Part shown: positions 1 to 64,000 of the stretch, in pieces | Position numbering within the stretch: the first letter of the stretch is position 1 | Layout of the letters: every line of letters starts with the position of its first letter | Assembly (NCBI GenBank): GCA_050951845.1 | Contig: JBMNJV010000001.1 | Span: 712,304 to 776,303 of the forward strand | Source: Saccharofermentanales bacterium | Lineage (GTDB): Bacteria > Bacillota > Clostridia > Saccharofermentanales > DTU023 | DNA length: 64,000 nt | Reading direction: 5' to 3' | The notes under the pieces: generated by a model | What the model saw: the letters and a program-made list of their open reading frames with translations, nothing else | Databases searched by the model: none | What the model was told of the DNA's origin: nothing | Position numbers and translations under genes: made by a program

Positions 1-75
1 TATAGGATCATTCCCTTATCTTCACTTGCCGCAATTGCTGCTCCTTTTGATCTCACTGATATAATCGTAATAACA

Positions 76-105
76 ATAAAGAGCCCTTGGTGGAGAGCTC
101 TTTAT
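76..105. terminator. Short stem-loop, possibly terminating a gene that ends just inside the left edge
   Basis: 9-bp inverted arms ATAAAGAGC (76-84) and GCTCTTTAT (97-105). A frame-2 open frame runs from the window edge to TAA at 62-64. No strong T-run. Confidence 0.3.
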
Positions 106-157
106 CTGTGTAAGGTAAGGAGAGAAATTATAATAGATATCTCTATTTATCTAACAT

Positions 158-173
158 GTTAGCATAGGCTAAC
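158..173. promoter_or_regulatory. Palindromic operator-like site GTTAGCATAGGCTAAC (GTTAG-N6-CTAAC), copy 1
   Basis: Perfect 6+6 inverted repeat read directly. It overlaps a second palindrome CTAACATGTTAG at 151-162. Intergenic, upstream of feoA. Confidence 0.45.
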
Positions 174-324
174 TAGGAAATCAATCTAATTTTCAATAAA
201 TTTATGTACTATATTAATTTTAGATTTGGTTTTATTACAGAAATAGAAGATTATCTTGAAAGAATATTCGTTACAAGATATTGAATATATTACTATATGT
301 TCAATCCACTTTTCAAAAATTCTG

Positions 325-353
325 TTGACAAATGTAAGAATAAAGAATAATAT
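325..353 (+). promoter_or_regulatory. SigA-type promoter for feoA (TTGACA, 17 nt, TAATAT)
   Basis: TTGACA at 325-330, a 17-nt spacer, TAATAT at 348-353. It lies about 110 nt upstream of the feoA ATG and is followed directly by operator copy 2. Confidence 0.55.
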
Positions 354-360
354 AGCTAAA

Positions 361-376
361 GTTAGCTTGTGCTAAC
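361..376. promoter_or_regulatory. Palindromic operator-like site GTTAGCTTGTGCTAAC, copy 2
   Basis: Perfect GTTAGC-N4-GCTAAC palindrome 8 nt downstream of the candidate -10, a position typical of a repressor operator. Confidence 0.5.
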
Positions 377-463
377 AAATGTTTTATCATATAAGGCGAT
401 AGTTATTGATTGAACACGGTTTATATGTTGAAATAATTTTAGAGAATACTTTTGAGGCCATTT

Positions 464-676
464 ATGACGTTAAAAAGTGCTGTTGAAGGTAGAGAATATA
501 CCATCCGCCAGATTAATACTGATGACGAAGAGTTGAATGCGTTTCTGTTTTCTCTTGGATTTTACGTAGGTGAAGCTATTACGGTGGTTGCTCATCGTAA
601 AAGCGGTTGTACGGTTTCTGTTAAAGATGCTCGTTATAACATAGATAACCGGCTAGCCAAAGCCATTCAAATCTGA
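464..676 (+). CDS. feoA: FeoA family ferrous iron transport protein
   Basis: 70-74 aa SH3-like FeoA-sized protein directly upstream of feoB. The track ORF starts at TTG 452; the in-frame ATG at 464 is the likelier start. Confidence 0.85.
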   Translation: MTLKSAVEGREYTIRQINTDDEELNAFLFSLGFYVGEAITVVAHRKSGCTVSVKDARYNIDNRLAKAIQI

Positions 677-717
677 GTGGTGAGAATATAAAAAGACAGC
701 TTTTTTTTTAACATAAG

Positions 718-733
718 GTTAGCGCCAGCTAAC
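718..733. promoter_or_regulatory. Palindromic operator-like site GTTAGCGCCAGCTAAC, copy 3
   Basis: Perfect GTTAGC-N4-GCTAAC palindrome in the feoA-feoB spacer. Confidence 0.45.
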
Positions 734-797
734 CGAGAAGATAATATTTTGATTACTAAGAATGATGTTTAAGGACAAGAAACAAGGAGGAAATCCC

Positions 798-2804
798 ATG
801 AGAATTGCTTTGACAGGTAACCCGAACTCGGGTAAAACAACAATGTATAATGCGTTAACCGGTCGCAGCGAAAAAGTAGGAAACTGGGCAGGAGTTACTT
901 TAGACAAGAAAGAACACCCGATCAAAAAGATGTATGTAAAAAGCGAGGAGTCAGTTTTTGCTGTTGACCTTCCCGGCGCATACTCTATGTCTCCTTTCAC
1001 AAGTGAAGAGAGTATCACCAGTTCCTATGTAAAGAAAGAAAATCCTGATGTTATTGTTAACATTGTAGATGCTACCAATCTCAGCCGCAGCCTGTTTTTC
1101 ACCACCCAGCTTTTAGAGCTGGAAATTCCTGTTGTTGTTGCTTTGAATAAGAGCGATCTTAATGAAAAGAAAGGTACAATAATTGACGTAGAAGCCTTGT
1201 CGGCGAAGCTTGGCTGTCCGGTTATCAACACTGTTTCCACTTCCGGTACAGGTCTTGATGCTGTTGTTGAAACTGCTTTAGCACATGCAAACAATATCCA
1301 AAAGGCTCCTTACGTGCAAGGTGACATTGATCTGACTGATAAAGATATAGTTGAAGCTGCTGACCGTAAGCGTTTTGAATTTGTCAATGAGATTGTAAAC
1401 TCCGTTGAGACCCGTAAGGTTTTAACCAGGGAAAAGAACATCAATGATAAGATCGATGCTGTACTTACAAATAAGTGGCTCGGTATTCCGATCTTTGCAG
1501 TTGTGATGTTTCTGGTCTTTCAAATTTCACAGGTTTGGGTGGGTACACCCATTGCCGATTTGCTTGTGGGCTGGCTGGAATCATTCCAGGAATGGGTAGG
1601 CGATCTTCTTGCAGATGCAAGCCCGCTTCTTTCGACCATTCTTGTTGACGGTATTATAGGCGGCGTGATTGCCGTTGTCGGTTTCCTGCCTCTGATTATG
1701 GTTATGTATTTCCTGATTGCTTTGCTGGAGGACTGCGGGTACATGTCCCGTGTTGCCGTTGTACTTGATCCCATCTTCAAAAGGGTTGGTTTATCCGGAA
1801 AGTCAGTCATTCCTTTCGTCATCAGCATCGGTTGTGCAATTCCCGGGATTATGGCAAGCCGTACCATCCGTAACGAACGCGAAAGAAGAATGACCGCCAT
1901 GCTTGCTCCATTTGTTCCTTGTGGTGCGAAGATTCCCGTTATTGCTCTCTTTGCCGGAGCATTCTTCGATGATGCAGGCTGGGTGAGCACCTTGATGTAC
2001 TTTACCGGTATTCTGCTGATTTTCCTCGGTGCACTTCTGGTGAACAAGATTGTCGGCTATAAAACAAGAAAATCTTTCTTTATCATAGAACTCCCTGAAT
2101 ACAAGGCTCCTTCTCTTTGGGGCGCTTTCAAGTCCATGTGTATGAGAGGCTGGGCTTTTATCGTTAATGCTACTACGATTATCTTGCTTTGCAACCTGGC
2201 AGTACAGCTGATGCAAACTTTCTCATGGAGTTTCCGAGTTGTTGAGTCCGCAGATCAATCGATTCTTGCTTCGATCGCATCACCCTTTGCATACCTGCTC
2301 TTTCCGATTGTCGGCGTTATGTCCTGGCAGCTTGCCGCAGCAGCTGTTACCGGTCTCATTGCGAAAGAGAATGTTGTAGGCACTCTTGCGGTTACCTTTG
2401 TTGGACTTGAGAACCTGATTGATACCGAAGAGTTTGCCCTTATGGAAGGTGCGGGGATGGAGGTTGCAGGTATTATGGCAATTACAAAGGTTGCAGCTCT
2501 TGCGTATCTGATGTTTAACCTTTATACACCTCCTTGTTTTGCCGCTATGGGTGCCATGAACTCCGAAATGAAGAGTGCCAAATGGTTTTGGGGTGGTGTT
2601 GCCCTCCAGCTTGGTACCGGCTATGCCGTAGCATATTTCGTTTATACCATCGGTACAATTGTGACCGGCGGGGCTCTTAATATAGGCGCTGCAATTGCCG
2701 GTTTTGCCGTGATAGTTGCTATGGTTGCCATTGTGATTGGTCTTATCAGGAACACTAACAGAAAGCTCAAAAGTGAGTATGCTTTGTCCGGTGCAAAGAG
2801 CTGA
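798..2804 (+). CDS. feoB: Ferrous iron transporter FeoB (N-terminal GTPase plus polytopic membrane domain)
   Basis: G1 motif GNPNSGKTT, G4 NKSD, then the long hydrophobic FeoB core. ATG 798 follows AAGGAGG at 784-790; the upstream in-frame Met at 762 lacks an RBS. Confidence 0.95.
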   Translation: MRIALTGNPNSGKTTMYNALTGRSEKVGNWAGVTLDKKEHPIKKMYVKSEESVFAVDLPGAYSMSPFTSEESITSSYVKKENPDVIVNIVDATNLSRSLFFTTQLLELEIPVVVALNKSDLNEKKGTIIDVEALSAKLGCPVINTVSTSGTGLDAVVETALAHANNIQKAPYVQGDIDLTDKDIVEAADRKRFEFVNEIVNSVETRKVLTREKNINDKIDAVLTNKWLGIPIFAVVMFLVFQISQVWVGTPIADLLVGWLESFQEWVGDLLADASPLLSTILVDGIIGGVIAVVGFLPLIMVMYFLIALLEDCGYMSRVAVVLDPIFKRVGLSGKSVIPFVISIGCAIPGIMASRTIRNERERRMTAMLAPFVPCGAKIPVIALFAGAFFDDAGWVSTLMYFTGILLIFLGALLVNKIVGYKTRKSFFIIELPEYKAPSLWGAFKSMCMRGWAFIVNATTIILLCNLAVQLMQTFSWSFRVVESADQSILASIASPFAYLLFPIVGVMSWQLAAAAVTGLIAKENVVGTLAVTFVGLENLIDTEEFALMEGAGMEVAGIMAITKVAALAYLMFNLYTPPCFAAMGAMNSEMKSAKWFWGGVALQLGTGYAVAYFVYTIGTIVTGGALNIGAAIAGFAVIVAMVAIVIGLIRNTNRKLKSEYALSGAKS

Positions 2805-2827
2805 ATGCAAAATAATAGGATTTTATT

Positions 2828-2992
2828 ATGATTGAAGACATTGTTGTCGTACTGATAATACTTGCCATTGTTGCAGGAATAATTTTGTATTTAGCGAGAC
2901 GCAAGAAAAAGCAAGGTACAGCCTGCACCGGTTGTCCTTATGCCAAACAGTGTATAAGTAAATACTACAGCGGTTCTAATTGCGACAATTGA
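2828..2992 (+). CDS. FeoB-associated Cys-rich small membrane protein (54 aa), below the ORF-track cutoff
   Basis: Translated by hand: MIEDIVVVLIILAIVAGIILYLARRKKKQGTACTGCPYAKQCISKYYSGSNCDN. It has one TM helix, a basic patch and a 4-Cys tail. It starts 24 nt after the feoB stop. Confidence 0.7.
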   Translation: MIEDIVVVLIILAIVAGIILYLARRKKKQGTACTGCPYAKQCISKYYSGSNCDN

Positions 2993-3100
2993 GTATTCTC
3001 ACCTAAACGCTACAGTTACTAATCATTCAAATGCGACAATTAAAGACACCTGCAATAATAGGAAAGGCGATCGTTTTATAGAGGTTGACTCAAAATTCTG

Positions 3101-3137
3101 AGCCCTGCAGGTTTTGATTTGCAGGGCTTGGATTTTT
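3101..3137 (+). terminator. Rho-independent terminator of the feo operon
   Basis: Stem AGCCCTGCA (3101-3109) and TGCAGGGCT (3120-3128), then a T-run at 3133-3137. Confidence 0.7.
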
Positions 3138-3319
3138 GAGCAATTTTCCGGTTTCAAAGCCGGTTTCTGCTCAGAATTCGATGCTGTGCAAGATTATTTC
3201 TGCATACCTCTGAAAAGTGAGCAGTACGATTAATCAAGAGCTGATTTTACTAATTATCTAAATAATATTCAAAAAATTCCAATAAAATATAGCGGTTTGC
3301 ATGAAATTTGCTTTTAAAC

Positions 3320-3348
3320 TTGTTAGTCGTGCCTAACTGATGTTAAAT
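3320..3348 (+). promoter_or_regulatory. Candidate promoter of the metal ABC operon (TTGTTA, 17 nt, TTAAAT)
   Basis: Hexamers read directly. Operator copy 4 lies inside the spacer and copy 5 just downstream. Confidence 0.4.
3322..3337. promoter_or_regulatory. Palindromic operator-like site GTTAGTCGTGCCTAAC, copy 4
   Basis: GTTAG-N6-CTAAC between the candidate -35 and -10 of the ABC operon. Confidence 0.45.
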
Positions 3349-3354
3349 AAGAAT

Positions 3355-3370
3355 GTCAGGCATGCCTAAC
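3355..3370. promoter_or_regulatory. Near-copy operator-like site GTCAGGCATGCCTAAC, copy 5
   Basis: One mismatch to GTTAG-N6-CTAAC. It lies 17 bp after copy 4. Confidence 0.35.
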
Positions 3371-3532
3371 CGGTTTTTTATGTTTGCGAAAGCAGTTTTG
3401 ATAAAGATAATATTTTCGAGTTTTATGATATTTTTCTTCCAAAACCAGGGTCTAAGTAAAAAGCTGTTAAACAAAATGAGAGAAACGAATAACAAACAAT
3501 TGATTTTATAAGCGAAGAATGGAGAAGAAGAA

Positions 3533-4633
3533 ATGAAAAAAATCAGTTTATTAGTGTCATTATTAATGGCTTTGGTATTGTTAATCAGTTCATGCGGAAC
3601 AAATTCAAACGAAACAATTTCTGAAGATTCAAAGGTGAAAGATCCGGAGATTGAAGAGGTCGATATAGCAGAGGTGAAAGATGAAAATGCAGGCACAGAA
3701 GATGCTGAAACGGAAAATGTAGAGATGGAAGATACTGAAACAGAAGAAGATGCTGAAACAGAATCCGAAAATAAGATTGAAGCTTATACCGGCAGCGATA
3801 AGCCGACCGTTACGGGAACGACCACTTTTGTTGCAGATATCGTCAAAGTTCTGGCGGAAGAATTTGTAAATATTGATATGATTATTCCTGCCGGTGACGA
3901 TCCGCATCTCTATGAACCGAAACCGCAAGATTTGCAAAAGATTACAGATGCTGATTTAGTAATTTATCACGGACTGCATTTTGAAGGGAAAATGGCAGAT
4001 GTTCTGGAAAAATACGGATACGCTTTAGCCAAGGACTTCCCGGCTGATCGAGTCGGGGCAATGGATCAGGATGGTGATTTAATCATTGATCCTCATTTTT
4101 GGTTCGATCTTGAATTATATCAACTTGCTGTAGATAATACCGCAGATTATTTAAATCAATTATTACCGGAAGCAGCCGATACGATTGCCAAGAATGCGGA
4201 AGAATATAATGAGCAGCTAGTAGTTATGTTTGAAGAATCTAAAGAAAAACTTGATTCGATCCCGGAAGATTCACGTTATTTAATTACACCGCATGATGCA
4301 TTCAACTACTTTTCGCGTTCTTTCAACATTCCGGTTATGGCACCTCAAGGTGTAAGTACCGATTCCGAGGTGGCGAACAAAGATATTCAAAACACCGTGG
4401 ATTTTATAGTAGAGAAAGAAATAAAAGCTGTTTTTGCTGAAACAACGACCGATCCGGCTCGGATGGAAAAGCTGAAAGAAGCAGCGGCAGCGCAGGGATT
4501 TGATGTAAAAGTTGTGAGCGGTGAAGGTCAGGAATTGTTTTCCGACTCTTTGGCTCCGGAAGGTCAACCGGGCGATAACTTTATCGATATGTTCACCCAT
4601 AATGTGGATTTAATCGTGGAGAATTTAAAGTAA
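3533..4633 (+). CDS. Metal ABC transporter substrate-binding lipoprotein (ZnuA/TroA/MntC cluster-9 family) with an acidic N-terminal linker
   Basis: Lipobox LISSCG, then an E/D-rich ~70-aa linker. Family motifs DPHLYEPKPQD and ITPHDAFNYF are present. Which metal is transported is not resolvable by eye. Confidence 0.85.
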   Translation: MKKISLLVSLLMALVLLISSCGTNSNETISEDSKVKDPEIEEVDIAEVKDENAGTEDAETENVEMEDTETEEDAETESENKIEAYTGSDKPTVTGTTTFVADIVKVLAEEFVNIDMIIPAGDDPHLYEPKPQDLQKITDADLVIYHGLHFEGKMADVLEKYGYALAKDFPADRVGAMDQDGDLIIDPHFWFDLELYQLAVDNTADYLNQLLPEAADTIAKNAEEYNEQLVVMFEESKEKLDSIPEDSRYLITPHDAFNYFSRSFNIPVMAPQGVSTDSEVANKDIQNTVDFIVEKEIKAVFAETTTDPARMEKLKEAAAAQGFDVKVVSGEGQELFSDSLAPEGQPGDNFIDMFTHNVDLIVENLK

Positions 4634-4757
4634 TCCGCCGAATAAAGATTAAATATAATTTATTGAAGTCGGGAAATCCTGTTTTTATACAAAGCAACAA
4701 CAAGTGAAAATACTATTAAAAAAAGACGAAAAAGATTAAAAAGAAATAGAGGGCAAC

Positions 4758-5495
4758 ATGTCAGATAATATTATTGTCAAAGTTGAAGATTTAACCATGG
4801 CTTACCATGATAAACCGGTATTGTGGGATAACGATGTTAATATTATCGAGAACTCGAGGACGGCAATTATCGGTCCGAACGGAGCGGGCAAGTCAACTTT
4901 ATTAAAAGGTATTCTCGGTCTGCAAAAAACTTTGTCAGGAACTGTTGAAGTGATGGGCAAAAGTGTTAAACAAGTCTATGAGAAAATTGCCTATATTCCT
5001 CAGTCTAACAGTGTAAATTGGGATTTTCCGACAACTGCTTTAGATGTAGTTTTGATGGGACGTTATGTCCATCTTGGCTGGATCAAAAGACCCGGAAAAA
5101 AGGATATAGAAATTGCAAAAAATGCGTTGTATCAAATGGGGATGCAGGATTATGCCAAACGCCAGATTTCGCAATTGTCCGGCGGTCAGAAACAAAGAGT
5201 TTTTATCGCCAGGGCAATTGCGCAAAATGCAGAAATATATTTCATGGATGAACCGCTTGCCGGTGTCGATAAAAATACGGAAAAAGTGATTATCGACTTT
5301 TTGAAACACTCACAAAAGCAAGGAAAAACATCGATTGTCATCCACCATGATTTGAATACTTTAGCTGACTATTTTGATTATTTAATAATTCTCAATAAAA
5401 GAATAATTGCTCAGGGTAAAATGTCCGAAACATTAACCCAGGCAAATCTTGATGCTGCTGATATGAGCGGAGGTTTTACAATTGCTGCTATTTAA
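4758..5495 (+). CDS. Metal ABC transporter ATP-binding protein (TroB/ZnuC-like)
   Basis: Walker A GPNGAGKST, signature LSGGQKQR, Walker B IYFMDEP. Confidence 0.9.
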   Translation: MSDNIIVKVEDLTMAYHDKPVLWDNDVNIIENSRTAIIGPNGAGKSTLLKGILGLQKTLSGTVEVMGKSVKQVYEKIAYIPQSNSVNWDFPTTALDVVLMGRYVHLGWIKRPGKKDIEIAKNALYQMGMQDYAKRQISQLSGGQKQRVFIARAIAQNAEIYFMDEPLAGVDKNTEKVIIDFLKHSQKQGKTSIVIHHDLNTLADYFDYLIILNKRIIAQGKMSETLTQANLDAADMSGGFTIAAI

Positions 5496-5558
5496 ATATG
5501 CCAATAGATTTATGAGAACATAGAGGAAGGTATTGCCAGGGCGGAGGTTTTAAAATAC

Positions 5559-6530
5559 ATGCTTAGTGTTTTTCTAAATAAAATATTCAGTTTTAACTTT
5601 GCTAACCTGATAAATTCAATCGGCTTAGATTTTGAAATATTAAGCAGTTATACATTTATTGTAGTTTGTCTGGGTACAGTGATTTTAGCTGTAGTTGCGG
5701 GAATGGTCGGTACAATCACCGTTTTAAAAGGGCAATCTCTGATCGGAGATGCAATAGGTCATTCAGCTTATCCGGGAATTATTATAGCGTTTATGATCGG
5801 TATGAGTTTGGATTCAGTTTCTTTAATGATCGGGGCAATTATTTCAGGTACTGTGGCTTTTATTATCATTCAGTTTATTGGTAAAAATTCCAAGTTAAAC
5901 CTGGACGCAGTTTTAGCCACGATTCTGTCAGCATTTTTCGGTCTCGGCATGGTTCTCAAAAGCTTTATCCAAGGACATCCTGTTTATGGCAAAGTGCCGC
6001 AAGGCGGCTTGAGCAATTATATTTTCGGGCAAGCCGCTTTCATCAGAACAATCGATGTTCAATTAATTCTGGCTGTTGCGATACCTTCACTATTAATAAT
6101 ATTTTTGTTTTATAAAGAATTTAAAATTTTTATTTTTGATGAAGTTTATGCTAAATCGATCGGTCTTAATTCAACAGTGATGTATGTTTTGCTGGTGTTA
6201 ATTACAATGAGTGTGATTGCGACCGGGCTGAAATTAGTCGGTGCGATTTTGATTTCTTCATTCTTGATTGTACCTGGGATTACTGCTTTACAATGGAGCA
6301 ATCGTTTCAGCCATGTCTTGATTATTGCCGCCATCGTCGGCAGTGTTTCGGCTTTTGTAGGTACGTACATATCAAGTGTTTATGCCGGTATGTCGACCGG
6401 ACCTTGTATAATTGTGGTGATGTCAGGTTTCGCATTTATTTCAATGTTCATTTCACCTAAAGGCTTACTCGCTAATTGGCTGCGAAGGAGAAAATATTTA
6501 AATGATTTATCAAAATCTCTTATTGACTAA
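5559..6530 (+). CDS. Metal ABC transporter permease (ABC-3 family, TroC-like)
   Basis: Polytopic protein with the ABC-3 motif LIGDAIGHSAYPGIIIAF. GGAGG lies upstream of the ATG. Confidence 0.85.
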   Translation: MLSVFLNKIFSFNFANLINSIGLDFEILSSYTFIVVCLGTVILAVVAGMVGTITVLKGQSLIGDAIGHSAYPGIIIAFMIGMSLDSVSLMIGAIISGTVAFIIIQFIGKNSKLNLDAVLATILSAFFGLGMVLKSFIQGHPVYGKVPQGGLSNYIFGQAAFIRTIDVQLILAVAIPSLLIIFLFYKEFKIFIFDEVYAKSIGLNSTVMYVLLVLITMSVIATGLKLVGAILISSFLIVPGITALQWSNRFSHVLIIAAIVGSVSAFVGTYISSVYAGMSTGPCIIVVMSGFAFISMFISPKGLLANWLRRRKYLNDLSKSLID

Positions 6531-7659
6531 AATTTCAGATTTTCTAAATTACAATCAACAAATGCTACTCACCTTGATTATCACCGGAATTGCTTGTTCA
6601 ATTCTCGGCTGTTTTTTGGTTCTGAATAAATTGTCAATGCTGACAGATGCACTTTCTCATTCAATATTGCTCGGCATCGTGTTGGCATATTTTGTAACTA
6701 AAGATTTGAATTCGCCGTTATTATTGATCGGAGCCGGCATCTTCGGTGTTTTTACAGTTTATGCAATTGGTTTATTATCTAAAACTCGCTTAGTCAAAAA
6801 TGATGATGCGGTAGGAATTATTTTTCCTTTGTTTTTCTCGTTAGCCGTTATTTTAATCAGTACATTTGCTCGCAATGTTCATCTAGATACCGATATAGTC
6901 CTGATGGGGCAAGTTATTATGATTCCGTTAAATACAATGACGGTGTTCGGAATTGAATTGCCAAAAGCAATGTTTTATATGTTGATTATCCTGTTGATCA
7001 ATTTGATTTTTGTTGCGGTATTTTTAAAAGAATTAAAAGTCAGTAGTTTTGATCCGGAATTTGCGACTTTAGCCGGATTCTCTTCCGGACTTCTTTTTTA
7101 TGGATTAATGACTTTGACCTCATTTACAGCGGTTGCCGCCTTTGATGCGGTCGGAGCAATTCTGGTTATTGCCTTATTTGTCGGTCCCGCGGCCTCAGCC
7201 TACATGCTGACCAAAAGTCTCAATAAGATGCTTTTTGTATCGATTATCTTCTCAATACTTAATTCAATTTCAGGTTTTTATTTAGCAATTGAATTCAATG
7301 TTTCTATTTCGGGAATGATCGCAGTAACCACAGGTTTCACAACCTTTATGACTGTTCTCTTAAACCGTCAGGGTATTATCACGGCTATATATTTAAGATA
7401 TAAGAATCGCAAGGAATTCAGACTTGATTTGCTGATTATGCATTTAGGCAACCACGAAGATCAAGAAGATGCAGAGTTTGAGCTGGGTTTTGCCACAATT
7501 AAAGATCATTTATCTTGGGATCAGGAAACGACTAAGCGCAGACTGAACCACTTAATTGATCAAGGGTTTGTTCAGCGAGATCATGAGAAAAAAATATTCT
7601 GTCTGACCGAAAAAGGCAGATTACGTTACGATATGATTAAAGTAGATTATGGTATGTAA
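6502..7659 (+). CDS. Metal ABC transporter permease (TroD-like) fused to a C-terminal DtxR-like winged-helix domain
   Basis: The ABC-3 core has LTDALSHSILLGIVLAY. About 88 extra C-terminal residues (from about 7396) are soluble and resemble the DtxR N-terminal wHTH (LSWDQETTKRRLNHLIDQGFVQRDHEKKIFCLTEKGR). Confidence 0.8.
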   Translation: MIYQNLLLTKISDFLNYNQQMLLTLIITGIACSILGCFLVLNKLSMLTDALSHSILLGIVLAYFVTKDLNSPLLLIGAGIFGVFTVYAIGLLSKTRLVKNDDAVGIIFPLFFSLAVILISTFARNVHLDTDIVLMGQVIMIPLNTMTVFGIELPKAMFYMLIILLINLIFVAVFLKELKVSSFDPEFATLAGFSSGLLFYGLMTLTSFTAVAAFDAVGAILVIALFVGPAASAYMLTKSLNKMLFVSIIFSILNSISGFYLAIEFNVSISGMIAVTTGFTTFMTVLLNRQGIITAIYLRYKNRKEFRLDLLIMHLGNHEDQEDAEFELGFATIKDHLSWDQETTKRRLNHLIDQGFVQRDHEKKIFCLTEKGRLRYDMIKVDYGM

Positions 7660-7858
7660 AAGTATTTTCAAACGATAGCAACTTTTATAGTGGTTTCTTT
7701 TTCTGCTGATTGAATTTCCGGTTCAGCTATTCGCTCATCTTTTCATCTGTTTTCTTTCTGCAACCTATTTCAGTAATAATATCCGGATTGGTCGGTAGCG
7801 GCGGTATCATTGGAGCGTTGCTGTATCCATTATGGCTAAGCGCCGTAGAGGAGCAGAA

Positions 7859-9046
7859 CTAGTCATACTTAATCAGCAAGTCTTCTCGTCTTCTATCGGC
7901 AAGTATTCCTTCACTAATCTTTCTCTTTTTGTCTTCATACATATAAGTATCGATTTTATTTAGAAAATCATCTATAGATTCATGGTTTCTATCGTATATA
8001 CTGTAACCAATTGAAAAATTTATCTTATATGGTTTCTTTTCTGATTCATTGAACAAAGTTGCTTGTGTTTGAATCATTTCTATCATATCTATAATTTCTT
8101 TCTGAGAGTTAATATACATTAATATGATAAACTCATCACCGCCATACCTGCATGATATCCCTTTATTATTCACAGTTTTGCGTAATATCTTTCCGGTTAT
8201 GGAAATAGCCTCATCTCCTACAAGATGTCCAAAGCTGTCATTTATACTTTTGAAGCCATCAATGTCTAACATGATTCCGGCTAGTGCACGGTTAGTATCC
8301 CCTTTTCCACGATACATTTGCAATATGTTAATTAAATAATGTCTGTTCAGTAATCCCGATAGCTTATCTACATAAGATGCTTCATTTTGAACATTAATGA
8401 ATAACGAAATCATCCCTACGGATACACCGAGCCACACAAGAGAGTAGCCGTAAAAGAAGAACTGCAACAGACTTCCGATCAGAATGGGAACCATAAACAA
8501 AATAGCAGGAAGAAACAAATATTTATGTACCTTCTTGCGATAAAAATAGATTAATATCATCCCATAAGCCAGATAAAAATAAGTAACAGCATATGGAATG
8601 ATATATAAACCTGTTCTTTGATAAATATTATATTTATCGACTGTAAAAAATACAGGTGTGACTAAGTTTATTAAGGAACCGATTATAATTATTATGGCAG
8701 GTATTGCCACAAAAGGGTATATTCGCTTGATTCTTTTCATATCTGCAAACAATTTATAGTCCGCATATACCACCCAGGAATAAGCAAAAACAATATTGTT
8801 AATAAATAAAATATCATTTAGCACTAACAATAACGTATGATATCCGGATATCATTTTGCCGTCCATAAGAAGAACTGCCGATTCAATGATACATTGCAGA
8901 ATATTTAAAATAACCATCGCATAGAATATTTTTTCTTCAAACAATCCATGCCTATGACGTAATGGTTTATTTAAACTCAATATAATAATTAACAACAATA
9001 GTATTGCCGTTCCATTTGCAATCAATATCGCCGGAATATTAAACAT
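7859..9046 (-). CDS. Membrane-bound diguanylate cyclase (polytopic N-terminus plus GGDEF)
   Basis: About 6 TM helices, then a GGDEF domain with an intact RYGGDEF motif. Confidence 0.85.
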   Translation of the reverse strand: MFNIPAILIANGTAILLLLIIILSLNKPLRHRHGLFEEKIFYAMVILNILQCIIESAVLLMDGKMISGYHTLLLVLNDILFINNIVFAYSWVVYADYKLFADMKRIKRIYPFVAIPAIIIIIGSLINLVTPVFFTVDKYNIYQRTGLYIIPYAVTYFYLAYGMILIYFYRKKVHKYLFLPAILFMVPILIGSLLQFFFYGYSLVWLGVSVGMISLFINVQNEASYVDKLSGLLNRHYLINILQMYRGKGDTNRALAGIMLDIDGFKSINDSFGHLVGDEAISITGKILRKTVNNKGISCRYGGDEFIILMYINSQKEIIDMIEMIQTQATLFNESEKKPYKINFSIGYSIYDRNHESIDDFLNKIDTYMYEDKKRKISEGILADRRREDLLIKYD

Positions 9047-9320
9047 TTCTGATATGCCCTTTCTGCATTCATTAGTATAACTTATTTCATGTTAGTTTTA
9101 CAGCAAAAATTGGCTAAATCTTTGAAAAACAGAATGGTGCTATTTATGGAAAGAGGAGAATATCGACCTGTTACATAAGGCAGTTGTAATGGAAGGGGAA
9201 CTGAAACTTCCGGCTCCTTTTCTCCTTGTACGCCTGCTGTACGAATACCGGGAGTTGATGACCTCTTTTCATATAGTTTTTATACTTTTCGAAAAATGGC
9301 GATCCGGTATATCGTGATGG

Positions 9321-10460
9321 CTAACGATAGATCATTCTGTCCCGCCCCTCTCGTTTGGCGCGATAGAGATTTTTGTCCGCGGCTTCTATAAAGTTAGAGT
9401 AAGAGATCCCCTTGTAATAACCAGTGAGTCCGCCAGAAATTGTAACCGGCTTACCATGGCTCCATTCATGTGCCCTCACATGATCGCCGAGTGACCGGAC
9501 TTTGGTCAATGCTTTCGCCGGGGTTTTACCCGGAAACAGCACCACAAACTCTTCGCCGCCATATCGACCGAAGATCTCTCCTTCTGTCAGAATGGCCTTC
9601 ATGATTTGCGCTATATTGAACAGTACTTCGTCACCAAACTCGTGTCCGTAAGTATCGTTTATTTGTTTAAAATGGTCGATGTCCAGGATGCAAAGCGTCA
9701 ATTGCGAGCCTGTGTCGTATGCCCGGCGCATTTCCTCATCGATGCTCACGGACAGGAAGCGGCGGTTATATAAGCCGGTCAGGGGATCTGTCAGCGAGAT
9801 TTGCTCCAAACGACGCACCAAGCGCATCTTTTCATCCTGCATCCTGATATATTGCTCCATCACCACGTTAATTAAAATAGTATTGACCATGAAACTCATG
9901 GTCAGACCGAACGCCAGATCCGAATAGTGTTCTGTACGGGAGATATACGGTATGACAATATCCGGGAAATTGTATTCCAGCACGACAAACGCAATTAACA
10001 TGATCGCTTCCATGACCAGCATGCCGGTGCGCACGGCTCCTCTGAAAACGATAGCTATACATATACCGCCCGTGAGCATCATGGGTGCGGTGGAGCCGGT
10101 CGCCCCGCCGACCGTGAACCATAGAAAAGGAATCAGAAAAAACACGGAGGTGCCCAGGACAATCACTGCAGCTCCGTGCCAACGTTTTTTGACTACACTA
10201 TAGAATACGCTTGAAATGGTTACCGCAAGATACAATATAAGTACCGGCAACGTAAACCTGCCTATACCCCTCAGCAAATTATAACCGAGTCCGAATATCG
10301 ACATAAGAATACCTGCGGCGGCAGTGTACAAAAAGACAAGGTGATCCAGCGGAAGCTCCCTATTGTAAAATTGTTTAAGAGTTCCTTTGAGCAAACTGAT
10401 TATTGTTTGACCAGAAGTGCTTCCCTTATTATCTTCTGTTTTTTTTAAGTTATTTTGCAT
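9321..10460 (-). CDS. Membrane-bound diguanylate cyclase (polytopic N-terminus plus GGDEF)
   Basis: Intact RYGGEEF motif. ATG 10460 (MQNNLKK) follows GAGGAG; the track start at 10544 has no RBS. Visibly GC-richer than its neighbours. Confidence 0.85.
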   Translation of the reverse strand: MQNNLKKTEDNKGSTSGQTIISLLKGTLKQFYNRELPLDHLVFLYTAAAGILMSIFGLGYNLLRGIGRFTLPVLILYLAVTISSVFYSVVKKRWHGAAVIVLGTSVFFLIPFLWFTVGGATGSTAPMMLTGGICIAIVFRGAVRTGMLVMEAIMLIAFVVLEYNFPDIVIPYISRTEHYSDLAFGLTMSFMVNTILINVVMEQYIRMQDEKMRLVRRLEQISLTDPLTGLYNRRFLSVSIDEEMRRAYDTGSQLTLCILDIDHFKQINDTYGHEFGDEVLFNIAQIMKAILTEGEIFGRYGGEEFVVLFPGKTPAKALTKVRSLGDHVRAHEWSHGKPVTISGGLTGYYKGISYSNFIEAADKNLYRAKREGRDRMIYR

Positions 10461-10623
10461 TATCACGATCTCCTCGTTGTCATGATTGCTTGGATCCCGA
10501 AAGACAGCAGAGAATGGCTGTTTCAGAACAATATCAGCTGCCATATTATACTCTTTTCCTCAAGAATAATCGATATTTCTACCGTCTTTTGAATCTTGGA
10601 CAAGTCATGCAGCAAACTTGAGC

Positions 10624-10667
10624 CGGATAATTTTAAAATACCGCTCGGATCATTTTGAAATACCGCA
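10624..10667. repeat. Tandem 22-bp direct repeat in the divergent promoter region
   Basis: CGGATAATTTTAAAATACCGCT and CGGATCATTTTGAAATACCGCA, 19/22 identical, lying between the GGDEF gene (minus) and the EAL gene (plus). Confidence 0.5.
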
Positions 10668-10848
10668 AGGTGAGAATATAAAAATCATAGTAACAATAAG
10701 TATGCGTAATCTCTAAAATCACTTGGTTTTTTCCCGGCGCTACCGGACCAAAAGGACGAACTTGCTTGAAAGATAGCAAAAAATGGGATAGGATTAAGTT
10801 ACCATCAACATCGACAACGTTTAAGTTCTTTACTTCAGGAGTAAGACC

Positions 10849-13800
10849 ATGAAATATGATTTAATCCTATCAATAATTTTTTATGTTTGCTCTTGTTTTT
10901 ATGTGATTTTCAGTGCGTATTTAGTAGTCAATAATGTAAATAATAAGGTCAACAGGCTGTTTGTGATTCTGACAAGTTCAATGGTTACCTGGACATTAGC
11001 TTATTCTATTGCAAATTCAGCACCTACAGCGGAAGTGAATATTTTTTGGAGATGCGTGTCCGTTTTCGGCTGGGGAATATTTTACAGCGTTCTTCTTCAC
11101 TTTGTTCTGCTTCTGACAAAAACGGAAATACGATTAAATAAGCGAACTATGCTTGCTATACTCTATTTGCCCTCTGTTATAAATATAATTCTATATGCGC
11201 CCTTCGGATTACTTGGAAAGAATCAATATCAAGTGGTGAAGACTGACTTCGGCTGGATAGACATACTTCCCTTAGATATGGGAAAACTTTGGATCAACCT
11301 GTACCCTGTCTTATTTACGGTTCCAAGTATTATATTAATTATTCGCTGGAGGAGAAATCTTGAATCTCACAGCCTTGTGAAGCGACAGGCAACAATTTTT
11401 TTAATAACCGTAATTGCTCCCTTCATTGTGGGAGGAACAACAGATATTTTACCTGATATTCTCGGGACAGAATCCTATCCGAAAATAGCGAGTATATTTA
11501 TTACAGTTCCCGTGACTACGCTGTTTCTGGCATCGAAAAGATACGGGTTATTTCTGGAAAAGAGAAGGGAGGTAGTAATATATCGGGAAACTGAATTATT
11601 TGCGGACAGCAACCGATTGCGATTGTTTGAAACGGCAGCTGCAGTATTTATAGTAGGTGCTTTCGGAGCCTTTTTTACAGGATATTTTATTGCGGGAGGA
11701 GATTTAACAACGGAGCTTTTGCTCGCTTTTTTTGTATTTCTTCTTGGGATGTCTTTAGTTTCTATACCGCATATAGTAACAAAGCGTTCCGTTCAGAATA
11801 CCCTCTTCCTGATAATAAGCATAGCGGGTATGACTGCTTTCATGATTACGGGCATTGATAAGGGAGCAGTAACAGTATGGGCAGTGTATGTGGTATTTCT
11901 TCTCTATACCGTTGTTCTCAACAGTAATATCCATGCGATTCTGTTTTTTGCAGCAACCCTGATAACTCAAGTTGTTATTGGGATAGCTCGGCCGAAGGCT
12001 TCTGTTATTGTCGATAGTACTCAGTATCTGAAAAGAATCTTTATTATTGCACTTTCTTATTATGCCGTGCGATATCTGTCAACTGAATATGCTTTAAAGA
12101 TAAAGGGGTATCGGAGATTTTCAAGAGAACAGGGAGTGCTTGAAAAAATTTCTTCCAGTTTTATTTCTATTAGTAAAGAAAACGCTGAAGAAAAAATTGA
12201 TGAAATGCTGGAGATGTCTGCTGAAATACTTGATTTCAGCCATGCTTGTTTAGTCGAATTCAGCAAGGATTACAAAGATGCAACAATTCTTAATACGTAT
12301 GTTAAAAGCGTTGAGAGCGAATCATTTCCTTTTCAGCCGGGAATGAAAGTTAAGACGGCCACTTTGCCCATGGCCCAATCTATGATCGAACGAAACACAC
12401 CGATAATGTGTGAAGATGTCGCAATTGTTACGGCTGACGAATCTGAAGAGCGAAGAGATTTTTTCCTGTCAAGAGGAGTGAATTCCTTTTTTGCACTGCC
12501 GGTAACGCTTGATGAAAAAACAATAGGAATGCTTATTACTGAATACTCTGACCGGTGCGACACAAATTTCAGAGAAAGCCGGTTAAACTTTTTAAAAATT
12601 GTTGCAAATATATTGGGCGACGCAAGAAAAAAGACCTTGTACGAAGAAATGCTATATAATTTCGCATATTTTGATGAAACCACAAAATTGGCGAACAGAA
12701 ACATGCTGAAAAAAAGGCTGGAGCAAATCATAGATGCCAGAAAAGGGTCAGAGAAAATCGCCGTTTTAGGTATTGAGATAGAGAACCTCAGGATGATAAA
12801 GGATACGTTCGGTCACGATACAGGGGAACAGATCATGATAGAGGCGGCGAAAAATCTTGATAATCTGCTGGAGAACTGTTGTGATATCTCACGGAAAGCT
12901 GAAGGAGAGTTTGTTGTTGTTCTGCCTGATGCAGAAAATACTAAACAAATAAAGAAGTGTGCAAAAAGACTGCTTGATTCTTTTTCTCATCCTGTATCAA
13001 CCAGGACGGGAATAGAAGCATTATTTGTTGTTGTTCATATGGGCATATCCATATATCCGGATGATGGAAGAGATGCTGATACTCTCTTGAAGAATACCGA
13101 TCTGGCAGTCTATCAAGCGAAAAATACGAATGAGGATATTGTTTTCTATACAGAACTCCTGGAAAGCAATATTGCGGAAACTACATTGTTCACGAACAGG
13201 CTATTCAAATCGTTGCAAAACGAAGAGTTTTTCCTGGAGTTTCAACCTCAGATTAACTGTGAAACGGGGCAAATAGTCGGGATTGAAGCCTTGCTCAGAT
13301 GGACGGTTGACGGTACTGAGCGGGTACCGCCGGACAGATTTATCCCCATACTGGAGCACACGGGACTGATTTACGATGTGGGTCTCTGGGTGCTGGAACA
13401 AGCGCTTCAAGAGCATAACAGACTCATAGCCAAGGGATATCCGCCACTTCGCGTTTCCGTAAACTTATCGGTTGTGCAATTCCAAAGAGAAGAATTCATT
13501 CCTGATTTTGCAAAAATTATAGAGGAAAGCGGAGCGGACCCGAAGTATATTGAGCTGGAGATTACGGAAAGCTTGTTTTCTAAAGATCCTGAGGACGTAC
13601 TTGCTAAAATATACAAATTAAAAGATTTAGGAGTCAGGATTGCCATAGATGATTTCGGCAAAGGCTACTCCTCATTAAGCCGGTTGAAAATAGTGCCTTT
13701 TGACAGAATAAAAATAGATAAAGAGATCATAGATTATATAGACTTAGACAGAAAAACGGCTCCGATAACGGAAATTATTATCCTGTTAGGAAATACTTTC

Positions 13801-13968
13801 AAGGCGGGTATTACCGCTGAAGGTGTAGAGACAAAGGAGCAGGCGGATTTTCTGAAAAGCATAGATTGCGATGAAATACAAGGCTTCTATTATTCAATGC
13901 CTCTGTCGACGCAAGCACTGGAAGAGTTTCTTAAAATTAATAAAGCAGGTATCTCCGGAAAGAAATAA
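10849..13968 (+). CDS. c-di-GMP phosphodiesterase: polytopic sensor, GAF-like region, degenerate GGDEF (AEGEF), EAL
   Basis: The EAL domain has the EALLRW, NLS, EITES, DDFGKGYSSL, KIDK, EGVE and QG motifs. The GGDEF signature is replaced by AEGEF. AGGAG RBS. Confidence 0.9.
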   Translation: MKYDLILSIIFYVCSCFYVIFSAYLVVNNVNNKVNRLFVILTSSMVTWTLAYSIANSAPTAEVNIFWRCVSVFGWGIFYSVLLHFVLLLTKTEIRLNKRTMLAILYLPSVINIILYAPFGLLGKNQYQVVKTDFGWIDILPLDMGKLWINLYPVLFTVPSIILIIRWRRNLESHSLVKRQATIFLITVIAPFIVGGTTDILPDILGTESYPKIASIFITVPVTTLFLASKRYGLFLEKRREVVIYRETELFADSNRLRLFETAAAVFIVGAFGAFFTGYFIAGGDLTTELLLAFFVFLLGMSLVSIPHIVTKRSVQNTLFLIISIAGMTAFMITGIDKGAVTVWAVYVVFLLYTVVLNSNIHAILFFAATLITQVVIGIARPKASVIVDSTQYLKRIFIIALSYYAVRYLSTEYALKIKGYRRFSREQGVLEKISSSFISISKENAEEKIDEMLEMSAEILDFSHACLVEFSKDYKDATILNTYVKSVESESFPFQPGMKVKTATLPMAQSMIERNTPIMCEDVAIVTADESEERRDFFLSRGVNSFFALPVTLDEKTIGMLITEYSDRCDTNFRESRLNFLKIVANILGDARKKTLYEEMLYNFAYFDETTKLANRNMLKKRLEQIIDARKGSEKIAVLGIEIENLRMIKDTFGHDTGEQIMIEAAKNLDNLLENCCDISRKAEGEFVVVLPDAENTKQIKKCAKRLLDSFSHPVSTRTGIEALFVVVHMGISIYPDDGRDADTLLKNTDLAVYQAKNTNEDIVFYTELLESNIAETTLFTNRLFKSLQNEEFFLEFQPQINCETGQIVGIEALLRWTVDGTERVPPDRFIPILEHTGLIYDVGLWVLEQALQEHNRLIAKGYPPLRVSVNLSVVQFQREEFIPDFAKIIEESGADPKYIELEITESLFSKDPEDVLAKIYKLKDLGVRIAIDDFGKGYSSLSRLKIVPFDRIKIDKEIIDYIDLDRKTAPITEIIILLGNTFKAGITAEGVETKEQADFLKSIDCDEIQGFYYSMPLSTQALEEFLKINKAGISGKK

Positions 13969-14092
13969 AGCAGGTATCTCCGGAAAGAAATAAAGCAGGT
14001 ATCCCCGGAAAGTAATGAAGCAGGTATCCCCGGAAAGTAATGAAGCAGGTATCCCCGGAAAGTAATGAAGCAGGTATCCCTTGAACGCGTGC
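13941..14092. repeat. 25-bp tandem repeat x 6 overlapping the stop codon of the EAL gene
   Basis: GCAGGT recurs at 13945, 13970, 13995, 14020, 14045 and 14070. The first unit encodes the last ~9 aa (NKAGISGKK) and the TAA. Confidence 0.9.
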
Positions 14093-14249
14093 CTTTTGCG
14101 GTTTTCTTCATTTAACGCAAATACAGGCCTTCTTTGACGATAAATTTGCATTTATATAATCGTTTAATACCGGAAATAAGGCTGTGATAATGATCACATC
14201 TTGCAGAAAATGAATCAGTCGAGTTCTCAAAAATCCCTGCCGAATGTTC

Positions 14250-14359
14250 TTGTATCATTCTTTTACAAGAAATTCTTCCGGTGTTTCTGCCGATTTAAAT
14301 GGTCTTTGCAGGATATTGTATCATTCCTTTATAAGAAATTCTTCCAGTGCTTTTGCCGA
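14250..14359. repeat. 66-bp-period tandem duplication of the 3' end of the minus-strand EAL paralogue
   Basis: TTGTATCATTC...TGCCGA at 14250-14293 and 14316-14359. The second copy holds the real stop (14321-14323). The first would encode SAETPEEFLVKE*, against the real SAKALEEFLIKE*. Confidence 0.8.
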
Positions 14360-17300
14360 GAGGGCTCTCGAATAATAGTGTCCTTGTATTTCGTCGCAGT
14401 CAATATTTATCAGAAAATCTGCATGTTCTTTGGTTTCCACACCTTCAGCGGTAATACTTGCATTGAAAGCTTTTGCTAATAAAATGATAACTTCCGTTAT
14501 AGGAACTCTTTTTGTTTCTAAATTTATATACTTTATCATGTCTTTGTCGATCTTTATTCTGTCAAAAGGTATCAAATTTAATCGGCTTAATGACGAGTAG
14601 CCTTTGCCGAAATCATCGATGGCAACACTTACTCCCAAGTCTTTTAATGTGTACAGCTTTTCACTGACATCTTCAGGATTTTCAGAGAACAAGCTTTCTG
14701 TAATCTCCAGCTCAATATACTTAGGATCTACCCCGCTTTCCTCTATAATTTTCGCAAAATCAGGAACTAATCTTTCTTCCCGGAATTGTCCGATCGATAA
14801 GTTGACAGCAAAGCGCAGAGGCGGAAGTCCCCTTGTTATAAGTCTGTTATGCTCTTGAAGCGCCTTTCCCAGCACCCAGAGCCCAACATCATAAATCAAT
14901 CCGGTGTGCTCAAGTATGGGGATAAATCTTTCCGGTAAAACTCTTTCATTACCGTCAGTCTTCCACCTGAGCAAGGCTTCAACTCCGACAGTTTTTCCTG
15001 TTACACAGCTGATTTGAGGTTGAAATTCCAGAAAGAACTCTTCATTTTGCAACGAATTGAAGAGCCTGTTCGTAAACAAGGTGTTTTCTGCAATCTGACT
15101 TTCCAGTCGCCCGGTATAGAAACCAATCTTTTCGCTGGCACTTTTAGCTTCATATCTTGCCAGATTAGCATTCCTCAAAAGAGTATCTGCATCTTTTCCG
15201 TTATCCGGATACACAGATATGCCTATACCGACAACAACGAATAATGATTCTATTACAGCAGAGGCTGATACAGGACGAGAAAAAGATTTAAGTATTCTTT
15301 TGGCACACTTCTTTATTTGTTTAGTATTTTCTACAGTCGGCAGAACTACGACAAAATTCCCTTCACTTGATCTGGCGATATCATATGAACCCTCAAACAG
15401 ATTTTCGAGAATTGTTGCCGATTCGATCATTATCTGTTCTACTACACTATGACCGAAGGTATCGTTAATCATCCTGAGGTTCTCAATTTCAATATCCAGA
15501 ACAGCTATTTTCTCAGATCCTTTTCTACTACGTATCATTTGCTCAAGTTCTATTTTCAGCATGCTCCTGTTCGCCAATTTTGTAGTTTCGTCAAAATAAG
15601 CAAAGTCAAAAAACTTTTTTTCGTATAAGAACTTTTTCCTTGCATCTCCCAATATATTTACAAGAATTTTCAATAAATATAATCGGCCTTCCGCGAGGTC
15701 TATATCAATCCTGTCTTTATATTCAACAACAATCATTCCCTGTATTTCCTGATCAACTTTTATAGGGAGGGCAAAAAAAGATTTTATTCCTCTTGACAGG
15801 AAAAAATCTTTTTGCTCTCCGCCTTCGTCAGCGGAAATGTTTGCGATGTCTTCACACATCATTGGCATATCCTGACCGATCAGAGGCTTAATCATGGGCA
15901 AAGTCGCTGACTTGACTTTCATTCCCGGCTGAAAGGGAAATGATTCGTTATCAACTGTTTTCGCACAAATATTCAGAATCGTTGTCTCTTCGTAATCTTT
16001 GCTGAATTCGACCACATAGGCATGATTAAAGTCAAGTATTTCGTCGGCCATTTTCAACATTTCATCGATTTTCTTTTTGGCGTTTTCTCTGTTAATAGAA
16101 ATAAAACTGGAAGAAATCCTTTCAAGCACTTCCTGTTCTCTGGCAAACATCTTATAATCCTTCACTTTTAAGGCATATTCTGTTGTCAGATATCTTACAA
16201 TGAAATAAGAAAGTATAATGACAAAAATTCTTGTCAGATACTCATTGCCATCGATGGTGACAGAAACTTTCGGATATGCTATCCAAAAAATGACCTGCAT
16301 TACTACGCAGACTACAGTGAAGACGATGGCATTGATTCTATCCTCAAGGATAACGGTAAGCAGAAGAAAGAATATGTATACAGACCATAATGTTAACGCT
16401 CCTGTTTTAGTGTTTGTTATCATAATATACATCATACCTAAGAAGCTTATTACAAGAAAAATGATATTTTGGGCAGTCTGTTTTTGCGTTATGAGCGGTA
16501 TAAATCTTACAAAAATTCCGATTAAAAATAAAGTTGCTGCGAGCAAAAGCTCAATTTTCAACTTTCCTTTCATGCCAAAATACCCTATAAAAAAGGATAT
16601 GGCGCCGGCTATTAAGAAAATCGTTGTTACTATTGGAAATAAACGCTCCCTGTCTGCGTCCAGGTTTTTTTTGATCTCTGACAATGAGTATGTTTTCCTT
16701 TGTCTATCAGAAAGTAACCCCAATTTTTTCAATACTAAAAAGAGCATTATTGTAGGGATTAGCAGAAATAAAACGGGTATTTTAGGAAAAAACTTTTTTC
16801 CAAGAAGGTCAGGTAACGCTTCTATTACTAATTCTACTAAAAAAAGAAGGATTATAGATATTAAAAAATTTCTTGCATACCGCTTCGCAAGAGTATGTGA
16901 CTCAATTTTTTTCCACCAGCGAATGAGCAATATAAGAGTTACAAGGGAAAATATTGTATAGTATAAGCCAAGCCAAATATCTGCGGCATATACAGGAGCT
17001 AAGTTTATCCAGCCGTAGTCAGTCTGTACCATTGCATATTGCTTCTCCACAAGGTAGCCGAAAGGTCCGAATAGAATGATATTTATTACAGAAGGTAAAT
17101 AAAGTAAGACCAAGATGCCTCGTCTGCTTAATCGGTTTTCATGTTTTGTGAGAACAAGTACAAAGTGGAGTAAAATGCTGCTGAAAACTCCCCAACCGAA
17201 AACGGAGAAGGATCTCCAATAGGCACTCACTTCCGCTGTAGGTGCTGAATTTGAAATGGAATATGAAAATGACCAAATAGTCAATGAACATGCCAGAAGC

Positions 17301-17416
17301 AGAAATAGTCTGTTGACTTTGCTTTTTGTGTTAGCGCTTATAGTAATTGCACCGAAAATCATATAAAAACAACCGCAAATATAAAGTATTATTGAAAGCA
17401 TGAGACTATATTTCAT
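14321..17416 (-). CDS. Paralogous c-di-GMP phosphodiesterase: polytopic sensor, GAF-like region, degenerate GGDEF (SEGNF), EAL
   Basis: Collinear with 10849-13968 along its whole length and clearly paralogous. EAL motifs are intact and GGDEF is degenerate. GGAGG RBS. Confidence 0.9.
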   Translation of the reverse strand: MKYSLMLSIILYICGCFYMIFGAITISANTKSKVNRLFLLLACSLTIWSFSYSISNSAPTAEVSAYWRSFSVFGWGVFSSILLHFVLVLTKHENRLSRRGILVLLYLPSVINIILFGPFGYLVEKQYAMVQTDYGWINLAPVYAADIWLGLYYTIFSLVTLILLIRWWKKIESHTLAKRYARNFLISIILLFLVELVIEALPDLLGKKFFPKIPVLFLLIPTIMLFLVLKKLGLLSDRQRKTYSLSEIKKNLDADRERLFPIVTTIFLIAGAISFFIGYFGMKGKLKIELLLAATLFLIGIFVRFIPLITQKQTAQNIIFLVISFLGMMYIMITNTKTGALTLWSVYIFFLLLTVILEDRINAIVFTVVCVVMQVIFWIAYPKVSVTIDGNEYLTRIFVIILSYFIVRYLTTEYALKVKDYKMFAREQEVLERISSSFISINRENAKKKIDEMLKMADEILDFNHAYVVEFSKDYEETTILNICAKTVDNESFPFQPGMKVKSATLPMIKPLIGQDMPMMCEDIANISADEGGEQKDFFLSRGIKSFFALPIKVDQEIQGMIVVEYKDRIDIDLAEGRLYLLKILVNILGDARKKFLYEKKFFDFAYFDETTKLANRSMLKIELEQMIRSRKGSEKIAVLDIEIENLRMINDTFGHSVVEQIMIESATILENLFEGSYDIARSSEGNFVVVLPTVENTKQIKKCAKRILKSFSRPVSASAVIESLFVVVGIGISVYPDNGKDADTLLRNANLARYEAKSASEKIGFYTGRLESQIAENTLFTNRLFNSLQNEEFFLEFQPQISCVTGKTVGVEALLRWKTDGNERVLPERFIPILEHTGLIYDVGLWVLGKALQEHNRLITRGLPPLRFAVNLSIGQFREERLVPDFAKIIEESGVDPKYIELEITESLFSENPEDVSEKLYTLKDLGVSVAIDDFGKGYSSLSRLNLIPFDRIKIDKDMIKYINLETKRVPITEVIILLAKAFNASITAEGVETKEHADFLINIDCDEIQGHYYSRALSAKALEEFLIKE

Positions 17417-18292
17417 TATAAAACCTCCAAAACAGGTCTTTAAACTTTAGTTTGTTGGCAGTTTGTCAGTTTTTCTTAATACCTTTAGATTTTTAAGTAG
17501 TTTTGTCGCTTTTTCTAATATTTGCGATGGTAGATTCGGCGGTGAAAAATTCCTAAATATTGGAGGGTACAAGGTGCTTGAAACGGGTATCTCATTTACC
17601 TGAAGGTAATGACCGGAGTTCTTCAAGCAATAGCAACAAAGCGCCCGCAGTCTGAGTCTGATATTACACTATAATACCATGAATAAATACAATTTTACTA
17701 GCATAGTAATACACCATGCCTGATAAGGATGCAGCAAGGTTGGATAACGACAAGACAGGCCCATATCGGAAAGAACGATATAGGGGAGGTGAAATCAACC
17801 AAGACACCCGGGCTGATATCTGATTATCTTGTTTATACGAAAATCTAACTCTGCTCAAAAAAGCCATTCAGACTAGATGCAGTCAAAACGCAATGATGTC
17901 TTATCCACATGATGCCATCCCATACCTTACAACAGAGAAAAGTTAAAAAACAAGAAAAAGATTCAAAAAATTCTTGACCAGTTTAAGGTTTTGTCCTAAG
18001 GGTCTCTATTAGGGATCTACAATCTAGTTAATTTAATAATATTGTAACTAAGAAACAAAAATATAGAATGTAGGTTTTTCTGTGACCCGACGGGGATTTT
18101 TCCATCATTTTTTTTGTTTTTTGATAATTATTTACTCGAAAATGCTATGTGTAACCTTGGTGTAACCGCTGCTTCTTAAGATATGAACAGAAACTATAAA
18201 AGGAAAGATGTTTGTTGCCGCTTAAGACAGGCACGAACGAATGAACGAACTGTAAAACATCCTCATCAAAATAAAAAAAAAGGAGGGGAAAT

Positions 18293-21200
18293 ATGCGAAA
18301 GAAAAATACAAAATTATTTCTGGCTATAATATTGTTACTATCATTTATTGTGCAAATGACGCCGCCTGCGGTATTTGCTAATGATGAAAATGTAACAGAA
18401 TCTGCTGAACAAGCTGCGCCCGAAGGCGATGAGCAAGCTGCGCCCGAAGATGATCAGCAAGCTGCACCGGAAGATGATCAGCGAGCTGCACGCGAAGGCG
18501 ATCAGCAAGCTGCACCGGAAGATGATCAGCAAGCTGCACCGGAAGATGATCAGCAAGCTGCACCGGAAGATGATCAGCAAGCTGCACCGGAAGATGATCA
18601 GCAAGCTGCACCGGAAGATGATCAGCAAGCTGCACCGGAAGATGATCAGCAAGCTGCACCGGAAGATGATCAGCAAGTAGCACCGGAAGATGATCAGCAA
18701 GCTGCACCGGAAGATGATCAGCAAGCTGCACCGGAAGATGATCAGCAAGCTGCACCGGAAGATGATCAGCAAGCTGCACCGGAAGGTGATCAGCAAGTAA
18801 CACCGGAAGGTGATCAGCAAGCTGCACCGGAAGATGATCAGCAAGCTGCACCGGAAGATGATCAGCAAGCTGCACCGGAAGATGATCAGCAAGCTGCACC
18901 GGAAGATGATCAGCAAGTAGCTCCGGAAGATGATCAGCAAGTAGCACCGGAAGATGATCAGCAAGCTGAACCGAAAGATGATCAGCAAGCTGAACCGAAA
19001 GATGATCAGCAAGCTGAACCGAAAGATGATCAGCAAGCTGAACCAAAAGATGATCAGCAAGCTGCACCGAAAGATGATCAGCAAGCTGAACCAAAAGATG
19101 ATCAGCAAGCTGAACCAAAAGATGATCAGCAAGCTGCACCGAAAGATGATCAGCAAGCTGAACCGAAAGATGATCAGCAAGCTGAACCGAAAGATGATCA
19201 GCAAGTGAGATCCTTAAGAAGCCTCAGGTCGCCTGCTAACCAGCCCAAAGGCGGATCTCCGCCGGAACCCGCTATTTTTACAATAACTGTTTACTATCAA
19301 TTTGAAAACAACGATACGGCCTTCCCCACCTATTCCGGCGAATATGAAGAAGGCGACAGTTATTCTATAGACGTTCCCGTAATCGATGGCTATACGGCGA
19401 CCGACGGAAACGATAACACGATCGTGGGACCCATCACGGGTACTGTTACCGGCGACGTTACAATGACAGTCGTGTATGTCCCGGGAGACATCGATTATAC
19501 GGTAACTCACCACTTTCAAAATACGAACGGTACCTATACAACGCAGTCCGAAACAAAAACCGGAAAGGTAGGAGAATACACCGAAGCGCAGGCAATGTCC
19601 TACTCCGCGGACCAATACACCTTGGAGCCGTATGAGCAGGAAATTCTGGCCGCAGGTTCTTCTATCAATATCGACCTCTATTACAACCTGAACACTTCTT
19701 ACCTGACGTTTGATTCAAACGGAGGTTCTTATTGTGTTCGCCTGTCTGCTCTCTACGGCGGCAGTGTAAATATCGATGACAGACTTCCGGTAAAAGACGG
19801 CTATACGTTTGCGGGCTGGTATGACAACCCGGAATTTTCCGGTGGCGCGGTCACAGGAGATGTGCTTCTCACCGGAGATAAAACCCTGTATGCAAAATGG
19901 ACAGCCATTAATTCTAACTATACAATTGTATATATAATAGAAAATGCTAACGATAATAATTATTCTTACCTGACAAGCCGAACAGAAACGGCACTGACGG
20001 GTTCCACGGTGCAGGTGACGGCAGGTTCGCCATTAGCAAAACCAAACGAGCTTGACCAAACTAATTTCACCTTTAAGGATTCTTCAAGTGCGGTGGTCGC
20101 GGGCGACGGCAGTACGGTCATTACCGTTCGCTATTCCCGCAATGTTTATACACTTACCAGTAACAGAAGGCTTGTAAACAATCAGTACTTGACGTTGACG
20201 GCAAAATATGGCGCGACCATCACCGATTTGATGAACAGCACATGGAACGCCCCCACCAACTACCAATATGCGTGGGCGCTGACTAATAATAACGACGATA
20301 AAGTGGCATGCTTCGACACCATGCCGTCCGGCAACAAAAAAGTTTATGACTTCGCATACATCACATCTAAAGTACAGACTCTCAGCTACTGGCTGGAGAA
20401 TTACGATGGTAGTGAGACGATAACAAGAAACGGTGTAACGTACGGTTTGTACAAAAGAATCACCGTGAAGTTTAACTACCTGTACTATGATGTAGACTTC
20501 TACAACATCGCCGGCTACACCAAGGGTGATTATACTATCTTCCAAGGTGGAGTCCAGCGATATTTCGGCAGCTCGGGCAGATATGCAACCCGCGGCAATG
20601 ACTTGGCGGATTTCTACTATCTTGCAAATTCCTATCAGCTCGATCTGTACGGCTTCCATGGCGTATTGCTTTCATCCCATCAGGTCAAGTTAGGAGTTAA
20701 CCTTTCAGGCTATTTGGCAGAACCGCAGGCTCCCGTCGCGGGCGCAACTTTCAGAGGATGGTTTGTTGATCCCTCACACCAGACGCAGAATACGCTAACA
20801 ACCATGCCGACCGGTCTGGCACTGTATGCGGATTGGAATTTCCCGTCCTACACCGTAACCTACGTGGACGGTATGGATCACTCCACGACATATGACACAC
20901 AACAAGTACCTTACTATGAAACGACCGACCCGATCCCAACTCCGTCAAAAGACGGATATCAGTTCATGGGTTGGTATGCTGATCCGGAATACGCTGCGGA
21001 ATTTGACTTTGACCAGCCGATTTCCGAGAACAAGACCATTTACGCAAAATGGAATAAGATTACGGTAACTTCCTATACCGTCCGCTATATCAAGGAAAGC
21101 GACGGAACCAATCTGTTCCCGCCAGCCACCTATTCCGGAACTGTTGGCCGAACTGTGTGGGCGAATGCCAAAACAAGCCCGGATTATATTGTGGATAAAA

Positions 21201-24200
21201 TCAGCGACTCGATCGTACTGGTAGCGAATGCGGCAAACAACGTCATTACCTTTACTTACAGCGAACCGCACGATGTCTGGTATAAAGTCGTCTATGAAGA
21301 TATGGACGGCAATCTTATCCGGGAAGATGCGCCCCTGAGCACACAAGCGAATCAGATTGTTGTATACGCAGATGTTGCAGGGATGCACGCACTCAATTAC
21401 CAACCTATAGTAGTACGGCAGACCAAGGTGCTTGCCGATGAAACTGACCCGAACAACTTACAAAACAATATTATCGTGTTCAAATGTTTGCCGCGTTACA
21501 CGGTTACATTTGAGGCAGGCCCGGGTGGAAGTCTGCAAGGACAAACCAGCTTCCCCAATATCCTAAAAGGCACGCCATGGGCGACAGCGGTTACAGTACC
21601 GACTCCTGTTGCAAATGAGGGTTATTATTTTGCAGGATGGACTCCTTCGTTCCCTGCGACAGTAACTGCAAACGCAACCTATACGGCAAACTTTGCACAG
21701 AAAACGGATGTTACATTTACTGCGAACAGCGAAGAAAAAACATACAACGGCCAAGTACAGACCGTAACGGGCTTCACGACCGACCTGCCTCAGGGTTATA
21801 CAGTAACCGGACTTACTGCAAATGGCAGCGGCAAAGACGTGGCTAATTATCCTGTTTCGTTCTCCGGCAATCCTATTATTAAAAATGCGGATAACCAAGA
21901 CGTAACGGAACAGTATTCGATCACATACGTCAACGGCACGCTGAAGATTAATAAACGTAATATAACAGTCAGTGTAGAGAATGCACCGGATGTTGAATAC
22001 GACGGAAACGAGCATACAGGCAAGACCGAATACACATTCAGCAATCTTGCACTCGGAACTCATGTAGCGACAATCACATACATTCCTGCAAAGGGCACGC
22101 TGGTTGGCACCTACACAGGCAGCTACGGCAACAACCTGAAAGTTATGGCCGGTGGAGTAGAGGTAACAGGTAACTACAATCTGACGACCAAGACACCCGG
22201 CACGCTGAAGATTACGGATCGTGCTGAGAAGTTTGAGATCACCGTTAAGGCGAAGAGCCTGACAGCGACTTATGACGGTACAGAAAAGAGCGTATCCGGT
22301 TTTGATACATTGACCTTTACCGTTGAAGGTAATACCTACACGGTAAGCGGCCTGACAACGAGCAATCCTTCAAGCACAAATGTTGCTACACTGCCGAACG
22401 CAATCAGCGGTACAGCGGTTGTGAAGGATGCGAACAACAATATAGTTACAGATCAGTTCACTGTAAATACTCAGAACGGCACGCTGAAGATTAATAAACG
22501 TAATATAACAGTCAGTGTAGAGAATGCACCGGATGTTGAATACGACGGAAACGAGCATACAGGCAAGACCGAATACACATTCAGCAATCTTGCACTCGGA
22601 ACTCATGTAGCGACAATCACATACATTCCTGCAAAGGGCACGCTGGTTGGCACCTACACAGGCAGCTACGGCAACAACCTGAAAGTTATGGCCGGTGGAG
22701 TAGAGGTAACAGGTAACTACAATCTGACGACCAAGACACCCGGCACGCTGAAGATTACGGATCGTGCTGAGAAGTTTGAGATCACCGTTAAGGCGAAGAG
22801 CCTGACAGCGACTTATGACGGTACAGAAAAGAGCGTATCCGGTTTTGATACATTGACCTTTACCGTTGAAGGTAATACCTACACGGTAAGCGGACTGACA
22901 ACGAGCAATCCTTCAAGCACAAATGTTGCTACACTGCCGAACGCAATCAGCGGTACAGCGGTTGTGAAGGATGCGAACAACAATATAGTTACAGATCAGT
23001 TCACTGTAAATACTCAGAACGGCACGCTGAAGATTAATAAACGTAATATAACAGTCAGTGTAGAGAATGCACCGGATGTTGAATACGACGGAAACGAGCA
23101 CACAGGCAAGACCGAATACACATTCAGCAATGTAGTTTCTGGTCAGACAGCGACCATCACGTACATCCCTGCAAAGGGCACGCTGGTTGGCACCTACACA
23201 GGCAGCTACGGCAACAACCTGAAAGTTATGGCCGGTGGAGTAGAGGTAACAGGTAACTACAATCTGACGACCAAGACACCCGGCACGCTGAAGATTACGG
23301 ATCGTGCTGAGAAGTTTGAGATCACCGTTAAGGCGAAGAGCCTGACAGCGACTTATGACGGTACAGAAAAGAGCGTATCCGGTTTTGATACATTGACCTT
23401 TACCGTTGAAGGTAATACCTACACGGTAAGCGGACTGACAACGAGCAATCCTTCAAGCACAAATGTTGCTACACTGCCGAACGCAATCAGCGGTACAGCG
23501 GTTGTGAAGGATGCGAACAACAATATAGTTACAGATCAGTTCACTGTAAATACTCAGAACGGCACGCTGAAGATTAATAAACGTAATATAACAGTCAGTG
23601 TAGAGAATGCACCGGATGTTGAATACGACGGAAACGAGCACACAGGCAAGACCGAATACACATTCAGCAATCTTGCACTCGGAACTCATGTAGCGACAAT
23701 CACATACATTCCTGCAAAGGGCACGCTGGTTGGCACCTACACAGGCAGCTACGGCAACAACCTGAAAGTTATGGCCGGTGGAGTAGAAGTAACAGATAAC
23801 TACAATCTGACGACCAAGACACCCGGCACGCTGAAGATTACGGATCGTGCTGAGAAGTTTGAGATCACCGTTAAGGCGAAGAGCCTGACAGCGACTTATG
23901 ACGGTACAGAAAAGAGCGTATCCGGTTTTGATACATTGACCTTTACCGTTGAAGGTAATACCTACACGGTAAGCGGACTGACAACGAGCAATCCTTCAAG
24001 CACAAATGTTGCTACACTGCCGAACGCAATCAGCGGTACAGCGGTTGTGAAGGATGCGAACAACAATATAGTTACAGATCAGTTCACTGTAAATACTCAG
24101 AACGGCACGCTGAAGATTAATAAACGTAATATAACAGTCAGTGTAGAGAATGCACCGGATGTTGAATACGACGGAAACGAGCACACAGGCAAGACCGAAT

Positions 24201-27200
24201 ACACATTCAGCAATGTAGTTTCTGGTCAGACAGCGACCATCACGTACATCCCTGCAAAGGGCACGCTGGTTGGCACCTACACAGGCAGCTACGGCAACAA
24301 CCTGAAAGTTATGGCCGGTGGAGTAGAGGTAACAGGTAACTACAATCTGACGACCAAGACACCCGGCACGCTGAAGATTACGGATCGTGCTGAGAAGTTT
24401 GAGATCACCGTTAAGGCGAAGAGCCTGACAGCGACTTATGACGGTACAGAAAAGAGCGTATCCGGTTTTGATACATTGACCTTTACCGTTGAAGGTAATA
24501 CCTACACGGTAAGCGGCCTGACAACGAGCAATCCTTCAAGCACAAATGTTGCTACACTGCCGAACGCAATCAGCGGTACAGCGGTTGTGAAGGATGCGAA
24601 CAACAATATAGTTACAGATCAGTTCACTGTAAATACTCAGAACGGCACGCTGAAGATTAATAAACGTAATATAACAGTCAGTGTAGAGAATGCACCGGAT
24701 GTTGAATACGACGGAAACGAGCATACAGGCAAGACCGAATACACATTCAGCAACCTTGCACTCGGAACTCATGTAGCGACAATCACATACATTCCTGCAA
24801 AGGGCACGCTGGTTGGCACCTACACAGGCAGCTACGGCAACAACCTGAAAGTTATGGCCGGTGGAGTAGAGGTAACAGGTAACTACAATCTGACGACCAA
24901 GACACCCGGCACGCTGAAGATTACGGATCGTGCTGAGAAGTTTGAGATCACCGTTAAGGCGAAGAGCCTGACAGCGACTTATGACGGTACAGAAAAGAGC
25001 GTATCCGGTTTTGATACATTGACCTTTACCGTTGAAGGTAATACCTACACGGTAAGCGGCCTGACAACGAGCAATCCTTCAAGCACAAATGTTGCTACAC
25101 TGCCGAACGCAATCAGCGGTACAGCGGTTGTGAAGGATGCGAACAACAATATAGTTACAGATCAGTTCACTGTAAATACTCAGAACGGCACGCTGAAGAT
25201 TAATAAACGTAATATAACAGTCAGTGTAGAGAATGCACCGGATGTTGAATACGACGGAAACGAGCATACAGGCAAGACCGAATACACATTCAGCAACCTT
25301 GCACTCGGAACTCATGTAGCGACAATCACATACATTCCTGCAAAGGGCACGCTGGTTGGCACCTACACAGGCAGCTACGGCAACAACCTGAAAGTTATGG
25401 CCGGTGGAGTAGAAGTAACAGATAACTACAATCTGACGACCAAGACACCCGGCACGCTGAAGATTACGGATCGTGCTGAGAAGTTTGAGATCACCGTTAA
25501 GGCGAAGAGCCTGACAGCGACTTATGACGGTACAGAAAAGAGCGTATCCGGTTTTGATACATTGACCTTTACCGTTGAAGGTAATACCTACACGGTAAGC
25601 GGCCTGACAACGAGCAATCCTTCAAGCACAAATGTTGCTACACTGCCGAACGCAATCAGCGGTACAGCGGTTGTGAAGGATGCGAACAACAATATAGTTA
25701 CAGATCAGTTCACTGTAAATACTCAGAACGGCACGCTGAAGATTAATAAACGTAATATAACAGTCAGTGTAGAGAATGCACCGGATGTTGAATACGACGG
25801 AAACGAGCATACAGGCAAGACCGAATACACATTCAGCAATCTTGCACTCGGAACTCATGTAGCGACAATCACATACATTCCTGCAAAGGGCACGCTGGTT
25901 GGCACCTACACAGGCAGCTACGGCAACAACCTGAAAGTTATGGCCGGTGGAGTAGAGGTAACAGGTAACTACAATCTGACGACCAAGACACCCGGCACGC
26001 TGAAGATTACGGATCGTGCTGAGAAGTTTGAGATCACCGTTAAGGCGAAGAGCCTGACAGCGACTTATGACGGTACAGAAAAGAGCGTATCCGGTTTTGA
26101 TACATTGACCTTTACCGTTGAAGGTAATACCTACACGGTAAGCGGCCTGACAACGAGCAATCCTTCAAGCACAAATGTTGCTACACTGCCGAACGCAATC
26201 AGCGGTACAGCGGTTGTGAAGGATGCGAACAACAATATAGTTACAGATCAGTTCACTGTAAATACTCAGAACGGCACGCTGAAGATTAATAAACGTAATA
26301 TAACAGTCAGTGTAGAGAATGCACCGGATGTTGAATACGACGGAAACGAGCATACAGGCAAGACCGAATACACATTCAGCAACCTTGCACTCGGAACTCA
26401 TGTAGCGACAATCACATACATTCCTGCAAAGGGCACGCTGGTTGGCACCTACACAGGCAGCTACGGCAACAACCTGAAAGTTATGGCCGGTGGAGTAGAA
26501 GTAACAGATAACTACAATCTGACGACCAAGACACCCGGCACGCTGAAGATTACGGATCGTGCTGAGAAGTTTGAGATCACCGTTAAGGCGAAGAGCCTGA
26601 CAGCGACTTATGACGGTACAGAAAAGAGCGTATCCGGTTTTGATACATTGACCTTTACCGTTGAAGGTAATACCTACACGGTAAGCGGCCTGACAACGAG
26701 CAATCCTTCAAGCACAAATGTTGCTACACTGCCGAACGCAATCAGCGGTACAGCGGTTGTGAAGGATGCGAACAACAATATAGTTACAGATCAGTTCACT
26801 GTAAATACTCAGAACGGCACGCTGAAGATTAATAAACGTAATATAACAGTCAGTGTAGAGAATGCACCGGATGTTGAATACGACGGAAACGAGCATACAG
26901 GCAAGACCGAATACACATTCAGCAACCTTGCACTCGGAACTCATGTAGCGACAATCACATACATTCCTGCAAAGGGCACGCTGGTTGGCACCTACACAGG
27001 CAGCTACGGCAACAACCTGAAAGTTATGGCCGGTGGAGTAGAAGTAACAGATAACTACAATCTGACGACCAAGACACCCGGCACGCTGAAGATTACGGAT
27101 CGTGCTGAGAAGTTTGAGATCACCGTTAAGGCGAAGAGCCTGACAGCGACTTATGACGGTACAGAAAAGAGCGTATCCGGTTTTGATACATTGACCTTTA

Positions 27201-29803
27201 CCGTTGAAGGTAATACCTACACGGTAAGCGGCCTGACAACGAGCAATCCTTCAAGCACAAATGTTGCTACACTGCCGAACGCAATCAGCGGTACAGCGGT
27301 TGTGAAGGATGCGAACAACAATATAGTTACAGATCAGTTCACTGTAAATACTCAGAACGGCACGCTGAAGATTAATCCTAAGGCTGTAACAATTGAGACG
27401 GGTAGTGCAACGAAGGCCTATGACGGCACCGCACTGAAGGAAGGAACAGCAAATATCGAAGGCCTGGTAGACGGAGAGAGCGTCATATTAGCCGCCACCG
27501 GCTCACAGACCGAGGTAGGTAGCAGCAGCAACACTTACAAGATTACTTGGAACAAGGCTACTGCATCGAACTACACAGTTACAGATAACCTTGGTACTCT
27601 GACCGTTACGAAGAACGCAACTGCAGTCATCATCTTAACGGCACCTTCGGATAGTAAGACCTATGACGGCACTGCCTTAACGATGACGACCGGCGTGACC
27701 GCATCCGGTTTGCCGGCAGGATTCACGATCGAAGCGACTGCAAGCGGCAGCCAGACTGAAGCCGGCAGCAGTGCAAATGTAGTTGATGACGGCTATATAA
27801 TCAAAGACCGTAACGACAACGATAAGACAGCGAACTTCACTAATGTAGTGTTAGTAGACGGCACATTGACAGTTAATCCGAAGGCAGTGACGATTACAAC
27901 AGGCAGCGCAAGCAAATCCTATGACGGCACTGCACTGACCGAAGGAACAGTGAAAATAGAAGGTCTTGTACGAGGCGAGAGCGTAACATTAGCCGCTACC
28001 GGCTCACAGACCGAAGTAGGCAGCAGCACTAACACGTATGACATTACTTGGGATAAAGCTGCTGCATCGAACTACACAGTGACGGAGAACCTTGGTACTC
28101 TGACCGTGATAGAAAACGCAGAGGCAGTCATCATATTAACGGCATCTTCAGATAGTAAGACCTATGACGGCACCGCTTTAACGATGACTGAGGGTGTGAC
28201 CGCATCCGGTTTACCTGCAGGATTCACGATCGAAGCAACTGCAAGCGGCAGCCAGACGAATGCCGGCAGCAGTGCAAACGTAGTTGACGACGGCTATATA
28301 ATTAAGGATGCCGCTGGCAACGATAAGACAGCAAACTTCAATAATGTAGTGTTGGTAGACGGCACATTGACAGTTAATCCGAAGGCAGTGACGATTACAA
28401 CAGGCAGCGCAAGCAAAGCCTATAACGGCACCGCACTGAAGGAAGCAACAGTGAGAATAGAAGGTCTCGTAGACGGAGAGAGTGTAACATTAGCCGCTAC
28501 CGGCTCACAGACCGAGGTAGGCAGCAGCAGCAACACCTACAACATTGAGTGGGATAACGCGACAGCTGCAAACTACACAGTGACAGAGAACCTTGGTACT
28601 CTGACCGTTACGGAGAACGCAGCGGCAGTCATCGTATTAACGGCAGCTTCGGGTAGCAAAACCTATGACGGCACCGCCTTAACGATGACCGAGGGTGTAA
28701 CCGCAACCGGTTTACCTGCAGGCTTCACGATCGAAGCAACTGCAAGCGGCAGCCAGACGAATGCCGGCAGCAGTGCAAACGTAGTTGACGACGGCTATGT
28801 AATTAAAGATGCCGCTGGCAACGATAAGACAGCAAACTTCAATAATGTAGTGTTGGTCGACGGCACATTGACAGTTAATCCGAAGGCAGTGACGATTACA
28901 ACAGGCAGCGCAAGCAAGACCTATGACGGCACTGCACTGACCGAAGAAACAGTGAGAATAGTAGGTCTTGTACGAGGCGAGAGCGTAACTTTAACTGCTA
29001 CCGGCTCACAGACCGAGGTAGGCAGCAGCGATAACACATATGACATTGAGTGGGATAACGCGACAGCTTCGAACTACAGAGTGACGGAGAATCTCGGAAC
29101 ACTGACCGTTACAGATGCTGGCGGAATCGGCGGACCGGACGATGAACCTACCGATCCCGAACCGGTACCTGGTCCTGTTACTCCTGTTACTCCGGGATAC
29201 ACTGATCCTGAGCCGACGCCTGAGCCGACGCCTGAGCCGACACCCGAGCCGACGCCCGAGCCGACGCCCGAGCCGACTCCTGAGCCGACGCCCGAGCCGA
29301 CACCTGAGCCGACGCCCGAGCCGACGCCCGAACCGACGCCCGAACCGACGCCCGAGCCGACTCCGGAACCGACAGTTATCATTCCGGAACGTGAGACACC
29401 GCTCGCAGACGGAACGTCAGCAGAATGGGCACTCATAAATCTGCTGTTGACCATCCTGACAGGTATTATCATGATAGTTCTGTGGATTAGTTACTTCACA
29501 AACAAAAAACGTGAAGACGAAGAGGATGAAGAGACAGAAGCTGCAAAGGCATATACCGACGAGGAAGAAGACAGAGATACAATCAAGCGTAAGGGAATCC
29601 TGAGGTTACTAAGCATCATCCCGTTTGTTGTTGCGGTAATCGTGTTCATCCTGACGGAAGACATGCGCAACCCCATGGTCTTAGTTGACCGCTGGACCAT
29701 CTGGATGGCAGTTATTGCTCTGGTACAGTTAGTACTGGCACTGTTCTGCAAGAAATCCTACGAAGAGGAAGATGATCAAGAAGATGATGCGGCAATTGCG
29801 TAA
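18293..29803 (+). CDS. Giant repeat-built cell-surface protein (3,836 aa), putative adhesin
   Basis: Sec signal peptide (cleavage near VFA-ND). Then an acidic octapeptide array, MucBP-like modules, Listeria-Bacteroides repeat modules (GYTFAGWY...TLYAKW) and YDG...GTLKI (MBG-like) modules. It ends in an EPTP linker and three C-terminal TM helices. AGGAGG RBS. Confidence 0.9.
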   Translation: MRKKNTKLFLAIILLLSFIVQMTPPAVFANDENVTESAEQAAPEGDEQAAPEDDQQAAPEDDQRAAREGDQQAAPEDDQQAAPEDDQQAAPEDDQQAAPEDDQQAAPEDDQQAAPEDDQQAAPEDDQQVAPEDDQQAAPEDDQQAAPEDDQQAAPEDDQQAAPEGDQQVTPEGDQQAAPEDDQQAAPEDDQQAAPEDDQQAAPEDDQQVAPEDDQQVAPEDDQQAEPKDDQQAEPKDDQQAEPKDDQQAEPKDDQQAAPKDDQQAEPKDDQQAEPKDDQQAAPKDDQQAEPKDDQQAEPKDDQQVRSLRSLRSPANQPKGGSPPEPAIFTITVYYQFENNDTAFPTYSGEYEEGDSYSIDVPVIDGYTATDGNDNTIVGPITGTVTGDVTMTVVYVPGDIDYTVTHHFQNTNGTYTTQSETKTGKVGEYTEAQAMSYSADQYTLEPYEQEILAAGSSINIDLYYNLNTSYLTFDSNGGSYCVRLSALYGGSVNIDDRLPVKDGYTFAGWYDNPEFSGGAVTGDVLLTGDKTLYAKWTAINSNYTIVYIIENANDNNYSYLTSRTETALTGSTVQVTAGSPLAKPNELDQTNFTFKDSSSAVVAGDGSTVITVRYSRNVYTLTSNRRLVNNQYLTLTAKYGATITDLMNSTWNAPTNYQYAWALTNNNDDKVACFDTMPSGNKKVYDFAYITSKVQTLSYWLENYDGSETITRNGVTYGLYKRITVKFNYLYYDVDFYNIAGYTKGDYTIFQGGVQRYFGSSGRYATRGNDLADFYYLANSYQLDLYGFHGVLLSSHQVKLGVNLSGYLAEPQAPVAGATFRGWFVDPSHQTQNTLTTMPTGLALYADWNFPSYTVTYVDGMDHSTTYDTQQVPYYETTDPIPTPSKDGYQFMGWYADPEYAAEFDFDQPISENKTIYAKWNKITVTSYTVRYIKESDGTNLFPPATYSGTVGRTVWANAKTSPDYIVDKISDSIVLVANAANNVITFTYSEPHDVWYKVVYEDMDGNLIREDAPLSTQANQIVVYADVAGMHALNYQPIVVRQTKVLADETDPNNLQNNIIVFKCLPRYTVTFEAGPGGSLQGQTSFPNILKGTPWATAVTVPTPVANEGYYFAGWTPSFPATVTANATYTANFAQKTDVTFTANSEEKTYNGQVQTVTGFTTDLPQGYTVTGLTANGSGKDVANYPVSFSGNPIIKNADNQDVTEQYSITYVNGTLKINKRNITVSVENAPDVEYDGNEHTGKTEYTFSNLALGTHVATITYIPAKGTLVGTYTGSYGNNLKVMAGGVEVTGNYNLTTKTPGTLKITDRAEKFEITVKAKSLTATYDGTEKSVSGFDTLTFTVEGNTYTVSGLTTSNPSSTNVATLPNAISGTAVVKDANNNIVTDQFTVNTQNGTLKINKRNITVSVENAPDVEYDGNEHTGKTEYTFSNLALGTHVATITYIPAKGTLVGTYTGSYGNNLKVMAGGVEVTGNYNLTTKTPGTLKITDRAEKFEITVKAKSLTATYDGTEKSVSGFDTLTFTVEGNTYTVSGLTTSNPSSTNVATLPNAISGTAVVKDANNNIVTDQFTVNTQNGTLKINKRNITVSVENAPDVEYDGNEHTGKTEYTFSNVVSGQTATITYIPAKGTLVGTYTGSYGNNLKVMAGGVEVTGNYNLTTKTPGTLKITDRAEKFEITVKAKSLTATYDGTEKSVSGFDTLTFTVEGNTYTVSGLTTSNPSSTNVATLPNAISGTAVVKDANNNIVTDQFTVNTQNGTLKINKRNITVSVENAPDVEYDGNEHTGKTEYTFSNLALGTHVATITYIPAKGTLVGTYTGSYGNNLKVMAGGVEVTDNYNLTTKTPGTLKITDRAEKFEITVKAKSLTATYDGTEKSVSGFDTLTFTVEGNTYTVSGLTTSNPSSTNVATLPNAISGTAVVKDANNNIVTDQFTVNTQNGTLKINKRNITVSVENAPDVEYDGNEHTGKTEYTFSNVVSGQTATITYIPAKGTLVGTYTGSYGNNLKVMAGGVEVTGNYNLTTKTPGTLKITDRAEKFEITVKAKSLTATYDGTEKSVSGFDTLTFTVEGNTYTVSGLTTSNPSSTNVATLPNAISGTAVVKDANNNIVTDQFTVNTQNGTLKINKRNITVSVENAPDVEYDGNEHTGKTEYTFSNLALGTHVATITYIPAKGTLVGTYTGSYGNNLKVMAGGVEVTGNYNLTTKTPGTLKITDRAEKFEITVKAKSLTATYDGTEKSVSGFDTLTFTVEGNTYTVSGLTTSNPSSTNVATLPNAISGTAVVKDANNNIVTDQFTVNTQNGTLKINKRNITVSVENAPDVEYDGNEHTGKTEYTFSNLALGTHVATITYIPAKGTLVGTYTGSYGNNLKVMAGGVEVTDNYNLTTKTPGTLKITDRAEKFEITVKAKSLTATYDGTEKSVSGFDTLTFTVEGNTYTVSGLTTSNPSSTNVATLPNAISGTAVVKDANNNIVTDQFTVNTQNGTLKINKRNITVSVENAPDVEYDGNEHTGKTEYTFSNLALGTHVATITYIPAKGTLVGTYTGSYGNNLKVMAGGVEVTGNYNLTTKTPGTLKITDRAEKFEITVKAKSLTATYDGTEKSVSGFDTLTFTVEGNTYTVSGLTTSNPSSTNVATLPNAISGTAVVKDANNNIVTDQFTVNTQNGTLKINKRNITVSVENAPDVEYDGNEHTGKTEYTFSNLALGTHVATITYIPAKGTLVGTYTGSYGNNLKVMAGGVEVTDNYNLTTKTPGTLKITDRAEKFEITVKAKSLTATYDGTEKSVSGFDTLTFTVEGNTYTVSGLTTSNPSSTNVATLPNAISGTAVVKDANNNIVTDQFTVNTQNGTLKINKRNITVSVENAPDVEYDGNEHTGKTEYTFSNLALGTHVATITYIPAKGTLVGTYTGSYGNNLKVMAGGVEVTDNYNLTTKTPGTLKITDRAEKFEITVKAKSLTATYDGTEKSVSGFDTLTFTVEGNTYTVSGLTTSNPSSTNVATLPNAISGTAVVKDANNNIVTDQFTVNTQNGTLKINPKAVTIETGSATKAYDGTALKEGTANIEGLVDGESVILAATGSQTEVGSSSNTYKITWNKATASNYTVTDNLGTLTVTKNATAVIILTAPSDSKTYDGTALTMTTGVTASGLPAGFTIEATASGSQTEAGSSANVVDDGYIIKDRNDNDKTANFTNVVLVDGTLTVNPKAVTITTGSASKSYDGTALTEGTVKIEGLVRGESVTLAATGSQTEVGSSTNTYDITWDKAAASNYTVTENLGTLTVIENAEAVIILTASSDSKTYDGTALTMTEGVTASGLPAGFTIEATASGSQTNAGSSANVVDDGYIIKDAAGNDKTANFNNVVLVDGTLTVNPKAVTITTGSASKAYNGTALKEATVRIEGLVDGESVTLAATGSQTEVGSSSNTYNIEWDNATAANYTVTENLGTLTVTENAAAVIVLTAASGSKTYDGTALTMTEGVTATGLPAGFTIEATASGSQTNAGSSANVVDDGYVIKDAAGNDKTANFNNVVLVDGTLTVNPKAVTITTGSASKTYDGTALTEETVRIVGLVRGESVTLTATGSQTEVGSSDNTYDIEWDNATASNYRVTENLGTLTVTDAGGIGGPDDEPTDPEPVPGPVTPVTPGYTDPEPTPEPTPEPTPEPTPEPTPEPTPEPTPEPTPEPTPEPTPEPTPEPTPEPTPEPTVIIPERETPLADGTSAEWALINLLLTILTGIIMIVLWISYFTNKKREDEEDEETEAAKAYTDEEEDRDTIKRKGILRLLSIIPFVVAVIVFILTEDMRNPMVLVDRWTIWMAVIALVQLVLALFCKKSYEEEDDQEDDAAIA
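18408..19206 (+). repeat. 24-bp (8-aa) tandem repeat x ~33 in the giant gene (AAPEDDQQ, switching to AEPKDDQQ)
   Basis: The period was read directly. From about 18960 the units change from GCACCGGAAGAT to GAACCGAAAGAT. Confidence 0.95.
21950..27373 (+). repeat. Near-identical 543/540-bp (181/180-aa) tandem repeat x 10
   Basis: NKRNITVSVENAP recurs 10 times. Eight units are 543 bp and two are 540 bp, and 21950 + 5424 = 27374. Each unit holds two YDG...GTLKI modules. Confidence 0.95.
27374..29115 (+). repeat. Diverged 501-bp (167-aa) tandem repeat x ~3.5
   Basis: NPKAVTI starts at 27374, 27875, 28376 and 28877. The units are clearly related but carry many substitutions. Confidence 0.9.
29210..29374 (+). 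repeat. 12-bp repeat encoding (EPTP) x ~14, a Pro/Thr stalk
   Basis: GAGCCGACGCCT units read directly. Confidence 0.95.
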
Positions 29804-29826
29804 ACAACGCTTGCTGAACTAAAAAA

Positions 29827-29857
29827 AAGAGTCCGCTCAGGCGGGCTCTTTTTTTTG
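29827..29857. terminator. Bidirectional rho-independent terminator between the convergent giant gene and the PilT-like gene
   Basis: An A-run, then stem AAGAGTCCGC (29827-29836) and GCGGGCTCTT (29841-29850) with a TCAG loop, then a T-run. Confidence 0.8.
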
Positions 29858-29937
29858 TTGCAGTACATCCGACCTGCTCACTTTTTGGCGTCGTGCAAAT
29901 GGGAATTTGCAGAGCTCGAAATTCTGAGCAGAAACCT

Positions 29938-30999
29938 TTAACTGTTTTCAATCTGTCTCAGAAGATATTCCTGAGACATGCTGTAGGTAAGGGCAGTTTG
30001 TTTGCTGATAAGCCCTTCCCGATACAATTTTGCAAGACTGGCATCCATACTGATCATTCCTTCTGCGGACGAAGTTTGAAGAACGGAAGGGATCTGGTGT
30101 GTTCTGCCGTCGCGAATCAACGTTCGGATCGCACCGTTACACTGCATAACCTCGAATGCCGGCACAAGTGAACCGTCATTCGCGGGCAGCAATTGCTGAC
30201 TGACTACAGCCTGAAGCACCATGGAGATCTGCATGCGCACCTGTTCCTGCTGTTCTGCGGGATATGCATCAACCAACCGGTCAACGGCATTGGCTGCTCC
30301 CAGGGCATGAAGCGCGGCAAGAATTAAATGCCCCGTCTCTGCCGCGGTCAGGGCAATTTCGATCGCCTCCATGTCCCGCAGTTCTCCGATCAGGATAACG
30401 TCCGGACTTTGCCGCAATGCAGCGCGTAGGGCGGACGGATAATTCTCCGTATCAATCATCAGCTCGCGCTGGCTGACGATACTTTTTTTGTGGCTAAGCA
30501 GATATTCAATCGGATCTTCCAGCGTGATGATGTGTGCGTTACGCTGTTGATTGATCTTTTCCAGCAGACAAGTCAGCGTTGTCGTTTTTCCGCTACCCGA
30601 AGGACCGGTGACGAGAATCATCCCTCTTCTCAGCTCTGCCAGATCCAAAACAGTGCTTGGCAGGCGCATTTCCTCCGGATCAGGCAGAGAGAATGCAACT
30701 ACCCGGATTACTGCTGCATACGATCCGCGCTGCTTATACGCGTTTACACGGAAACGAGATACTCCTTTTATAGCAAATGAAAAATCATCATCTCCTCGCT
30801 TCAAGAAGTTTTCCGGATCACGCCCCGCTAAGGCATATACCTCAAGGAGCATCTCTTGCGTCTGCGCAGGAGTCAGTTTTTCCTCTCCCCAGTTTTTAAC
30901 AAGTTTATTTTGCTTGCAGCTGACCGGACGGCCGGATATGATAAAAATATCCTCTACATTCTGTTCCACCATGTCCTTTAACAACATCTGTATGTCCAT
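29938..30999 (-). CDS. PilT-type hexameric ATPase (T2SS/T4P family), the only motor ATPase in the cluster
   Basis: Walker A GPSGSGKTT, Walker B DVILIGELRD, His box GHLILAALHA and the PilT-type motif AIRTLIRDGRTHQI. ATG 30999 (MDIQMLL) follows GAGGGAG. The track start at 31116 would overlap the upstream gene. Confidence 0.85.
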   Translation of the reverse strand: MDIQMLLKDMVEQNVEDIFIISGRPVSCKQNKLVKNWGEEKLTPAQTQEMLLEVYALAGRDPENFLKRGDDDFSFAIKGVSRFRVNAYKQRGSYAAVIRVVAFSLPDPEEMRLPSTVLDLAELRRGMILVTGPSGSGKTTTLTCLLEKINQQRNAHIITLEDPIEYLLSHKKSIVSQRELMIDTENYPSALRAALRQSPDVILIGELRDMEAIEIALTAAETGHLILAALHALGAANAVDRLVDAYPAEQQEQVRMQISMVLQAVVSQQLLPANDGSLVPAFEVMQCNGAIRTLIRDGRTHQIPSVLQTSSAEGMISMDASLAKLYREGLISKQTALTYSMSQEYLLRQIENS

Positions 31000-31024
31000 T
31001 GTTTTTTGCTCCCTCTGTATTCCT

Positions 31025-31435
31025 TTATTGTCCCGGCGATATGGTTTGGCGATACAGCCGCTCCACTTTACCCTGTTCTCCGATGCCAACCTCCGCACGT
31101 AGCACCCGCAGGTCATCTATAGGTGTATCAAAAACCACTACAGTCCCCGGATAGGAAGTATCAACCGAAATCCCAAATCCGGCTTCCTCCAAACGCTCCC
31201 ATAAGGGTGTTTCTGTGTCACTTGCCGCTATGGCAGACAGTTCCGACAACCTCTGTTCCGCGCGTGCCTCTGCGGCATAATAATCGGATACGGCACATGC
31301 GGCCCTATCCGAAAGTACGCTATCCGACCGGCTGCCGGACAGCGACAAGACGGAAAAAACGGCGAGCAGCAATATCGTAAACACGGTAATCAGCGAAACA
31401 ATACCTATACTGACAACGGGCCTTCCTCGCTTCAT
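31025..31435 (-). CDS. Small N-terminally anchored protein (136 aa), minor-pseudopilin/PilX-N-like
   Basis: MKRGRPVVSIGIVSLITVFTILLLAVFSVLSLS, then a soluble domain. Its ATG overlaps the upstream stop as ATGA. Confidence 0.55.
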   Translation of the reverse strand: MKRGRPVVSIGIVSLITVFTILLLAVFSVLSLSGSRSDSVLSDRAACAVSDYYAAEARAEQRLSELSAIAASDTETPLWERLEEAGFGISVDTSYPGTVVVFDTPIDDLRVLRAEVGIGEQGKVERLYRQTISPGQ

Positions 31436-31905
31436 ATTATCCCTCCGCTCTTTGCGCCGAGAAAGCGCAGCACGCACAATGTATAAATAATCTCTTCTTT
31501 ATTTGTCACTGAAATATCTGCTTGAAGCATATTTTTCTCATCAATATCAATAACCGCACGCAATTCATAGACTGCCTCCGCGCCATCTCGGCTATCGGGT
31601 CCATCGGGGCTATCCGCGCCGGCGGGAAGACGCAGCCAATCTGCATCGTATCGGAGGGTATATACGCCCCCTTCTCCTTCTGCGTCCAGCAGGGTGCCAA
31701 GCACCTGCAGGTCTCCCTCGGCAGCCTTCACACTCTCTGCTACGTTTTGTGCTTCCGCAACTGCCATGGAAAGGGCAGCGCTCTTTTTCCCCGTCAGATT
31801 TCCGTGCGCAAAAATGGCAATACAAATTGCCGACGCAACGGCAAACAACAAGCAGTTCACCAGCAACTCCACCAGAAAATAGCGGCTTTTAGACGATTGA
31901 CTCAT
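31432..31905 (-). CDS. Pilin-like protein (157 aa) with a non-canonical leader
   Basis: The N-terminus MSQSSKSRYFLVELLVNCLLFAVASAI matches the class III helix consensus (FTLIELLV) including Glu5. It has Arg, not Gly, at -1. Confidence 0.6.
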   Translation of the reverse strand: MSQSSKSRYFLVELLVNCLLFAVASAICIAIFAHGNLTGKKSAALSMAVAEAQNVAESVKAAEGDLQVLGTLLDAEGEGGVYTLRYDADWLRLPAGADSPDGPDSRDGAEAVYELRAVIDIDEKNMLQADISVTNKEEIIYTLCVLRFLGAKSGGII

Positions 31906-32396
31906 GGTGCATTTCTCCTTCCGGCTCTCTCCAAAAAAACCTTGCCGTCATACGTTTCACCTGACAGGTCCGTCACGCTGATTCGGAGCAGACCCTCCGG
32001 ACCCAGCTCGAGAACGAGCGAGGAGAGGGGCATAATCTTCTGCCCGATCCCCGGTGAGACATCCGCACCCTGCAGCAGCAGTACCTCGCGCAGATATCCG
32101 TCCTCCACGTAAATCCACGTTTCATACTGTTCACTCTCTATTAACATTCCCAGCACCAGTGCATCTCCCTCGCCGGTTTGCCGCACGCTTATTTCTCCCG
32201 CTGCACTTGTTGTTTGCCGTACCTTTTCCGTCAAATACAACACGGAAGTCCGCATATTATAATTGCGTTCCGAACGTTCCGCTCCCCGGCTATAAGCATC
32301 TGCAACCATCACAGAGAGGAGCAGGGTACAAATCGTGTACAAGAAAAACAAAGCAATCACAAATAAGATCTCTGCTGTATCTCTCTCCCGCCGCAT
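31902..32396 (-). CDS. Small N-terminally anchored protein (164 aa) of the T4P/T2SS-like operon
   Basis: MRRERDTAEILFVIALFFLYTICTLLLSVMVA, then a soluble domain. The internal ATG 32396 was chosen because the track start at 32561 overlaps the upstream gene by about 150 nt. Its stop overlaps the next start. Confidence 0.5.
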   Translation of the reverse strand: MRRERDTAEILFVIALFFLYTICTLLLSVMVADAYSRGAERSERNYNMRTSVLYLTEKVRQTTSAAGEISVRQTGEGDALVLGMLIESEQYETWIYVEDGYLREVLLLQGADVSPGIGQKIMPLSSLVLELGPEGLLRISVTDLSGETYDGKVFLERAGRRNAP

Positions 32397-32412
32397 CTTC
32401 TCTTTCTGCCCC

Positions 32413-32769
32413 CTAATCTTCAAGATAAAAAACCGAAATTTCCGGTAGCAGATTGCCGCCCAGGAATTTGTAATGCACCACATAGCGATCTGCATCATAG
32501 CGAAGACCGTAACGCTCCTGTAAGTACGCAAGATCTTGCGGGTAACTTCCTTCCAATGCATAACACTGTACGGCCTCCCGCCGCACAGCGTCTTTCAGCA
32601 GAACGATCTGCCTGGAGACGGATGTTTTTCCGGCGGCAGTAACCCCTGATCCAATACTCAGCGCAACGGCGGCAAAGATCGCGACAGCCCAGAAAACACC
32701 GCTGCCCAGCAATTGCCTGATCTTTTTCGCGAACCCGGTTTTTCGCAAGGAAACACCAACCTTTCTCAC
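32413..32769 (-). CDS. Small single-TM protein (~118 aa) of the T4P/T2SS-like operon
   Basis: A GTG at 32769 overlaps the GspF stop as GTGA. TM helix GVFWAVAIFAAVALSIGSG. The start is uncertain (the track ATG at 32835 would overlap gspF by 70 nt). Confidence 0.45.
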   Translation of the reverse strand: MRKVGVSLRKTGFAKKIRQLLGSGVFWAVAIFAAVALSIGSGVTAAGKTSVSRQIVLLKDAVRREAVQCYALEGSYPQDLAYLQERYGLRYDADRYVVHYKFLGGNLLPEISVFYLED

Positions 32770-33815
32770 ATGCCGCTCAGGATTCCGGCCAACGGCAACA
32801 TGACAGATAGGATGACCAGCCCCACCAGTACGCACAGCAATGCTACCAGCGCAGGCTCAATAATTGCCAGCAACCGCTGCCGCCGCGACTCAGCATCACG
32901 GCGGCAGCGAAGTGCAACTTCCATAAGCATCGTTCCGGGTGTGCCTGTGCGCAAGCCTGCCACTATCATCCCGTTATAGGATTCTTCAAAAATTCCGGAA
33001 GCGAAAATAGCCTCTTGCAAAGGTTTCCCTTCTCCAAGCAGGCGCTCGAGTTCAACAATTCGCGCCTTTGCCCTTTCGCTTTCTTCAAGGTCCGCCGCTA
33101 AATGCAGCGCATCCACTATATAAATGCCGCTTTCCAGCATCAGCGACATGGAAAATGCGAACCGTTCCGCAGCGATAACCGCTGCCACCTTCCGTGTGAG
33201 CGGGGAAGTATCATAAGCGCGCAAAAGCGCAACCCGGCCTTTTTTTGTAAAACGCAGGAGAAAAAATACGAGAACAACGGCAATGACCACGATCAGAATG
33301 ACCACCGCAGATTGACCAAAAGCCTGTCCGAATTGCAGCAGCGACAGAGAAAAAGGGTTCATTGCCAGTCCCAGTTGCTTGAACACTTGTTCAAATACCG
33401 GCATTACCGCCACGGTCAGTACAAAAATCACCACGAGCACCATTCCCGTCATAGTAAGCGGGTAGACCACCGAAGTTCGCAGTTCTCTTGCCAGGGCATC
33501 GCGCCCTTTGTAATACGCATGCAGTGCCTCTGCGATTTCTTGCATACGTCCCGTGCGTTCGCCTATCCGCACCATATCCACGGCATAACCGGGAAACCGC
33601 CCGCTTTGCAGGAAAGCGGCAGACAGACTGTTCCCGTCCGCAACTTCCGCGGATAGCCCGCGAAACAATTCGCTATTTCTTGCACCCGTTTCTTCACCTA
33701 ACAGCGCAAGTCCTTCCCATGCGGGAATTCCGCTTTTGAAAAACAGCGCCAACTGTTGGAAAAACTCCTCCAGCTCAGCTGCGGAAAGTTCTTTTTGCTT
33801 GTTGGTTCGTTTCAT
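32766..33815 (-). CDS. Type II secretion system F / PilC-family platform protein
   Basis: Two T2SSF-like halves, each a helical cytoplasmic domain followed by TM segments. ATG 33815 follows AAGGAG; the track TTG start is at 33842. Confidence 0.85.
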   Translation of the reverse strand: MKRTNKQKELSAAELEEFFQQLALFFKSGIPAWEGLALLGEETGARNSELFRGLSAEVADGNSLSAAFLQSGRFPGYAVDMVRIGERTGRMQEIAEALHAYYKGRDALARELRTSVVYPLTMTGMVLVVIFVLTVAVMPVFEQVFKQLGLAMNPFSLSLLQFGQAFGQSAVVILIVVIAVVLVFFLLRFTKKGRVALLRAYDTSPLTRKVAAVIAAERFAFSMSLMLESGIYIVDALHLAADLEESERAKARIVELERLLGEGKPLQEAIFASGIFEESYNGMIVAGLRTGTPGTMLMEVALRCRRDAESRRQRLLAIIEPALVALLCVLVGLVILSVMLPLAGILSGM

Positions 33816-33838
33816 GCGCTTCTCCTTCTGAGCGGATT

Positions 33839-34765
33839 TCAATAATAAAATAATGCATTATAATTGCTGCCGTCTCCAATATAATCTGAAAGACCTTGTC
33901 CCGCGGCGAAAGTAGGATCCATCAATACCCAGTTTTTTCCGTCAAAGTGAATAATACCGTCAATCCATCCGGTTTCTTCCGTGTAGACGCTGATCCACGC
34001 ATGATAAACCTTGCCTGCATACCCGATGACCAAGCGGGCAGGAATTCGCTGAACACGCAACATAGCCGTCATCAGTGCAGCATAATCAAAACAGATGCCG
34101 CGCTTTGTGTGCAGAGTATCATCTAAATCGGGTAAATAAGACGAAGATACATTTTCTGCCTTATCTAAATCGTAGACGATATTATTGACCACATAGTCAT
34201 AAATACGCTTTACCACGTCCAAATCATCCGATGCGCCCTGTGCAAGCACTTCGCTATATGCTACCGCTGCGGTTTCTTCCGTATAGTCAACGTATTGGCT
34301 GGGATGCAAAAAAGGTGTGAATTCATTTTTCAGACGCACATCAAACGATGCGCCGTCTACAAACGCATATTGCTCACCTGAAATGTTGCGGTAAATATTC
34401 AGCGTATAATGCCCGTCCCCGCAAGTCAGAGGAAATGTCTGGAATGCGCCGCTTGTCGGCAGGTCATAGGTATAGGGCTCCTGATCATCGTGTGTAAGCT
34501 GCATCTTGATCCGGCCGTCGCCAGTATATTTTACCATGACATATCCGTCTTCAAGATGCGAGGCGTCGATCAGAGAGGCTGTTCCTTCAAAAACCTGCGT
34601 TCCGTCTGCTCGAGGCACCAGCACTACCGGGCGGCTATCTCGGGAAGCTCCTTCCGCCACTGACACTTTTGCCTTTTTTTCTTCCGCACATCCCGCTGTC
34701 CAGACAATAATGAGAACAAGCATTGTCACGAATGTTCGCCGAACAATGTCCAATTTTTTCTTCAA
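33839..34765 (-). CDS. Transglutaminase-like (Cys-His-Asp) lipoprotein
   Basis: Lipobox VWTAGC. The transglutaminase core is RGICFDYAAL (Cys), VYHAWISVY (His) and VLMDPT (Asp). TTG start with GGAGGG 5 nt upstream. Confidence 0.75.
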   Translation of the reverse strand: MKKKLDIVRRTFVTMLVLIIVWTAGCAEEKKAKVSVAEGASRDSRPVVLVPRADGTQVFEGTASLIDASHLEDGYVMVKYTGDGRIKMQLTHDDQEPYTYDLPTSGAFQTFPLTCGDGHYTLNIYRNISGEQYAFVDGASFDVRLKNEFTPFLHPSQYVDYTEETAAVAYSEVLAQGASDDLDVVKRIYDYVVNNIVYDLDKAENVSSSYLPDLDDTLHTKRGICFDYAALMTAMLRVQRIPARLVIGYAGKVYHAWISVYTEETGWIDGIIHFDGKNWVLMDPTFAAGQGLSDYIGDGSNYNALFYY

Positions 34766-34907
34766 AAACGCCCTCCTGTCCTCCGCCGGCAGCAGCCATC
34801 ACCGAAATTCTTCCCTAATTATTCATAAGCAGACACAAAAAAAAAAGAGAGAGCACACAAATGATAAGTCTACTCTTTCCCATTTCGCCTCTCTTTCCGG
34901 ACTAAGA

Positions 34908-36110
34908 TCAATCGTCCACAACCAGTGGTGTCACACTGTAACTAAAGATATATTTTGCGTTTTTACTATTGCTGTAAAAGAGCCTTTTTAACCGTTCCAC
35001 TACCATACGACCCATTTTTGCATTTGGCACGGAAGGCAGTAATATCACATATTGTAAGGGACTGTAACGGGAAATCGTATCTCCCTGACGCAAGTTCTCT
35101 TGCAGCAGATCCAGTGTCCGAGCCATCACTTGCTTCAATTCCAGTGCTTCCATCTGTCTGTTGTCCATCCTGTGCACGTCTACCAATGCCAAAAACATAG
35201 ACGTATCCAGCCGCTTCAGATTACGCATCTGCAAATGATAGATATCGTTGAAGATAGCGTATTCACACACAAACGCACCTGCCTCCGGTCTGCCGTTCCG
35301 CAGTTCTTCACAGATTTCTTCAATCTCTGCCTCCGAGCTTTTTTCACCTTTTATCAATTCTTTATAGAAATTTAAAATCTCGTCCGAGGGTTTCAACCCC
35401 AAATGCGTGTATTGCAGGTTTGTCGTATTCTGATATTGTTCCAACGCCTCTTTATTCTTACCGGTATTGAGCAGCGCGGACATCAGTTCCAAATTCAGGA
35501 CGGAATAGAAAGCATCAATATCCAGTGCAATTTTACATACGCGGATTACGTCACCATACTCTTTTTCTTTATTCAGCAATTCGATGTAACGATAGACTGT
35601 TTTCAGGTAAAGATCGTGGTAATATACGCTTTTGGGTGTAATCCATTTGCTCAGGCTGGAATTTGTCAGCAGATCATCTGTATATAGTTGGAGAAGTTCT
35701 TCAAATTGATCCCTCACATCAGGATCAAGAGATTCCGCATCGGATAAGGTATTGCAAAGATCCTCCATACGAAAAACGTCTATCTTAGCCGGAAGGTCGG
35801 GGTTCCACATATAGCCGCCCGGTATCGTCACAATCGCCCCGGGGAGCCCGTTTTCTTCCAGATCCTTACGCAATCGGCTGATCAGCGTTTTGAGTGCGTT
35901 CTCCGCATTGATTTCTTCATCTTCTCCCCAGATCATTTCCGCCAACCGCGATACGGACATGGGTCTTTGCCTGTTGAGGATCAGGATTTCGAGCAAAGCC
36001 GTTTTTTTCTTAGAGGACCAGATGGTCTGAGAAATATCCACGTCATCCACCAGTATTCGCAATTCGCCAAAAACATTGATCTCCAAGTTTTTCATTCTAT
36101 CACTATCCAT
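34908..36110 (-). CDS. SARP-type regulator: OmpR-like winged helix, BTAD, and a degenerate GGDEF-like C-terminal domain
   Basis: The N-terminus (LEINVFGELRILVDD...LLEILILNRQRPMSVSRLAEMIWG...LISRLRKDL) has the SARP pattern. A helical BTAD-like middle follows. The C-terminus has a GGDEF-fold pattern with RYSPLQYVILLP in place of RYGGDEF. Start is 36110 or 36095. Confidence 0.65.
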   Translation of the reverse strand: MDSDRMKNLEINVFGELRILVDDVDISQTIWSSKKKTALLEILILNRQRPMSVSRLAEMIWGEDEEINAENALKTLISRLRKDLEENGLPGAIVTIPGGYMWNPDLPAKIDVFRMEDLCNTLSDAESLDPDVRDQFEELLQLYTDDLLTNSSLSKWITPKSVYYHDLYLKTVYRYIELLNKEKEYGDVIRVCKIALDIDAFYSVLNLELMSALLNTGKNKEALEQYQNTTNLQYTHLGLKPSDEILNFYKELIKGEKSSEAEIEEICEELRNGRPEAGAFVCEYAIFNDIYHLQMRNLKRLDTSMFLALVDVHRMDNRQMEALELKQVMARTLDLLQENLRQGDTISRYSPLQYVILLPSVPNAKMGRMVVERLKRLFYSNSKNAKYIFSYSVTPLVVDD

Positions 36111-36331
36111 CCGATCAAATTTCCTGTCGCATAACCCATGCGGACTTTCAGCGATGCTTGCCTTTCGTTCTATCACTTTATTCTAGTTATTTTATGCGTA
36201 TAATTATACTGGATTTGTACACCTTTATCAACTTTCCGACTTGTTGAAGTGAAGGAATAACCGCTTGAATAAAGGATTAATCATCTTCAATTAATATAGA
36301 AATGATTATATTATGATATTACTCTCAGGCA

Positions 36332-36378
36332 CATTTTTAAAATATGGATTCGCTGTATTGTTATCTTTAATAATACTT
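36332..36378 (+). promoter_or_regulatory. Copy A of a shared ~46-nt intergenic element (core ATTCGCTGTATTGT)
   Basis: CATTTTTAAAATATGGATTCGCTGTATTGTTATCTTTAATAATACTT aligns by eye with 40037-40081 with only a few mismatches or gaps. Confidence 0.5.
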
Positions 36379-36429
36379 GTTTTTATTATATAAAACAACT
36401 TTAATAATACTTGTTTTTATTATATAAAA
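36365..36429. repeat. 31-bp direct repeat x 2 (period 34)
   Basis: CTTTAATAATACTTGTTTTTATTATATAAAA at 36365-36395 and 36399-36429. Confidence 0.9.
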
Positions 36430-36608
36430 TATATTTATGTAAAGAATTTATGTGTTTGTTTAAATCAGGTGAGTTGTCAAATTGAAAGTTTCTGATAAGC
36501 AAACAAAAGATCAGTAAGAGTTCTCAACTAATATACCGGGATAACAATACTATTGCTTAAGATTTATCGGGGATCCTGATACCGGAGAGAGGAAGTGAAT
36601 AAATCTCT

Positions 36609-37964
36609 ATGTTAAAAAATAAAATAATTATCTTTCTTTTAATTGTTAATATGTTTCTTTGTGTGGCTTGTCAAGATCAATCAAATGGAGAAGATGCTCA
36701 TCAGGAAGACTCTGTTGACCATGCAAGTGAGCAGGAAGAAGCGAAAGTGACATTTGCCGAAGACGAAAGTACGGGAGATTCGAAAAATCAGGAAAGCAAA
36801 CAAGAAGAAATTATTAAGACATTTGATGAAGGGGAAAATACCAAAGATTCTGAAAATCAAGAAAGCAAGCAAGAAGAAACAATTAAGACAAGCGAAGAAG
36901 AAAGTTCAAAATATTCTGAAAAACAAGAAATAAACATAAGTGCATACTATTTAAATATCGGAGACAAGATATCCGTTAAAAACAGCTTCCCCGTCTATGA
37001 GACTTCAGATAATGCCAGAGATGATAACTTGCAATCATCTACTTATGAACAAGGAGTTTATTATGTCTTCAAAAAGACAAATGATGCCATTAATCTAAGC
37101 AGATATGCGGATTCGCCGGGTGGCTGGACGCGGTATTCTTGTCTTGAAGAATATGAACTTTTAAGTGAAGAGGGGACTCCGGATCAAGTACTTATTCCTG
37201 GTCAAGCACCAACTCCGGATCAAGAATTTACTCCGGATCAAGAACCAACAAGTGCACCTGATACCGGTACATCTGAAACCAGTACATCTGATACCGGTGC
37301 ATCTGATCTGAATCAAAGTCTTTCCTGGTCATGGGGATATCCTGATCAGTCACCCTATATGCAGGAATATTCTGCCATATACAAATTAGATGTCAGTGAA
37401 AAAATAATCTATCTGACCTTTGACAATGGTTATGAATACCAAAATTTAACAAGCCAAATCTTAGACATCTTAAAGGCTAATAACGTCAAGGCAGCATTCT
37501 TTACAACTTCTTCATATCTTTCAAATAATCCGGCATTAGCAAAAAGAATGCTTGCTGAAGGCCATAACCTGTCTAATCATACGGCTGATCATCTTGCGCA
37601 AGGCCAATCCTCAGCAAGTGAGATTAAAGAAGACATTTTAGGCTGGGAGGACACCTATAGGAATGTTCTGGGCGTGGAGCCAGAGACCTCTTTAATGAGA
37701 CCTCCCGAAGGTTCCTACAGTGCAGAATCTCTGAAAATCGCCCATGAATTAGGATATAAAACCACCTTTTGGAATTATGGTTATAGTGACTGGGATACAA
37801 ATAACCAACCGGACCCTGAGGACTCTTTAAGGAAACTTTTAGAACATAATGAACCGGGTTCAATAGTCCTTTTACACTCAATATCGCAAACCAATGTTGA
37901 TATACTGGACCAATATATTAAATCAACCATATCTCAGGGTTATAGATTTGAATTATTAAAATAA
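36609..37964 (+). CDS. Polysaccharide deacetylase lipoprotein (NodB fold, PdaA-like TFDNGYE motif) with a long N-terminal extension
   Basis: Lipobox LCVAC. Internally duplicated QESKQEE stretch. C-terminal NodB domain YLTFDNGYEY...GHNLSNHTADH. Confidence 0.8.
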   Translation: MLKNKIIIFLLIVNMFLCVACQDQSNGEDAHQEDSVDHASEQEEAKVTFAEDESTGDSKNQESKQEEIIKTFDEGENTKDSENQESKQEETIKTSEEESSKYSEKQEINISAYYLNIGDKISVKNSFPVYETSDNARDDNLQSSTYEQGVYYVFKKTNDAINLSRYADSPGGWTRYSCLEEYELLSEEGTPDQVLIPGQAPTPDQEFTPDQEPTSAPDTGTSETSTSDTGASDLNQSLSWSWGYPDQSPYMQEYSAIYKLDVSEKIIYLTFDNGYEYQNLTSQILDILKANNVKAAFFTTSSYLSNNPALAKRMLAEGHNLSNHTADHLAQGQSSASEIKEDILGWEDTYRNVLGVEPETSLMRPPEGSYSAESLKIAHELGYKTTFWNYGYSDWDTNNQPDPEDSLRKLLEHNEPGSIVLLHSISQTNVDILDQYIKSTISQGYRFELLK

Positions 37965-38175
37965 TATTTAAGCCGGATTATTCACACTAGGAAAAATACG
38001 TATTATAATCCCTCGAAGAAATCTTGTTAACTTTGATCATAAAAGCAGTATCACTATCATGTATCACTTCAACTCTGCGGCTATCCGGAAATGATAAAAC
38101 ATCTTTTGCTATACTTCCTTCCGGTCAAGCTAAAATAGAGGCTCCTCCACAACCAGCAACAAACATGAAGATATA

Positions 38176-39354
38176 TTAATCTTTGGCTGAAAGGTCTCCG
38201 TCAACAAGCGTTCCCATGTACATTGAATATGCTCCGTTGACTTCATTTTTTTCAGAGATTTCACCGTTATATTTTACGATAACTGCGTCTCCGACTTTAA
38301 TACCGCCATACTCTACACATCTTCTGATTCTGATATCGTCGGTGTAAATCTTATATTCCGTTCCGTCCTCTTCGTTGTTACAGAGAGCACTGTCATCAAT
38401 CAACACGTAGTCATCGTCAATCTCAGTCAATATACCTGACACCGTTAATTCGTATGGAATTGACTCAGCTTCTGCTGAGTTGTTTTTTGCATAGCTGATG
38501 ATCTTTCCTGCAGCATCCTCACCGATATAATATATATGGCTGTAACTGAAAAGATTGGTTGCAAAATACCCGTCCTCAGAGATATAGACAGCCAGCTTAT
38601 ATGCGCCCAGAGCATCAGATGTTGCAGTAAAGGTCAGATAGTAGCGATTATCTAGCTCAAAGGAATCTGTTTTATCATACAAAGCTGCATCTCCACATCC
38701 ACTGAGGATTTCCCGGATATACGCATCATCAGTTAGCTCGAACTCACCCTTGTCATCGTATCCCTCAGAAATCGTAAAATGATTAAATTTCAAGTTCTGT
38801 TCCAAGCCATAGAGGTCCAAAACATCTCCGAAAGTAGCAGGTTTTGAGATGTCATCTGCCATATAAACATAAAACTCACCTTCGGTACCTGCCGCAATAA
38901 GTCTATCTTCAGACACACCATTAATTTTATAAGCTTTAAAAGTCTCGGTGTATTTCTTGTTGGTATAAGAATCTACACCTAATGCTTCACAGGAACCAAG
39001 CATATCTCCAAGTACATCTTCGCTAACAGGTCTTGATAATTTGATACCATACTCCTTGTCGTTAAACTTAACGGTAGTGTACTTTTCGGCAATGGTCATA
39101 TATTCCCACGGCCACTCCATAGCCATCTCAGCTCCGGAGATATGGTATTTATATTTTTCGGGATTTACATCATTACCGCCAAAGATTGATGGCAGGATTA
39201 CAGCACTTATGATGATCAACACTGCAAAACAAGCCGCGACAAATCCCCGTTTGATCCAAGGATTACGCTTTGTTTTCTTCTTGCTCTCGACCGCTGACTC
39301 AATATATTCAGGGTTGATGCCGCCAATGGCATCTAAAAGTTCATAATCTTTCAT
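38176..39354 (-). CDS. Putative anti-sigma factor (short cytoplasmic N-terminus, one TM helix, large extracytoplasmic domain)
   Basis: 4-nt overlap with the upstream sigma gene. The topology is typical of Clostridial ECF anti-sigma partners. No recognisable catalytic motif. Confidence 0.5.
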   Translation of the reverse strand: MKDYELLDAIGGINPEYIESAVESKKKTKRNPWIKRGFVAACFAVLIIISAVILPSIFGGNDVNPEKYKYHISGAEMAMEWPWEYMTIAEKYTTVKFNDKEYGIKLSRPVSEDVLGDMLGSCEALGVDSYTNKKYTETFKAYKINGVSEDRLIAAGTEGEFYVYMADDISKPATFGDVLDLYGLEQNLKFNHFTISEGYDDKGEFELTDDAYIREILSGCGDAALYDKTDSFELDNRYYLTFTATSDALGAYKLAVYISEDGYFATNLFSYSHIYYIGEDAAGKIISYAKNNSAEAESIPYELTVSGILTEIDDDYVLIDDSALCNNEEDGTEYKIYTDDIRIRRCVEYGGIKVGDAVIVKYNGEISEKNEVNGAYSMYMGTLVDGDLSAKD

Positions 39355-39911
39355 AACGCATAACCTTCCTTCTCTAAATGTATACGCAGTCTTTCTCTCA
39401 TACGAAACAGCATGACTTTGACTTTACTCTGGGAATAGCCATATCTTTTACAGATTTCAGAAATCGTATCGAAAAACCAGTATCTTCTGACGAATACATT
39501 GCGCTGTTCCTCTGAACAAGTATCCAGAAAGCTATCAATGATTTGACTTAAATCATTAGCTTCAATTTCATCCTCAATATAACTTTCTCCGGGAATACAT
39601 TCTTGCATTTCCTGTGTAAGTTCGAAAAACAGAGCTTGTCTTTTCTGTGCAGAATTTCTTCTGCATATATCTATAGCAATATGCCGTATGATTTTCCCGA
39701 GAAAAGCAAAGAGATATGTCCTTGGCTCATGCGGCGGTATTCGGTTCCATGCTTCAAGGTAGGTATCGTTTTCACATTCTTCAGCTGATTCCGGATTACC
39801 TAAAATTCTGTTTGCAATCCGCCGGAGCCCGGAACCGTATTTCTGTGACGTCTGAGAGATGGCGGATTCGTTTCTGGATAAATAGAGCTCTACAATTTTT
39901 GAATCGTCCAA
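39351..39911 (-). CDS. ECF-type RNA polymerase sigma-70 family factor
   Basis: Region 2 (DTYLEAWNRI) and region 4 (ISEICKRYGYSQSKVKVMLFRMRERL) patterns. 186 aa. Confidence 0.8.
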   Translation of the reverse strand: MDDSKIVELYLSRNESAISQTSQKYGSGLRRIANRILGNPESAEECENDTYLEAWNRIPPHEPRTYLFAFLGKIIRHIAIDICRRNSAQKRQALFFELTQEMQECIPGESYIEDEIEANDLSQIIDSFLDTCSEEQRNVFVRRYWFFDTISEICKRYGYSQSKVKVMLFRMRERLRIHLEKEGYAL

Positions 39912-40036
39912 TCTGATTTCCTCCTTCCGGCATCTTATTATGTTATTAAGGTCTTCACTCTATATAGCGGATTATTATTATCTTAGGTTACATAAAAGAT
40001 TATTTTTATCATAATACTCTTAGTGGCATTTAGCGG

Positions 40037-40081
40037 CATTTTTAAATATAATTCGCTGTATTGTAAACTTTAATAAAACTT
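40037..40081 (+). promoter_or_regulatory. Copy B of the shared intergenic element; includes TTGTAA, 17 nt, TAATAT
   Basis: CATTTTTAAATATAATTCGCTGTATTGTAAACTTTAATAAAACTT. The promoter-like hexamers face the MFS gene. Confidence 0.5.
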
Positions 40082-40250
40082 TTTAATATTTATAATATAG
40101 CCTAAAGAATTAATGAAAGTTCCCGATAAGAAAAAAAGAAGAGCTATCAACTAGTATTTCCGATAATGATTGGAAGGATGTAGTACAGTAATATTCATTC
40201 TTGTTACCGAGCCGGAATAAAAAACGTACATATTCAATAGAGTTAAAGAT

Positions 40251-41510
40251 ATGAAAGATGTTAAGAATAAGAAACCGCATTATGCATGGACTATACTAGC
40301 CAGCTGTATTTTATTAAAAATAGGCTTGGGCGGAGTGGTTATGTGTATTGCCGGTAATTTTGTGACCCCTGTTGTCCGGGAGCTAGGTAGTTCAGTCAGT
40401 GAATTTACGATGTTAGTAAGTGTTAAAGCTGCTGCTATGGCATTGATGTTTACTACGGCAGCAAAAATTCTTGCTTCAAGAAAGATCGGATATGTGATGG
40501 GCATTGCTGCACTTGCTCAGATTTCAGGAATTGCCTTAATGGCAACCTATAATTCAGTCTACATGTTTTATTTTTCGGGTGCTTTAATTGGCATAGGTGC
40601 TGCATTTACCGGATATGTCGCAGTTCCGGTTCTGATCAATATGTGGTTCAAAGAAAAGACAGGTACGGTTTTGGGTATAGTAATGGCAGTCGAAAAAGTT
40701 GCTGTAATCATGTATACAATGCTTTCCGGACAATTTATCGTGAAATTCGGCTGGAGAAAAAGCTATGTCATTTTAGCTTTAATTAGTTTAATTGTTTCTG
40801 TACCGGCCCTGTTTCTTCTGGTTAAAACACCTGAAGAAAAAGGCATCGAACCATACGGAGCTGAAATCACTGCCGGCAATCTTGCGGAAAACAAGTTAAA
40901 AGAACCCTGCTTTACTCGCAAGGAGGCATTAAGAATGCCATTGTTCTATTTGGTGTGGTTTACGTGCATGTTATATAGTGTGGCTTGCGGAGTCCAGCAA
41001 TATATAGCAAATTTTTCAACGATGGAAATGCAGCGAACGATTACCTTCGGTTCAACTGCCGCGATGTCTGTGAGCTTGGGTTGTGCTGTCAGCAGTACTG
41101 TGCTTGGCTATATCAATGACAAATTCGGAGTTAAAGCAGGGCTTGCCTGGGGTGCTTTCTTCTATTCTGTAGGGTATGGTTTGATGATAATGAGCATTAA
41201 CAATCCTGAGTTAATAATTGTTGCTTCAGTTTTGGTAGGCTTCGGCGGTGTGATGTATACTGTGCAATCACCGTTATTAGTCAGGTCTGTTCTGGGAGAT
41301 AAGAATTATTCTTCTATTTGGGCTTTGATGATGGTAGGAAATAGCTTGATCGGAGCGTTTTCCTTTTCACCAATTGGTCTTTTCTATGATCTCAGCGGGA
41401 GTTATAAAGGAGCGTTCATTATGGCAATTGCACTCCACATTATTGCTTTCTTAATCGGATCCAAGTCTGTAAATATGAGTATCAAAATACGTCAGACCGG
41501 GAAAAATTAA
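40251..41510 (+). CDS. MFS transporter (12 TM, oxalate/formate or monocarboxylate-like subfamily)
   Basis: Hydrophobicity pattern and size. The substrate is not inferable. Confidence 0.75.
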   Translation: MKDVKNKKPHYAWTILASCILLKIGLGGVVMCIAGNFVTPVVRELGSSVSEFTMLVSVKAAAMALMFTTAAKILASRKIGYVMGIAALAQISGIALMATYNSVYMFYFSGALIGIGAAFTGYVAVPVLINMWFKEKTGTVLGIVMAVEKVAVIMYTMLSGQFIVKFGWRKSYVILALISLIVSVPALFLLVKTPEEKGIEPYGAEITAGNLAENKLKEPCFTRKEALRMPLFYLVWFTCMLYSVACGVQQYIANFSTMEMQRTITFGSTAAMSVSLGCAVSSTVLGYINDKFGVKAGLAWGAFFYSVGYGLMIMSINNPELIIVASVLVGFGGVMYTVQSPLLVRSVLGDKNYSSIWALMMVGNSLIGAFSFSPIGLFYDLSGSYKGAFIMAIALHIIAFLIGSKSVNMSIKIRQTGKN

Positions 41511-41620
41511 ATAGGAAAAATCGAAATATAGGAATTAAAATTGATTTGAGTGACTGAATTAATTTTGATTCTTCAGAAATACGTTCCGGTACGATCACAT
41601 TAACGACTTCCATTTTGTTT

Positions 41621-41707
41621 GCTGCTTCCGGGCTCAGCGGAAAAAATCTAATCAATCAGTATGGATTCAAGGTTCGTATAGCTGCTTCCGGGCTCAGCGG
41701 AAAAAAT
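41621..41707. repeat. 27-bp direct repeat x 2 (period 60)
   Basis: GCTGCTTCCGGGCTCAGCGGAAAAAAT at 41621-41647 and 41681-41707. Each contains a small TTCCG/CGGAA hairpin. Confidence 0.85.
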
Positions 41708-41739
41708 GCAGATCAAGAATGAATGTATTTACTTTATTT

Positions 41740-41781
41740 GTCTAATGGTGTAGACTAAGACTGAAGTCTAACCGAATAGAC
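41740..41781. promoter_or_regulatory. Two GTCTA-N6-TAGAC palindromes, candidate BlaI-family operators
   Basis: GTCTAATGGTGTAGAC (41740-41755) and GTCTAACCGAATAGAC (41766-41781), 80-120 nt upstream of the blaI-like gene. Confidence 0.45.
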
Positions 41782-41857
41782 AAGCAGCTTATCCGGAACA
41801 TACGAAGAGCAAATTCCCGGAATTTAGTCTCATTGAGTAGATAAGGAGTAAATAGAT

Positions 41858-42229
41858 ATGGAAATTCCGAAAATCCACGAAAGTGAATACCGTTTTTGTT
41901 TGATTATGTGGGAGCATGAGCCTGTCGCAACAGTCGAAATTGTGCAACTGTGTCAGGAGCAGCTTGGCTGGAAAAGAAGCACAACTTATACGGTTATTAA
42001 ACGTCTGGGCGAGCGCGGTGTGCTGAAAAATGAAAACAGTATAATTACATCTCTCGTTTCCAAAGCTGAAGCCCAGGCATCTGAAATTGATGAACTGATT
42101 GAGAAAAAATTTGAAAATTCTCTGCCTGCATTTATCGCTGCTTTTACAAAGAATCAAGATATGTCTGATCAGGAACTCGATGAAGTACAGCGTATGATTG
42201 ATCGGATCAGGGAAGGGGGTTCTCAATGA
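41858..42229 (+). CDS. BlaI/MecI/CopY family transcriptional repressor
   Basis: 123-aa winged helix with the family N-terminus (ISESEYRFCLIMWEHEPV). Coupled by a 4-nt overlap to an M56 peptidase gene. Confidence 0.85.
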   Translation: MEIPKIHESEYRFCLIMWEHEPVATVEIVQLCQEQLGWKRSTTYTVIKRLGERGVLKNENSIITSLVSKAEAQASEIDELIEKKFENSLPAFIAAFTKNQDMSDQELDEVQRMIDRIREGGSQ

Positions 42230-43821
42230 ACGGATTATTTTTGCAGATTGTCAAGATGAGTCTGTCGGCAACCTGGCTGATCCTGGCCGTACTGATCCTC
42301 AGACTTGTTTTTAAGAAAGCCCCTAAGTGGATTAATGTTCTGCTTTGGGGGATCGTAGCTGTCAGATTGATTTGTCCGCTCTCGATAGAAAGTCCTGTTT
42401 CTCTGATTCCTGAATTTGCCGGAAGTGACAAATTAGTATCGGAGTGGACGGACGATTATATTGAAGATGTAAGTATTATTCACGATAATTCTCTCGATTA
42501 TGATGCTGCAGTAACAGCCGGAAGAGAGCCGATATCAGATGGCAGCGGCGGCTATTATGTAATAACTAAATACGATCAGTTGGACGAGCCTTCTACTGTC
42601 GAGAATACCGTTGTGCCTGTTTTATCATATATTTGGGTGAGCGGTGTAGTTATTTTATTTTTATATACTGTTATCAGTTACTTGAAGCTGCGCCGCAAGC
42701 TTGATACAGCTGTTCTTTATCAGGACAACATTTATCAAAGTGAGCATGTCAGCTCGCCATTTGTTATGGGTATCATTAAGCCGAGAATTTATCTGCCATT
42801 TAAACTTGATGGACAGAATATGGAATACGTTGTCGCCCATGAAATGATGCATATCCGCTATAAAGACAATTGGTGGAAGCTGATCGGTTTCTTATTATTT
42901 ATGATTCATTGGTTCAATCCTCTGGTGTTATTAGCCTATGTATTGCTGTGCCGTGATATTGAGCTTGTCTGTGATGAAAGGGTTATTAAGAAACTTAATA
43001 ATGAACAGAGAGCCGATTACACTCAGGCACTTGTAAATTGTAGTGTAAATCATCGGGTAAATCGTCGTGTGGTCAGCACTTACCCTCTTGCATTTGGCGA
43101 GCTTGGTGTAAAGGAAAGAGTGAAGTCTGTAATGAATTATAAGAAGCCTGCATTTTGGATTATTATTCCGGCAGTTGTTGTCTGCATAGTTGTTGCAGTT
43201 TGCTTCCTGACAAATCCACCTGCCAAAGAAGCTGTTCCACCTGCTCCACCTGATATGGAAGCTGACTCATCTTTCCTTCCCGATACACAGTCCAAAGTTT
43301 TTCAAGCCAGAATACTTGATATTTATGACGAACTATTTCTTGTTGAGCCGGTGCAAGGAAGTTCGGAACTTAATAGCGCAGACCAAATTGAAATCCCTAT
43401 GAAAAATATGGACCCTTCGCGGGAACCTCTGGTTGGAGATTTGATTGAAATCTCATATAGCGGAGAAATACTTGAAACATATCCGGCACGACTGAATGAT
43501 GTTTTTAACATTAAAGCTATTGACGAAACAAATAAGCTTTCTTTGAATGATGTAATTGTTCTTTCTCAATATGGATACGATTTGACTTGGTCTGATTTTG
43601 AGCAATACGCTTACACTGAAAAAGGTTCAGGTTTATATATTCGAGTGTACGAAATTGATGAAGTTTTTTCTCTGTGGATCGGCGGCGGTCAACTTGATAA
43701 AGATCCGATGTATATATATCTGACTTTAACCGATGACTCAGACACACGAATCGACATTCGTGACGGCGGAGTAACAGAGTTTATTTCTGAACATACATCT
43801 GCTTCAACTGAATCTGATTGA
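42226..43821 (+). CDS. BlaR1/MecR1-type M56 peptidase signal transducer with a non-PBP extracellular domain
   Basis: HEMMH zinc motif in a polytopic N-terminal half. The ~200-aa C-terminal domain has no SxxK motif. Confidence 0.8.
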   Translation: MNGLFLQIVKMSLSATWLILAVLILRLVFKKAPKWINVLLWGIVAVRLICPLSIESPVSLIPEFAGSDKLVSEWTDDYIEDVSIIHDNSLDYDAAVTAGREPISDGSGGYYVITKYDQLDEPSTVENTVVPVLSYIWVSGVVILFLYTVISYLKLRRKLDTAVLYQDNIYQSEHVSSPFVMGIIKPRIYLPFKLDGQNMEYVVAHEMMHIRYKDNWWKLIGFLLFMIHWFNPLVLLAYVLLCRDIELVCDERVIKKLNNEQRADYTQALVNCSVNHRVNRRVVSTYPLAFGELGVKERVKSVMNYKKPAFWIIIPAVVVCIVVAVCFLTNPPAKEAVPPAPPDMEADSSFLPDTQSKVFQARILDIYDELFLVEPVQGSSELNSADQIEIPMKNMDPSREPLVGDLIEISYSGEILETYPARLNDVFNIKAIDETNKLSLNDVIVLSQYGYDLTWSDFEQYAYTEKGSGLYIRVYEIDEVFSLWIGGGQLDKDPMYIYLTLTDDSDTRIDIRDGGVTEFISEHTSASTESD

Positions 43822-43928
43822 AAAGGTAGAAAAAGAAAATGCTTATGTTTATACAGAGGATGGGTTAGAAGATAAGGTAGAGGAAAAGTCAGATTAAAAT
43901 TTCAGCAAAATATTTAATAGATTAGTGG

Positions 43929-44260
43929 GTGTCAAAAACTGCGGCTGTGCGGATTGTGATTTGCAGCACCGTAAATTTTGGCACAGTTCGGGCAAAAAAC
44001 ACCTGTAAACTAAGCCTGAGGTGTCAAAAATGCCGGCTCTGCAAATAGAAATCCGCAGGACTGTAAATTTTGACACAGTTCGGGCAAAAAACACCTGTAA
44101 ACTAAGCCTGAGGTGTCAAAAATGCCGGCTCTGCAAATCGAAATCCGCAGGACTGTAAATTTTGGCACAGCCTGAGCAAAAAAGACCTGTAAACTAAGCC
44201 TGAGGTGTCAAAAATGCCGGCTCTGCAAATCGAAATCCGCAGGACTGTAAATTTTGACAC
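43929..44260. repeat. 92-bp tandem repeat x ~3.6, each unit carrying a 56-nt hairpin-forming segment
   Basis: GTGTC recurs at 43929, 44021, 44113 and 44205. The arms are GTGTCAAAA and TTTTGACAC (TTTTGGCAC in copies 1 and 3). The unit interiors are the same in copies 2-4, so this is not a CRISPR array. Confidence 0.9.
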
Positions 44261-44809
44261 AACCCCTTATATTTTAACAGATTGTTTTTCTGATTTTTTC
44301 ATAGAATTAACAAATTCCGGAATCACGGACAGCTAAAACAACTTAGATTCTGTTTCTGTTTTTAACTCTGATTAAAGTTCTTTAACATGTTGACCTGCGT
44401 TGCAAATAAATCCGCTCAGCTGACAATGCATTGTGATGAACTCATTGCCATGGTTGATTTTTCCGGTATTAGCCATACGGCTAATACCCTAACTGTAAGC
44501 TGTTTCTCTGATTTTTAAGAATTAGACTTTCGGTCAATAGACATGTATTGAGGAAAGAATAGAATTAAGGTATCAGAATTGAAATAAAAAGGCTTCTTTC
44601 AGCTTTATGCTGTAAGGATCTCTGCTTTAACAAAAGGAGTGACAGAAAGGAGTTATATAGGAGTTATATAAATGATAATGAAAAGATTTATTCATATAGT
44701 ATTGACACCGGTTCTGATCAGTCTTGCCGCTTGGGTAAAGGAAAAAACTCACAAGATTATTTGTCATCAGCTTCTAAAGTAGTATTAAGTAGTATTAATA
44801 GGAGGGAAA

Positions 44810-47095
44810 ATGAAAAAAACAATCAAATTATTCTCGATTCTTCTGGCATTGGTAATGTTTGCAGCATTAGCAACACAACTATATCAGCCGGTATTTGCAA
44901 CAAACGCAGATGATGCTGCTGTTTTAAGCACAGAAAATCAAGCATCTGTTACTGAAGAAGCAGCTGTGGCAGCAACAGAAGAAGAAGAAACAGAAAAAGG
45001 AAAAGAAGAAGCAGCTGCAAGTGATCAGCTATTAAATGAAGCTTTAACGCTTACGGAAGACGACAGTAATTCTTCAACGAAAGACACAAAAGAGAAAGGT
45101 GTTCCTGTAGCAGATGAAGTTAATGTTACAGCAACAGATCAACTTACAAAAGAAGTACCGGTCAGTAATAATCAGGCAAGGTCCATGGAGGTTATGGCAC
45201 AACCGAAGTCATCAGGTGTACGAATAGATGCAACTAACTTTCCTGATGCTAATTTCAGAGAACATGTCAGGCAATATGACGAAGACGAAGACGGAATACT
45301 GCAGCAAACTGAATTAGATGCTGTGGCAACCATGAATTGTAGTAGCTGGGAATGGGAAGCTATTACAAATCTAACAGGAATAGAGCACTTTACTAAGCTG
45401 ACAGAATTGATTTGCTCAGACAATCAACTTAGTACCTTTGACGTAAGCAAGAACACCGGACTGAAAAAGTTGACTTGCGATGCCTGCCAACTCGTTTCTC
45501 TTGATTTAAGTAAAAATACTGAGTTGGAAATGCTGAAATGCAACTCCAACCAATTGACTTCTCTTGATCTGAGTAAGAACACGAAGTTAACAGAATTGGA
45601 TTGTTCGTACAACTCACTCACTTCCTTAAACGTGAGCAAGAGCACCGGACTGAAAAATTTGAATTGCAATACCAACCAACTTGTTTCACTGGATCTAAGT
45701 AGCAACCCTGAGTTGGAAGTGCTGAACTGTGGATACAATCAACTCACTTCCCTTGATGTGAGTCAGAGCACTAATTTAAAAGAAATGTATATTGTTGAAA
45801 ACCAACTTACTAATCTTGATCTGAGTCGGAGCACTTTATTAGAAAACTTGAATTGCGCCTATAACCAGCTCACTGCTCTTAATCTGAGCAGAAATACCGA
45901 GTTAGCTGACTTGGTGTGCAATAACAACCAACTCACTTCTCTTGATCTGAGTCAGAATACTAAATTAATCAGTTTGTTTTGCAATGTAAACAACCTCACT
46001 TCCCTTAATTTAACCAACAATGATGTGTTGGAAATACTGAGATGTGACACCAATCAACTCAAATTACTTGATCTGAGTAAGAGTGCTCAGTTGAAGGAGT
46101 TGCACTGCAATTTAAACCAACTGACTTCCCTTGATATGAGTAATAATGCACTGTTAGAAACTTTGAGCTGCGGTGGCAACCAACTAACTTTTCTTGATGT
46201 GAGCAAAAATGCTAAGTTAGAATTTTTGAGCTGCTCCGGAAACCAACTTACTTCTCTTGATTTAGGAAATTGCGTTATGTTGCAATCTTTATTTTGCCAA
46301 AACAATCAACTTGCCTTTCTTGACTTAAGTAAGAATGTGAATTTAAGCGGGTGGGAAGGTCAGAGTGTAAATTACGACGTGAATATCAATGGCCAAGTTT
46401 CTTCTAAGACTCTGGCATCCAAACTTCATGACAACATCTATAAGGTTGATCTCTCTGAAATTCCGGGTATCAATATTGCAAACATTACTGATATCAGACA
46501 GTCAGGTGGAACTAATCTTCCTGAAAGTGCCAGCTATGATCCTGCTACCGGAATTTTAAGCATCAGATCTTCTGAAAAAATAGATGGTATTTCTTATGAC
46601 TATAATGTAAATCATCCTAGAGTTGGATCGTTAAGAATGGATGTCACGTTTAAGATATCCTACGATTCGGCTACACCGGAAAAGCCGACTGAAACGACTA
46701 AGCCGACTGAAACAACCAAACCGACAGGAACGACCAAACCGACTGAAACGACCAAGCCGACAGGAATAACCAAGCCGACCGAAACAACCAAACCGACAGA
46801 AACAACCAAGCCGACAGAAACAACCAAGCCGACAGGGACGACTAAGCCGACAGGGACGACTAAGCCGACCGAAACAACCAAGCCGACAGGAACGACCAAG
46901 CCGACAGAAACAACCACTCCGACAGAGACAATTAAAGTAACGGGAACAACGACACCGACCTCCAATCAGAATCAGGCTATGCCGAGTACAGGCGAGAATA
47001 TTGGAAACTATCTGTGGGCAAGTTTACTGCTCTTAATTGCAGGCGGGTTACTGTTAATTCTGCGCAAGAGAAGAATATCGAAGAAAAAAGATTAG
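44810..47095 (+). CDS. Internalin-like LRR surface protein with a sortase sorting signal (MPSTG)
   Basis: Signal peptide. 15 x 22-aa LRRs (NQLTSLDLSKNT..L..L.C, about 45390-46345). (TTKPTE) x ~13 stalk at 46684-46930. MPSTG at 46979-46993, then a hydrophobic stretch and an RKRRISKKKD tail. Confidence 0.9.
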   Translation: MKKTIKLFSILLALVMFAALATQLYQPVFATNADDAAVLSTENQASVTEEAAVAATEEEETEKGKEEAAASDQLLNEALTLTEDDSNSSTKDTKEKGVPVADEVNVTATDQLTKEVPVSNNQARSMEVMAQPKSSGVRIDATNFPDANFREHVRQYDEDEDGILQQTELDAVATMNCSSWEWEAITNLTGIEHFTKLTELICSDNQLSTFDVSKNTGLKKLTCDACQLVSLDLSKNTELEMLKCNSNQLTSLDLSKNTKLTELDCSYNSLTSLNVSKSTGLKNLNCNTNQLVSLDLSSNPELEVLNCGYNQLTSLDVSQSTNLKEMYIVENQLTNLDLSRSTLLENLNCAYNQLTALNLSRNTELADLVCNNNQLTSLDLSQNTKLISLFCNVNNLTSLNLTNNDVLEILRCDTNQLKLLDLSKSAQLKELHCNLNQLTSLDMSNNALLETLSCGGNQLTFLDVSKNAKLEFLSCSGNQLTSLDLGNCVMLQSLFCQNNQLAFLDLSKNVNLSGWEGQSVNYDVNINGQVSSKTLASKLHDNIYKVDLSEIPGINIANITDIRQSGGTNLPESASYDPATGILSIRSSEKIDGISYDYNVNHPRVGSLRMDVTFKISYDSATPEKPTETTKPTETTKPTGTTKPTETTKPTGITKPTETTKPTETTKPTETTKPTGTTKPTGTTKPTETTKPTGTTKPTETTTPTETIKVTGTTTPTSNQNQAMPSTGENIGNYLWASLLLLIAGGLLLILRKRRISKKKD

Positions 47096-47127
47096 ATTAA
47101 AGTCCGTTAAGATCGGAAATTAATAAT

Positions 47128-47164
47128 GGGGGCTGTTTCAAAAAACAAGACAGCCCCTTTTTTC
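47128..47164 (+). terminator. Rho-independent terminator of the LRR gene
   Basis: Stem GGGGCTGT (47129-47136) and ACAGCCCC (47150-47157), then T7. Confidence 0.8.
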
Positions 47165-47665
47165 TCTGTTTTGATATAAATTCTGTTTTGAAATAAATAA
47201 AGAGATTATTAATAATAATCCTTTTATTTGCCATTAATAAGGAGTAAAGCTTATACTAATTCCCCTAATAACTTGTTCCTGTCAAGTGTTTATTGTGCAT
47301 TTACACAATAAATCAAGCAGAGACTAGATCTTTGCCTAAAGGGAAACATGTTAGACTACAAACAAGAACTTAGGATTAAATCAGAATGATACCTCATTCT
47401 ATAGTATTGAATCAGGTAGCGGACCTGAAGAGATTTGGTCAGTTATGCTTTATCTGTAAGAACCATGTGTCAGCTAGCGGCAGGTTCGTAAACGAGTAAC
47501 TTTTAAGCAGGAAACGTTTTCAGTTCTAAATGTATTCAAATGTGTTCAAACAAGTCTTAAAAAAGGACCGACTGTCAGAAGCCAAAAGTGATTTTAAGGA
47601 ACAAATTAGTCGGTAATCAGTCAAAAAGTCAAAAAACAGACAACTTTATTCTAGGAGGAAATATC

Positions 47666-48463
47666 ATGTTATTAAAAGACAAAGTTATATTTGTGACAGG
47701 TAGTGCCACAGGTTTAGGTCAAGGTTTTGCCATAGCTTTTGCCAAGGAGGGTGCAAAAGTTGTTATAAACACCTCTAAAAACAAAGAAGGTTTAGCTGAA
47801 ACTGAGAGAATCATCAAGGAAAACGGCGGCGAGGTCTTAAGTTTAATCGGTGACGTTTCGGATAAGGCAACAACTGAATCCATGATTGCAAAAACAATTG
47901 AACGTTTCGGCACAATTGATGTTGTAGTCAACAATGCTGCAGTCTTGGCGGATTTCAAAGCTTCTTTGGACATTACTGAAGAAGAATGGGATAGAATTAT
48001 GGCTGTAAACCTCAAAGGTGTATATTTAATGACAAATGCCGCTTTACCCCATATGTTGAATAAAGGTAAAGGAACCTTTATCAATATATCTTCAATTGGC
48101 GGCTCTGTTTCAGGCGTAGGTGATGATGCCTACATCACATCGAAACATGCTGTTATCGGATATACCAAGCAAATCGCATATAACTATTCCCAATATGGTA
48201 TTCGCGCGTTAACTCTCAGTCCGGGCTTAACGGATACGCCTATGGTTAATTACGTCATAGAGTCAGGCCGCAGAGAAGCTGTTCGTCAGGTAGCCAATAC
48301 ACCAACCGGGGAAATTGGTACTGTTGAAGATGTAGCTAATTTAGCTGTATTTTTAGCAAGTGATAAAGCCAAACGTATTAATGCCGGAGATTATAAGGTT
48401 GATGGCGGACAACATATCGGAGCTGATTTGGAGCGTAACGGCGGCGTAAAATTAACTTGGTAA
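47666..48463 (+). CDS. SDR family oxidoreductase (FabG-like)
   Basis: TGSATGLGQG cofactor motif, NNAA, YITSKHAV (YxxxK). ATG 47666 follows AGGAGG. Confidence 0.85.
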   Translation: MLLKDKVIFVTGSATGLGQGFAIAFAKEGAKVVINTSKNKEGLAETERIIKENGGEVLSLIGDVSDKATTESMIAKTIERFGTIDVVVNNAAVLADFKASLDITEEEWDRIMAVNLKGVYLMTNAALPHMLNKGKGTFINISSIGGSVSGVGDDAYITSKHAVIGYTKQIAYNYSQYGIRALTLSPGLTDTPMVNYVIESGRREAVRQVANTPTGEIGTVEDVANLAVFLASDKAKRINAGDYKVDGGQHIGADLERNGGVKLTW

Positions 48464-48480
48464 CAGATGATTTATAAATC

Positions 48481-48505
48481 AGAGATTGCCTATCAGGCAA
48501 TCTCT
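48481..48505 (+). terminator. 11-bp-stem hairpin after the SDR gene
   Basis: AGAGATTGCCT, loop atc, AGGCAATCTCT. The T-run is weak. Confidence 0.45.
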
Positions 48506-48558
48506 TCATTTAGAGCGAAAGTGCTGCCGGTAATTGTCCCTTGCAGCGACTGGACAAG

Positions 48559-48581
48559 CCACCGGCTCAGCCGGTGGTTTT
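48559..48581 (+). terminator. Second hairpin with a T-run just upstream of the amidohydrolase gene
   Basis: CCACCGG, loop ctcag, CCGGTGG, then TTTT. It could be a terminator or an attenuator. Confidence 0.45.
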
Positions 48582-48604
48582 GATCTCAAAAAAGGGAGGA
48601 AACA

Positions 48605-49870
48605 ATGGATAATTTATTAATTAAAAATGCCAACATTGTTGATGGTGAATCCAAAAAAGATATTTTAATTAAAGATGGAATCATTAAGAAAATAGGCAAT
48701 CAATTAAAAAACGAAGGAGAATATTCCGAAATAGATGCAGCGGGGCGTGTTGTTCTACCTACTTTAATCGAAGGTCATATCCATCCTGACAAAGCATTTT
48801 TAGAAGAAAGGATGCCGAATCAATCAGGTACTTTAGAAGAAGCCTTAAAAAACACTGCAGAATTGAAGAGTAAATATACCTATGATGATGTTTACGAACG
48901 TTCTGAAAGAGTTTTACGCAGATGTATCCGAAACGGTGTGACTATTATGCGGGCACAGCCGGATGTAGACCCTTTTGAAAAAACTTTAGGCGTAAAGGTT
49001 TTACTGGATCTCAGAGAGAAGTATAAAGATGTATTGGATATGGAGATTGTTGCTTTCCCGCAAGAAGGATTTATTCGACATCCGGAAGTTTATGACATGC
49101 TGATTGAATCTATCGAAATGGGGGCGGATGTTATTGGCGGATGCCCTTATGGTGAAGATACGATGGAGCAAACAGTCGAACAATTAAAGAAAGTGTTTGA
49201 TATAGCTGAAAAGTATAATTTACCTGTCGATATGCATGCCGACTTCGGCACCAATGTGGATGATCCGCAAAACAATGTAATCGAATTGATCTGTGATCTG
49301 ACAATTGAAAGAGGATATCAGGGCAGAGTAGCATTGGGACACGTTACAACCTTAGGCTCTTTAGATCCGGAAGTTGCTGCTCCCATATTTGATAAAATTG
49401 CAGAAGCGGGTATTACGATTATTCCTTTGCCTGCCACAGATTTGTTTATGACCGGAGCCGATCATGAAAAAAACAAACCGCGCGGCATGGCACCTGTAAA
49501 AAGAATGTTGAAACACGGTGTAAACGTAGTTACTTCCACCAATAATATCAGAAATGCATTTACTCCGTTTAATGATGCCAATTTACTGACCATAGGTTAC
49601 TTATTACAGGTAACTCAGCAAATGGGATCAGCTGCCGAGCGGAAAGCCGTTGTGGATATGATTACCTATAATACGGCCAAATGCCTTGGAATTACTGACA
49701 GTTATGGTCTGCAAGAAGGAAAAAATGCCGATATCGTAATATTTGATTCTTATGACATAAGTAATTTATTCAATGACAGACCATTACTTACTCATGTTAT
49801 CAAACGTGGGAAAGTTATAGTCAAAAACACGTTGACAAGTGAAGTAGAGGCAATTTTGCTGGAAGAATAA
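48605..49870 (+). CDS. CodA-like amidohydrolase-superfamily protein with non-canonical active-site residues
   Basis: Aligns by eye along its whole length with E. coli cytosine deaminase (HIH, AFPQEG, H211, H246). It has F214 where CodA has E217, and N313 where CodA has D313. Confidence 0.75.
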   Translation: MDNLLIKNANIVDGESKKDILIKDGIIKKIGNQLKNEGEYSEIDAAGRVVLPTLIEGHIHPDKAFLEERMPNQSGTLEEALKNTAELKSKYTYDDVYERSERVLRRCIRNGVTIMRAQPDVDPFEKTLGVKVLLDLREKYKDVLDMEIVAFPQEGFIRHPEVYDMLIESIEMGADVIGGCPYGEDTMEQTVEQLKKVFDIAEKYNLPVDMHADFGTNVDDPQNNVIELICDLTIERGYQGRVALGHVTTLGSLDPEVAAPIFDKIAEAGITIIPLPATDLFMTGADHEKNKPRGMAPVKRMLKHGVNVVTSTNNIRNAFTPFNDANLLTIGYLLQVTQQMGSAAERKAVVDMITYNTAKCLGITDSYGLQEGKNADIVIFDSYDISNLFNDRPLLTHVIKRGKVIVKNTLTSEVEAILLEE

Positions 49871-50132
49871 TCATAAATATTCTGCAAATAAATTATTCCA
49901 ATATTTAAATAAGTATGAGTCCGGCAGCAGGTTGAGACAAAAAAGAGAATTTTGAAATGTAAATAACTTTACAGTTGAGATCATGCTGCCGGATTTCGAT
50001 TTCGTTCTCAAAACGATGAATATTTCCAATTTTCATAATGAAATGGAACCTGCCTTTAAGGCGGGTCTGGTTCAGGTGGCTTGAAATATGTCGGAGGTAT
50101 TTTCGTTTCCGGAAGCAGAAGGAGGATAAATC

Positions 50133-51599
50133 ATGATGGATAATAAAATTGTGGATGTTTCCGAAAAACAATTAAAACAATATATAGAAAACGGATACAA
50201 TGAGGACATTGTACCAAAGCCGGTAAAAGATAGAAATTGGACTACGAAGAATTTCTTTACTCAGTGGATGGGTGTAATCCACAACATACCTAATTATATT
50301 GCTGTTCTGGGCTTCTTATTATTAGGTTTAAAACCGGTTGATGTTGTAATAGCAATAGCTTTAGCGGGAATTACTACAGGAGTTTTCTTTTCCTTAAATG
50401 GCAGAGCAGGTGCAAAATACGGGATTCCTTTCTCTATGCACCTCCGTTCCGTCTATGGGGTCACCGGTTCAAAATTACCGGGATTTCTCAGAGGGGTAAT
50501 ATCCGCTACTGCGTGGTTTGGTGTTCAAACCTACATAGGGGCAACTGTGCTGACGATCTTAATATCTCAGATATGGCCCGGTTATGCCTTAATCGGAGGC
50601 GGTGCAGTGATTTTGGGAATTTCCGTCCCGGATTTAATCAGTTTCACGATCTTTTGGGCAGCTAATATGGTTATAGGTTTGAGCGGCGGAGATATTTTGA
50701 ATAAATTCACTACTATATTAACTCCGATTATTCACATCGTTTTTGCTGCTATGACCGTTTGGGCAATACGTGTAGGCGGAGGCTTGGGCAATATTTTTGC
50801 TACGGTTTTATCTGAGAAAAAGACCGTTAATCCGGTATTCGGCTATTTTATAGTTATAGCTGCCGTAATAGGTGTCATGGCTGCTCCCGGAGTGAGTGTC
50901 GGTGATTTTACCAGAAATGCCAAAAGTCAAAAAGATCAAAGCAACGGTCAGATAATCGGACTGGGACTCGGCTATTTGGTTTTCGGTTTTATGGCTGTTG
51001 CAGTGACGGTCGGAGGCAGTATTCATTTCGGTGTTCCCAGTGCCGGTGGCGGCATACTGGATTTTGTCAAGCAATGGGATAATGTCCCGACAGTAGTCGT
51101 TACAACATTGGTATTTCTTTTAATAACAATCTCTACCAATGCTGCAACAAACATGGTGCCGGCAGGTCTTCAACTAGCCTCTTTGTTCCCCAAGAAAATT
51201 AATAATCGTACAGGGGTGTTGATTTCAGGTATCTTGGGATTTTTAATTCAACCCTGGCGTCTGATGGCCGGAGAGAGCGGCATCATGGTGTTTTTGAATA
51301 TCATCGGAGCGTTATTGGGGCCGATAGCCGGTGTCATGCTGACAGAGTACTTAATAGCGAAAAAAGAAGAGATTAAGCTGGATGATCTTTATGCCGATGT
51401 TAAAGATTCAAATGCAGCAAGTAGCTACAGCGGTATTAATATTCGTGCATATATTGCTACGCTTGTGGGCCTGGCCATATCTATGTCGGGTAATATTATA
51501 CCGGTTCTTCAGCCGTTATCAGACATTGCCTGGATCACGGGAACCATAAGCGGAGCCGTTATTTATTTAATTTTAATTAAGAGTATGCCGAAGAAATAA
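50133..51599 (+). CDS. NCS1 family nucleobase/hydantoin-type cation symporter
   Basis: 488 aa, 12 TM. N-terminal DIVPKPVKDRNWTTKNFFTQW is typical of cytosine/allantoin/hydantoin permeases. Confidence 0.8.
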   Translation: MMDNKIVDVSEKQLKQYIENGYNEDIVPKPVKDRNWTTKNFFTQWMGVIHNIPNYIAVLGFLLLGLKPVDVVIAIALAGITTGVFFSLNGRAGAKYGIPFSMHLRSVYGVTGSKLPGFLRGVISATAWFGVQTYIGATVLTILISQIWPGYALIGGGAVILGISVPDLISFTIFWAANMVIGLSGGDILNKFTTILTPIIHIVFAAMTVWAIRVGGGLGNIFATVLSEKKTVNPVFGYFIVIAAVIGVMAAPGVSVGDFTRNAKSQKDQSNGQIIGLGLGYLVFGFMAVAVTVGGSIHFGVPSAGGGILDFVKQWDNVPTVVVTTLVFLLITISTNAATNMVPAGLQLASLFPKKINNRTGVLISGILGFLIQPWRLMAGESGIMVFLNIIGALLGPIAGVMLTEYLIAKKEEIKLDDLYADVKDSNAASSYSGINIRAYIATLVGLAISMSGNIIPVLQPLSDIAWITGTISGAVIYLILIKSMPKK

Positions 51600-51877
51600 G
51601 GTGAGAATGCAGCCGCTTTTTAATACTGAAGGACGAATGATGTGCAGTTTTATCCATGGAGAATGACCTTTTTCTATCTCGGTCGGATCATATCTATTCA
51701 GGAAATCATTCTCTATGGATATCCTGTCCTGATGATGCTTTGGTATGGCAGGTACGGTACTTTAAAAAAATTTAGTAATAATCTTAAAATCTAATAATAA
51801 AAGTCAGTTTTTTATGAGAAATTCTTTGTAACAAAATATCATTTTACAACGATAAAAACGGAAAGGGGGGATAATAG

Positions 51878-53116
51878 ATGAATCCTCTGAACATGTTGAA
51901 TAACCCTAAACTTGATCTCTCGGCTGAACCGCCGTATGATGCATTGCAGGCATTTGTCAGAGAAAATCATATTGCACTTAAAGGATTGGATCACGGTCCG
52001 TTAAAAGGATTAACATTTGCAGCTAAAGACGTATTCAAAATACTGGGAAGCACATATGGTAACGGTCATCCTGAATGGCTTCGCACCAATAGTCCTGATG
52101 ATTTTACCAGCAGTTTGATAGTGCGACTGTTAGAATCCGGAGCTGATCTCGCAGGAAAAACGGTATGTGATGAATTATGCTTCAGTATCAGCGGCGAAAA
52201 TTGGCATTATGGCTCTCCGATAAATCCGCATGATCCGAGAAGATATGCAGGCGGATCATCGAGCGGAACCGGGGCGGCAACTGCCGGCGGTCTTGTAGAC
52301 TTTGGAATTGGAAGTGATTGTTTGGGCTCGGTAAGAGTACCGGCAAGTTATAACGGACTTTTAGGTCTTCGGCCGACTTATGAAAGAATTCCCAATGACG
52401 GTGAAGCTCCATACTGTAAAAGTATGGATGTACTGGCTTATGTAGCAAAAGAGCCGGAAACATTCAAAAGAGTATCCGGTGTAATGTTAGGTGAAGATAA
52501 ATTCAAAACAACGTTTAATAAAATGATTATAGCAAAGGATTGTTTTGCTGCTGTAAACAAAGATGTGCAGGAGGCCCTTCAACCGGCTGTCGCTTATATC
52601 GCTGAACATGTGTCTTCTGTTGAGGAAACCAATATCAGTTTAGAAGGCTTGGATAGATGGGTTGAAACTTTTCAGCATATTCAAGGATATGAGGTTTGGG
52701 AAAGTTATGGAAGTTGGATCAGAAAATATAATCCCCGATTATCCAGAGGACCTAAAGAACGATTGGAATGGGCATCGACAATTACAATGCAGCAATATAA
52801 AAATGCATATTCCCGGCGTGAATTCATTATTGAAAGAATACATAATCTTCTTTCAAATGACACGCTTATTATAATGCCGACAGCTGCTTCGATTGCACCT
52901 TTAAGAAGTGCTCCGCCGGAAGAAATAAATGCCGTGAGAAAACAATCCAGTTTATTGCTCTGTGTTTCACCTTTGACGAATACACCTCAACTGACATTAC
53001 CGATGATAAAGCAAAATAATGTACCTCTCGGAATCAGTTTGCTTGGACCGATAGATTCCGATTTATCATTAGCAGAGTTCGGGGCGGAAATAGTGGGAAA
53101 TTTTTTGGCTTTATAA
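51878..53116 (+). CDS. Amidase-signature family amidase
   Basis: GGSSSGTGAATAGGLVDFGIGSDCLGSVRVPAS signature and the upstream catalytic Lys context (AAKDVF). Confidence 0.85.
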   Translation: MNPLNMLNNPKLDLSAEPPYDALQAFVRENHIALKGLDHGPLKGLTFAAKDVFKILGSTYGNGHPEWLRTNSPDDFTSSLIVRLLESGADLAGKTVCDELCFSISGENWHYGSPINPHDPRRYAGGSSSGTGAATAGGLVDFGIGSDCLGSVRVPASYNGLLGLRPTYERIPNDGEAPYCKSMDVLAYVAKEPETFKRVSGVMLGEDKFKTTFNKMIIAKDCFAAVNKDVQEALQPAVAYIAEHVSSVEETNISLEGLDRWVETFQHIQGYEVWESYGSWIRKYNPRLSRGPKERLEWASTITMQQYKNAYSRREFIIERIHNLLSNDTLIIMPTAASIAPLRSAPPEEINAVRKQSSLLLCVSPLTNTPQLTLPMIKQNNVPLGISLLGPIDSDLSLAEFGAEIVGNFLAL

Positions 53117-53250
53117 AGGTTCAAAGTGTTAAAAAATCAAGAGTTCAGGGCAGATATAGTGGGAAATTTTTTGGCTTTATAAAGGTTCAAAGCGTTAAAA
53201 TAATCAAGAATTCGGGGCAGAAATAGTGGAAATTTTTTGGCTTTATAAAG
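53074..53250. repeat. ~66-bp tandem repeat x ~2.7 overlapping the amidase stop codon
   Basis: AGAGTTC/AGAATTC...TGGCTTTATAAAG units start at 53074, 53140 and 53207. The first encodes the real C-terminus (EFGAEIVGNFLAL*). Confidence 0.9.
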
Positions 53251-53335
53251 AGCGCTTTGGAGATTTTAAAAGATAATTGGCAAAAGTGCAGTTGCTGATA
53301 ATTATCTTTTAGCTGAAAACACATAAAAATGAGTT

Positions 53336-54994
53336 TCAGATCTTAGAATTGTTGTTTGGATCTTTCAGCAAATTATAAGCCGTCACTCCTAAATAAAGTG
53401 ATAGTTTATCGGGGATTATATTTATGTCTAAGCCGGTCAGTTCCTTAATTTGATTCAATCGGTAATGGAGCGTATTTCTATGAATAAATAATTCATCTGC
53501 TGTCTGAACTTTATTTTCATTATTTTTAAAGAACACATCTAAGGTGTAAAAAAGATCTTGCAAATTAGATTTATTGTCGAGGATCGGCATAATGGTATCT
53601 TCTACAATACTATTCAATTTGTGATTATTGTCATTGTATAGATATTTCATGATTCCTAAGTCAATATATTCATTCATGACAGCATCTTTTTCTCTGCCTA
53701 TCTCAATAGCAATTAAAGATTCCTGATAAGCATTACCTGTCCGTTCTATCCGCTGATACTCTTTACTCAATCCGATATTTAAATCTTTTCCTATGATATT
53801 GTCTATGAACATGTCAGATACATTTACGATATTCTCTATTTTCGATATTATATTATTTAACTCATGTTGATTATTTCGATTCAGATTATAAAATATCACA
53901 ATTAAATTATCTTCATAAAAAAATATAAATGTCTTTATACCGGTATTTTTACTGATAGTATTATTCAATTTACTTAAATAATACGAGTAATTGTAATCAT
54001 CATTACCGGCAATGTCTTTGGAGAAATTTAAATTCTTTACGGATATCGTTAAAACCTTGAAATTACTTCTGAAATCTAATCCTGAACTCTTTATCTTCCT
54101 GGCAAACAATTTTTTATTTTGCGGAATATAATTTATCAATTCCATACCGATCATGGAATTCATCTTATGATCTACAAGCTTTTTCTTTTTGTTCTCCCTA
54201 AGTATAAATTTTAATATGGGAAATATGTAATCTATTGTGATTAATTCAAAATTACTTAATGGCTCTTTATTCTCTCTCCATAAGGAAAAAACCCCCAAAG
54301 TTTCAGATTTGAATTTAAGAGGAAATATGTGTCTTTCTATAAAATTATTAATATTTACGGAGATTACCCGGTTGTTTTTAACAAAATAATAGCTGTTAAA
54401 ATAATCTGTATTATTGTCCCGCTCATCACAGATGGCATCCGTTAAAGTTTTCGAGTACTCACCGTTGCTATAACAAATCGGATTTTCCAGATAATGACTT
54501 TCCAGACTAACATTTCCGTTTAACAGTTTGGAAGCGGTACGAATAAATCCATCCAAGTCTTCTTCATTCAAAGCCTCATCAAAGATTTCTTTTGTCTTTT
54601 CGTCCAGATCATATTTTAACATACCGATCATAACTTCAGATATTATCTGACTGAAAGGTGATTTATAAGGGAGGCTGATAATTGGCAGTCCGTATTCATT
54701 TGCTAAATCTATTATCGGACTGCCTTCTATTTCAAAGTACCTGTCCATTTTTATTCCTAAAGCCGCACAACCTTTTTCCTTTAGCATGTGAACCAAACAA
54801 GCCAGGTCTTCAGGATTTGTATTGATGGGGTACCCTGTTGTTAAAATTAACTCATTGGGTCTGACCCAATGCATACTATCCGGGGCATCCATGATATTGA
54901 CAGATTCTACCTGATTATTGATAAAATCTCCGCCTGCAACTAAACCTCCGCCCTGCAAAGAATCAAGGTTTAAGATCTCTTTAACGGTTATCAT
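53336..54994 (-). CDS. PucR family transcriptional regulator
   Basis: C-terminal PucR-type HTH (TADELFIHRNTLHYRLNQIKELTGLDI) and an N-terminal purine-catabolism-regulator-like domain. ATG 54994 follows AGGAGG. Confidence 0.8.
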   Translation of the reverse strand: MITVKEILNLDSLQGGGLVAGGDFINNQVESVNIMDAPDSMHWVRPNELILTTGYPINTNPEDLACLVHMLKEKGCAALGIKMDRYFEIEGSPIIDLANEYGLPIISLPYKSPFSQIISEVMIGMLKYDLDEKTKEIFDEALNEEDLDGFIRTASKLLNGNVSLESHYLENPICYSNGEYSKTLTDAICDERDNNTDYFNSYYFVKNNRVISVNINNFIERHIFPLKFKSETLGVFSLWRENKEPLSNFELITIDYIFPILKFILRENKKKKLVDHKMNSMIGMELINYIPQNKKLFARKIKSSGLDFRSNFKVLTISVKNLNFSKDIAGNDDYNYSYYLSKLNNTISKNTGIKTFIFFYEDNLIVIFYNLNRNNQHELNNIISKIENIVNVSDMFIDNIIGKDLNIGLSKEYQRIERTGNAYQESLIAIEIGREKDAVMNEYIDLGIMKYLYNDNNHKLNSIVEDTIMPILDNKSNLQDLFYTLDVFFKNNENKVQTADELFIHRNTLHYRLNQIKELTGLDINIIPDKLSLYLGVTAYNLLKDPNNNSKI

Positions 54995-55721
54995 TGTCTT
55001 CCTCCTGCTGTATATTTTGAGCAATATAAGTAGGCCTATTTATATTATTTTACTGAAACGTCCTGACGCTATACTATTCTGATGAATGATTACCAAAGGA
55101 TAATATTTCCGGCAGAGTTGTCACTATTACTCGAAGCATAAGAGATATGCTATATTATGATTTTCACAGTTTTGGAATCACTATTTTGATTTTTTTAACT
55201 ATAACCGCTCATTACGCTTATAAGATATAACACAATATTTAAAATATTCACTAAATAAGTCGTTACCCACATTTGTTTACTGCCATTTAATTACAGAGGA
55301 TCTGAAGTTACCCAAACACTCCGTTAAATTAATTGATTGTGACAATTTGGCACCAGCTGAATCGCTTTCTGCTTTTTCTTATTTTAACATATTTTACCCG
55401 AATAATTTTTAATTTTCTAAAACAACGAATTGAAAGACATCTGACAAGGATGTATAGTCCTGCCGGAAAAAATCTTTTTATGGGATAAAGTAAATCAACG
55501 TCTTTTCCGGATGTTATGTTTTTCTTTAATTTTATGGATAATAATACAAATATTACTATTGACTATATTGTGATTTTGCAATATTTACACCCCTATATAT
55601 TAAAGCTATAATATGGATTAAAGCTATAATTAGTTTTTTGTTACAATTCTCTTCTGTATCACCACACTGTTCATAAGAGAACTGTAACAACTCATTTCTA
55701 ATGTAAAGGTAAGGTGGTACT

Positions 55722-56252
55722 ATGCAAAAAACCAAGTTCAACATGGAGATCTTAGATTCGGGCAAACTGCGCGAACTGGATGCCTTTATCGAGGCAGAGG
55801 ATAATCCGCAAGGCAGAATCATTAATATTCTGCACGAAGCTCAAAAACTCTTCTCCTATCTCCCACAGGAATTGCAGCTTTATATAGCACGCAAGATCAA
55901 TATGCCGGCAGCGAAGATTAACGGTATTGTCAGTTTTTATTCGTTCTTCTCACAAGAACCCAGCGGCAAATACACAATCAGTGTCTGTATGGGCACTGCT
56001 TGTTTCGTCAAAGGTGCTGATGCTGTGCTTCAGGCTTTTCGCAACGAATTACAACTTGAAGATGGTCAGAAGACAAGTGAGGACGGTCTCTTTTCTCTGC
56101 GAGATGTACGCTGCATCGGTGCCTGCGGTTTGGCACCTGTCGTCACCATAAATGATCGAATCTTCGGTCATGTCAAAGAGGCAGATGTTAAAGGTATTAT
56201 TGAGGAATACAGAGAATTAGCCAGACAAGAAGAAGCGGAGGTGGCACAATGA
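55722..56252 (+). CDS. hydC: [FeFe]-hydrogenase NuoE-like 2Fe-2S subunit (HydC)
   Basis: Thioredoxin-like ferredoxin Cys pattern (C..ACF...C.GAC). Stop overlaps the hydB start. Confidence 0.85.
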   Translation: MQKTKFNMEILDSGKLRELDAFIEAEDNPQGRIINILHEAQKLFSYLPQELQLYIARKINMPAAKINGIVSFYSFFSQEPSGKYTISVCMGTACFVKGADAVLQAFRNELQLEDGQKTSEDGLFSLRDVRCIGACGLAPVVTINDRIFGHVKEADVKGIIEEYRELARQEEAEVAQ

Positions 56253-58108
56253 GACTGAATTCTTTTGATGCTCTCTATGAATTACATGAAAACTTAAAAT
56301 CATTACTTGACCTTCGTTCCGATGAATTGCAAGCCGATGAAGCAAAAAGCGGTCCCAGAGATATTCTTGTCTGTGGCGGTACCGGTTGTCATTCTTCACA
56401 AAGTGCTGAAATCATCACAGCTTTACGCGAAAAAATCGCTGATGCAGGTTTAGAAGATATCAAAGTTATCCAAACCGGATGTTTCGGTTTCTGTGCTCAA
56501 GGACCGATCGTTAAAGTACAACCCGAAAACATATTTTACGTTCAGGTAAAAATGGAAGATCTCGACGAAATAGTAAACAGCCACCTGATAGGCGGCAAAG
56601 CTGTCGAGCGTTTACTTTACACCGATCCCCGCACAAAAGAGAAACAAAAACATTATCTCGATATGGACTTTTATAAAAAGCAGCAACGTGTTGCTTTGCA
56701 TAACTGCGGTCTGATCGACCCTGAGTGTATTGATGAAGCTATTGCTAACGGCGGTTATCTGGCCATAGCCAAAGTTCTGAGCGGTATGACACAAGATGAT
56801 GTTATCAATGAAATAACCGCCTCCGGACTGCGTGGTCGTGGTGGAGCCGGTTTCCCTGCAGGTAGAAAATGGGGATTTACCAAAGCTTCGGTAAGCGATG
56901 AAAAATATTTCATCTGTAATGCTGACGAAGGCGATCCCGGTGCATTTATGGATCGTTCACTTTTAGAAGGTGATCCGCATGGCATCCTTGAAGGCATGAT
57001 GATCGGCGGTTACGCCATCGGTGCAAATACCGGCATTATCTACATTCGTGCTGAATATCCGCTGGCTGTCTATCGTCTTGAAACAGCTATCGCTCAAGCT
57101 CGTGAATACGGACTTTTAGGTAAAAACATACTCGGCACGGATTTTAATTTTGATGTCCAGATTTCACTTGGAGCCGGTGCTTTTGTCTGCGGTGAAGAAA
57201 CAGCTCTCATTCGTTCGCTCGAAGGAAATCGTGGTGAACCCACACGTAAACCGCCTTTCCCGGCAGAATCCGGTTACAGGGGAAAACCAAGCAACGTCAA
57301 TAATGTTGAAACCTTAGCCAATGTTGCTTCCATTATCTTAAAAGGTGCGGATTGGTACAAAACGATCGGAACAGAAGGTTCCAAAGGAACCAAAGTTTTT
57401 GCACTGGCAGGTAAAGTAAATAATATCGGCCTCGTTGAAGTTCCGATGGGTACAACCTTACGTGAAATTATTTTTGAAATCGGCGGCGGTATTGAAGGTG
57501 GCAAAAAATTCAAAGCCGTACAGACAGGTGGTCCTTCCGGTGGTGTTATCACCGAGGCTGACCTCGATACACCTATCGACTTTGAAAGTCTGACATCCAT
57601 CGGTTCCATGATGGGTTCAGGCGGAATGATTGTCATGGATGAAGATAACGACATGGTTGAAATTGCCAAGTTCTATCTTGAATTCACAATGGACGAATCC
57701 TGTGGTAAATGTACTCCTTGCCGTATCGGTACCAAACGTATTTATGAAATGCTGGAAACACTGATTGAACAAAAAGGCGATCTTGAGACATTGGAAAATC
57801 TGGATACTTTATGTCGTACCATTCGTGAGACGGCACTCTGTGCATTGGGTCAGACAGCACCTAATCCGGTACTTAGCACAATGAAATATTTCCCTGAAGA
57901 ATATGAACGTTATGCCAGACATGAAGTGAAAAAATCTTATTCCATAGATCCGGAAAAATGTATCGGATGTACTAAGTGTGCGCGTAGTTGTCCGGTATCC
58001 TGTATCAGCGGCAAAGTTAAAGAAGTACATGTAATCGACGAAAGCAAATGTATTGCTTGCGGGGCCTGTTTTACAGCCTGTCCGTTCCAAGCTATCGTCA
58101 AACCTTAA
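56249..58108 (+). CDS. hydB: [FeFe]-hydrogenase NuoF-like NAD(P)H/FMN subunit (HydB)
   Basis: GLRGRGGAGFP FMN/NADH motifs, ESCGKCTPCR, and C-terminal 2x[4Fe-4S] CxxCxxCxxxCP. Confidence 0.9.
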   Translation: MRLNSFDALYELHENLKSLLDLRSDELQADEAKSGPRDILVCGGTGCHSSQSAEIITALREKIADAGLEDIKVIQTGCFGFCAQGPIVKVQPENIFYVQVKMEDLDEIVNSHLIGGKAVERLLYTDPRTKEKQKHYLDMDFYKKQQRVALHNCGLIDPECIDEAIANGGYLAIAKVLSGMTQDDVINEITASGLRGRGGAGFPAGRKWGFTKASVSDEKYFICNADEGDPGAFMDRSLLEGDPHGILEGMMIGGYAIGANTGIIYIRAEYPLAVYRLETAIAQAREYGLLGKNILGTDFNFDVQISLGAGAFVCGEETALIRSLEGNRGEPTRKPPFPAESGYRGKPSNVNNVETLANVASIILKGADWYKTIGTEGSKGTKVFALAGKVNNIGLVEVPMGTTLREIIFEIGGGIEGGKKFKAVQTGGPSGGVITEADLDTPIDFESLTSIGSMMGSGGMIVMDEDNDMVEIAKFYLEFTMDESCGKCTPCRIGTKRIYEMLETLIEQKGDLETLENLDTLCRTIRETALCALGQTAPNPVLSTMKYFPEEYERYARHEVKKSYSIDPEKCIGCTKCARSCPVSCISGKVKEVHVIDESKCIACGACFTACPFQAIVKP

Positions 58109-58119
58109 GGAGAACGCAT

Positions 58120-59862
58120 ATGGAAAAAATAAAATTAACTATAAACGGTATCGAAACAGAAGTTGAACAAGGCAGTACGATTCTCGAGGCAGCAAAATCT
58201 GTCGGAGTCTATATTCCGACACTTTGCCATCTCAATTTGGAGGGTTTCGAAATTTGTAACGAGGTCTCTTCTTGTCGTGTCTGTATGGTAGAAGTAGAAG
58301 GTCGTCCTGCTTTGGTTACCGCCTGCAGCGAAAAATGCGCTCCGGGTATGGTCGTCCGTACCGATTCGGTACGAGCATTAAATGGCCGTCGTACTTCACT
58401 GGAACTTTTATTGTCAAATCATCCTAAAGACTGTTTGGTTTGTGCCAAAAACTTAGACTGTGAATTGCAGTTCCTGGCCAAAGAGCTCAACATCAATCAG
58501 ATCCATTATGCCGGTGAGGCGATGAATTATCCTGTTGATACAACTTCATGTTCATTTATTAAAGATCCTAACAAATGTATTATGTGCCGTCGCTGTGAGA
58601 CGATGTGTAACGAGGTGCAGACGGTTGGTGTTCTCTCTGCTTTGAACCGCGGTTTTAATGCAATCGTGGCACCTGCCTTCAATTTGGAAATGGGAGAGAC
58701 ATCTTGTACATTCTGTGGTCAATGTGTTGCTGTTTGTCCAACCGGAGCATTAACGGAAAAAAATGAAGTGCAAAAAGTCTGGCGTCAATTAAATACTCCC
58801 GGTAAACATGTTATTGTACAAGTTGCTCCCGCCGTACGTGTCGCTATCGGTGAACTTTTCGGTATGGAACCGGGCTCTATCTCAACCGGAAAACTGGTTG
58901 CCGCTCTGCGTCGTTTAGGTTTTGATGCTGTCTTCGATACAGACTGGGCTGCTGACCTGACCATCATGGAGGAAGCATCCGAATTGATTCATCGTTTACA
59001 AAACAACGGTGTCTTACCTCTCTTAACTTCTTGCTGTCCGGCCTGGGTCAATTTTATCGAACATCAATTCCCGGATATGCTCGAGATTCCTTCAACCTCC
59101 AAATCACCGCAAATCATGTTCGGAGCCATGGCAAAAACCTATTATGCTGCAAAAACGGGACTTAATGCCAATGACATCTGTGTTGTTTCGGTCATGCCTT
59201 GTATTGCTAAAAAGGCCGAAGCCGCTCGTCCTGAACTTTCCAAAGATGATAACAGAAATGTCGATATTGTTATCTCTACTCGTGAATTAGGTAAAATGCT
59301 GCATGAAGCCGGTGTTGACTTTGCCAGATTAGAAGATGAAGATTTTGATCAGTTAATGGGCGAATCTACCGGTGCCAGCGTTATTTTCGGTACTACCGGC
59401 GGTGTTATCGAAGCTGCCGTTCGTACAGCTTATGAATGGGTAACCGGTGAAACTCTGGAAGATGTTGAATTTACTCAATTGCGCGGTCTGGAAGGAATCC
59501 GTACAGCCAGTGTTCAGATGGGTGACATCACACTCAATATCGGTATTGCTCATGGACTCGGTCATGCCCGAGAATTATTGGAAGGTGTCCGTTCCGGTAA
59601 ATATGATTTACATGCTATCGAAATAATGGCTTGTCCGGGCGGTTGTATCGGCGGTGGCGGACAACCGTATCATCACGGCGATGTTGAAATTTTACGCAAA
59701 CGTCAGGAGGCACTGTATCAGGAAGATCGCAACAAACAACTCCGCATGTCCCATCAAAATCCGATGATTCAAAAACTGTATGAAGAATATCTGGGTGAAC
59801 CCTACGGAGAACTTGCTCACGATCTTTTACATACAACCTATACTGCTAAAGAACGTATCTGA
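58120..59862 (+). CDS. hydA: [FeFe]-hydrogenase catalytic subunit (HydA)
   Basis: H-cluster motifs TSCCPAW, MPCIAKKAE and EIMACPGGCIGGGGQP. N-terminal 2Fe-2S and 4Fe-4S modules. ATG 58120 follows AAGGAG. Confidence 0.92.
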   Translation: MEKIKLTINGIETEVEQGSTILEAAKSVGVYIPTLCHLNLEGFEICNEVSSCRVCMVEVEGRPALVTACSEKCAPGMVVRTDSVRALNGRRTSLELLLSNHPKDCLVCAKNLDCELQFLAKELNINQIHYAGEAMNYPVDTTSCSFIKDPNKCIMCRRCETMCNEVQTVGVLSALNRGFNAIVAPAFNLEMGETSCTFCGQCVAVCPTGALTEKNEVQKVWRQLNTPGKHVIVQVAPAVRVAIGELFGMEPGSISTGKLVAALRRLGFDAVFDTDWAADLTIMEEASELIHRLQNNGVLPLLTSCCPAWVNFIEHQFPDMLEIPSTSKSPQIMFGAMAKTYYAAKTGLNANDICVVSVMPCIAKKAEAARPELSKDDNRNVDIVISTRELGKMLHEAGVDFARLEDEDFDQLMGESTGASVIFGTTGGVIEAAVRTAYEWVTGETLEDVEFTQLRGLEGIRTASVQMGDITLNIGIAHGLGHARELLEGVRSGKYDLHAIEIMACPGGCIGGGGQPYHHGDVEILRKRQEALYQEDRNKQLRMSHQNPMIQKLYEEYLGEPYGELAHDLLHTTYTAKERI

Positions 59863-59907
59863 AAACATCATAAATATCAGTCGTTCAGGGCTTAACTGAA
59901 CTGGTAA

Positions 59908-59945
59908 AACACCCGGTATCAAAACAAACCGGGTGTTTCTTATTC
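59908..59945 (+). terminator. Terminator of the hydrogenase operon
   Basis: Stem AACACCCGG (59908-59916) and CCGGGTGTT (59929-59937), followed by a T-rich tail. Confidence 0.7.
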
Positions 59946-60220
59946 TTACTCTGAATCTTTATCCAAGTAATTTTGCCTGAACAGATGCTCCGTCTGAAAA
60001 GCCTGTAAGAACGAGCCTTTAGATATTTTCAACTCGGAAAAGAAGCGGAATTGCGGACGAATAGAAAATCACATTTGTATGCTTTTTGCAGACAAAAGCA
60101 CATTTCCTTAAGTTTATAATTATTTGTAAGTATATATCATTCCGGGTGGTGTTGGATTATAAACACACGATGGAGAACAGTAACATTGCTACAGAAAATA
60201 AAAAAGAAAGGATTTTGAAT

Positions 60221-61321
60221 ATGAAAAAAATTTTAACCAGAGTGATTGCACTGATTATGTGCACGATGATGCTATGCGGTTGTGCAGCTAAAAAAGAGGC
60301 TGATAGCAGCGATAGCGGCACACAACCTAAGTCATCCGAAAGTAAGACGATAAAAACCTCTGAGACTTCTGCAGAAGCTACGACAAAGTCTTCTGAGAAA
60401 CCAACCACGGAATCAACCACGAAACCCACCACAGTACCTACCACAAAGCCAACCACAGCACCTACCACAAAGCCTGCTACAACACCTGCCACGGAAGCTT
60501 CCACAGCACCTGCCACAGAAGCTTCCGCGGAACATTCCGTAAAGTCTGCCGAACCTTTACCGGAAGAACTTGTCGGACACTGGGAGGGAACCGGAGAGCC
60601 GGAGAGTGGCGGCAACCCCATCAAATTGACCGTAACTGTCAATGCCGACGCCACCGGTGATTATACGTTCGAACAGGCGGGATATAAGGAAAGTTATCCG
60701 TTTACACTCGAAAAGAACAGCAACAGCTTTTCCGTAAATATTCCTGAAAATGATAAGGCATTTAAATCCTGTGGCGGTACATATGAATATGCTGACGGCG
60801 TACTGACATTACACATCAAGACGGTATTTTTGTCCGGAAATAGCTACGCATACACTGCTGTCTGTACAAAACAGGATGAATCACAAGCGGATAATCCCCC
60901 GGCGGAAGCAAATGTCGATCTTGCTGCCGCTGTCGAGTATATCAAAAACAATGAGTCCGTTGACGGCATGAAGCCCGGTGTAACGAAGTGTGACATTACG
61001 GGAATGCTCGGTGAGGAAGATGATTTCCCTGCGGTTATTATGGAAAACATGCAGATGTTTTATTTTTCACAGGGATATATAATAAGCTATCTAGATTCAA
61101 ATAAGATAGTCACGGTTGTAAGCGCGATGCCGCCGGCTGCAGGGAAAACCGCTAGAGGTATCGGCATAGGCAGTACCGAAGAGGAAGTCAGAGAAGCATA
61201 CGGTGACGGCATTAACACAAACCTTTCGGAAGAGGGGAAGATTGTGTTCGGAGATGAGAGTGCATCGATTGAGTTCATCTTAGAAAACGGATTCGTAAAA
61301 ATTATCAATCTCTCTTATTAA
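60221..61321 (+). CDS. Lipoprotein with a Pro/Thr-rich linker, function unknown
   Basis: MKKILTRVIALIMCTMMLCGC lipobox, then a TTKPTT-type linker. The track start at 60086 lacks signal-peptide logic. Confidence 0.65.
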   Translation: MKKILTRVIALIMCTMMLCGCAAKKEADSSDSGTQPKSSESKTIKTSETSAEATTKSSEKPTTESTTKPTTVPTTKPTTAPTTKPATTPATEASTAPATEASAEHSVKSAEPLPEELVGHWEGTGEPESGGNPIKLTVTVNADATGDYTFEQAGYKESYPFTLEKNSNSFSVNIPENDKAFKSCGGTYEYADGVLTLHIKTVFLSGNSYAYTAVCTKQDESQADNPPAEANVDLAAAVEYIKNNESVDGMKPGVTKCDITGMLGEEDDFPAVIMENMQMFYFSQGYIISYLDSNKIVTVVSAMPPAAGKTARGIGIGSTEEEVREAYGDGINTNLSEEGKIVFGDESASIEFILENGFVKIINLSY

Positions 61322-61339
61322 CTTGGTGCATAAGATTCA

Positions 61340-61380
61340 GGGTGCATAAGATTCTATCCGAATCTTATGCACCCTTATAT
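61340..61380. terminator. Bidirectional terminator between convergent genes
   Basis: 15-bp perfect stem GGGTGCATAAGATTC (61340-61354) and GAATCTTATGCACCC (61360-61374). Confidence 0.75.
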
Positions 61381-61434
61381 GGTAATGTGACGAAAACTCC
61401 GTGAGTAATGAATTAACCGATGCAGATGCAGAAT

Positions 61435-62391
61435 TTAATTTACAATATTTTTTTCTTCACCGGCGGCAAAAGATAAAGTATTATCAAAAGCAATAGCTGC
61501 CCGGCGAACCATCGCCTCTTTTGTCAAGAAAGCAATGTGAGGAGTTAAAAGTACATTTTTTGCCTGAACCAGCGGATAATCGGACGGGATGGGCGGCTCC
61601 ATGTCAAAGACATCGATACCTGCAAAAGCAATTTTTCCTTCATTGAGCAGATCCGCGAGTGCTTGATTGTCTACAATAGGTCCCCGGGCACAATTAATGA
61701 AAATTGCATCCTTTTTCATCAGCCCGAGCAAATCTCTGCTGATATAACCTCGAGTATGTTCATTCATGGCTAAATTTAAGGAAATAATATCGGATTCTTT
61801 CATCAGATCTTCGATTGACACATATCGGATTCCCATATCAATCGCATCTTGTTTTTCCGTACGTGAAGCAGCGATTACCTTTGCCCCGAAAGCTTGGAAT
61901 AGCCTTGCTGTTTCTAAACCGATTTTCCCGGTGCCGATAATTCCGACTGTTTTGTCCTTAATCTCCATTCCGGTATAATAATCGGCGGGAGTTTTACCTT
62001 CTCTTGTTGCACGATCACTTTCATTAATCATTCGATAAATGTTGATGACCATTCCGATGGTGAGCTCGGCAACCGAAGTATTGGAATAACCTGCTGCATT
62101 GCAGACCTTGATACCTTTTTCTGCTGCAAGTTTTACATTGACATGGTCAAATCCTGTAAAAGCTACATTAATGAGCTTGAGATTTTCTGCTTGCTCAATG
62201 ACACTATCGGGAAGAGGAGTGTTGGCAATCATAAGAATTTCAGCATCCTCAGATCTTTCTAAAAACTCATCTTCTGTCTTTGCTTTGTCCGTATAATAGA
62301 CAAACTCATGGCCCGCTTTTTCTATTTCTTCTTTGTAATGAAGAAGAAGTTCTTCAGAAATAGAGAGGGGTTCGATTAGTTTAATTTTCAT
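61435..62391 (-). CDS. D-isomer-specific 2-hydroxyacid dehydrogenase family protein
   Basis: NAD fold GIIGTGKIGLETARLF. The catalytic R..E..H context (CARG..VD, TPHIAF) is present. Confidence 0.85.
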   Translation of the reverse strand: MKIKLIEPLSISEELLLHYKEEIEKAGHEFVYYTDKAKTEDEFLERSEDAEILMIANTPLPDSVIEQAENLKLINVAFTGFDHVNVKLAAEKGIKVCNAAGYSNTSVAELTIGMVINIYRMINESDRATREGKTPADYYTGMEIKDKTVGIIGTGKIGLETARLFQAFGAKVIAASRTEKQDAIDMGIRYVSIEDLMKESDIISLNLAMNEHTRGYISRDLLGLMKKDAIFINCARGPIVDNQALADLLNEGKIAFAGIDVFDMEPPIPSDYPLVQAKNVLLTPHIAFLTKEAMVRRAAIAFDNTLSFAAGEEKNIVN

Positions 62392-62623
62392 GGTTCCTCC
62401 TTCGAAATCTTAATAGTGAATCGTATACGCAAACTATATCACTCTGAATTAATTGTAATAGTGTGCCCGACTTTGTGTCAATGATCACACTCGTACGTGT
62501 TCTCATCGGTTTTTTTAGACCAAATCTGCTTGAGGATGTTTCAGGTGGTGAGATGAGGGAAATGCTATAATAGATATGGATCATCACATTATGAACATTA
62601 CATCAGGGAAGGAGGACTTTAAG

Positions 62624-63328
62624 ATGAAGGAATTTATTCAAGCCCTGCGTTCCTCAAAGTATCTTCTGGCATTTACGGGTGCCGGAATGGATACCGAAAG
62701 CAATCTGCCGGATTTCAGGGGACCCCGCGGTCTGTGGAGAAATCATGATCCGAGGAAGCTGGCAAGCATTCAGTCTCTTCATAACAATTACTCCCTGTTT
62801 CGCGAGTTCTATATCCGGAGAATCGCAAGTCTCGGGAAAGCCTCTCCGCACAAAGGTCACAAAATTCTGGCGGATTGGGAAAAGGTCGGATTTCTCAAAG
62901 GGATTATTACCCAAAATGTCTCGGGCCTTCATGCGGCAGCGGGAAGTAAAAATGTCATTGAGCTTCACGGAAGTATCAGGCGAGTGTTCTGTCTTGAGTG
63001 TGGAGCAGAGTATATGGAGGCAGATTTTATTGAAGGGAAAAAATGTGACTGCGGGGGTCTTCTGAGGCCTGGTGTCACACTTTTCGGAGAGCAGCTCCCT
63101 CAGGAGGCATACCGGCGCGCAGTCGATGAGCTTACTCAGGCGGATATGATACTGATCCTGGGTACCAGTCTTGAAGTATTTCCCGCAGCACAGCTTCCTT
63201 TCATGTATTCCATGAAAAGAGCATATGTTGATCTTGAGGCATATCCGGATCAAAGAATTGATTATGTTTTCAAAGAGAAAATAGGACCTTTTCTAAAGAA
63301 GACGGCTCATCTGCTTAAGGATACCTGA
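62624..63328 (+). CDS. cobB: NAD-dependent protein deacylase (Sir2/CobB family)
   Basis: GAGMDTESNLPDFRG, QNVSGLH, HGS, and the Zn ribbon CLECG...CDCGG. ATG 62624 follows GGAAGGAGG. Confidence 0.85.
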   Translation: MKEFIQALRSSKYLLAFTGAGMDTESNLPDFRGPRGLWRNHDPRKLASIQSLHNNYSLFREFYIRRIASLGKASPHKGHKILADWEKVGFLKGIITQNVSGLHAAAGSKNVIELHGSIRRVFCLECGAEYMEADFIEGKKCDCGGLLRPGVTLFGEQLPQEAYRRAVDELTQADMILILGTSLEVFPAAQLPFMYSMKRAYVDLEAYPDQRIDYVFKEKIGPFLKKTAHLLKDT

Positions 63329-63556
63329 TATCCTGTTTTTAATATGTTCCCGGAAAATGGCTTGTACCCCTATTCCGAGTGCATCAACCACCCGTGATCT
63401 CTGAGCTGCTGCATCTAATCCCGAAAAAATGGCCGGCACCCCTATTCCGAGTGCATTAACCACAGCAGGAAGTGTATTTGAGAAATCTGCGGATTCCGTC
63501 CGGGAATCAGATATTTTTCTATGAAAATCGGATTTATAAATATTTCTAGTATATTT

Positions 63557-64000
63557 CTAGCGGTAAATGACCAGGGGTTTCTTTTTCGGAACGCTTCTCT
63601 GATAGCGCACTGCAGGATGACCTATTATAAGTGATGCCTGGGCAGCGGCGTTTTCCCCGACGGCAAAAAACTCCTTAAGAGCAGAGGATGCATTGACAGC
63701 TCTGGTCGTAAATCCGCTGTAAACCATGCCTAGGCCGAGAGCGTAGACCATGCTTTCCATATGTGCAGCCGCAATGCAGGCATTGATGTTGGATGGTGAA
63801 AAAACCACGATTACGAGAGGGGCATCGAAAAACAAAAGATCCGGAGCGCCGGGGACATTCAGATCTTGATACATCTTCTTCCACTTTTCTGCATAACGGG
63901 TCATATTGGGTATTTTTTTCTGCTCTTCACTGAGATCGCTGATTTCATACAGTGACTCGACTGCCAGTTTTCTTACATATGAAAGATGCTCTTCAATTAC
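63557..64000 (-). CDS. Nitroreductase family protein, 5' end beyond the window
   Basis: The frame stays open from the track Met (63904) up to position 64000 (VIEEHLSYVRKLAVESLYEISDLSEEQKKIPN-M...), so the true start lies outside the window. Confidence 0.6.
   Translation of the reverse strand, partial: VIEEHLSYVRKLAVESLYEISDLSEEQKKIPNMTRYAEKWKKMYQDLNVPGAPDLLFFDAPLVIVVFSPSNINACIAAAHMESMVYALGLGMVYSGFTTRAVNASSALKEFFAVGENAAAQASLIIGHPAVRYQRSVPKKKPLVIYR

Follow-up and report, generated by a model that had tools for sequence, protein, structure and literature searches.

The described systems closest to the locus analyzed here are the type IVa pilus, the pseudopilus of the type II secretion system (T2SS), and the ComG pilus, and the Lap system of Pseudomonas resembles it in function only. 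The operons for PilT and minor pilins often lie away from pilB, pilC, and pilD. The Lap system combines a giant adhesin (LapA), a transglutaminase-like cysteine protease (LapG), and a degenerate GGDEF-EAL receptor of c-di-GMP (LapD). Type IV pili are said to be near-universal in Clostridia, and C. perfringens is reported to show pilin-dependent secretion (both 10.1101/2024.11.04.621531); a second pil operon is present in many of the Gram-positive bacteria that carry pilT (PMC3244431). Prepilin cleavage takes place at Gly or Ala (PMC3244431). Among the motors, single ATPases that drive both extension and retraction are known, as in Tad/CpaF (discussed in PMC6668835), and for the MSHA pilus, PilT reportedly promotes extension besides retraction (PMC9815625).

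The window (the whole stretch of 64,000 nucleotides that was analyzed, from a Saccharofermentanales bacterium) contained a cassette that is widely conserved in Clostridia and previously undescribed, and that very probably represents a distinct, conserved unit derived from type IV filaments. The cassette and its neighboring features are as follows:

36203..36231 (-), promoter-like site TTGATA-17-TATAAT, 5' of the SARP gene; a consensus match only
34908..36110 (-), SARP/BTAD regulator
33839..34765 (-), transglutaminase-fold lipoprotein, first gene of the cassette
32766..33815 (-), PilC/GspF-type inner-membrane platform, 349 aa, two T2SSF repeats
32413..32769 (-), s1, 118 aa, N-in bitopic
31902..32396 (-), s2, the DUF4860 protein, 164 aa, N-in bitopic
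31432..31905 (-), s3, 157 aa, N-in bitopic, degenerate type IV pilin
31025..31435 (-), s4, 136 aa, N-in bitopic
29938..30999 (-), PilT/PilU-family hexameric ATPase, 353 aa, the sole T2SSE-family ATPase of the window
29821..29858 (.), hairpin with A and T runs on either side, located where the ATPase and giant genes converge
18293..29803 (+), giant surface protein, 3,836 aa, tail-to-tail with the cassette

The eight genes named in the sequence-only reading, their order, their minus-strand position, and the 4-nt overlaps were all reproduced, and genes predicted independently on metagenome contigs of identical sequence were these eight as well, with equal lengths on L002. A GTGA overlap (32766-32769) and two ATGA overlaps (31902-31905 and 31432-31435) were read from the sequence, and the transglutaminase gene is separated from gspF by a 23-nt gap without overlap. 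Overlaps of this kind between stop and start codons would suit a complex of fixed stoichiometry. The proposal of a compact, translationally coupled, type-IV-filament-like unit is supported.

Among 56 loci from a range of Clostridia, nearly every one kept the order transglutaminase-GspF-s1-DUF4860-s3-s4-PilT, so that the co-occurrence for which a survey had been suggested was indeed found; because the order recurs in 56 independent loci, a chance arrangement is excluded. The hosts include Christensenella and Anaerovorax (isolates among them), Oscillospiraceae, and unclassified Bacillota, and the identity of DUF4860 among cassette loci drops to 26-36%. The DUF4860 family comprises 3,041 representative clusters (50% identity) at E <= 1e-3, and we found no mention of it in the literature.

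The ATPase carries the motif AIRTLIRDG and scored 402.5 bits against the PilT/PilU model TIGR01420 (cut-off 319.1). It aligned over its full length with solved PilT structures (Aquifex PilT in the PDB, E = 6e-91), whereas its match with PilB and GspE structures was confined to the core (E about 1e-24), and it fell below the cut-offs of the ComGA, GspE, PilB, and TadA models. The platform matched Pfam T2SSF over two stretches (8.2e-36) and stayed under the equivalog cut-offs of GspF, ComGB, and PilC. By these curated cut-offs, the cluster is not an orthologue of comG, pil, tad, or gsp.

A compact Firmicute operon in which a single short ATPase and a single platform accompany several small pilin-like proteins is a feature shared with the ComG pilus, and in the most distant relative of the cassette (L060) the ATPase gene even comes first, as in comG operons. 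However, a divergent ComG-like competence pseudopilus for DNA uptake is very improbable, given that the ATPase passes the PilT/PilU model and reached 130.9 bits with ComGA (cut-off 300), that the platform reached 120.2 bits with ComGB (cut-off 240), and that the ComGC-GG models, named beforehand as the matches that would count against a separate system, matched none of the small proteins. In addition, the cassette subunits lack cleavable signals, the platform-first and ATPase-last order, which the first reading had called different from comG, is reversed, comE and comF genes were not found nearby, and known com operons have no place for the transglutaminase or the SARP regulator of the cassette.

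The window was scanned with Pfam on the other gene-like ORFs of at least 120 aa (short ORFs nested inside them left out), with phmmer over all six-frame ORFs, and with a regular expression for class III signals. No second T2SSE, second T2SSF, Peptidase_A24, PilMNO, or canonical prepilin was found in the window, in agreement with the reported local absence of PilB/GspE, PilD, PilMNO, and a Gly(-1)/Phe(+1) prepilin and with the PilT-type protein as the only ATPase. Likewise, no second ATPase or platform and no pil genes were found within +/-10 kb at 55 loci, and Peptidase_A24, T2SSE, and N_methyl were absent among the 25 most-matched families listed for 150 neighboring ORFs of 28 lineages. That the cassette is an orphan is shown only within the window and the +/-10 kb flanks of 55 related loci, not genome-wide, and PilB, PilD, and a major pilin encoded elsewhere may work with the cassette.

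Such distant genes are the core of a second explanation, namely that the cassette serves an ordinary type IVa pilus as an accessory module. PilT would be the retraction motor of this pilus, the four small proteins would be its minor pilins or tip complex, and pilB, pilD, and the major pilin gene would be located at other sites in the genome. The ATPase is a genuine member of the PilT family and passes the curated model, the platform is PilC-type, and the four co-encoded small pilin-like proteins recall the priming or tip complex FimU-PilVWX; a non-pilin partner is also encoded alongside, a parallel with PilY1 by position only. The scattered arrangement of minor-pilin operons and pilT, the near-universal type IV pili of Clostridia, and the second pil operon of pilT-bearing Gram-positive bacteria agree with this explanation as well. 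On the other hand, the cassette encodes its own platform, its locus is without PilB, PilD, PilMNO, and a major pilin, and no pil genes occur in the flanks of the 55 loci. Its partner is a transglutaminase-fold lipoprotein instead of PilY1, its regulator is a SARP-GGDEF protein where pili have PilSR or Chp control, and the tight co-conservation with both is foreign to known pil loci. Together with the leader residues described below, this makes a type IVa module rather unlikely.

The four small proteins had been described by their single N-terminal hydrophobic helix; this topology stood, but they are more than anonymous helix carriers. At least two of the four derive from pilins: s3 is a type IV pilin in degenerate form, and the model of DUF4860 shows a minor-pseudopilin-like fold. 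The N-terminus of s3 (MSQSSKSR/YFLVELLV, with the slash between positions -1 and +1) retains Glu+5 and has Arg in place of Gly-1. Glu+5 is invariant, and position -1 holds R or K in 38 of the 46 sequences and G in a single one. The s3 profile matched solved type IV pilin N-termini in register (Geopilin, 1.2e-3), with pilins forming the majority of its 20 matches, and deep-branching orthologues retain the canonical prepilin motif KKG/FSLVE and pass Pfam N_methyl (PF07963; 31.2 bits in L059, cut-off 21.2). Because Glu+5 is invariant and the profile matches solved pilins in register, s3 is pilin-derived; its prepilin cleavage site has been lost. Pilin-like proteins that have R or K at -1, in place of G or A, should not be processed by PilD, which speaks against the type IVa module; their leaders could be removed by another protease.

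The s2 protein matched PF16152 (DUF4860) at 1.1e-21, and its AF2 model (pLDDT 86.7) has the shape of a pilin 'lollipop', with a helix at residues 2-63 and eight strands. Its best Foldseek match was the Thermus type IV-like pilin TTHA1219 (E = 2.6e-3, probability 1.0), and it also matched the minor pseudopilin XcpW/GspJ (TMq 0.44). The best match of the DUF4860 model had a TM-score of only 0.35-0.44; the modelled fold suggests a minor-pseudopilin-like protein. Pfam and NCBIfam searches gave no match for s1 and no family match for s4, and these two resemble pilins in topology and shape only, a descent from pilins not being established for either. The s1 protein was kept in all loci examined and carries the conserved motif AVQCYALEGSYP. 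Its AF2 model (pLDDT 81.8; helix 24-73, then a short helix and two strands) is pilin-like in shape and topology; Foldseek gave only weak, non-significant pilin matches, and homology is not established. The s4 protein is conserved in most loci, has weak links to s2 and s3 in hhalign, and is possibly a GspK/PilX-type pilin without Glu+5. In the distant L060 locus, the homologues of s2 and s4 start with MEKG/SSTLE and MKNNKG/VSTILVV.

The transglutaminase gene has a TTG start behind GGAGG, and the signal of its product ends in ...WTAGC. The protein matched Pfam Transglut_core (6.4e-23) and, in the PDB, 3isr (a putative cysteine protease, 3.7e-11) and 6g49. Its triad Cys225-His255-Asp283 is intact and invariant among 47 homologues, most of which also have the lipobox Cys. 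The gene had been described as preceding the operon; with its presence in the cassette at nearly all loci, it is more than upstream context and counts as a conserved member.

The SARP regulator consists of an OmpR-type winged helix, a BTAD domain, and a C-terminal degenerate GGDEF domain (Pfam Trans_reg_C 1.7e-12, BTAD 1.1e-10, and a weak GGDEF match), and its family profile matched AfsR/EmbR (4.5e-18) and, at residues 292-381, GGDEF domains (E = 1.4e-8). The latter domain has RYSPLQY instead of RxGGDEF and RQGD at the I-site position; RxGD and RYS.xQ[YF] were kept in all 24 aligned homologues. The regulator may sense c-di-GMP via the RxxD of this domain, although an RxxD motif by itself is no proof of c-di-GMP binding. 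The proposed c-di-GMP link gains independent support from the degenerate GGDEF domain and its invariant RxGD, but not from the neighboring cyclase genes, which are not conserved. The SARP gene precedes the cassette here and is a frequent partner in general, adjoining the cassette in 29 of the 56 loci and absent beside it in 10 loci whose flanks span 3 kb or more on either side. In another family member (L061), a GGDEF gene lies immediately upstream.

The window recalls the Lap system in function only: it brings together a giant adhesin with repeats, an enzyme from the transglutaminase/papain clan that has a Cys-His-Asp triad and is extracytoplasmic, a degenerate GGDEF domain bearing RxxD, and genes for c-di-GMP turnover. 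However, the Pfam scan assigned the cassette enzyme to PF01841 instead of the LapG family, the degenerate GGDEF domain is on a DNA-binding SARP rather than a membrane receptor, a type I secretion system is absent here, the adhesin is not a conserved neighbor, and the pilus-type motor has no Lap counterpart.

We tentatively favor a reading, which we hold at somewhat less than an even chance, in which the cassette forms a peptidase-independent, filament-less pseudopilus stub that is driven by PilT and acts with the transglutaminase at the cell surface; its mechanism is, if anything, slightly more doubtful. In this clade, pilin-like subunits without Gly(-1) would escape cleavage by prepilin peptidase and, with this residue lost, would therefore not polymerize into a long fiber. 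The subunits would build a short, membrane-anchored stub like a tip complex upon the platform, and the PilT-type motor would drive the stub up and down. This motion could position, activate, or release the transglutaminase-fold enzyme on the external side of the membrane, where it would cleave or cross-link surface proteins or the cell wall, the adjacent giant adhesin being a possible substrate in this genome. Expression would usually be governed by the SARP-GGDEF protein as an activator and would probably respond to c-di-GMP via this regulator. We know of no characterized precedent for a PilT-driven complex of unprocessed pilins.

As an alternative to the stub, a Gram-positive T2SS-like machine would build a true pseudopilus, if a short one, and use it to push folded proteins such as the transglutaminase or the giant adhesin through the peptidoglycan, with the PilT-type ATPase as an assembly or bidirectional motor. 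The T2SS core of platform, ATPase, and pilin-like proteins is all present, and its plan of a platform with four proteins like minor pseudopilins (cf. GspH-I-J-K) is shared, with a DUF4860 model resembling XcpW/GspJ and an s4 without Glu+5, like GspK; the suggested 'piston' idea is also shared, and the pilin-dependent secretion of C. perfringens and the single ATPase of Tad/CpaF provide parallels. However, the ATPase is PilT-type as opposed to GspE, the cassette proteins failed every equivalog cut-off of the T2SS, and GspC, L, M, a secretin, and a GspG-like major pseudopilin or other candidate with a cleavable signal are lacking. Uncleaved leaders should block membrane extraction, and the transglutaminase and the giant protein have ordinary lipoprotein or Sec signals. 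Another difference is that the cassette hosts are presumably monoderm. We consider such a machine improbable.

In the giant protein, a signal peptide is combined with acidic repeats, with Flg_new, MucBP, and YDG/MBG_2 repeats (Pfam), with a PT-rich linker, and with TM segments at the C-terminus. Its gene shares one high-GC island with the cassette, and two GGDEF genes and two 7TM-GAF-GGDEF-EAL genes lie 5' of it, confirming the context first reported (a tail-to-tail 3,836-aa gene with four c-di-GMP genes nearby). The commonest recurring neighbors are large Flg_new/MBG surface proteins and, equally often, ECF transporter components (4 of 28 lineages each). The recurrence of the surface proteins is a point for the T2SS-like machine, but an adjacent adhesin in only a minority of lineages is also a point against it. 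Homologues of the giant protein adjoin the cassette in the close clade, L053, and L021, and another Flg_new/MBG_2 protein does so in L028; neighbors of this type are absent from the other lineages examined. The link to the giant adhesin drawn earlier is accordingly weak, and the suggested piston that serves it is conjectural; the protein is possibly a client of the cassette, of which it is not a conserved part.

Between the two convergent genes, the hairpin at 29821..29858, aaaaaaaAAGAGCCCGCctgaGCGGACTCTTtttttt, is probably a bidirectional terminator; it was missed by the consensus scan, probably owing to a single stem mismatch. The promoter-like site at 36203..36231 agrees with 11 of the 12 consensus positions and was the top site of the region in the consensus scan.

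Eight co-directional genes, from a SARP regulator to an ATPase, lie on the minus strand at 29938-36110. Their presence, their order and the 4-nt overlaps claimed by the sequence-only reading (GTGA at 32766-32769; ATGA at 31902-31905 and 31432-31435) were all reproduced, as was the context: a 3,836-aa surface protein gene (the giant protein) stands tail-to-tail with them and four GGDEF-containing genes lie at 7.8-17.4 kb. We refer to the seven genes from the transglutaminase-like lipoprotein to the ATPase as the cassette, and to its four small bitopic proteins as s1-s4.

Features of the cassette locus and of the GGDEF genes in the window

29938-36110, minus strand: eight co-directional genes, SARP to ATPase (read from the sequence)
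34908-36110, minus strand: SARP regulator, Trans_reg_C and BTAD (Pfam)
33839-34765, minus strand: transglutaminase-like lipoprotein, Transglut_core; TTG start after GGAGG; signal peptide ending in WTAGC
32766-33815, minus strand: GspF/PilC platform, T2SSF with two repeats
32413-32769, minus strand: s1, 118 aa, no Pfam or NCBIfam family
31902-32396, minus strand: s2, 164 aa, DUF4860
31432-31905, minus strand: s3, 157 aa, no Pfam or NCBIfam family
31025-31435, minus strand: s4, 136 aa, no Pfam or NCBIfam family
29938-30999, minus strand: ATPase, TIGR01420 (PilT/PilU family)
7859-10544: two shorter GGDEF genes (Pfam)
10849-13968, plus strand, and 14321-17416, minus strand: convergent 7TM (HisKA_7TM)-GGDEF-EAL paralogues of about 1,035 aa, GAF detected in the first only

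The cassette genes are translationally coupled, and gene calls on identical metagenome contigs yielded the same eight genes, with every length matching on one of the related loci, L002. Chance or decaying genes were ruled out by the intact frames, the coupled starts and a gene order kept across 56 loci.

The same gene arrangement was found in Christensenella tenuis, where the order is transglutaminase, T2SSF, a 116-aa protein, a DUF4860 homologue (36% identity), proteins of 127 and 155 aa, T2SSE, and a BTAD regulator, with no giant gene nearby. A scan of one genome per species identified 55 further loci, giving 56 with the window, and tblastn with the eight window proteins as queries showed that nearly every one has the order TGase-GspF-s1-DUF4860-s3-s4-PilT. 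The core set of seven was detected in full in 37 loci, and a further 13 yielded six of its genes, the missing ones being mostly attributable to contig ends or to divergence of s3 and s4. Rearranged forms occur in the most distant loci, with the transglutaminase gene 3' of the ATPase gene in L056-L059 and the ATPase gene 5' of the platform gene in L060. The hosts are Clostridia and other Bacillota, including Christensenella hongkongensis HKU16 and Anaerovorax odorimutans, as well as metagenome-assembled genomes (MAGs) of Oscillospiraceae, Lachnospiraceae, Saccharofermentanales, and Fermentithermobacillaceae. Additionally, near-identical or typical cassettes were found in MAGs labelled Bacteroidales, Anaerolineaceae, Bacteroides, and Coriobacteriales (L008, L012, L019-L023 and others); these labels seem to stem from mistakes in binning or labelling and not from the true hosts, horizontal transfer being the alternative.

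The DUF4860 family is large, since its profile matched 3,041 representative clusters (50% identity) at E <= 1e-3, of which 2,184 matched at E <= 1e-10, and one extra member taken from the profile list (L061) again stood behind transglutaminase and T2SSF genes. The cassette is thus widespread, with thousands of sequence clusters and gut genera such as Christensenella included. Source records annotate its genes in general terms only, as 'PilT/PilU family type 4a pilus ATPase', 'type II secretion system F family protein', and 'DUF4860 domain-containing protein', or else as hypothetical. Literature searches for DUF4860, PilT with transglutaminase, Christensenella pili, and SARP with degenerate GGDEF found no description of such a cassette and no mention of DUF4860. 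These results make it very probable that the genes form a distinct, conserved cassette derived from type IV filament machinery. Three features define type IV filament machines, namely an assembly ATPase, a prepilin peptidase, and cleavable pilins; the cassette is uncharacterised and widespread, and such defining features have, unusually, been lost from it.

The core of type IV filament systems comprises an AAA+ ATPase, an inner-membrane platform, a prepilin peptidase, and pilins (PMC6668835). Two of these four features, the ATPase (T2SSE, PF00437, 7.9e-43) and the platform (T2SSF, PF00482, 8.2e-36, two repeats), are present locally. The parts of the cassette belong to this superfamily, whereas its pilin signal and prepilin peptidase are locally lacking: we found no Peptidase_A24 domain in the 64-kb window and no canonical class III signal in the rest of it. 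The ATPase is a member of the PilT/PilU family by curated score (402.5 bits against TIGR01420, cut-off 319.1), by full-length similarity to solved PilT proteins (residues 4-350 align end to end; E = 6e-91 for Aquifex PilT), and by its AIRTLIRDG sequence, an AIRNLIRE-type motif of that family. In contrast, solved PilB, GspE, and PilF aligned over the nucleotide-binding core alone, with E about 1e-24.

The sequence-only reading had described an orphan minimal system, which holds locally, that is, for the window and the neighbourhoods of related loci. The rest of the 64-kb window contained no second T2SSE or T2SSF, and each surveyed locus had one of each, with no second ATPase or platform within 10 kb. 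Peptidase_A24, T2SSE, and N_methyl were also absent among the 25 most-matched Pfam families listed for 150 neighbouring ORFs from 28 lineages. The set typical of a type IVa pilus (PilB, PilMNO, and a major pilin beside PilT) was not found at the locus, as the PilB model gave 122 bits against a cut-off of 676 and no PilM, PilN, or PilO domain was detected in the 64-kb window. Curated cut-offs likewise excluded membership in the ComG, T2SS, and Tad systems. GspE scored 127.2 bits (cut-off 630) and GspF 166.9 (424), with no GspG or secretin at the cassette or in the window; the TadA-family model TIGR03819 scored 50.6 bits (373), and no cassette protein matched Flp or TadE in Pfam. A Com-type DNA-uptake pilus is highly improbable because every ComG model failed, including ComGA (130.9 bits against 300) and ComGB (120.2 against 240), and no ComGC-GG model matched the small proteins at E <= 0.1.

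Each of s1-s4 has a basic N-terminus followed by a single hydrophobic helix. The clearest relationship to pilins was found in s3, whose alignment contains an invariant Leu-x-Glu within the motif x-F-L-[VI]-E-[LI]-[LIV] after a short basic leader. Its profile matched the N-terminal helices of solved type IV pilins (Geopilin, E = 1.2e-3), most of the 20 matches being pilins (PilA, PilE, MshA, and others), and profile position 10 aligned with mature pilin residue 1, which places the invariant Glu at +5. By its sequence, s3 is therefore pilin-derived. Residue -1 among 46 s3 sequences was Arg in 28, Lys in 10, Asn in 4, and Gly and Ala in one each. None of the window proteins carries the class III signal (Gly/Ala at -1, Glu at +5) or matches N_methyl. 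The signal is present in s3 of L059 (MKRKKG|FSLVEILL; N_methyl 31.2 bits, cut-off 21.2), and L060 has the N-termini MRKKSKG|FTIYE in s3, MEKG|SSTLE in the DUF4860 protein, and MKNNKG|VSTIL in s4. Because these deep-branching loci keep prepilin motifs, the small-protein family can be said to descend from a machine with ordinary prepilins, and the s3 of the window's clade has lost its peptidase site but retained Glu+5.

Structure models were built for the DUF4860 protein (s2) and s1 from database homologues. In the s2 model (pLDDT 86.7), an N-terminal helix of 62 residues leads into a sheet of eight strands. The best structural matches of the model are TTHA1219, a type IV-like pilin of Thermus (E = 2.6e-3, probability 1.0), and the T2SS minor pseudopilin XcpW (TMq 0.44). 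On these modest scores, the predicted fold of s2 resembles that of a minor pseudopilin. The s1 model (pLDDT 81.8) is a smaller lollipop with a helix at 24-73, a short helix, and two strands. Since neither a profile search against PDB sequences nor Foldseek of the model gave a significant match, s1 is termed pilin-shaped in its modelled form rather than a pilin. It is nevertheless the most conserved of the four small proteins, with the motif AVQCYALEGSYP, and both s1 and s4 have pilin topology. Paralogy of s1-s4 is not claimed, as hhalign links between the families were weak (best probability 63%). The priming or tip complexes GspH-I-J-K and FimU-PilVWX have four members, one of which has no Glu+5, and the cassette's pilin-like set, also four with one member without Glu+5, matches this make-up. 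In working, the closest likeness of the cassette is to a minor-pilin tip complex with a PilT motor.

Two other explanations bear on these proteins. The XcpW-like fold of s2 and a precedent in C. perfringens (10.1101/2024.11.04.621531) would fit a Gram-positive secretion piston that builds a real pseudopilus; we consider this unlikely, as the cassette has no cleavable major subunit. It might instead serve a normal type IVa pilus with genes elsewhere, as an accessory module for minor pilins and retraction, given that Clostridia generally have pili (10.1101/2024.11.04.621531), and its significance would then be modest. However, the cassette has its own platform, Gly(-1) has been lost, and the genes are conserved jointly with the transglutaminase and the SARP regulator, so an accessory role also seems improbable.

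The cassette lipoprotein matched Transglut_core (PF01841) with 81.5 bits against a cut-off of 23. Cys225, His255, and Asp283 were invariant in 47 homologues, most of which carry a lipobox cysteine and the remainder a signal peptide. By these features, the lipoprotein is an extracytoplasmic member of the papain/transglutaminase clan that looks active. Among solved structures, its nearest relatives were 3isr, a putative cysteine protease (3.7e-11), and 6g49, a protein-glutamine gamma-glutamyltransferase. PF01841, PF04473, and PF13471 were the only families matched at E <= 0.1, which places the enzyme outside the LapG protease family; its parallel with LapG-type adhesin-releasing proteases is functional and hypothetical, not one of family membership. 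A role as substitute prepilin peptidase was rejected on topology, because the enzyme is an extracytoplasmic lipoprotein and the leaders are cytoplasmic. In four loci (L019, L022, L037, L040), two tandem transglutaminase paralogues precede the platform gene; their identities to the window protein are 38-46% and 52-59%.

The regulator has the SARP features Trans_reg_C (47.7 bits, cut-off 26.2) and BTAD (42.5, cut-off 22.1), and its profile matched the AfsR and EmbR structures over the DNA-binding and BTAD parts (4.5e-18). Its gene adjoins the cassette in 29 of the 56 loci. It lies upstream in either orientation, at times duplicated when divergent, or else past the 3' end of the ATPase gene; beside the cassette in 10 loci with ample flank it is absent. 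Residues 292-381 matched many solved GGDEF domains (1.4e-8). The catalytic GG[DE]EF motif is replaced by RYSPLQY in the window protein and by RYS.xQ[YF] in 24 of 24 aligned homologues. Five residues before it, at the position of the diguanylate cyclase I-site (RxxD), stands RxGD (RQGD-TISRY-SPLQY in the window), with R and D invariant and G nearly so in 24 SARP homologues. The C-terminal domain thus has the hallmarks of the degenerate GGDEF class known to bind c-di-GMP, and may itself bind this nucleotide. The c-di-GMP link proposed by the sequence-only reading from neighbouring genes finds a better basis in the regulator itself, as GGDEF/EAL neighbours are only sporadic across loci. No description of a SARP with a degenerate GGDEF domain in its C-terminal third (gene 34908-35230) was found in the literature, and the architecture may represent a type of c-di-GMP-responsive transcription factor in its own right, a candidate for such a factor in Firmicutes.

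By consensus scan, a sigma-70-like promoter matching 11 of 12 consensus positions lies 5' of the SARP gene, and no promoter-like or terminator-like site was found in the 140-nt gap 5' of the transglutaminase gene. Direct repeats are binding sites of SARPs; a 34-nt AT-rich repeat in two tandem copies, 94% identical, occupies the intergenic region upstream of the SARP gene (36365-36432).

Taken together, the PilT-family motor, the platform, the pilin-derived s3, the pseudopilin-like s2, the other two bitopic proteins, and the surface Cys-His-Asp enzyme are co-inherited, unaccompanied by an assembly ATPase or a peptidase. Prepilins left uncleaved are not drawn out into fibres. Prepilin peptidases cut after Gly or Ala (PMC3244431). 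For both of these reasons, s1-s4 would be expected to stay in the membrane as a short stub on the platform, resembling a tip complex. The PilT-type hexamer would drive this stub, which would act on the adjacent transglutaminase-fold lipoprotein; the enzyme's targets would be surface proteins or the wall, and in the window genome perhaps the neighbouring adhesin, held by its C-terminal membrane segments. Expression would follow c-di-GMP via the SARP-GGDEF protein. Although it is unusual for a PilT to work in the absence of PilB, the idea is not absurd, since single ATPases serve extension and retraction in Tad systems (PMC6668835) and PilT is reported to promote both for the MSHA pilus (PMC9815625). 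We offer this mechanism as a whole tentatively, as possible and somewhat short of probable.

A bolder and rather doubtful proposal is that the cassette represents a new class, a peptidase-independent, fibre-less, PilT-only machine in which four uncleaved pilin relics would pass work to a transglutaminase-fold enzyme. With the SARP-degenerate-GGDEF sensor, it would form a c-di-GMP-controlled device to cut, cross-link, or release adhesins or wall, as a Gram-positive functional counterpart of Lap. The window locus is alike in context to the Lap adhesin-release system and is not a member of it. The cassette has retained a PilT motor, a platform, and four pilin-like or pilin-shaped proteins, while the assembly ATPase and the peptidase site have been dropped and a transglutaminase-fold enzyme has been recruited. 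If the tentative mechanism given above is right, pilus hardware has been repurposed for a non-fibre role, and the cassette would provide a natural test for a PilT-type motor acting by itself. The cassette also gives the first functional context for DUF4860 and three unannotated protein families.

The giant protein contains Flg_new, MucBP, and YDG/MBG_2 repeats (Pfam). We also observed an acidic 7-residue repeat, APEDDQQ, in about 40 copies near its N-terminus, around 12 nearly identical repeats of some 170 aa each, a PEPT-rich linker, and hydrophobic segments rather than an LPXTG sorting signal at its C-terminus. Metagenome assemblies break in this gene, L001 and L002 ending within the repeats. 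The giant gene and the cassette together (18000-36200) form a block with a G+C of 0.46-0.52, compared with 0.36-0.40 for the genome. In close relatives (77-94% protein identity), the block is present from the adhesin C-terminus to the SARP gene, and lower-GC sequence likewise lies upstream of the SARP gene in L006, L007, L008, and L012. In L007, the SARP side of the block abuts matches to window positions 310-2990 (feoB region) and 63478-64000, so that its neighbouring sequence differs from that of the window. The shared block, the drop in GC beyond the SARP gene, and the different surroundings in L007 suggest that the block was transferred or rearranged as a unit; Pfam scans of the window's larger ORFs found no integrase or transposase domains.

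Homologues of the giant protein adjoin the cassette in the close clade, L053, and L021, and another Flg_new/MBG_2 protein follows the ATPase gene in L028, while nothing comparable was found within 10 kb in most other lineages. The association of adhesin and cassette recurs and is far from general. The earlier idea of a piston for the giant adhesin is still speculative. The commonest neighbour families in Pfam among the 150 ORFs from 28 lineages were Flg_new proteins and ECF transporter components, with four each. As conserved neighbours, ECF sigma factors, polysaccharide deacetylases, GGDEF/EAL proteins, and the giant adhesin were all rejected, none being general.

In L061 (2761-4528), the place of the SARP gene directly before the transglutaminase gene is taken by a GGDEF gene, an ECF sigma factor, and a 164-aa protein. 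The window too has an ECF sigma factor, with a 392-aa partner, at 38176-39911; the other loci do not have this feature. Beside the cassette, at 36609-37964, lies a polysaccharide deacetylase gene whose product begins with a long acidic region; homologues, matching at E about 1e-46 to 1e-48, were found in two Christensenella loci only (L046:9988-10950; L047:9201-10178), about 2 kb 3' of the cassette ATPase gene and just beyond the SARP gene. A pair consisting of a BlaI-type repressor (Penicillinase_R) and a BlaR1-type M56 sensor peptidase, unrelated to the cassette, is encoded at 41858-43821.
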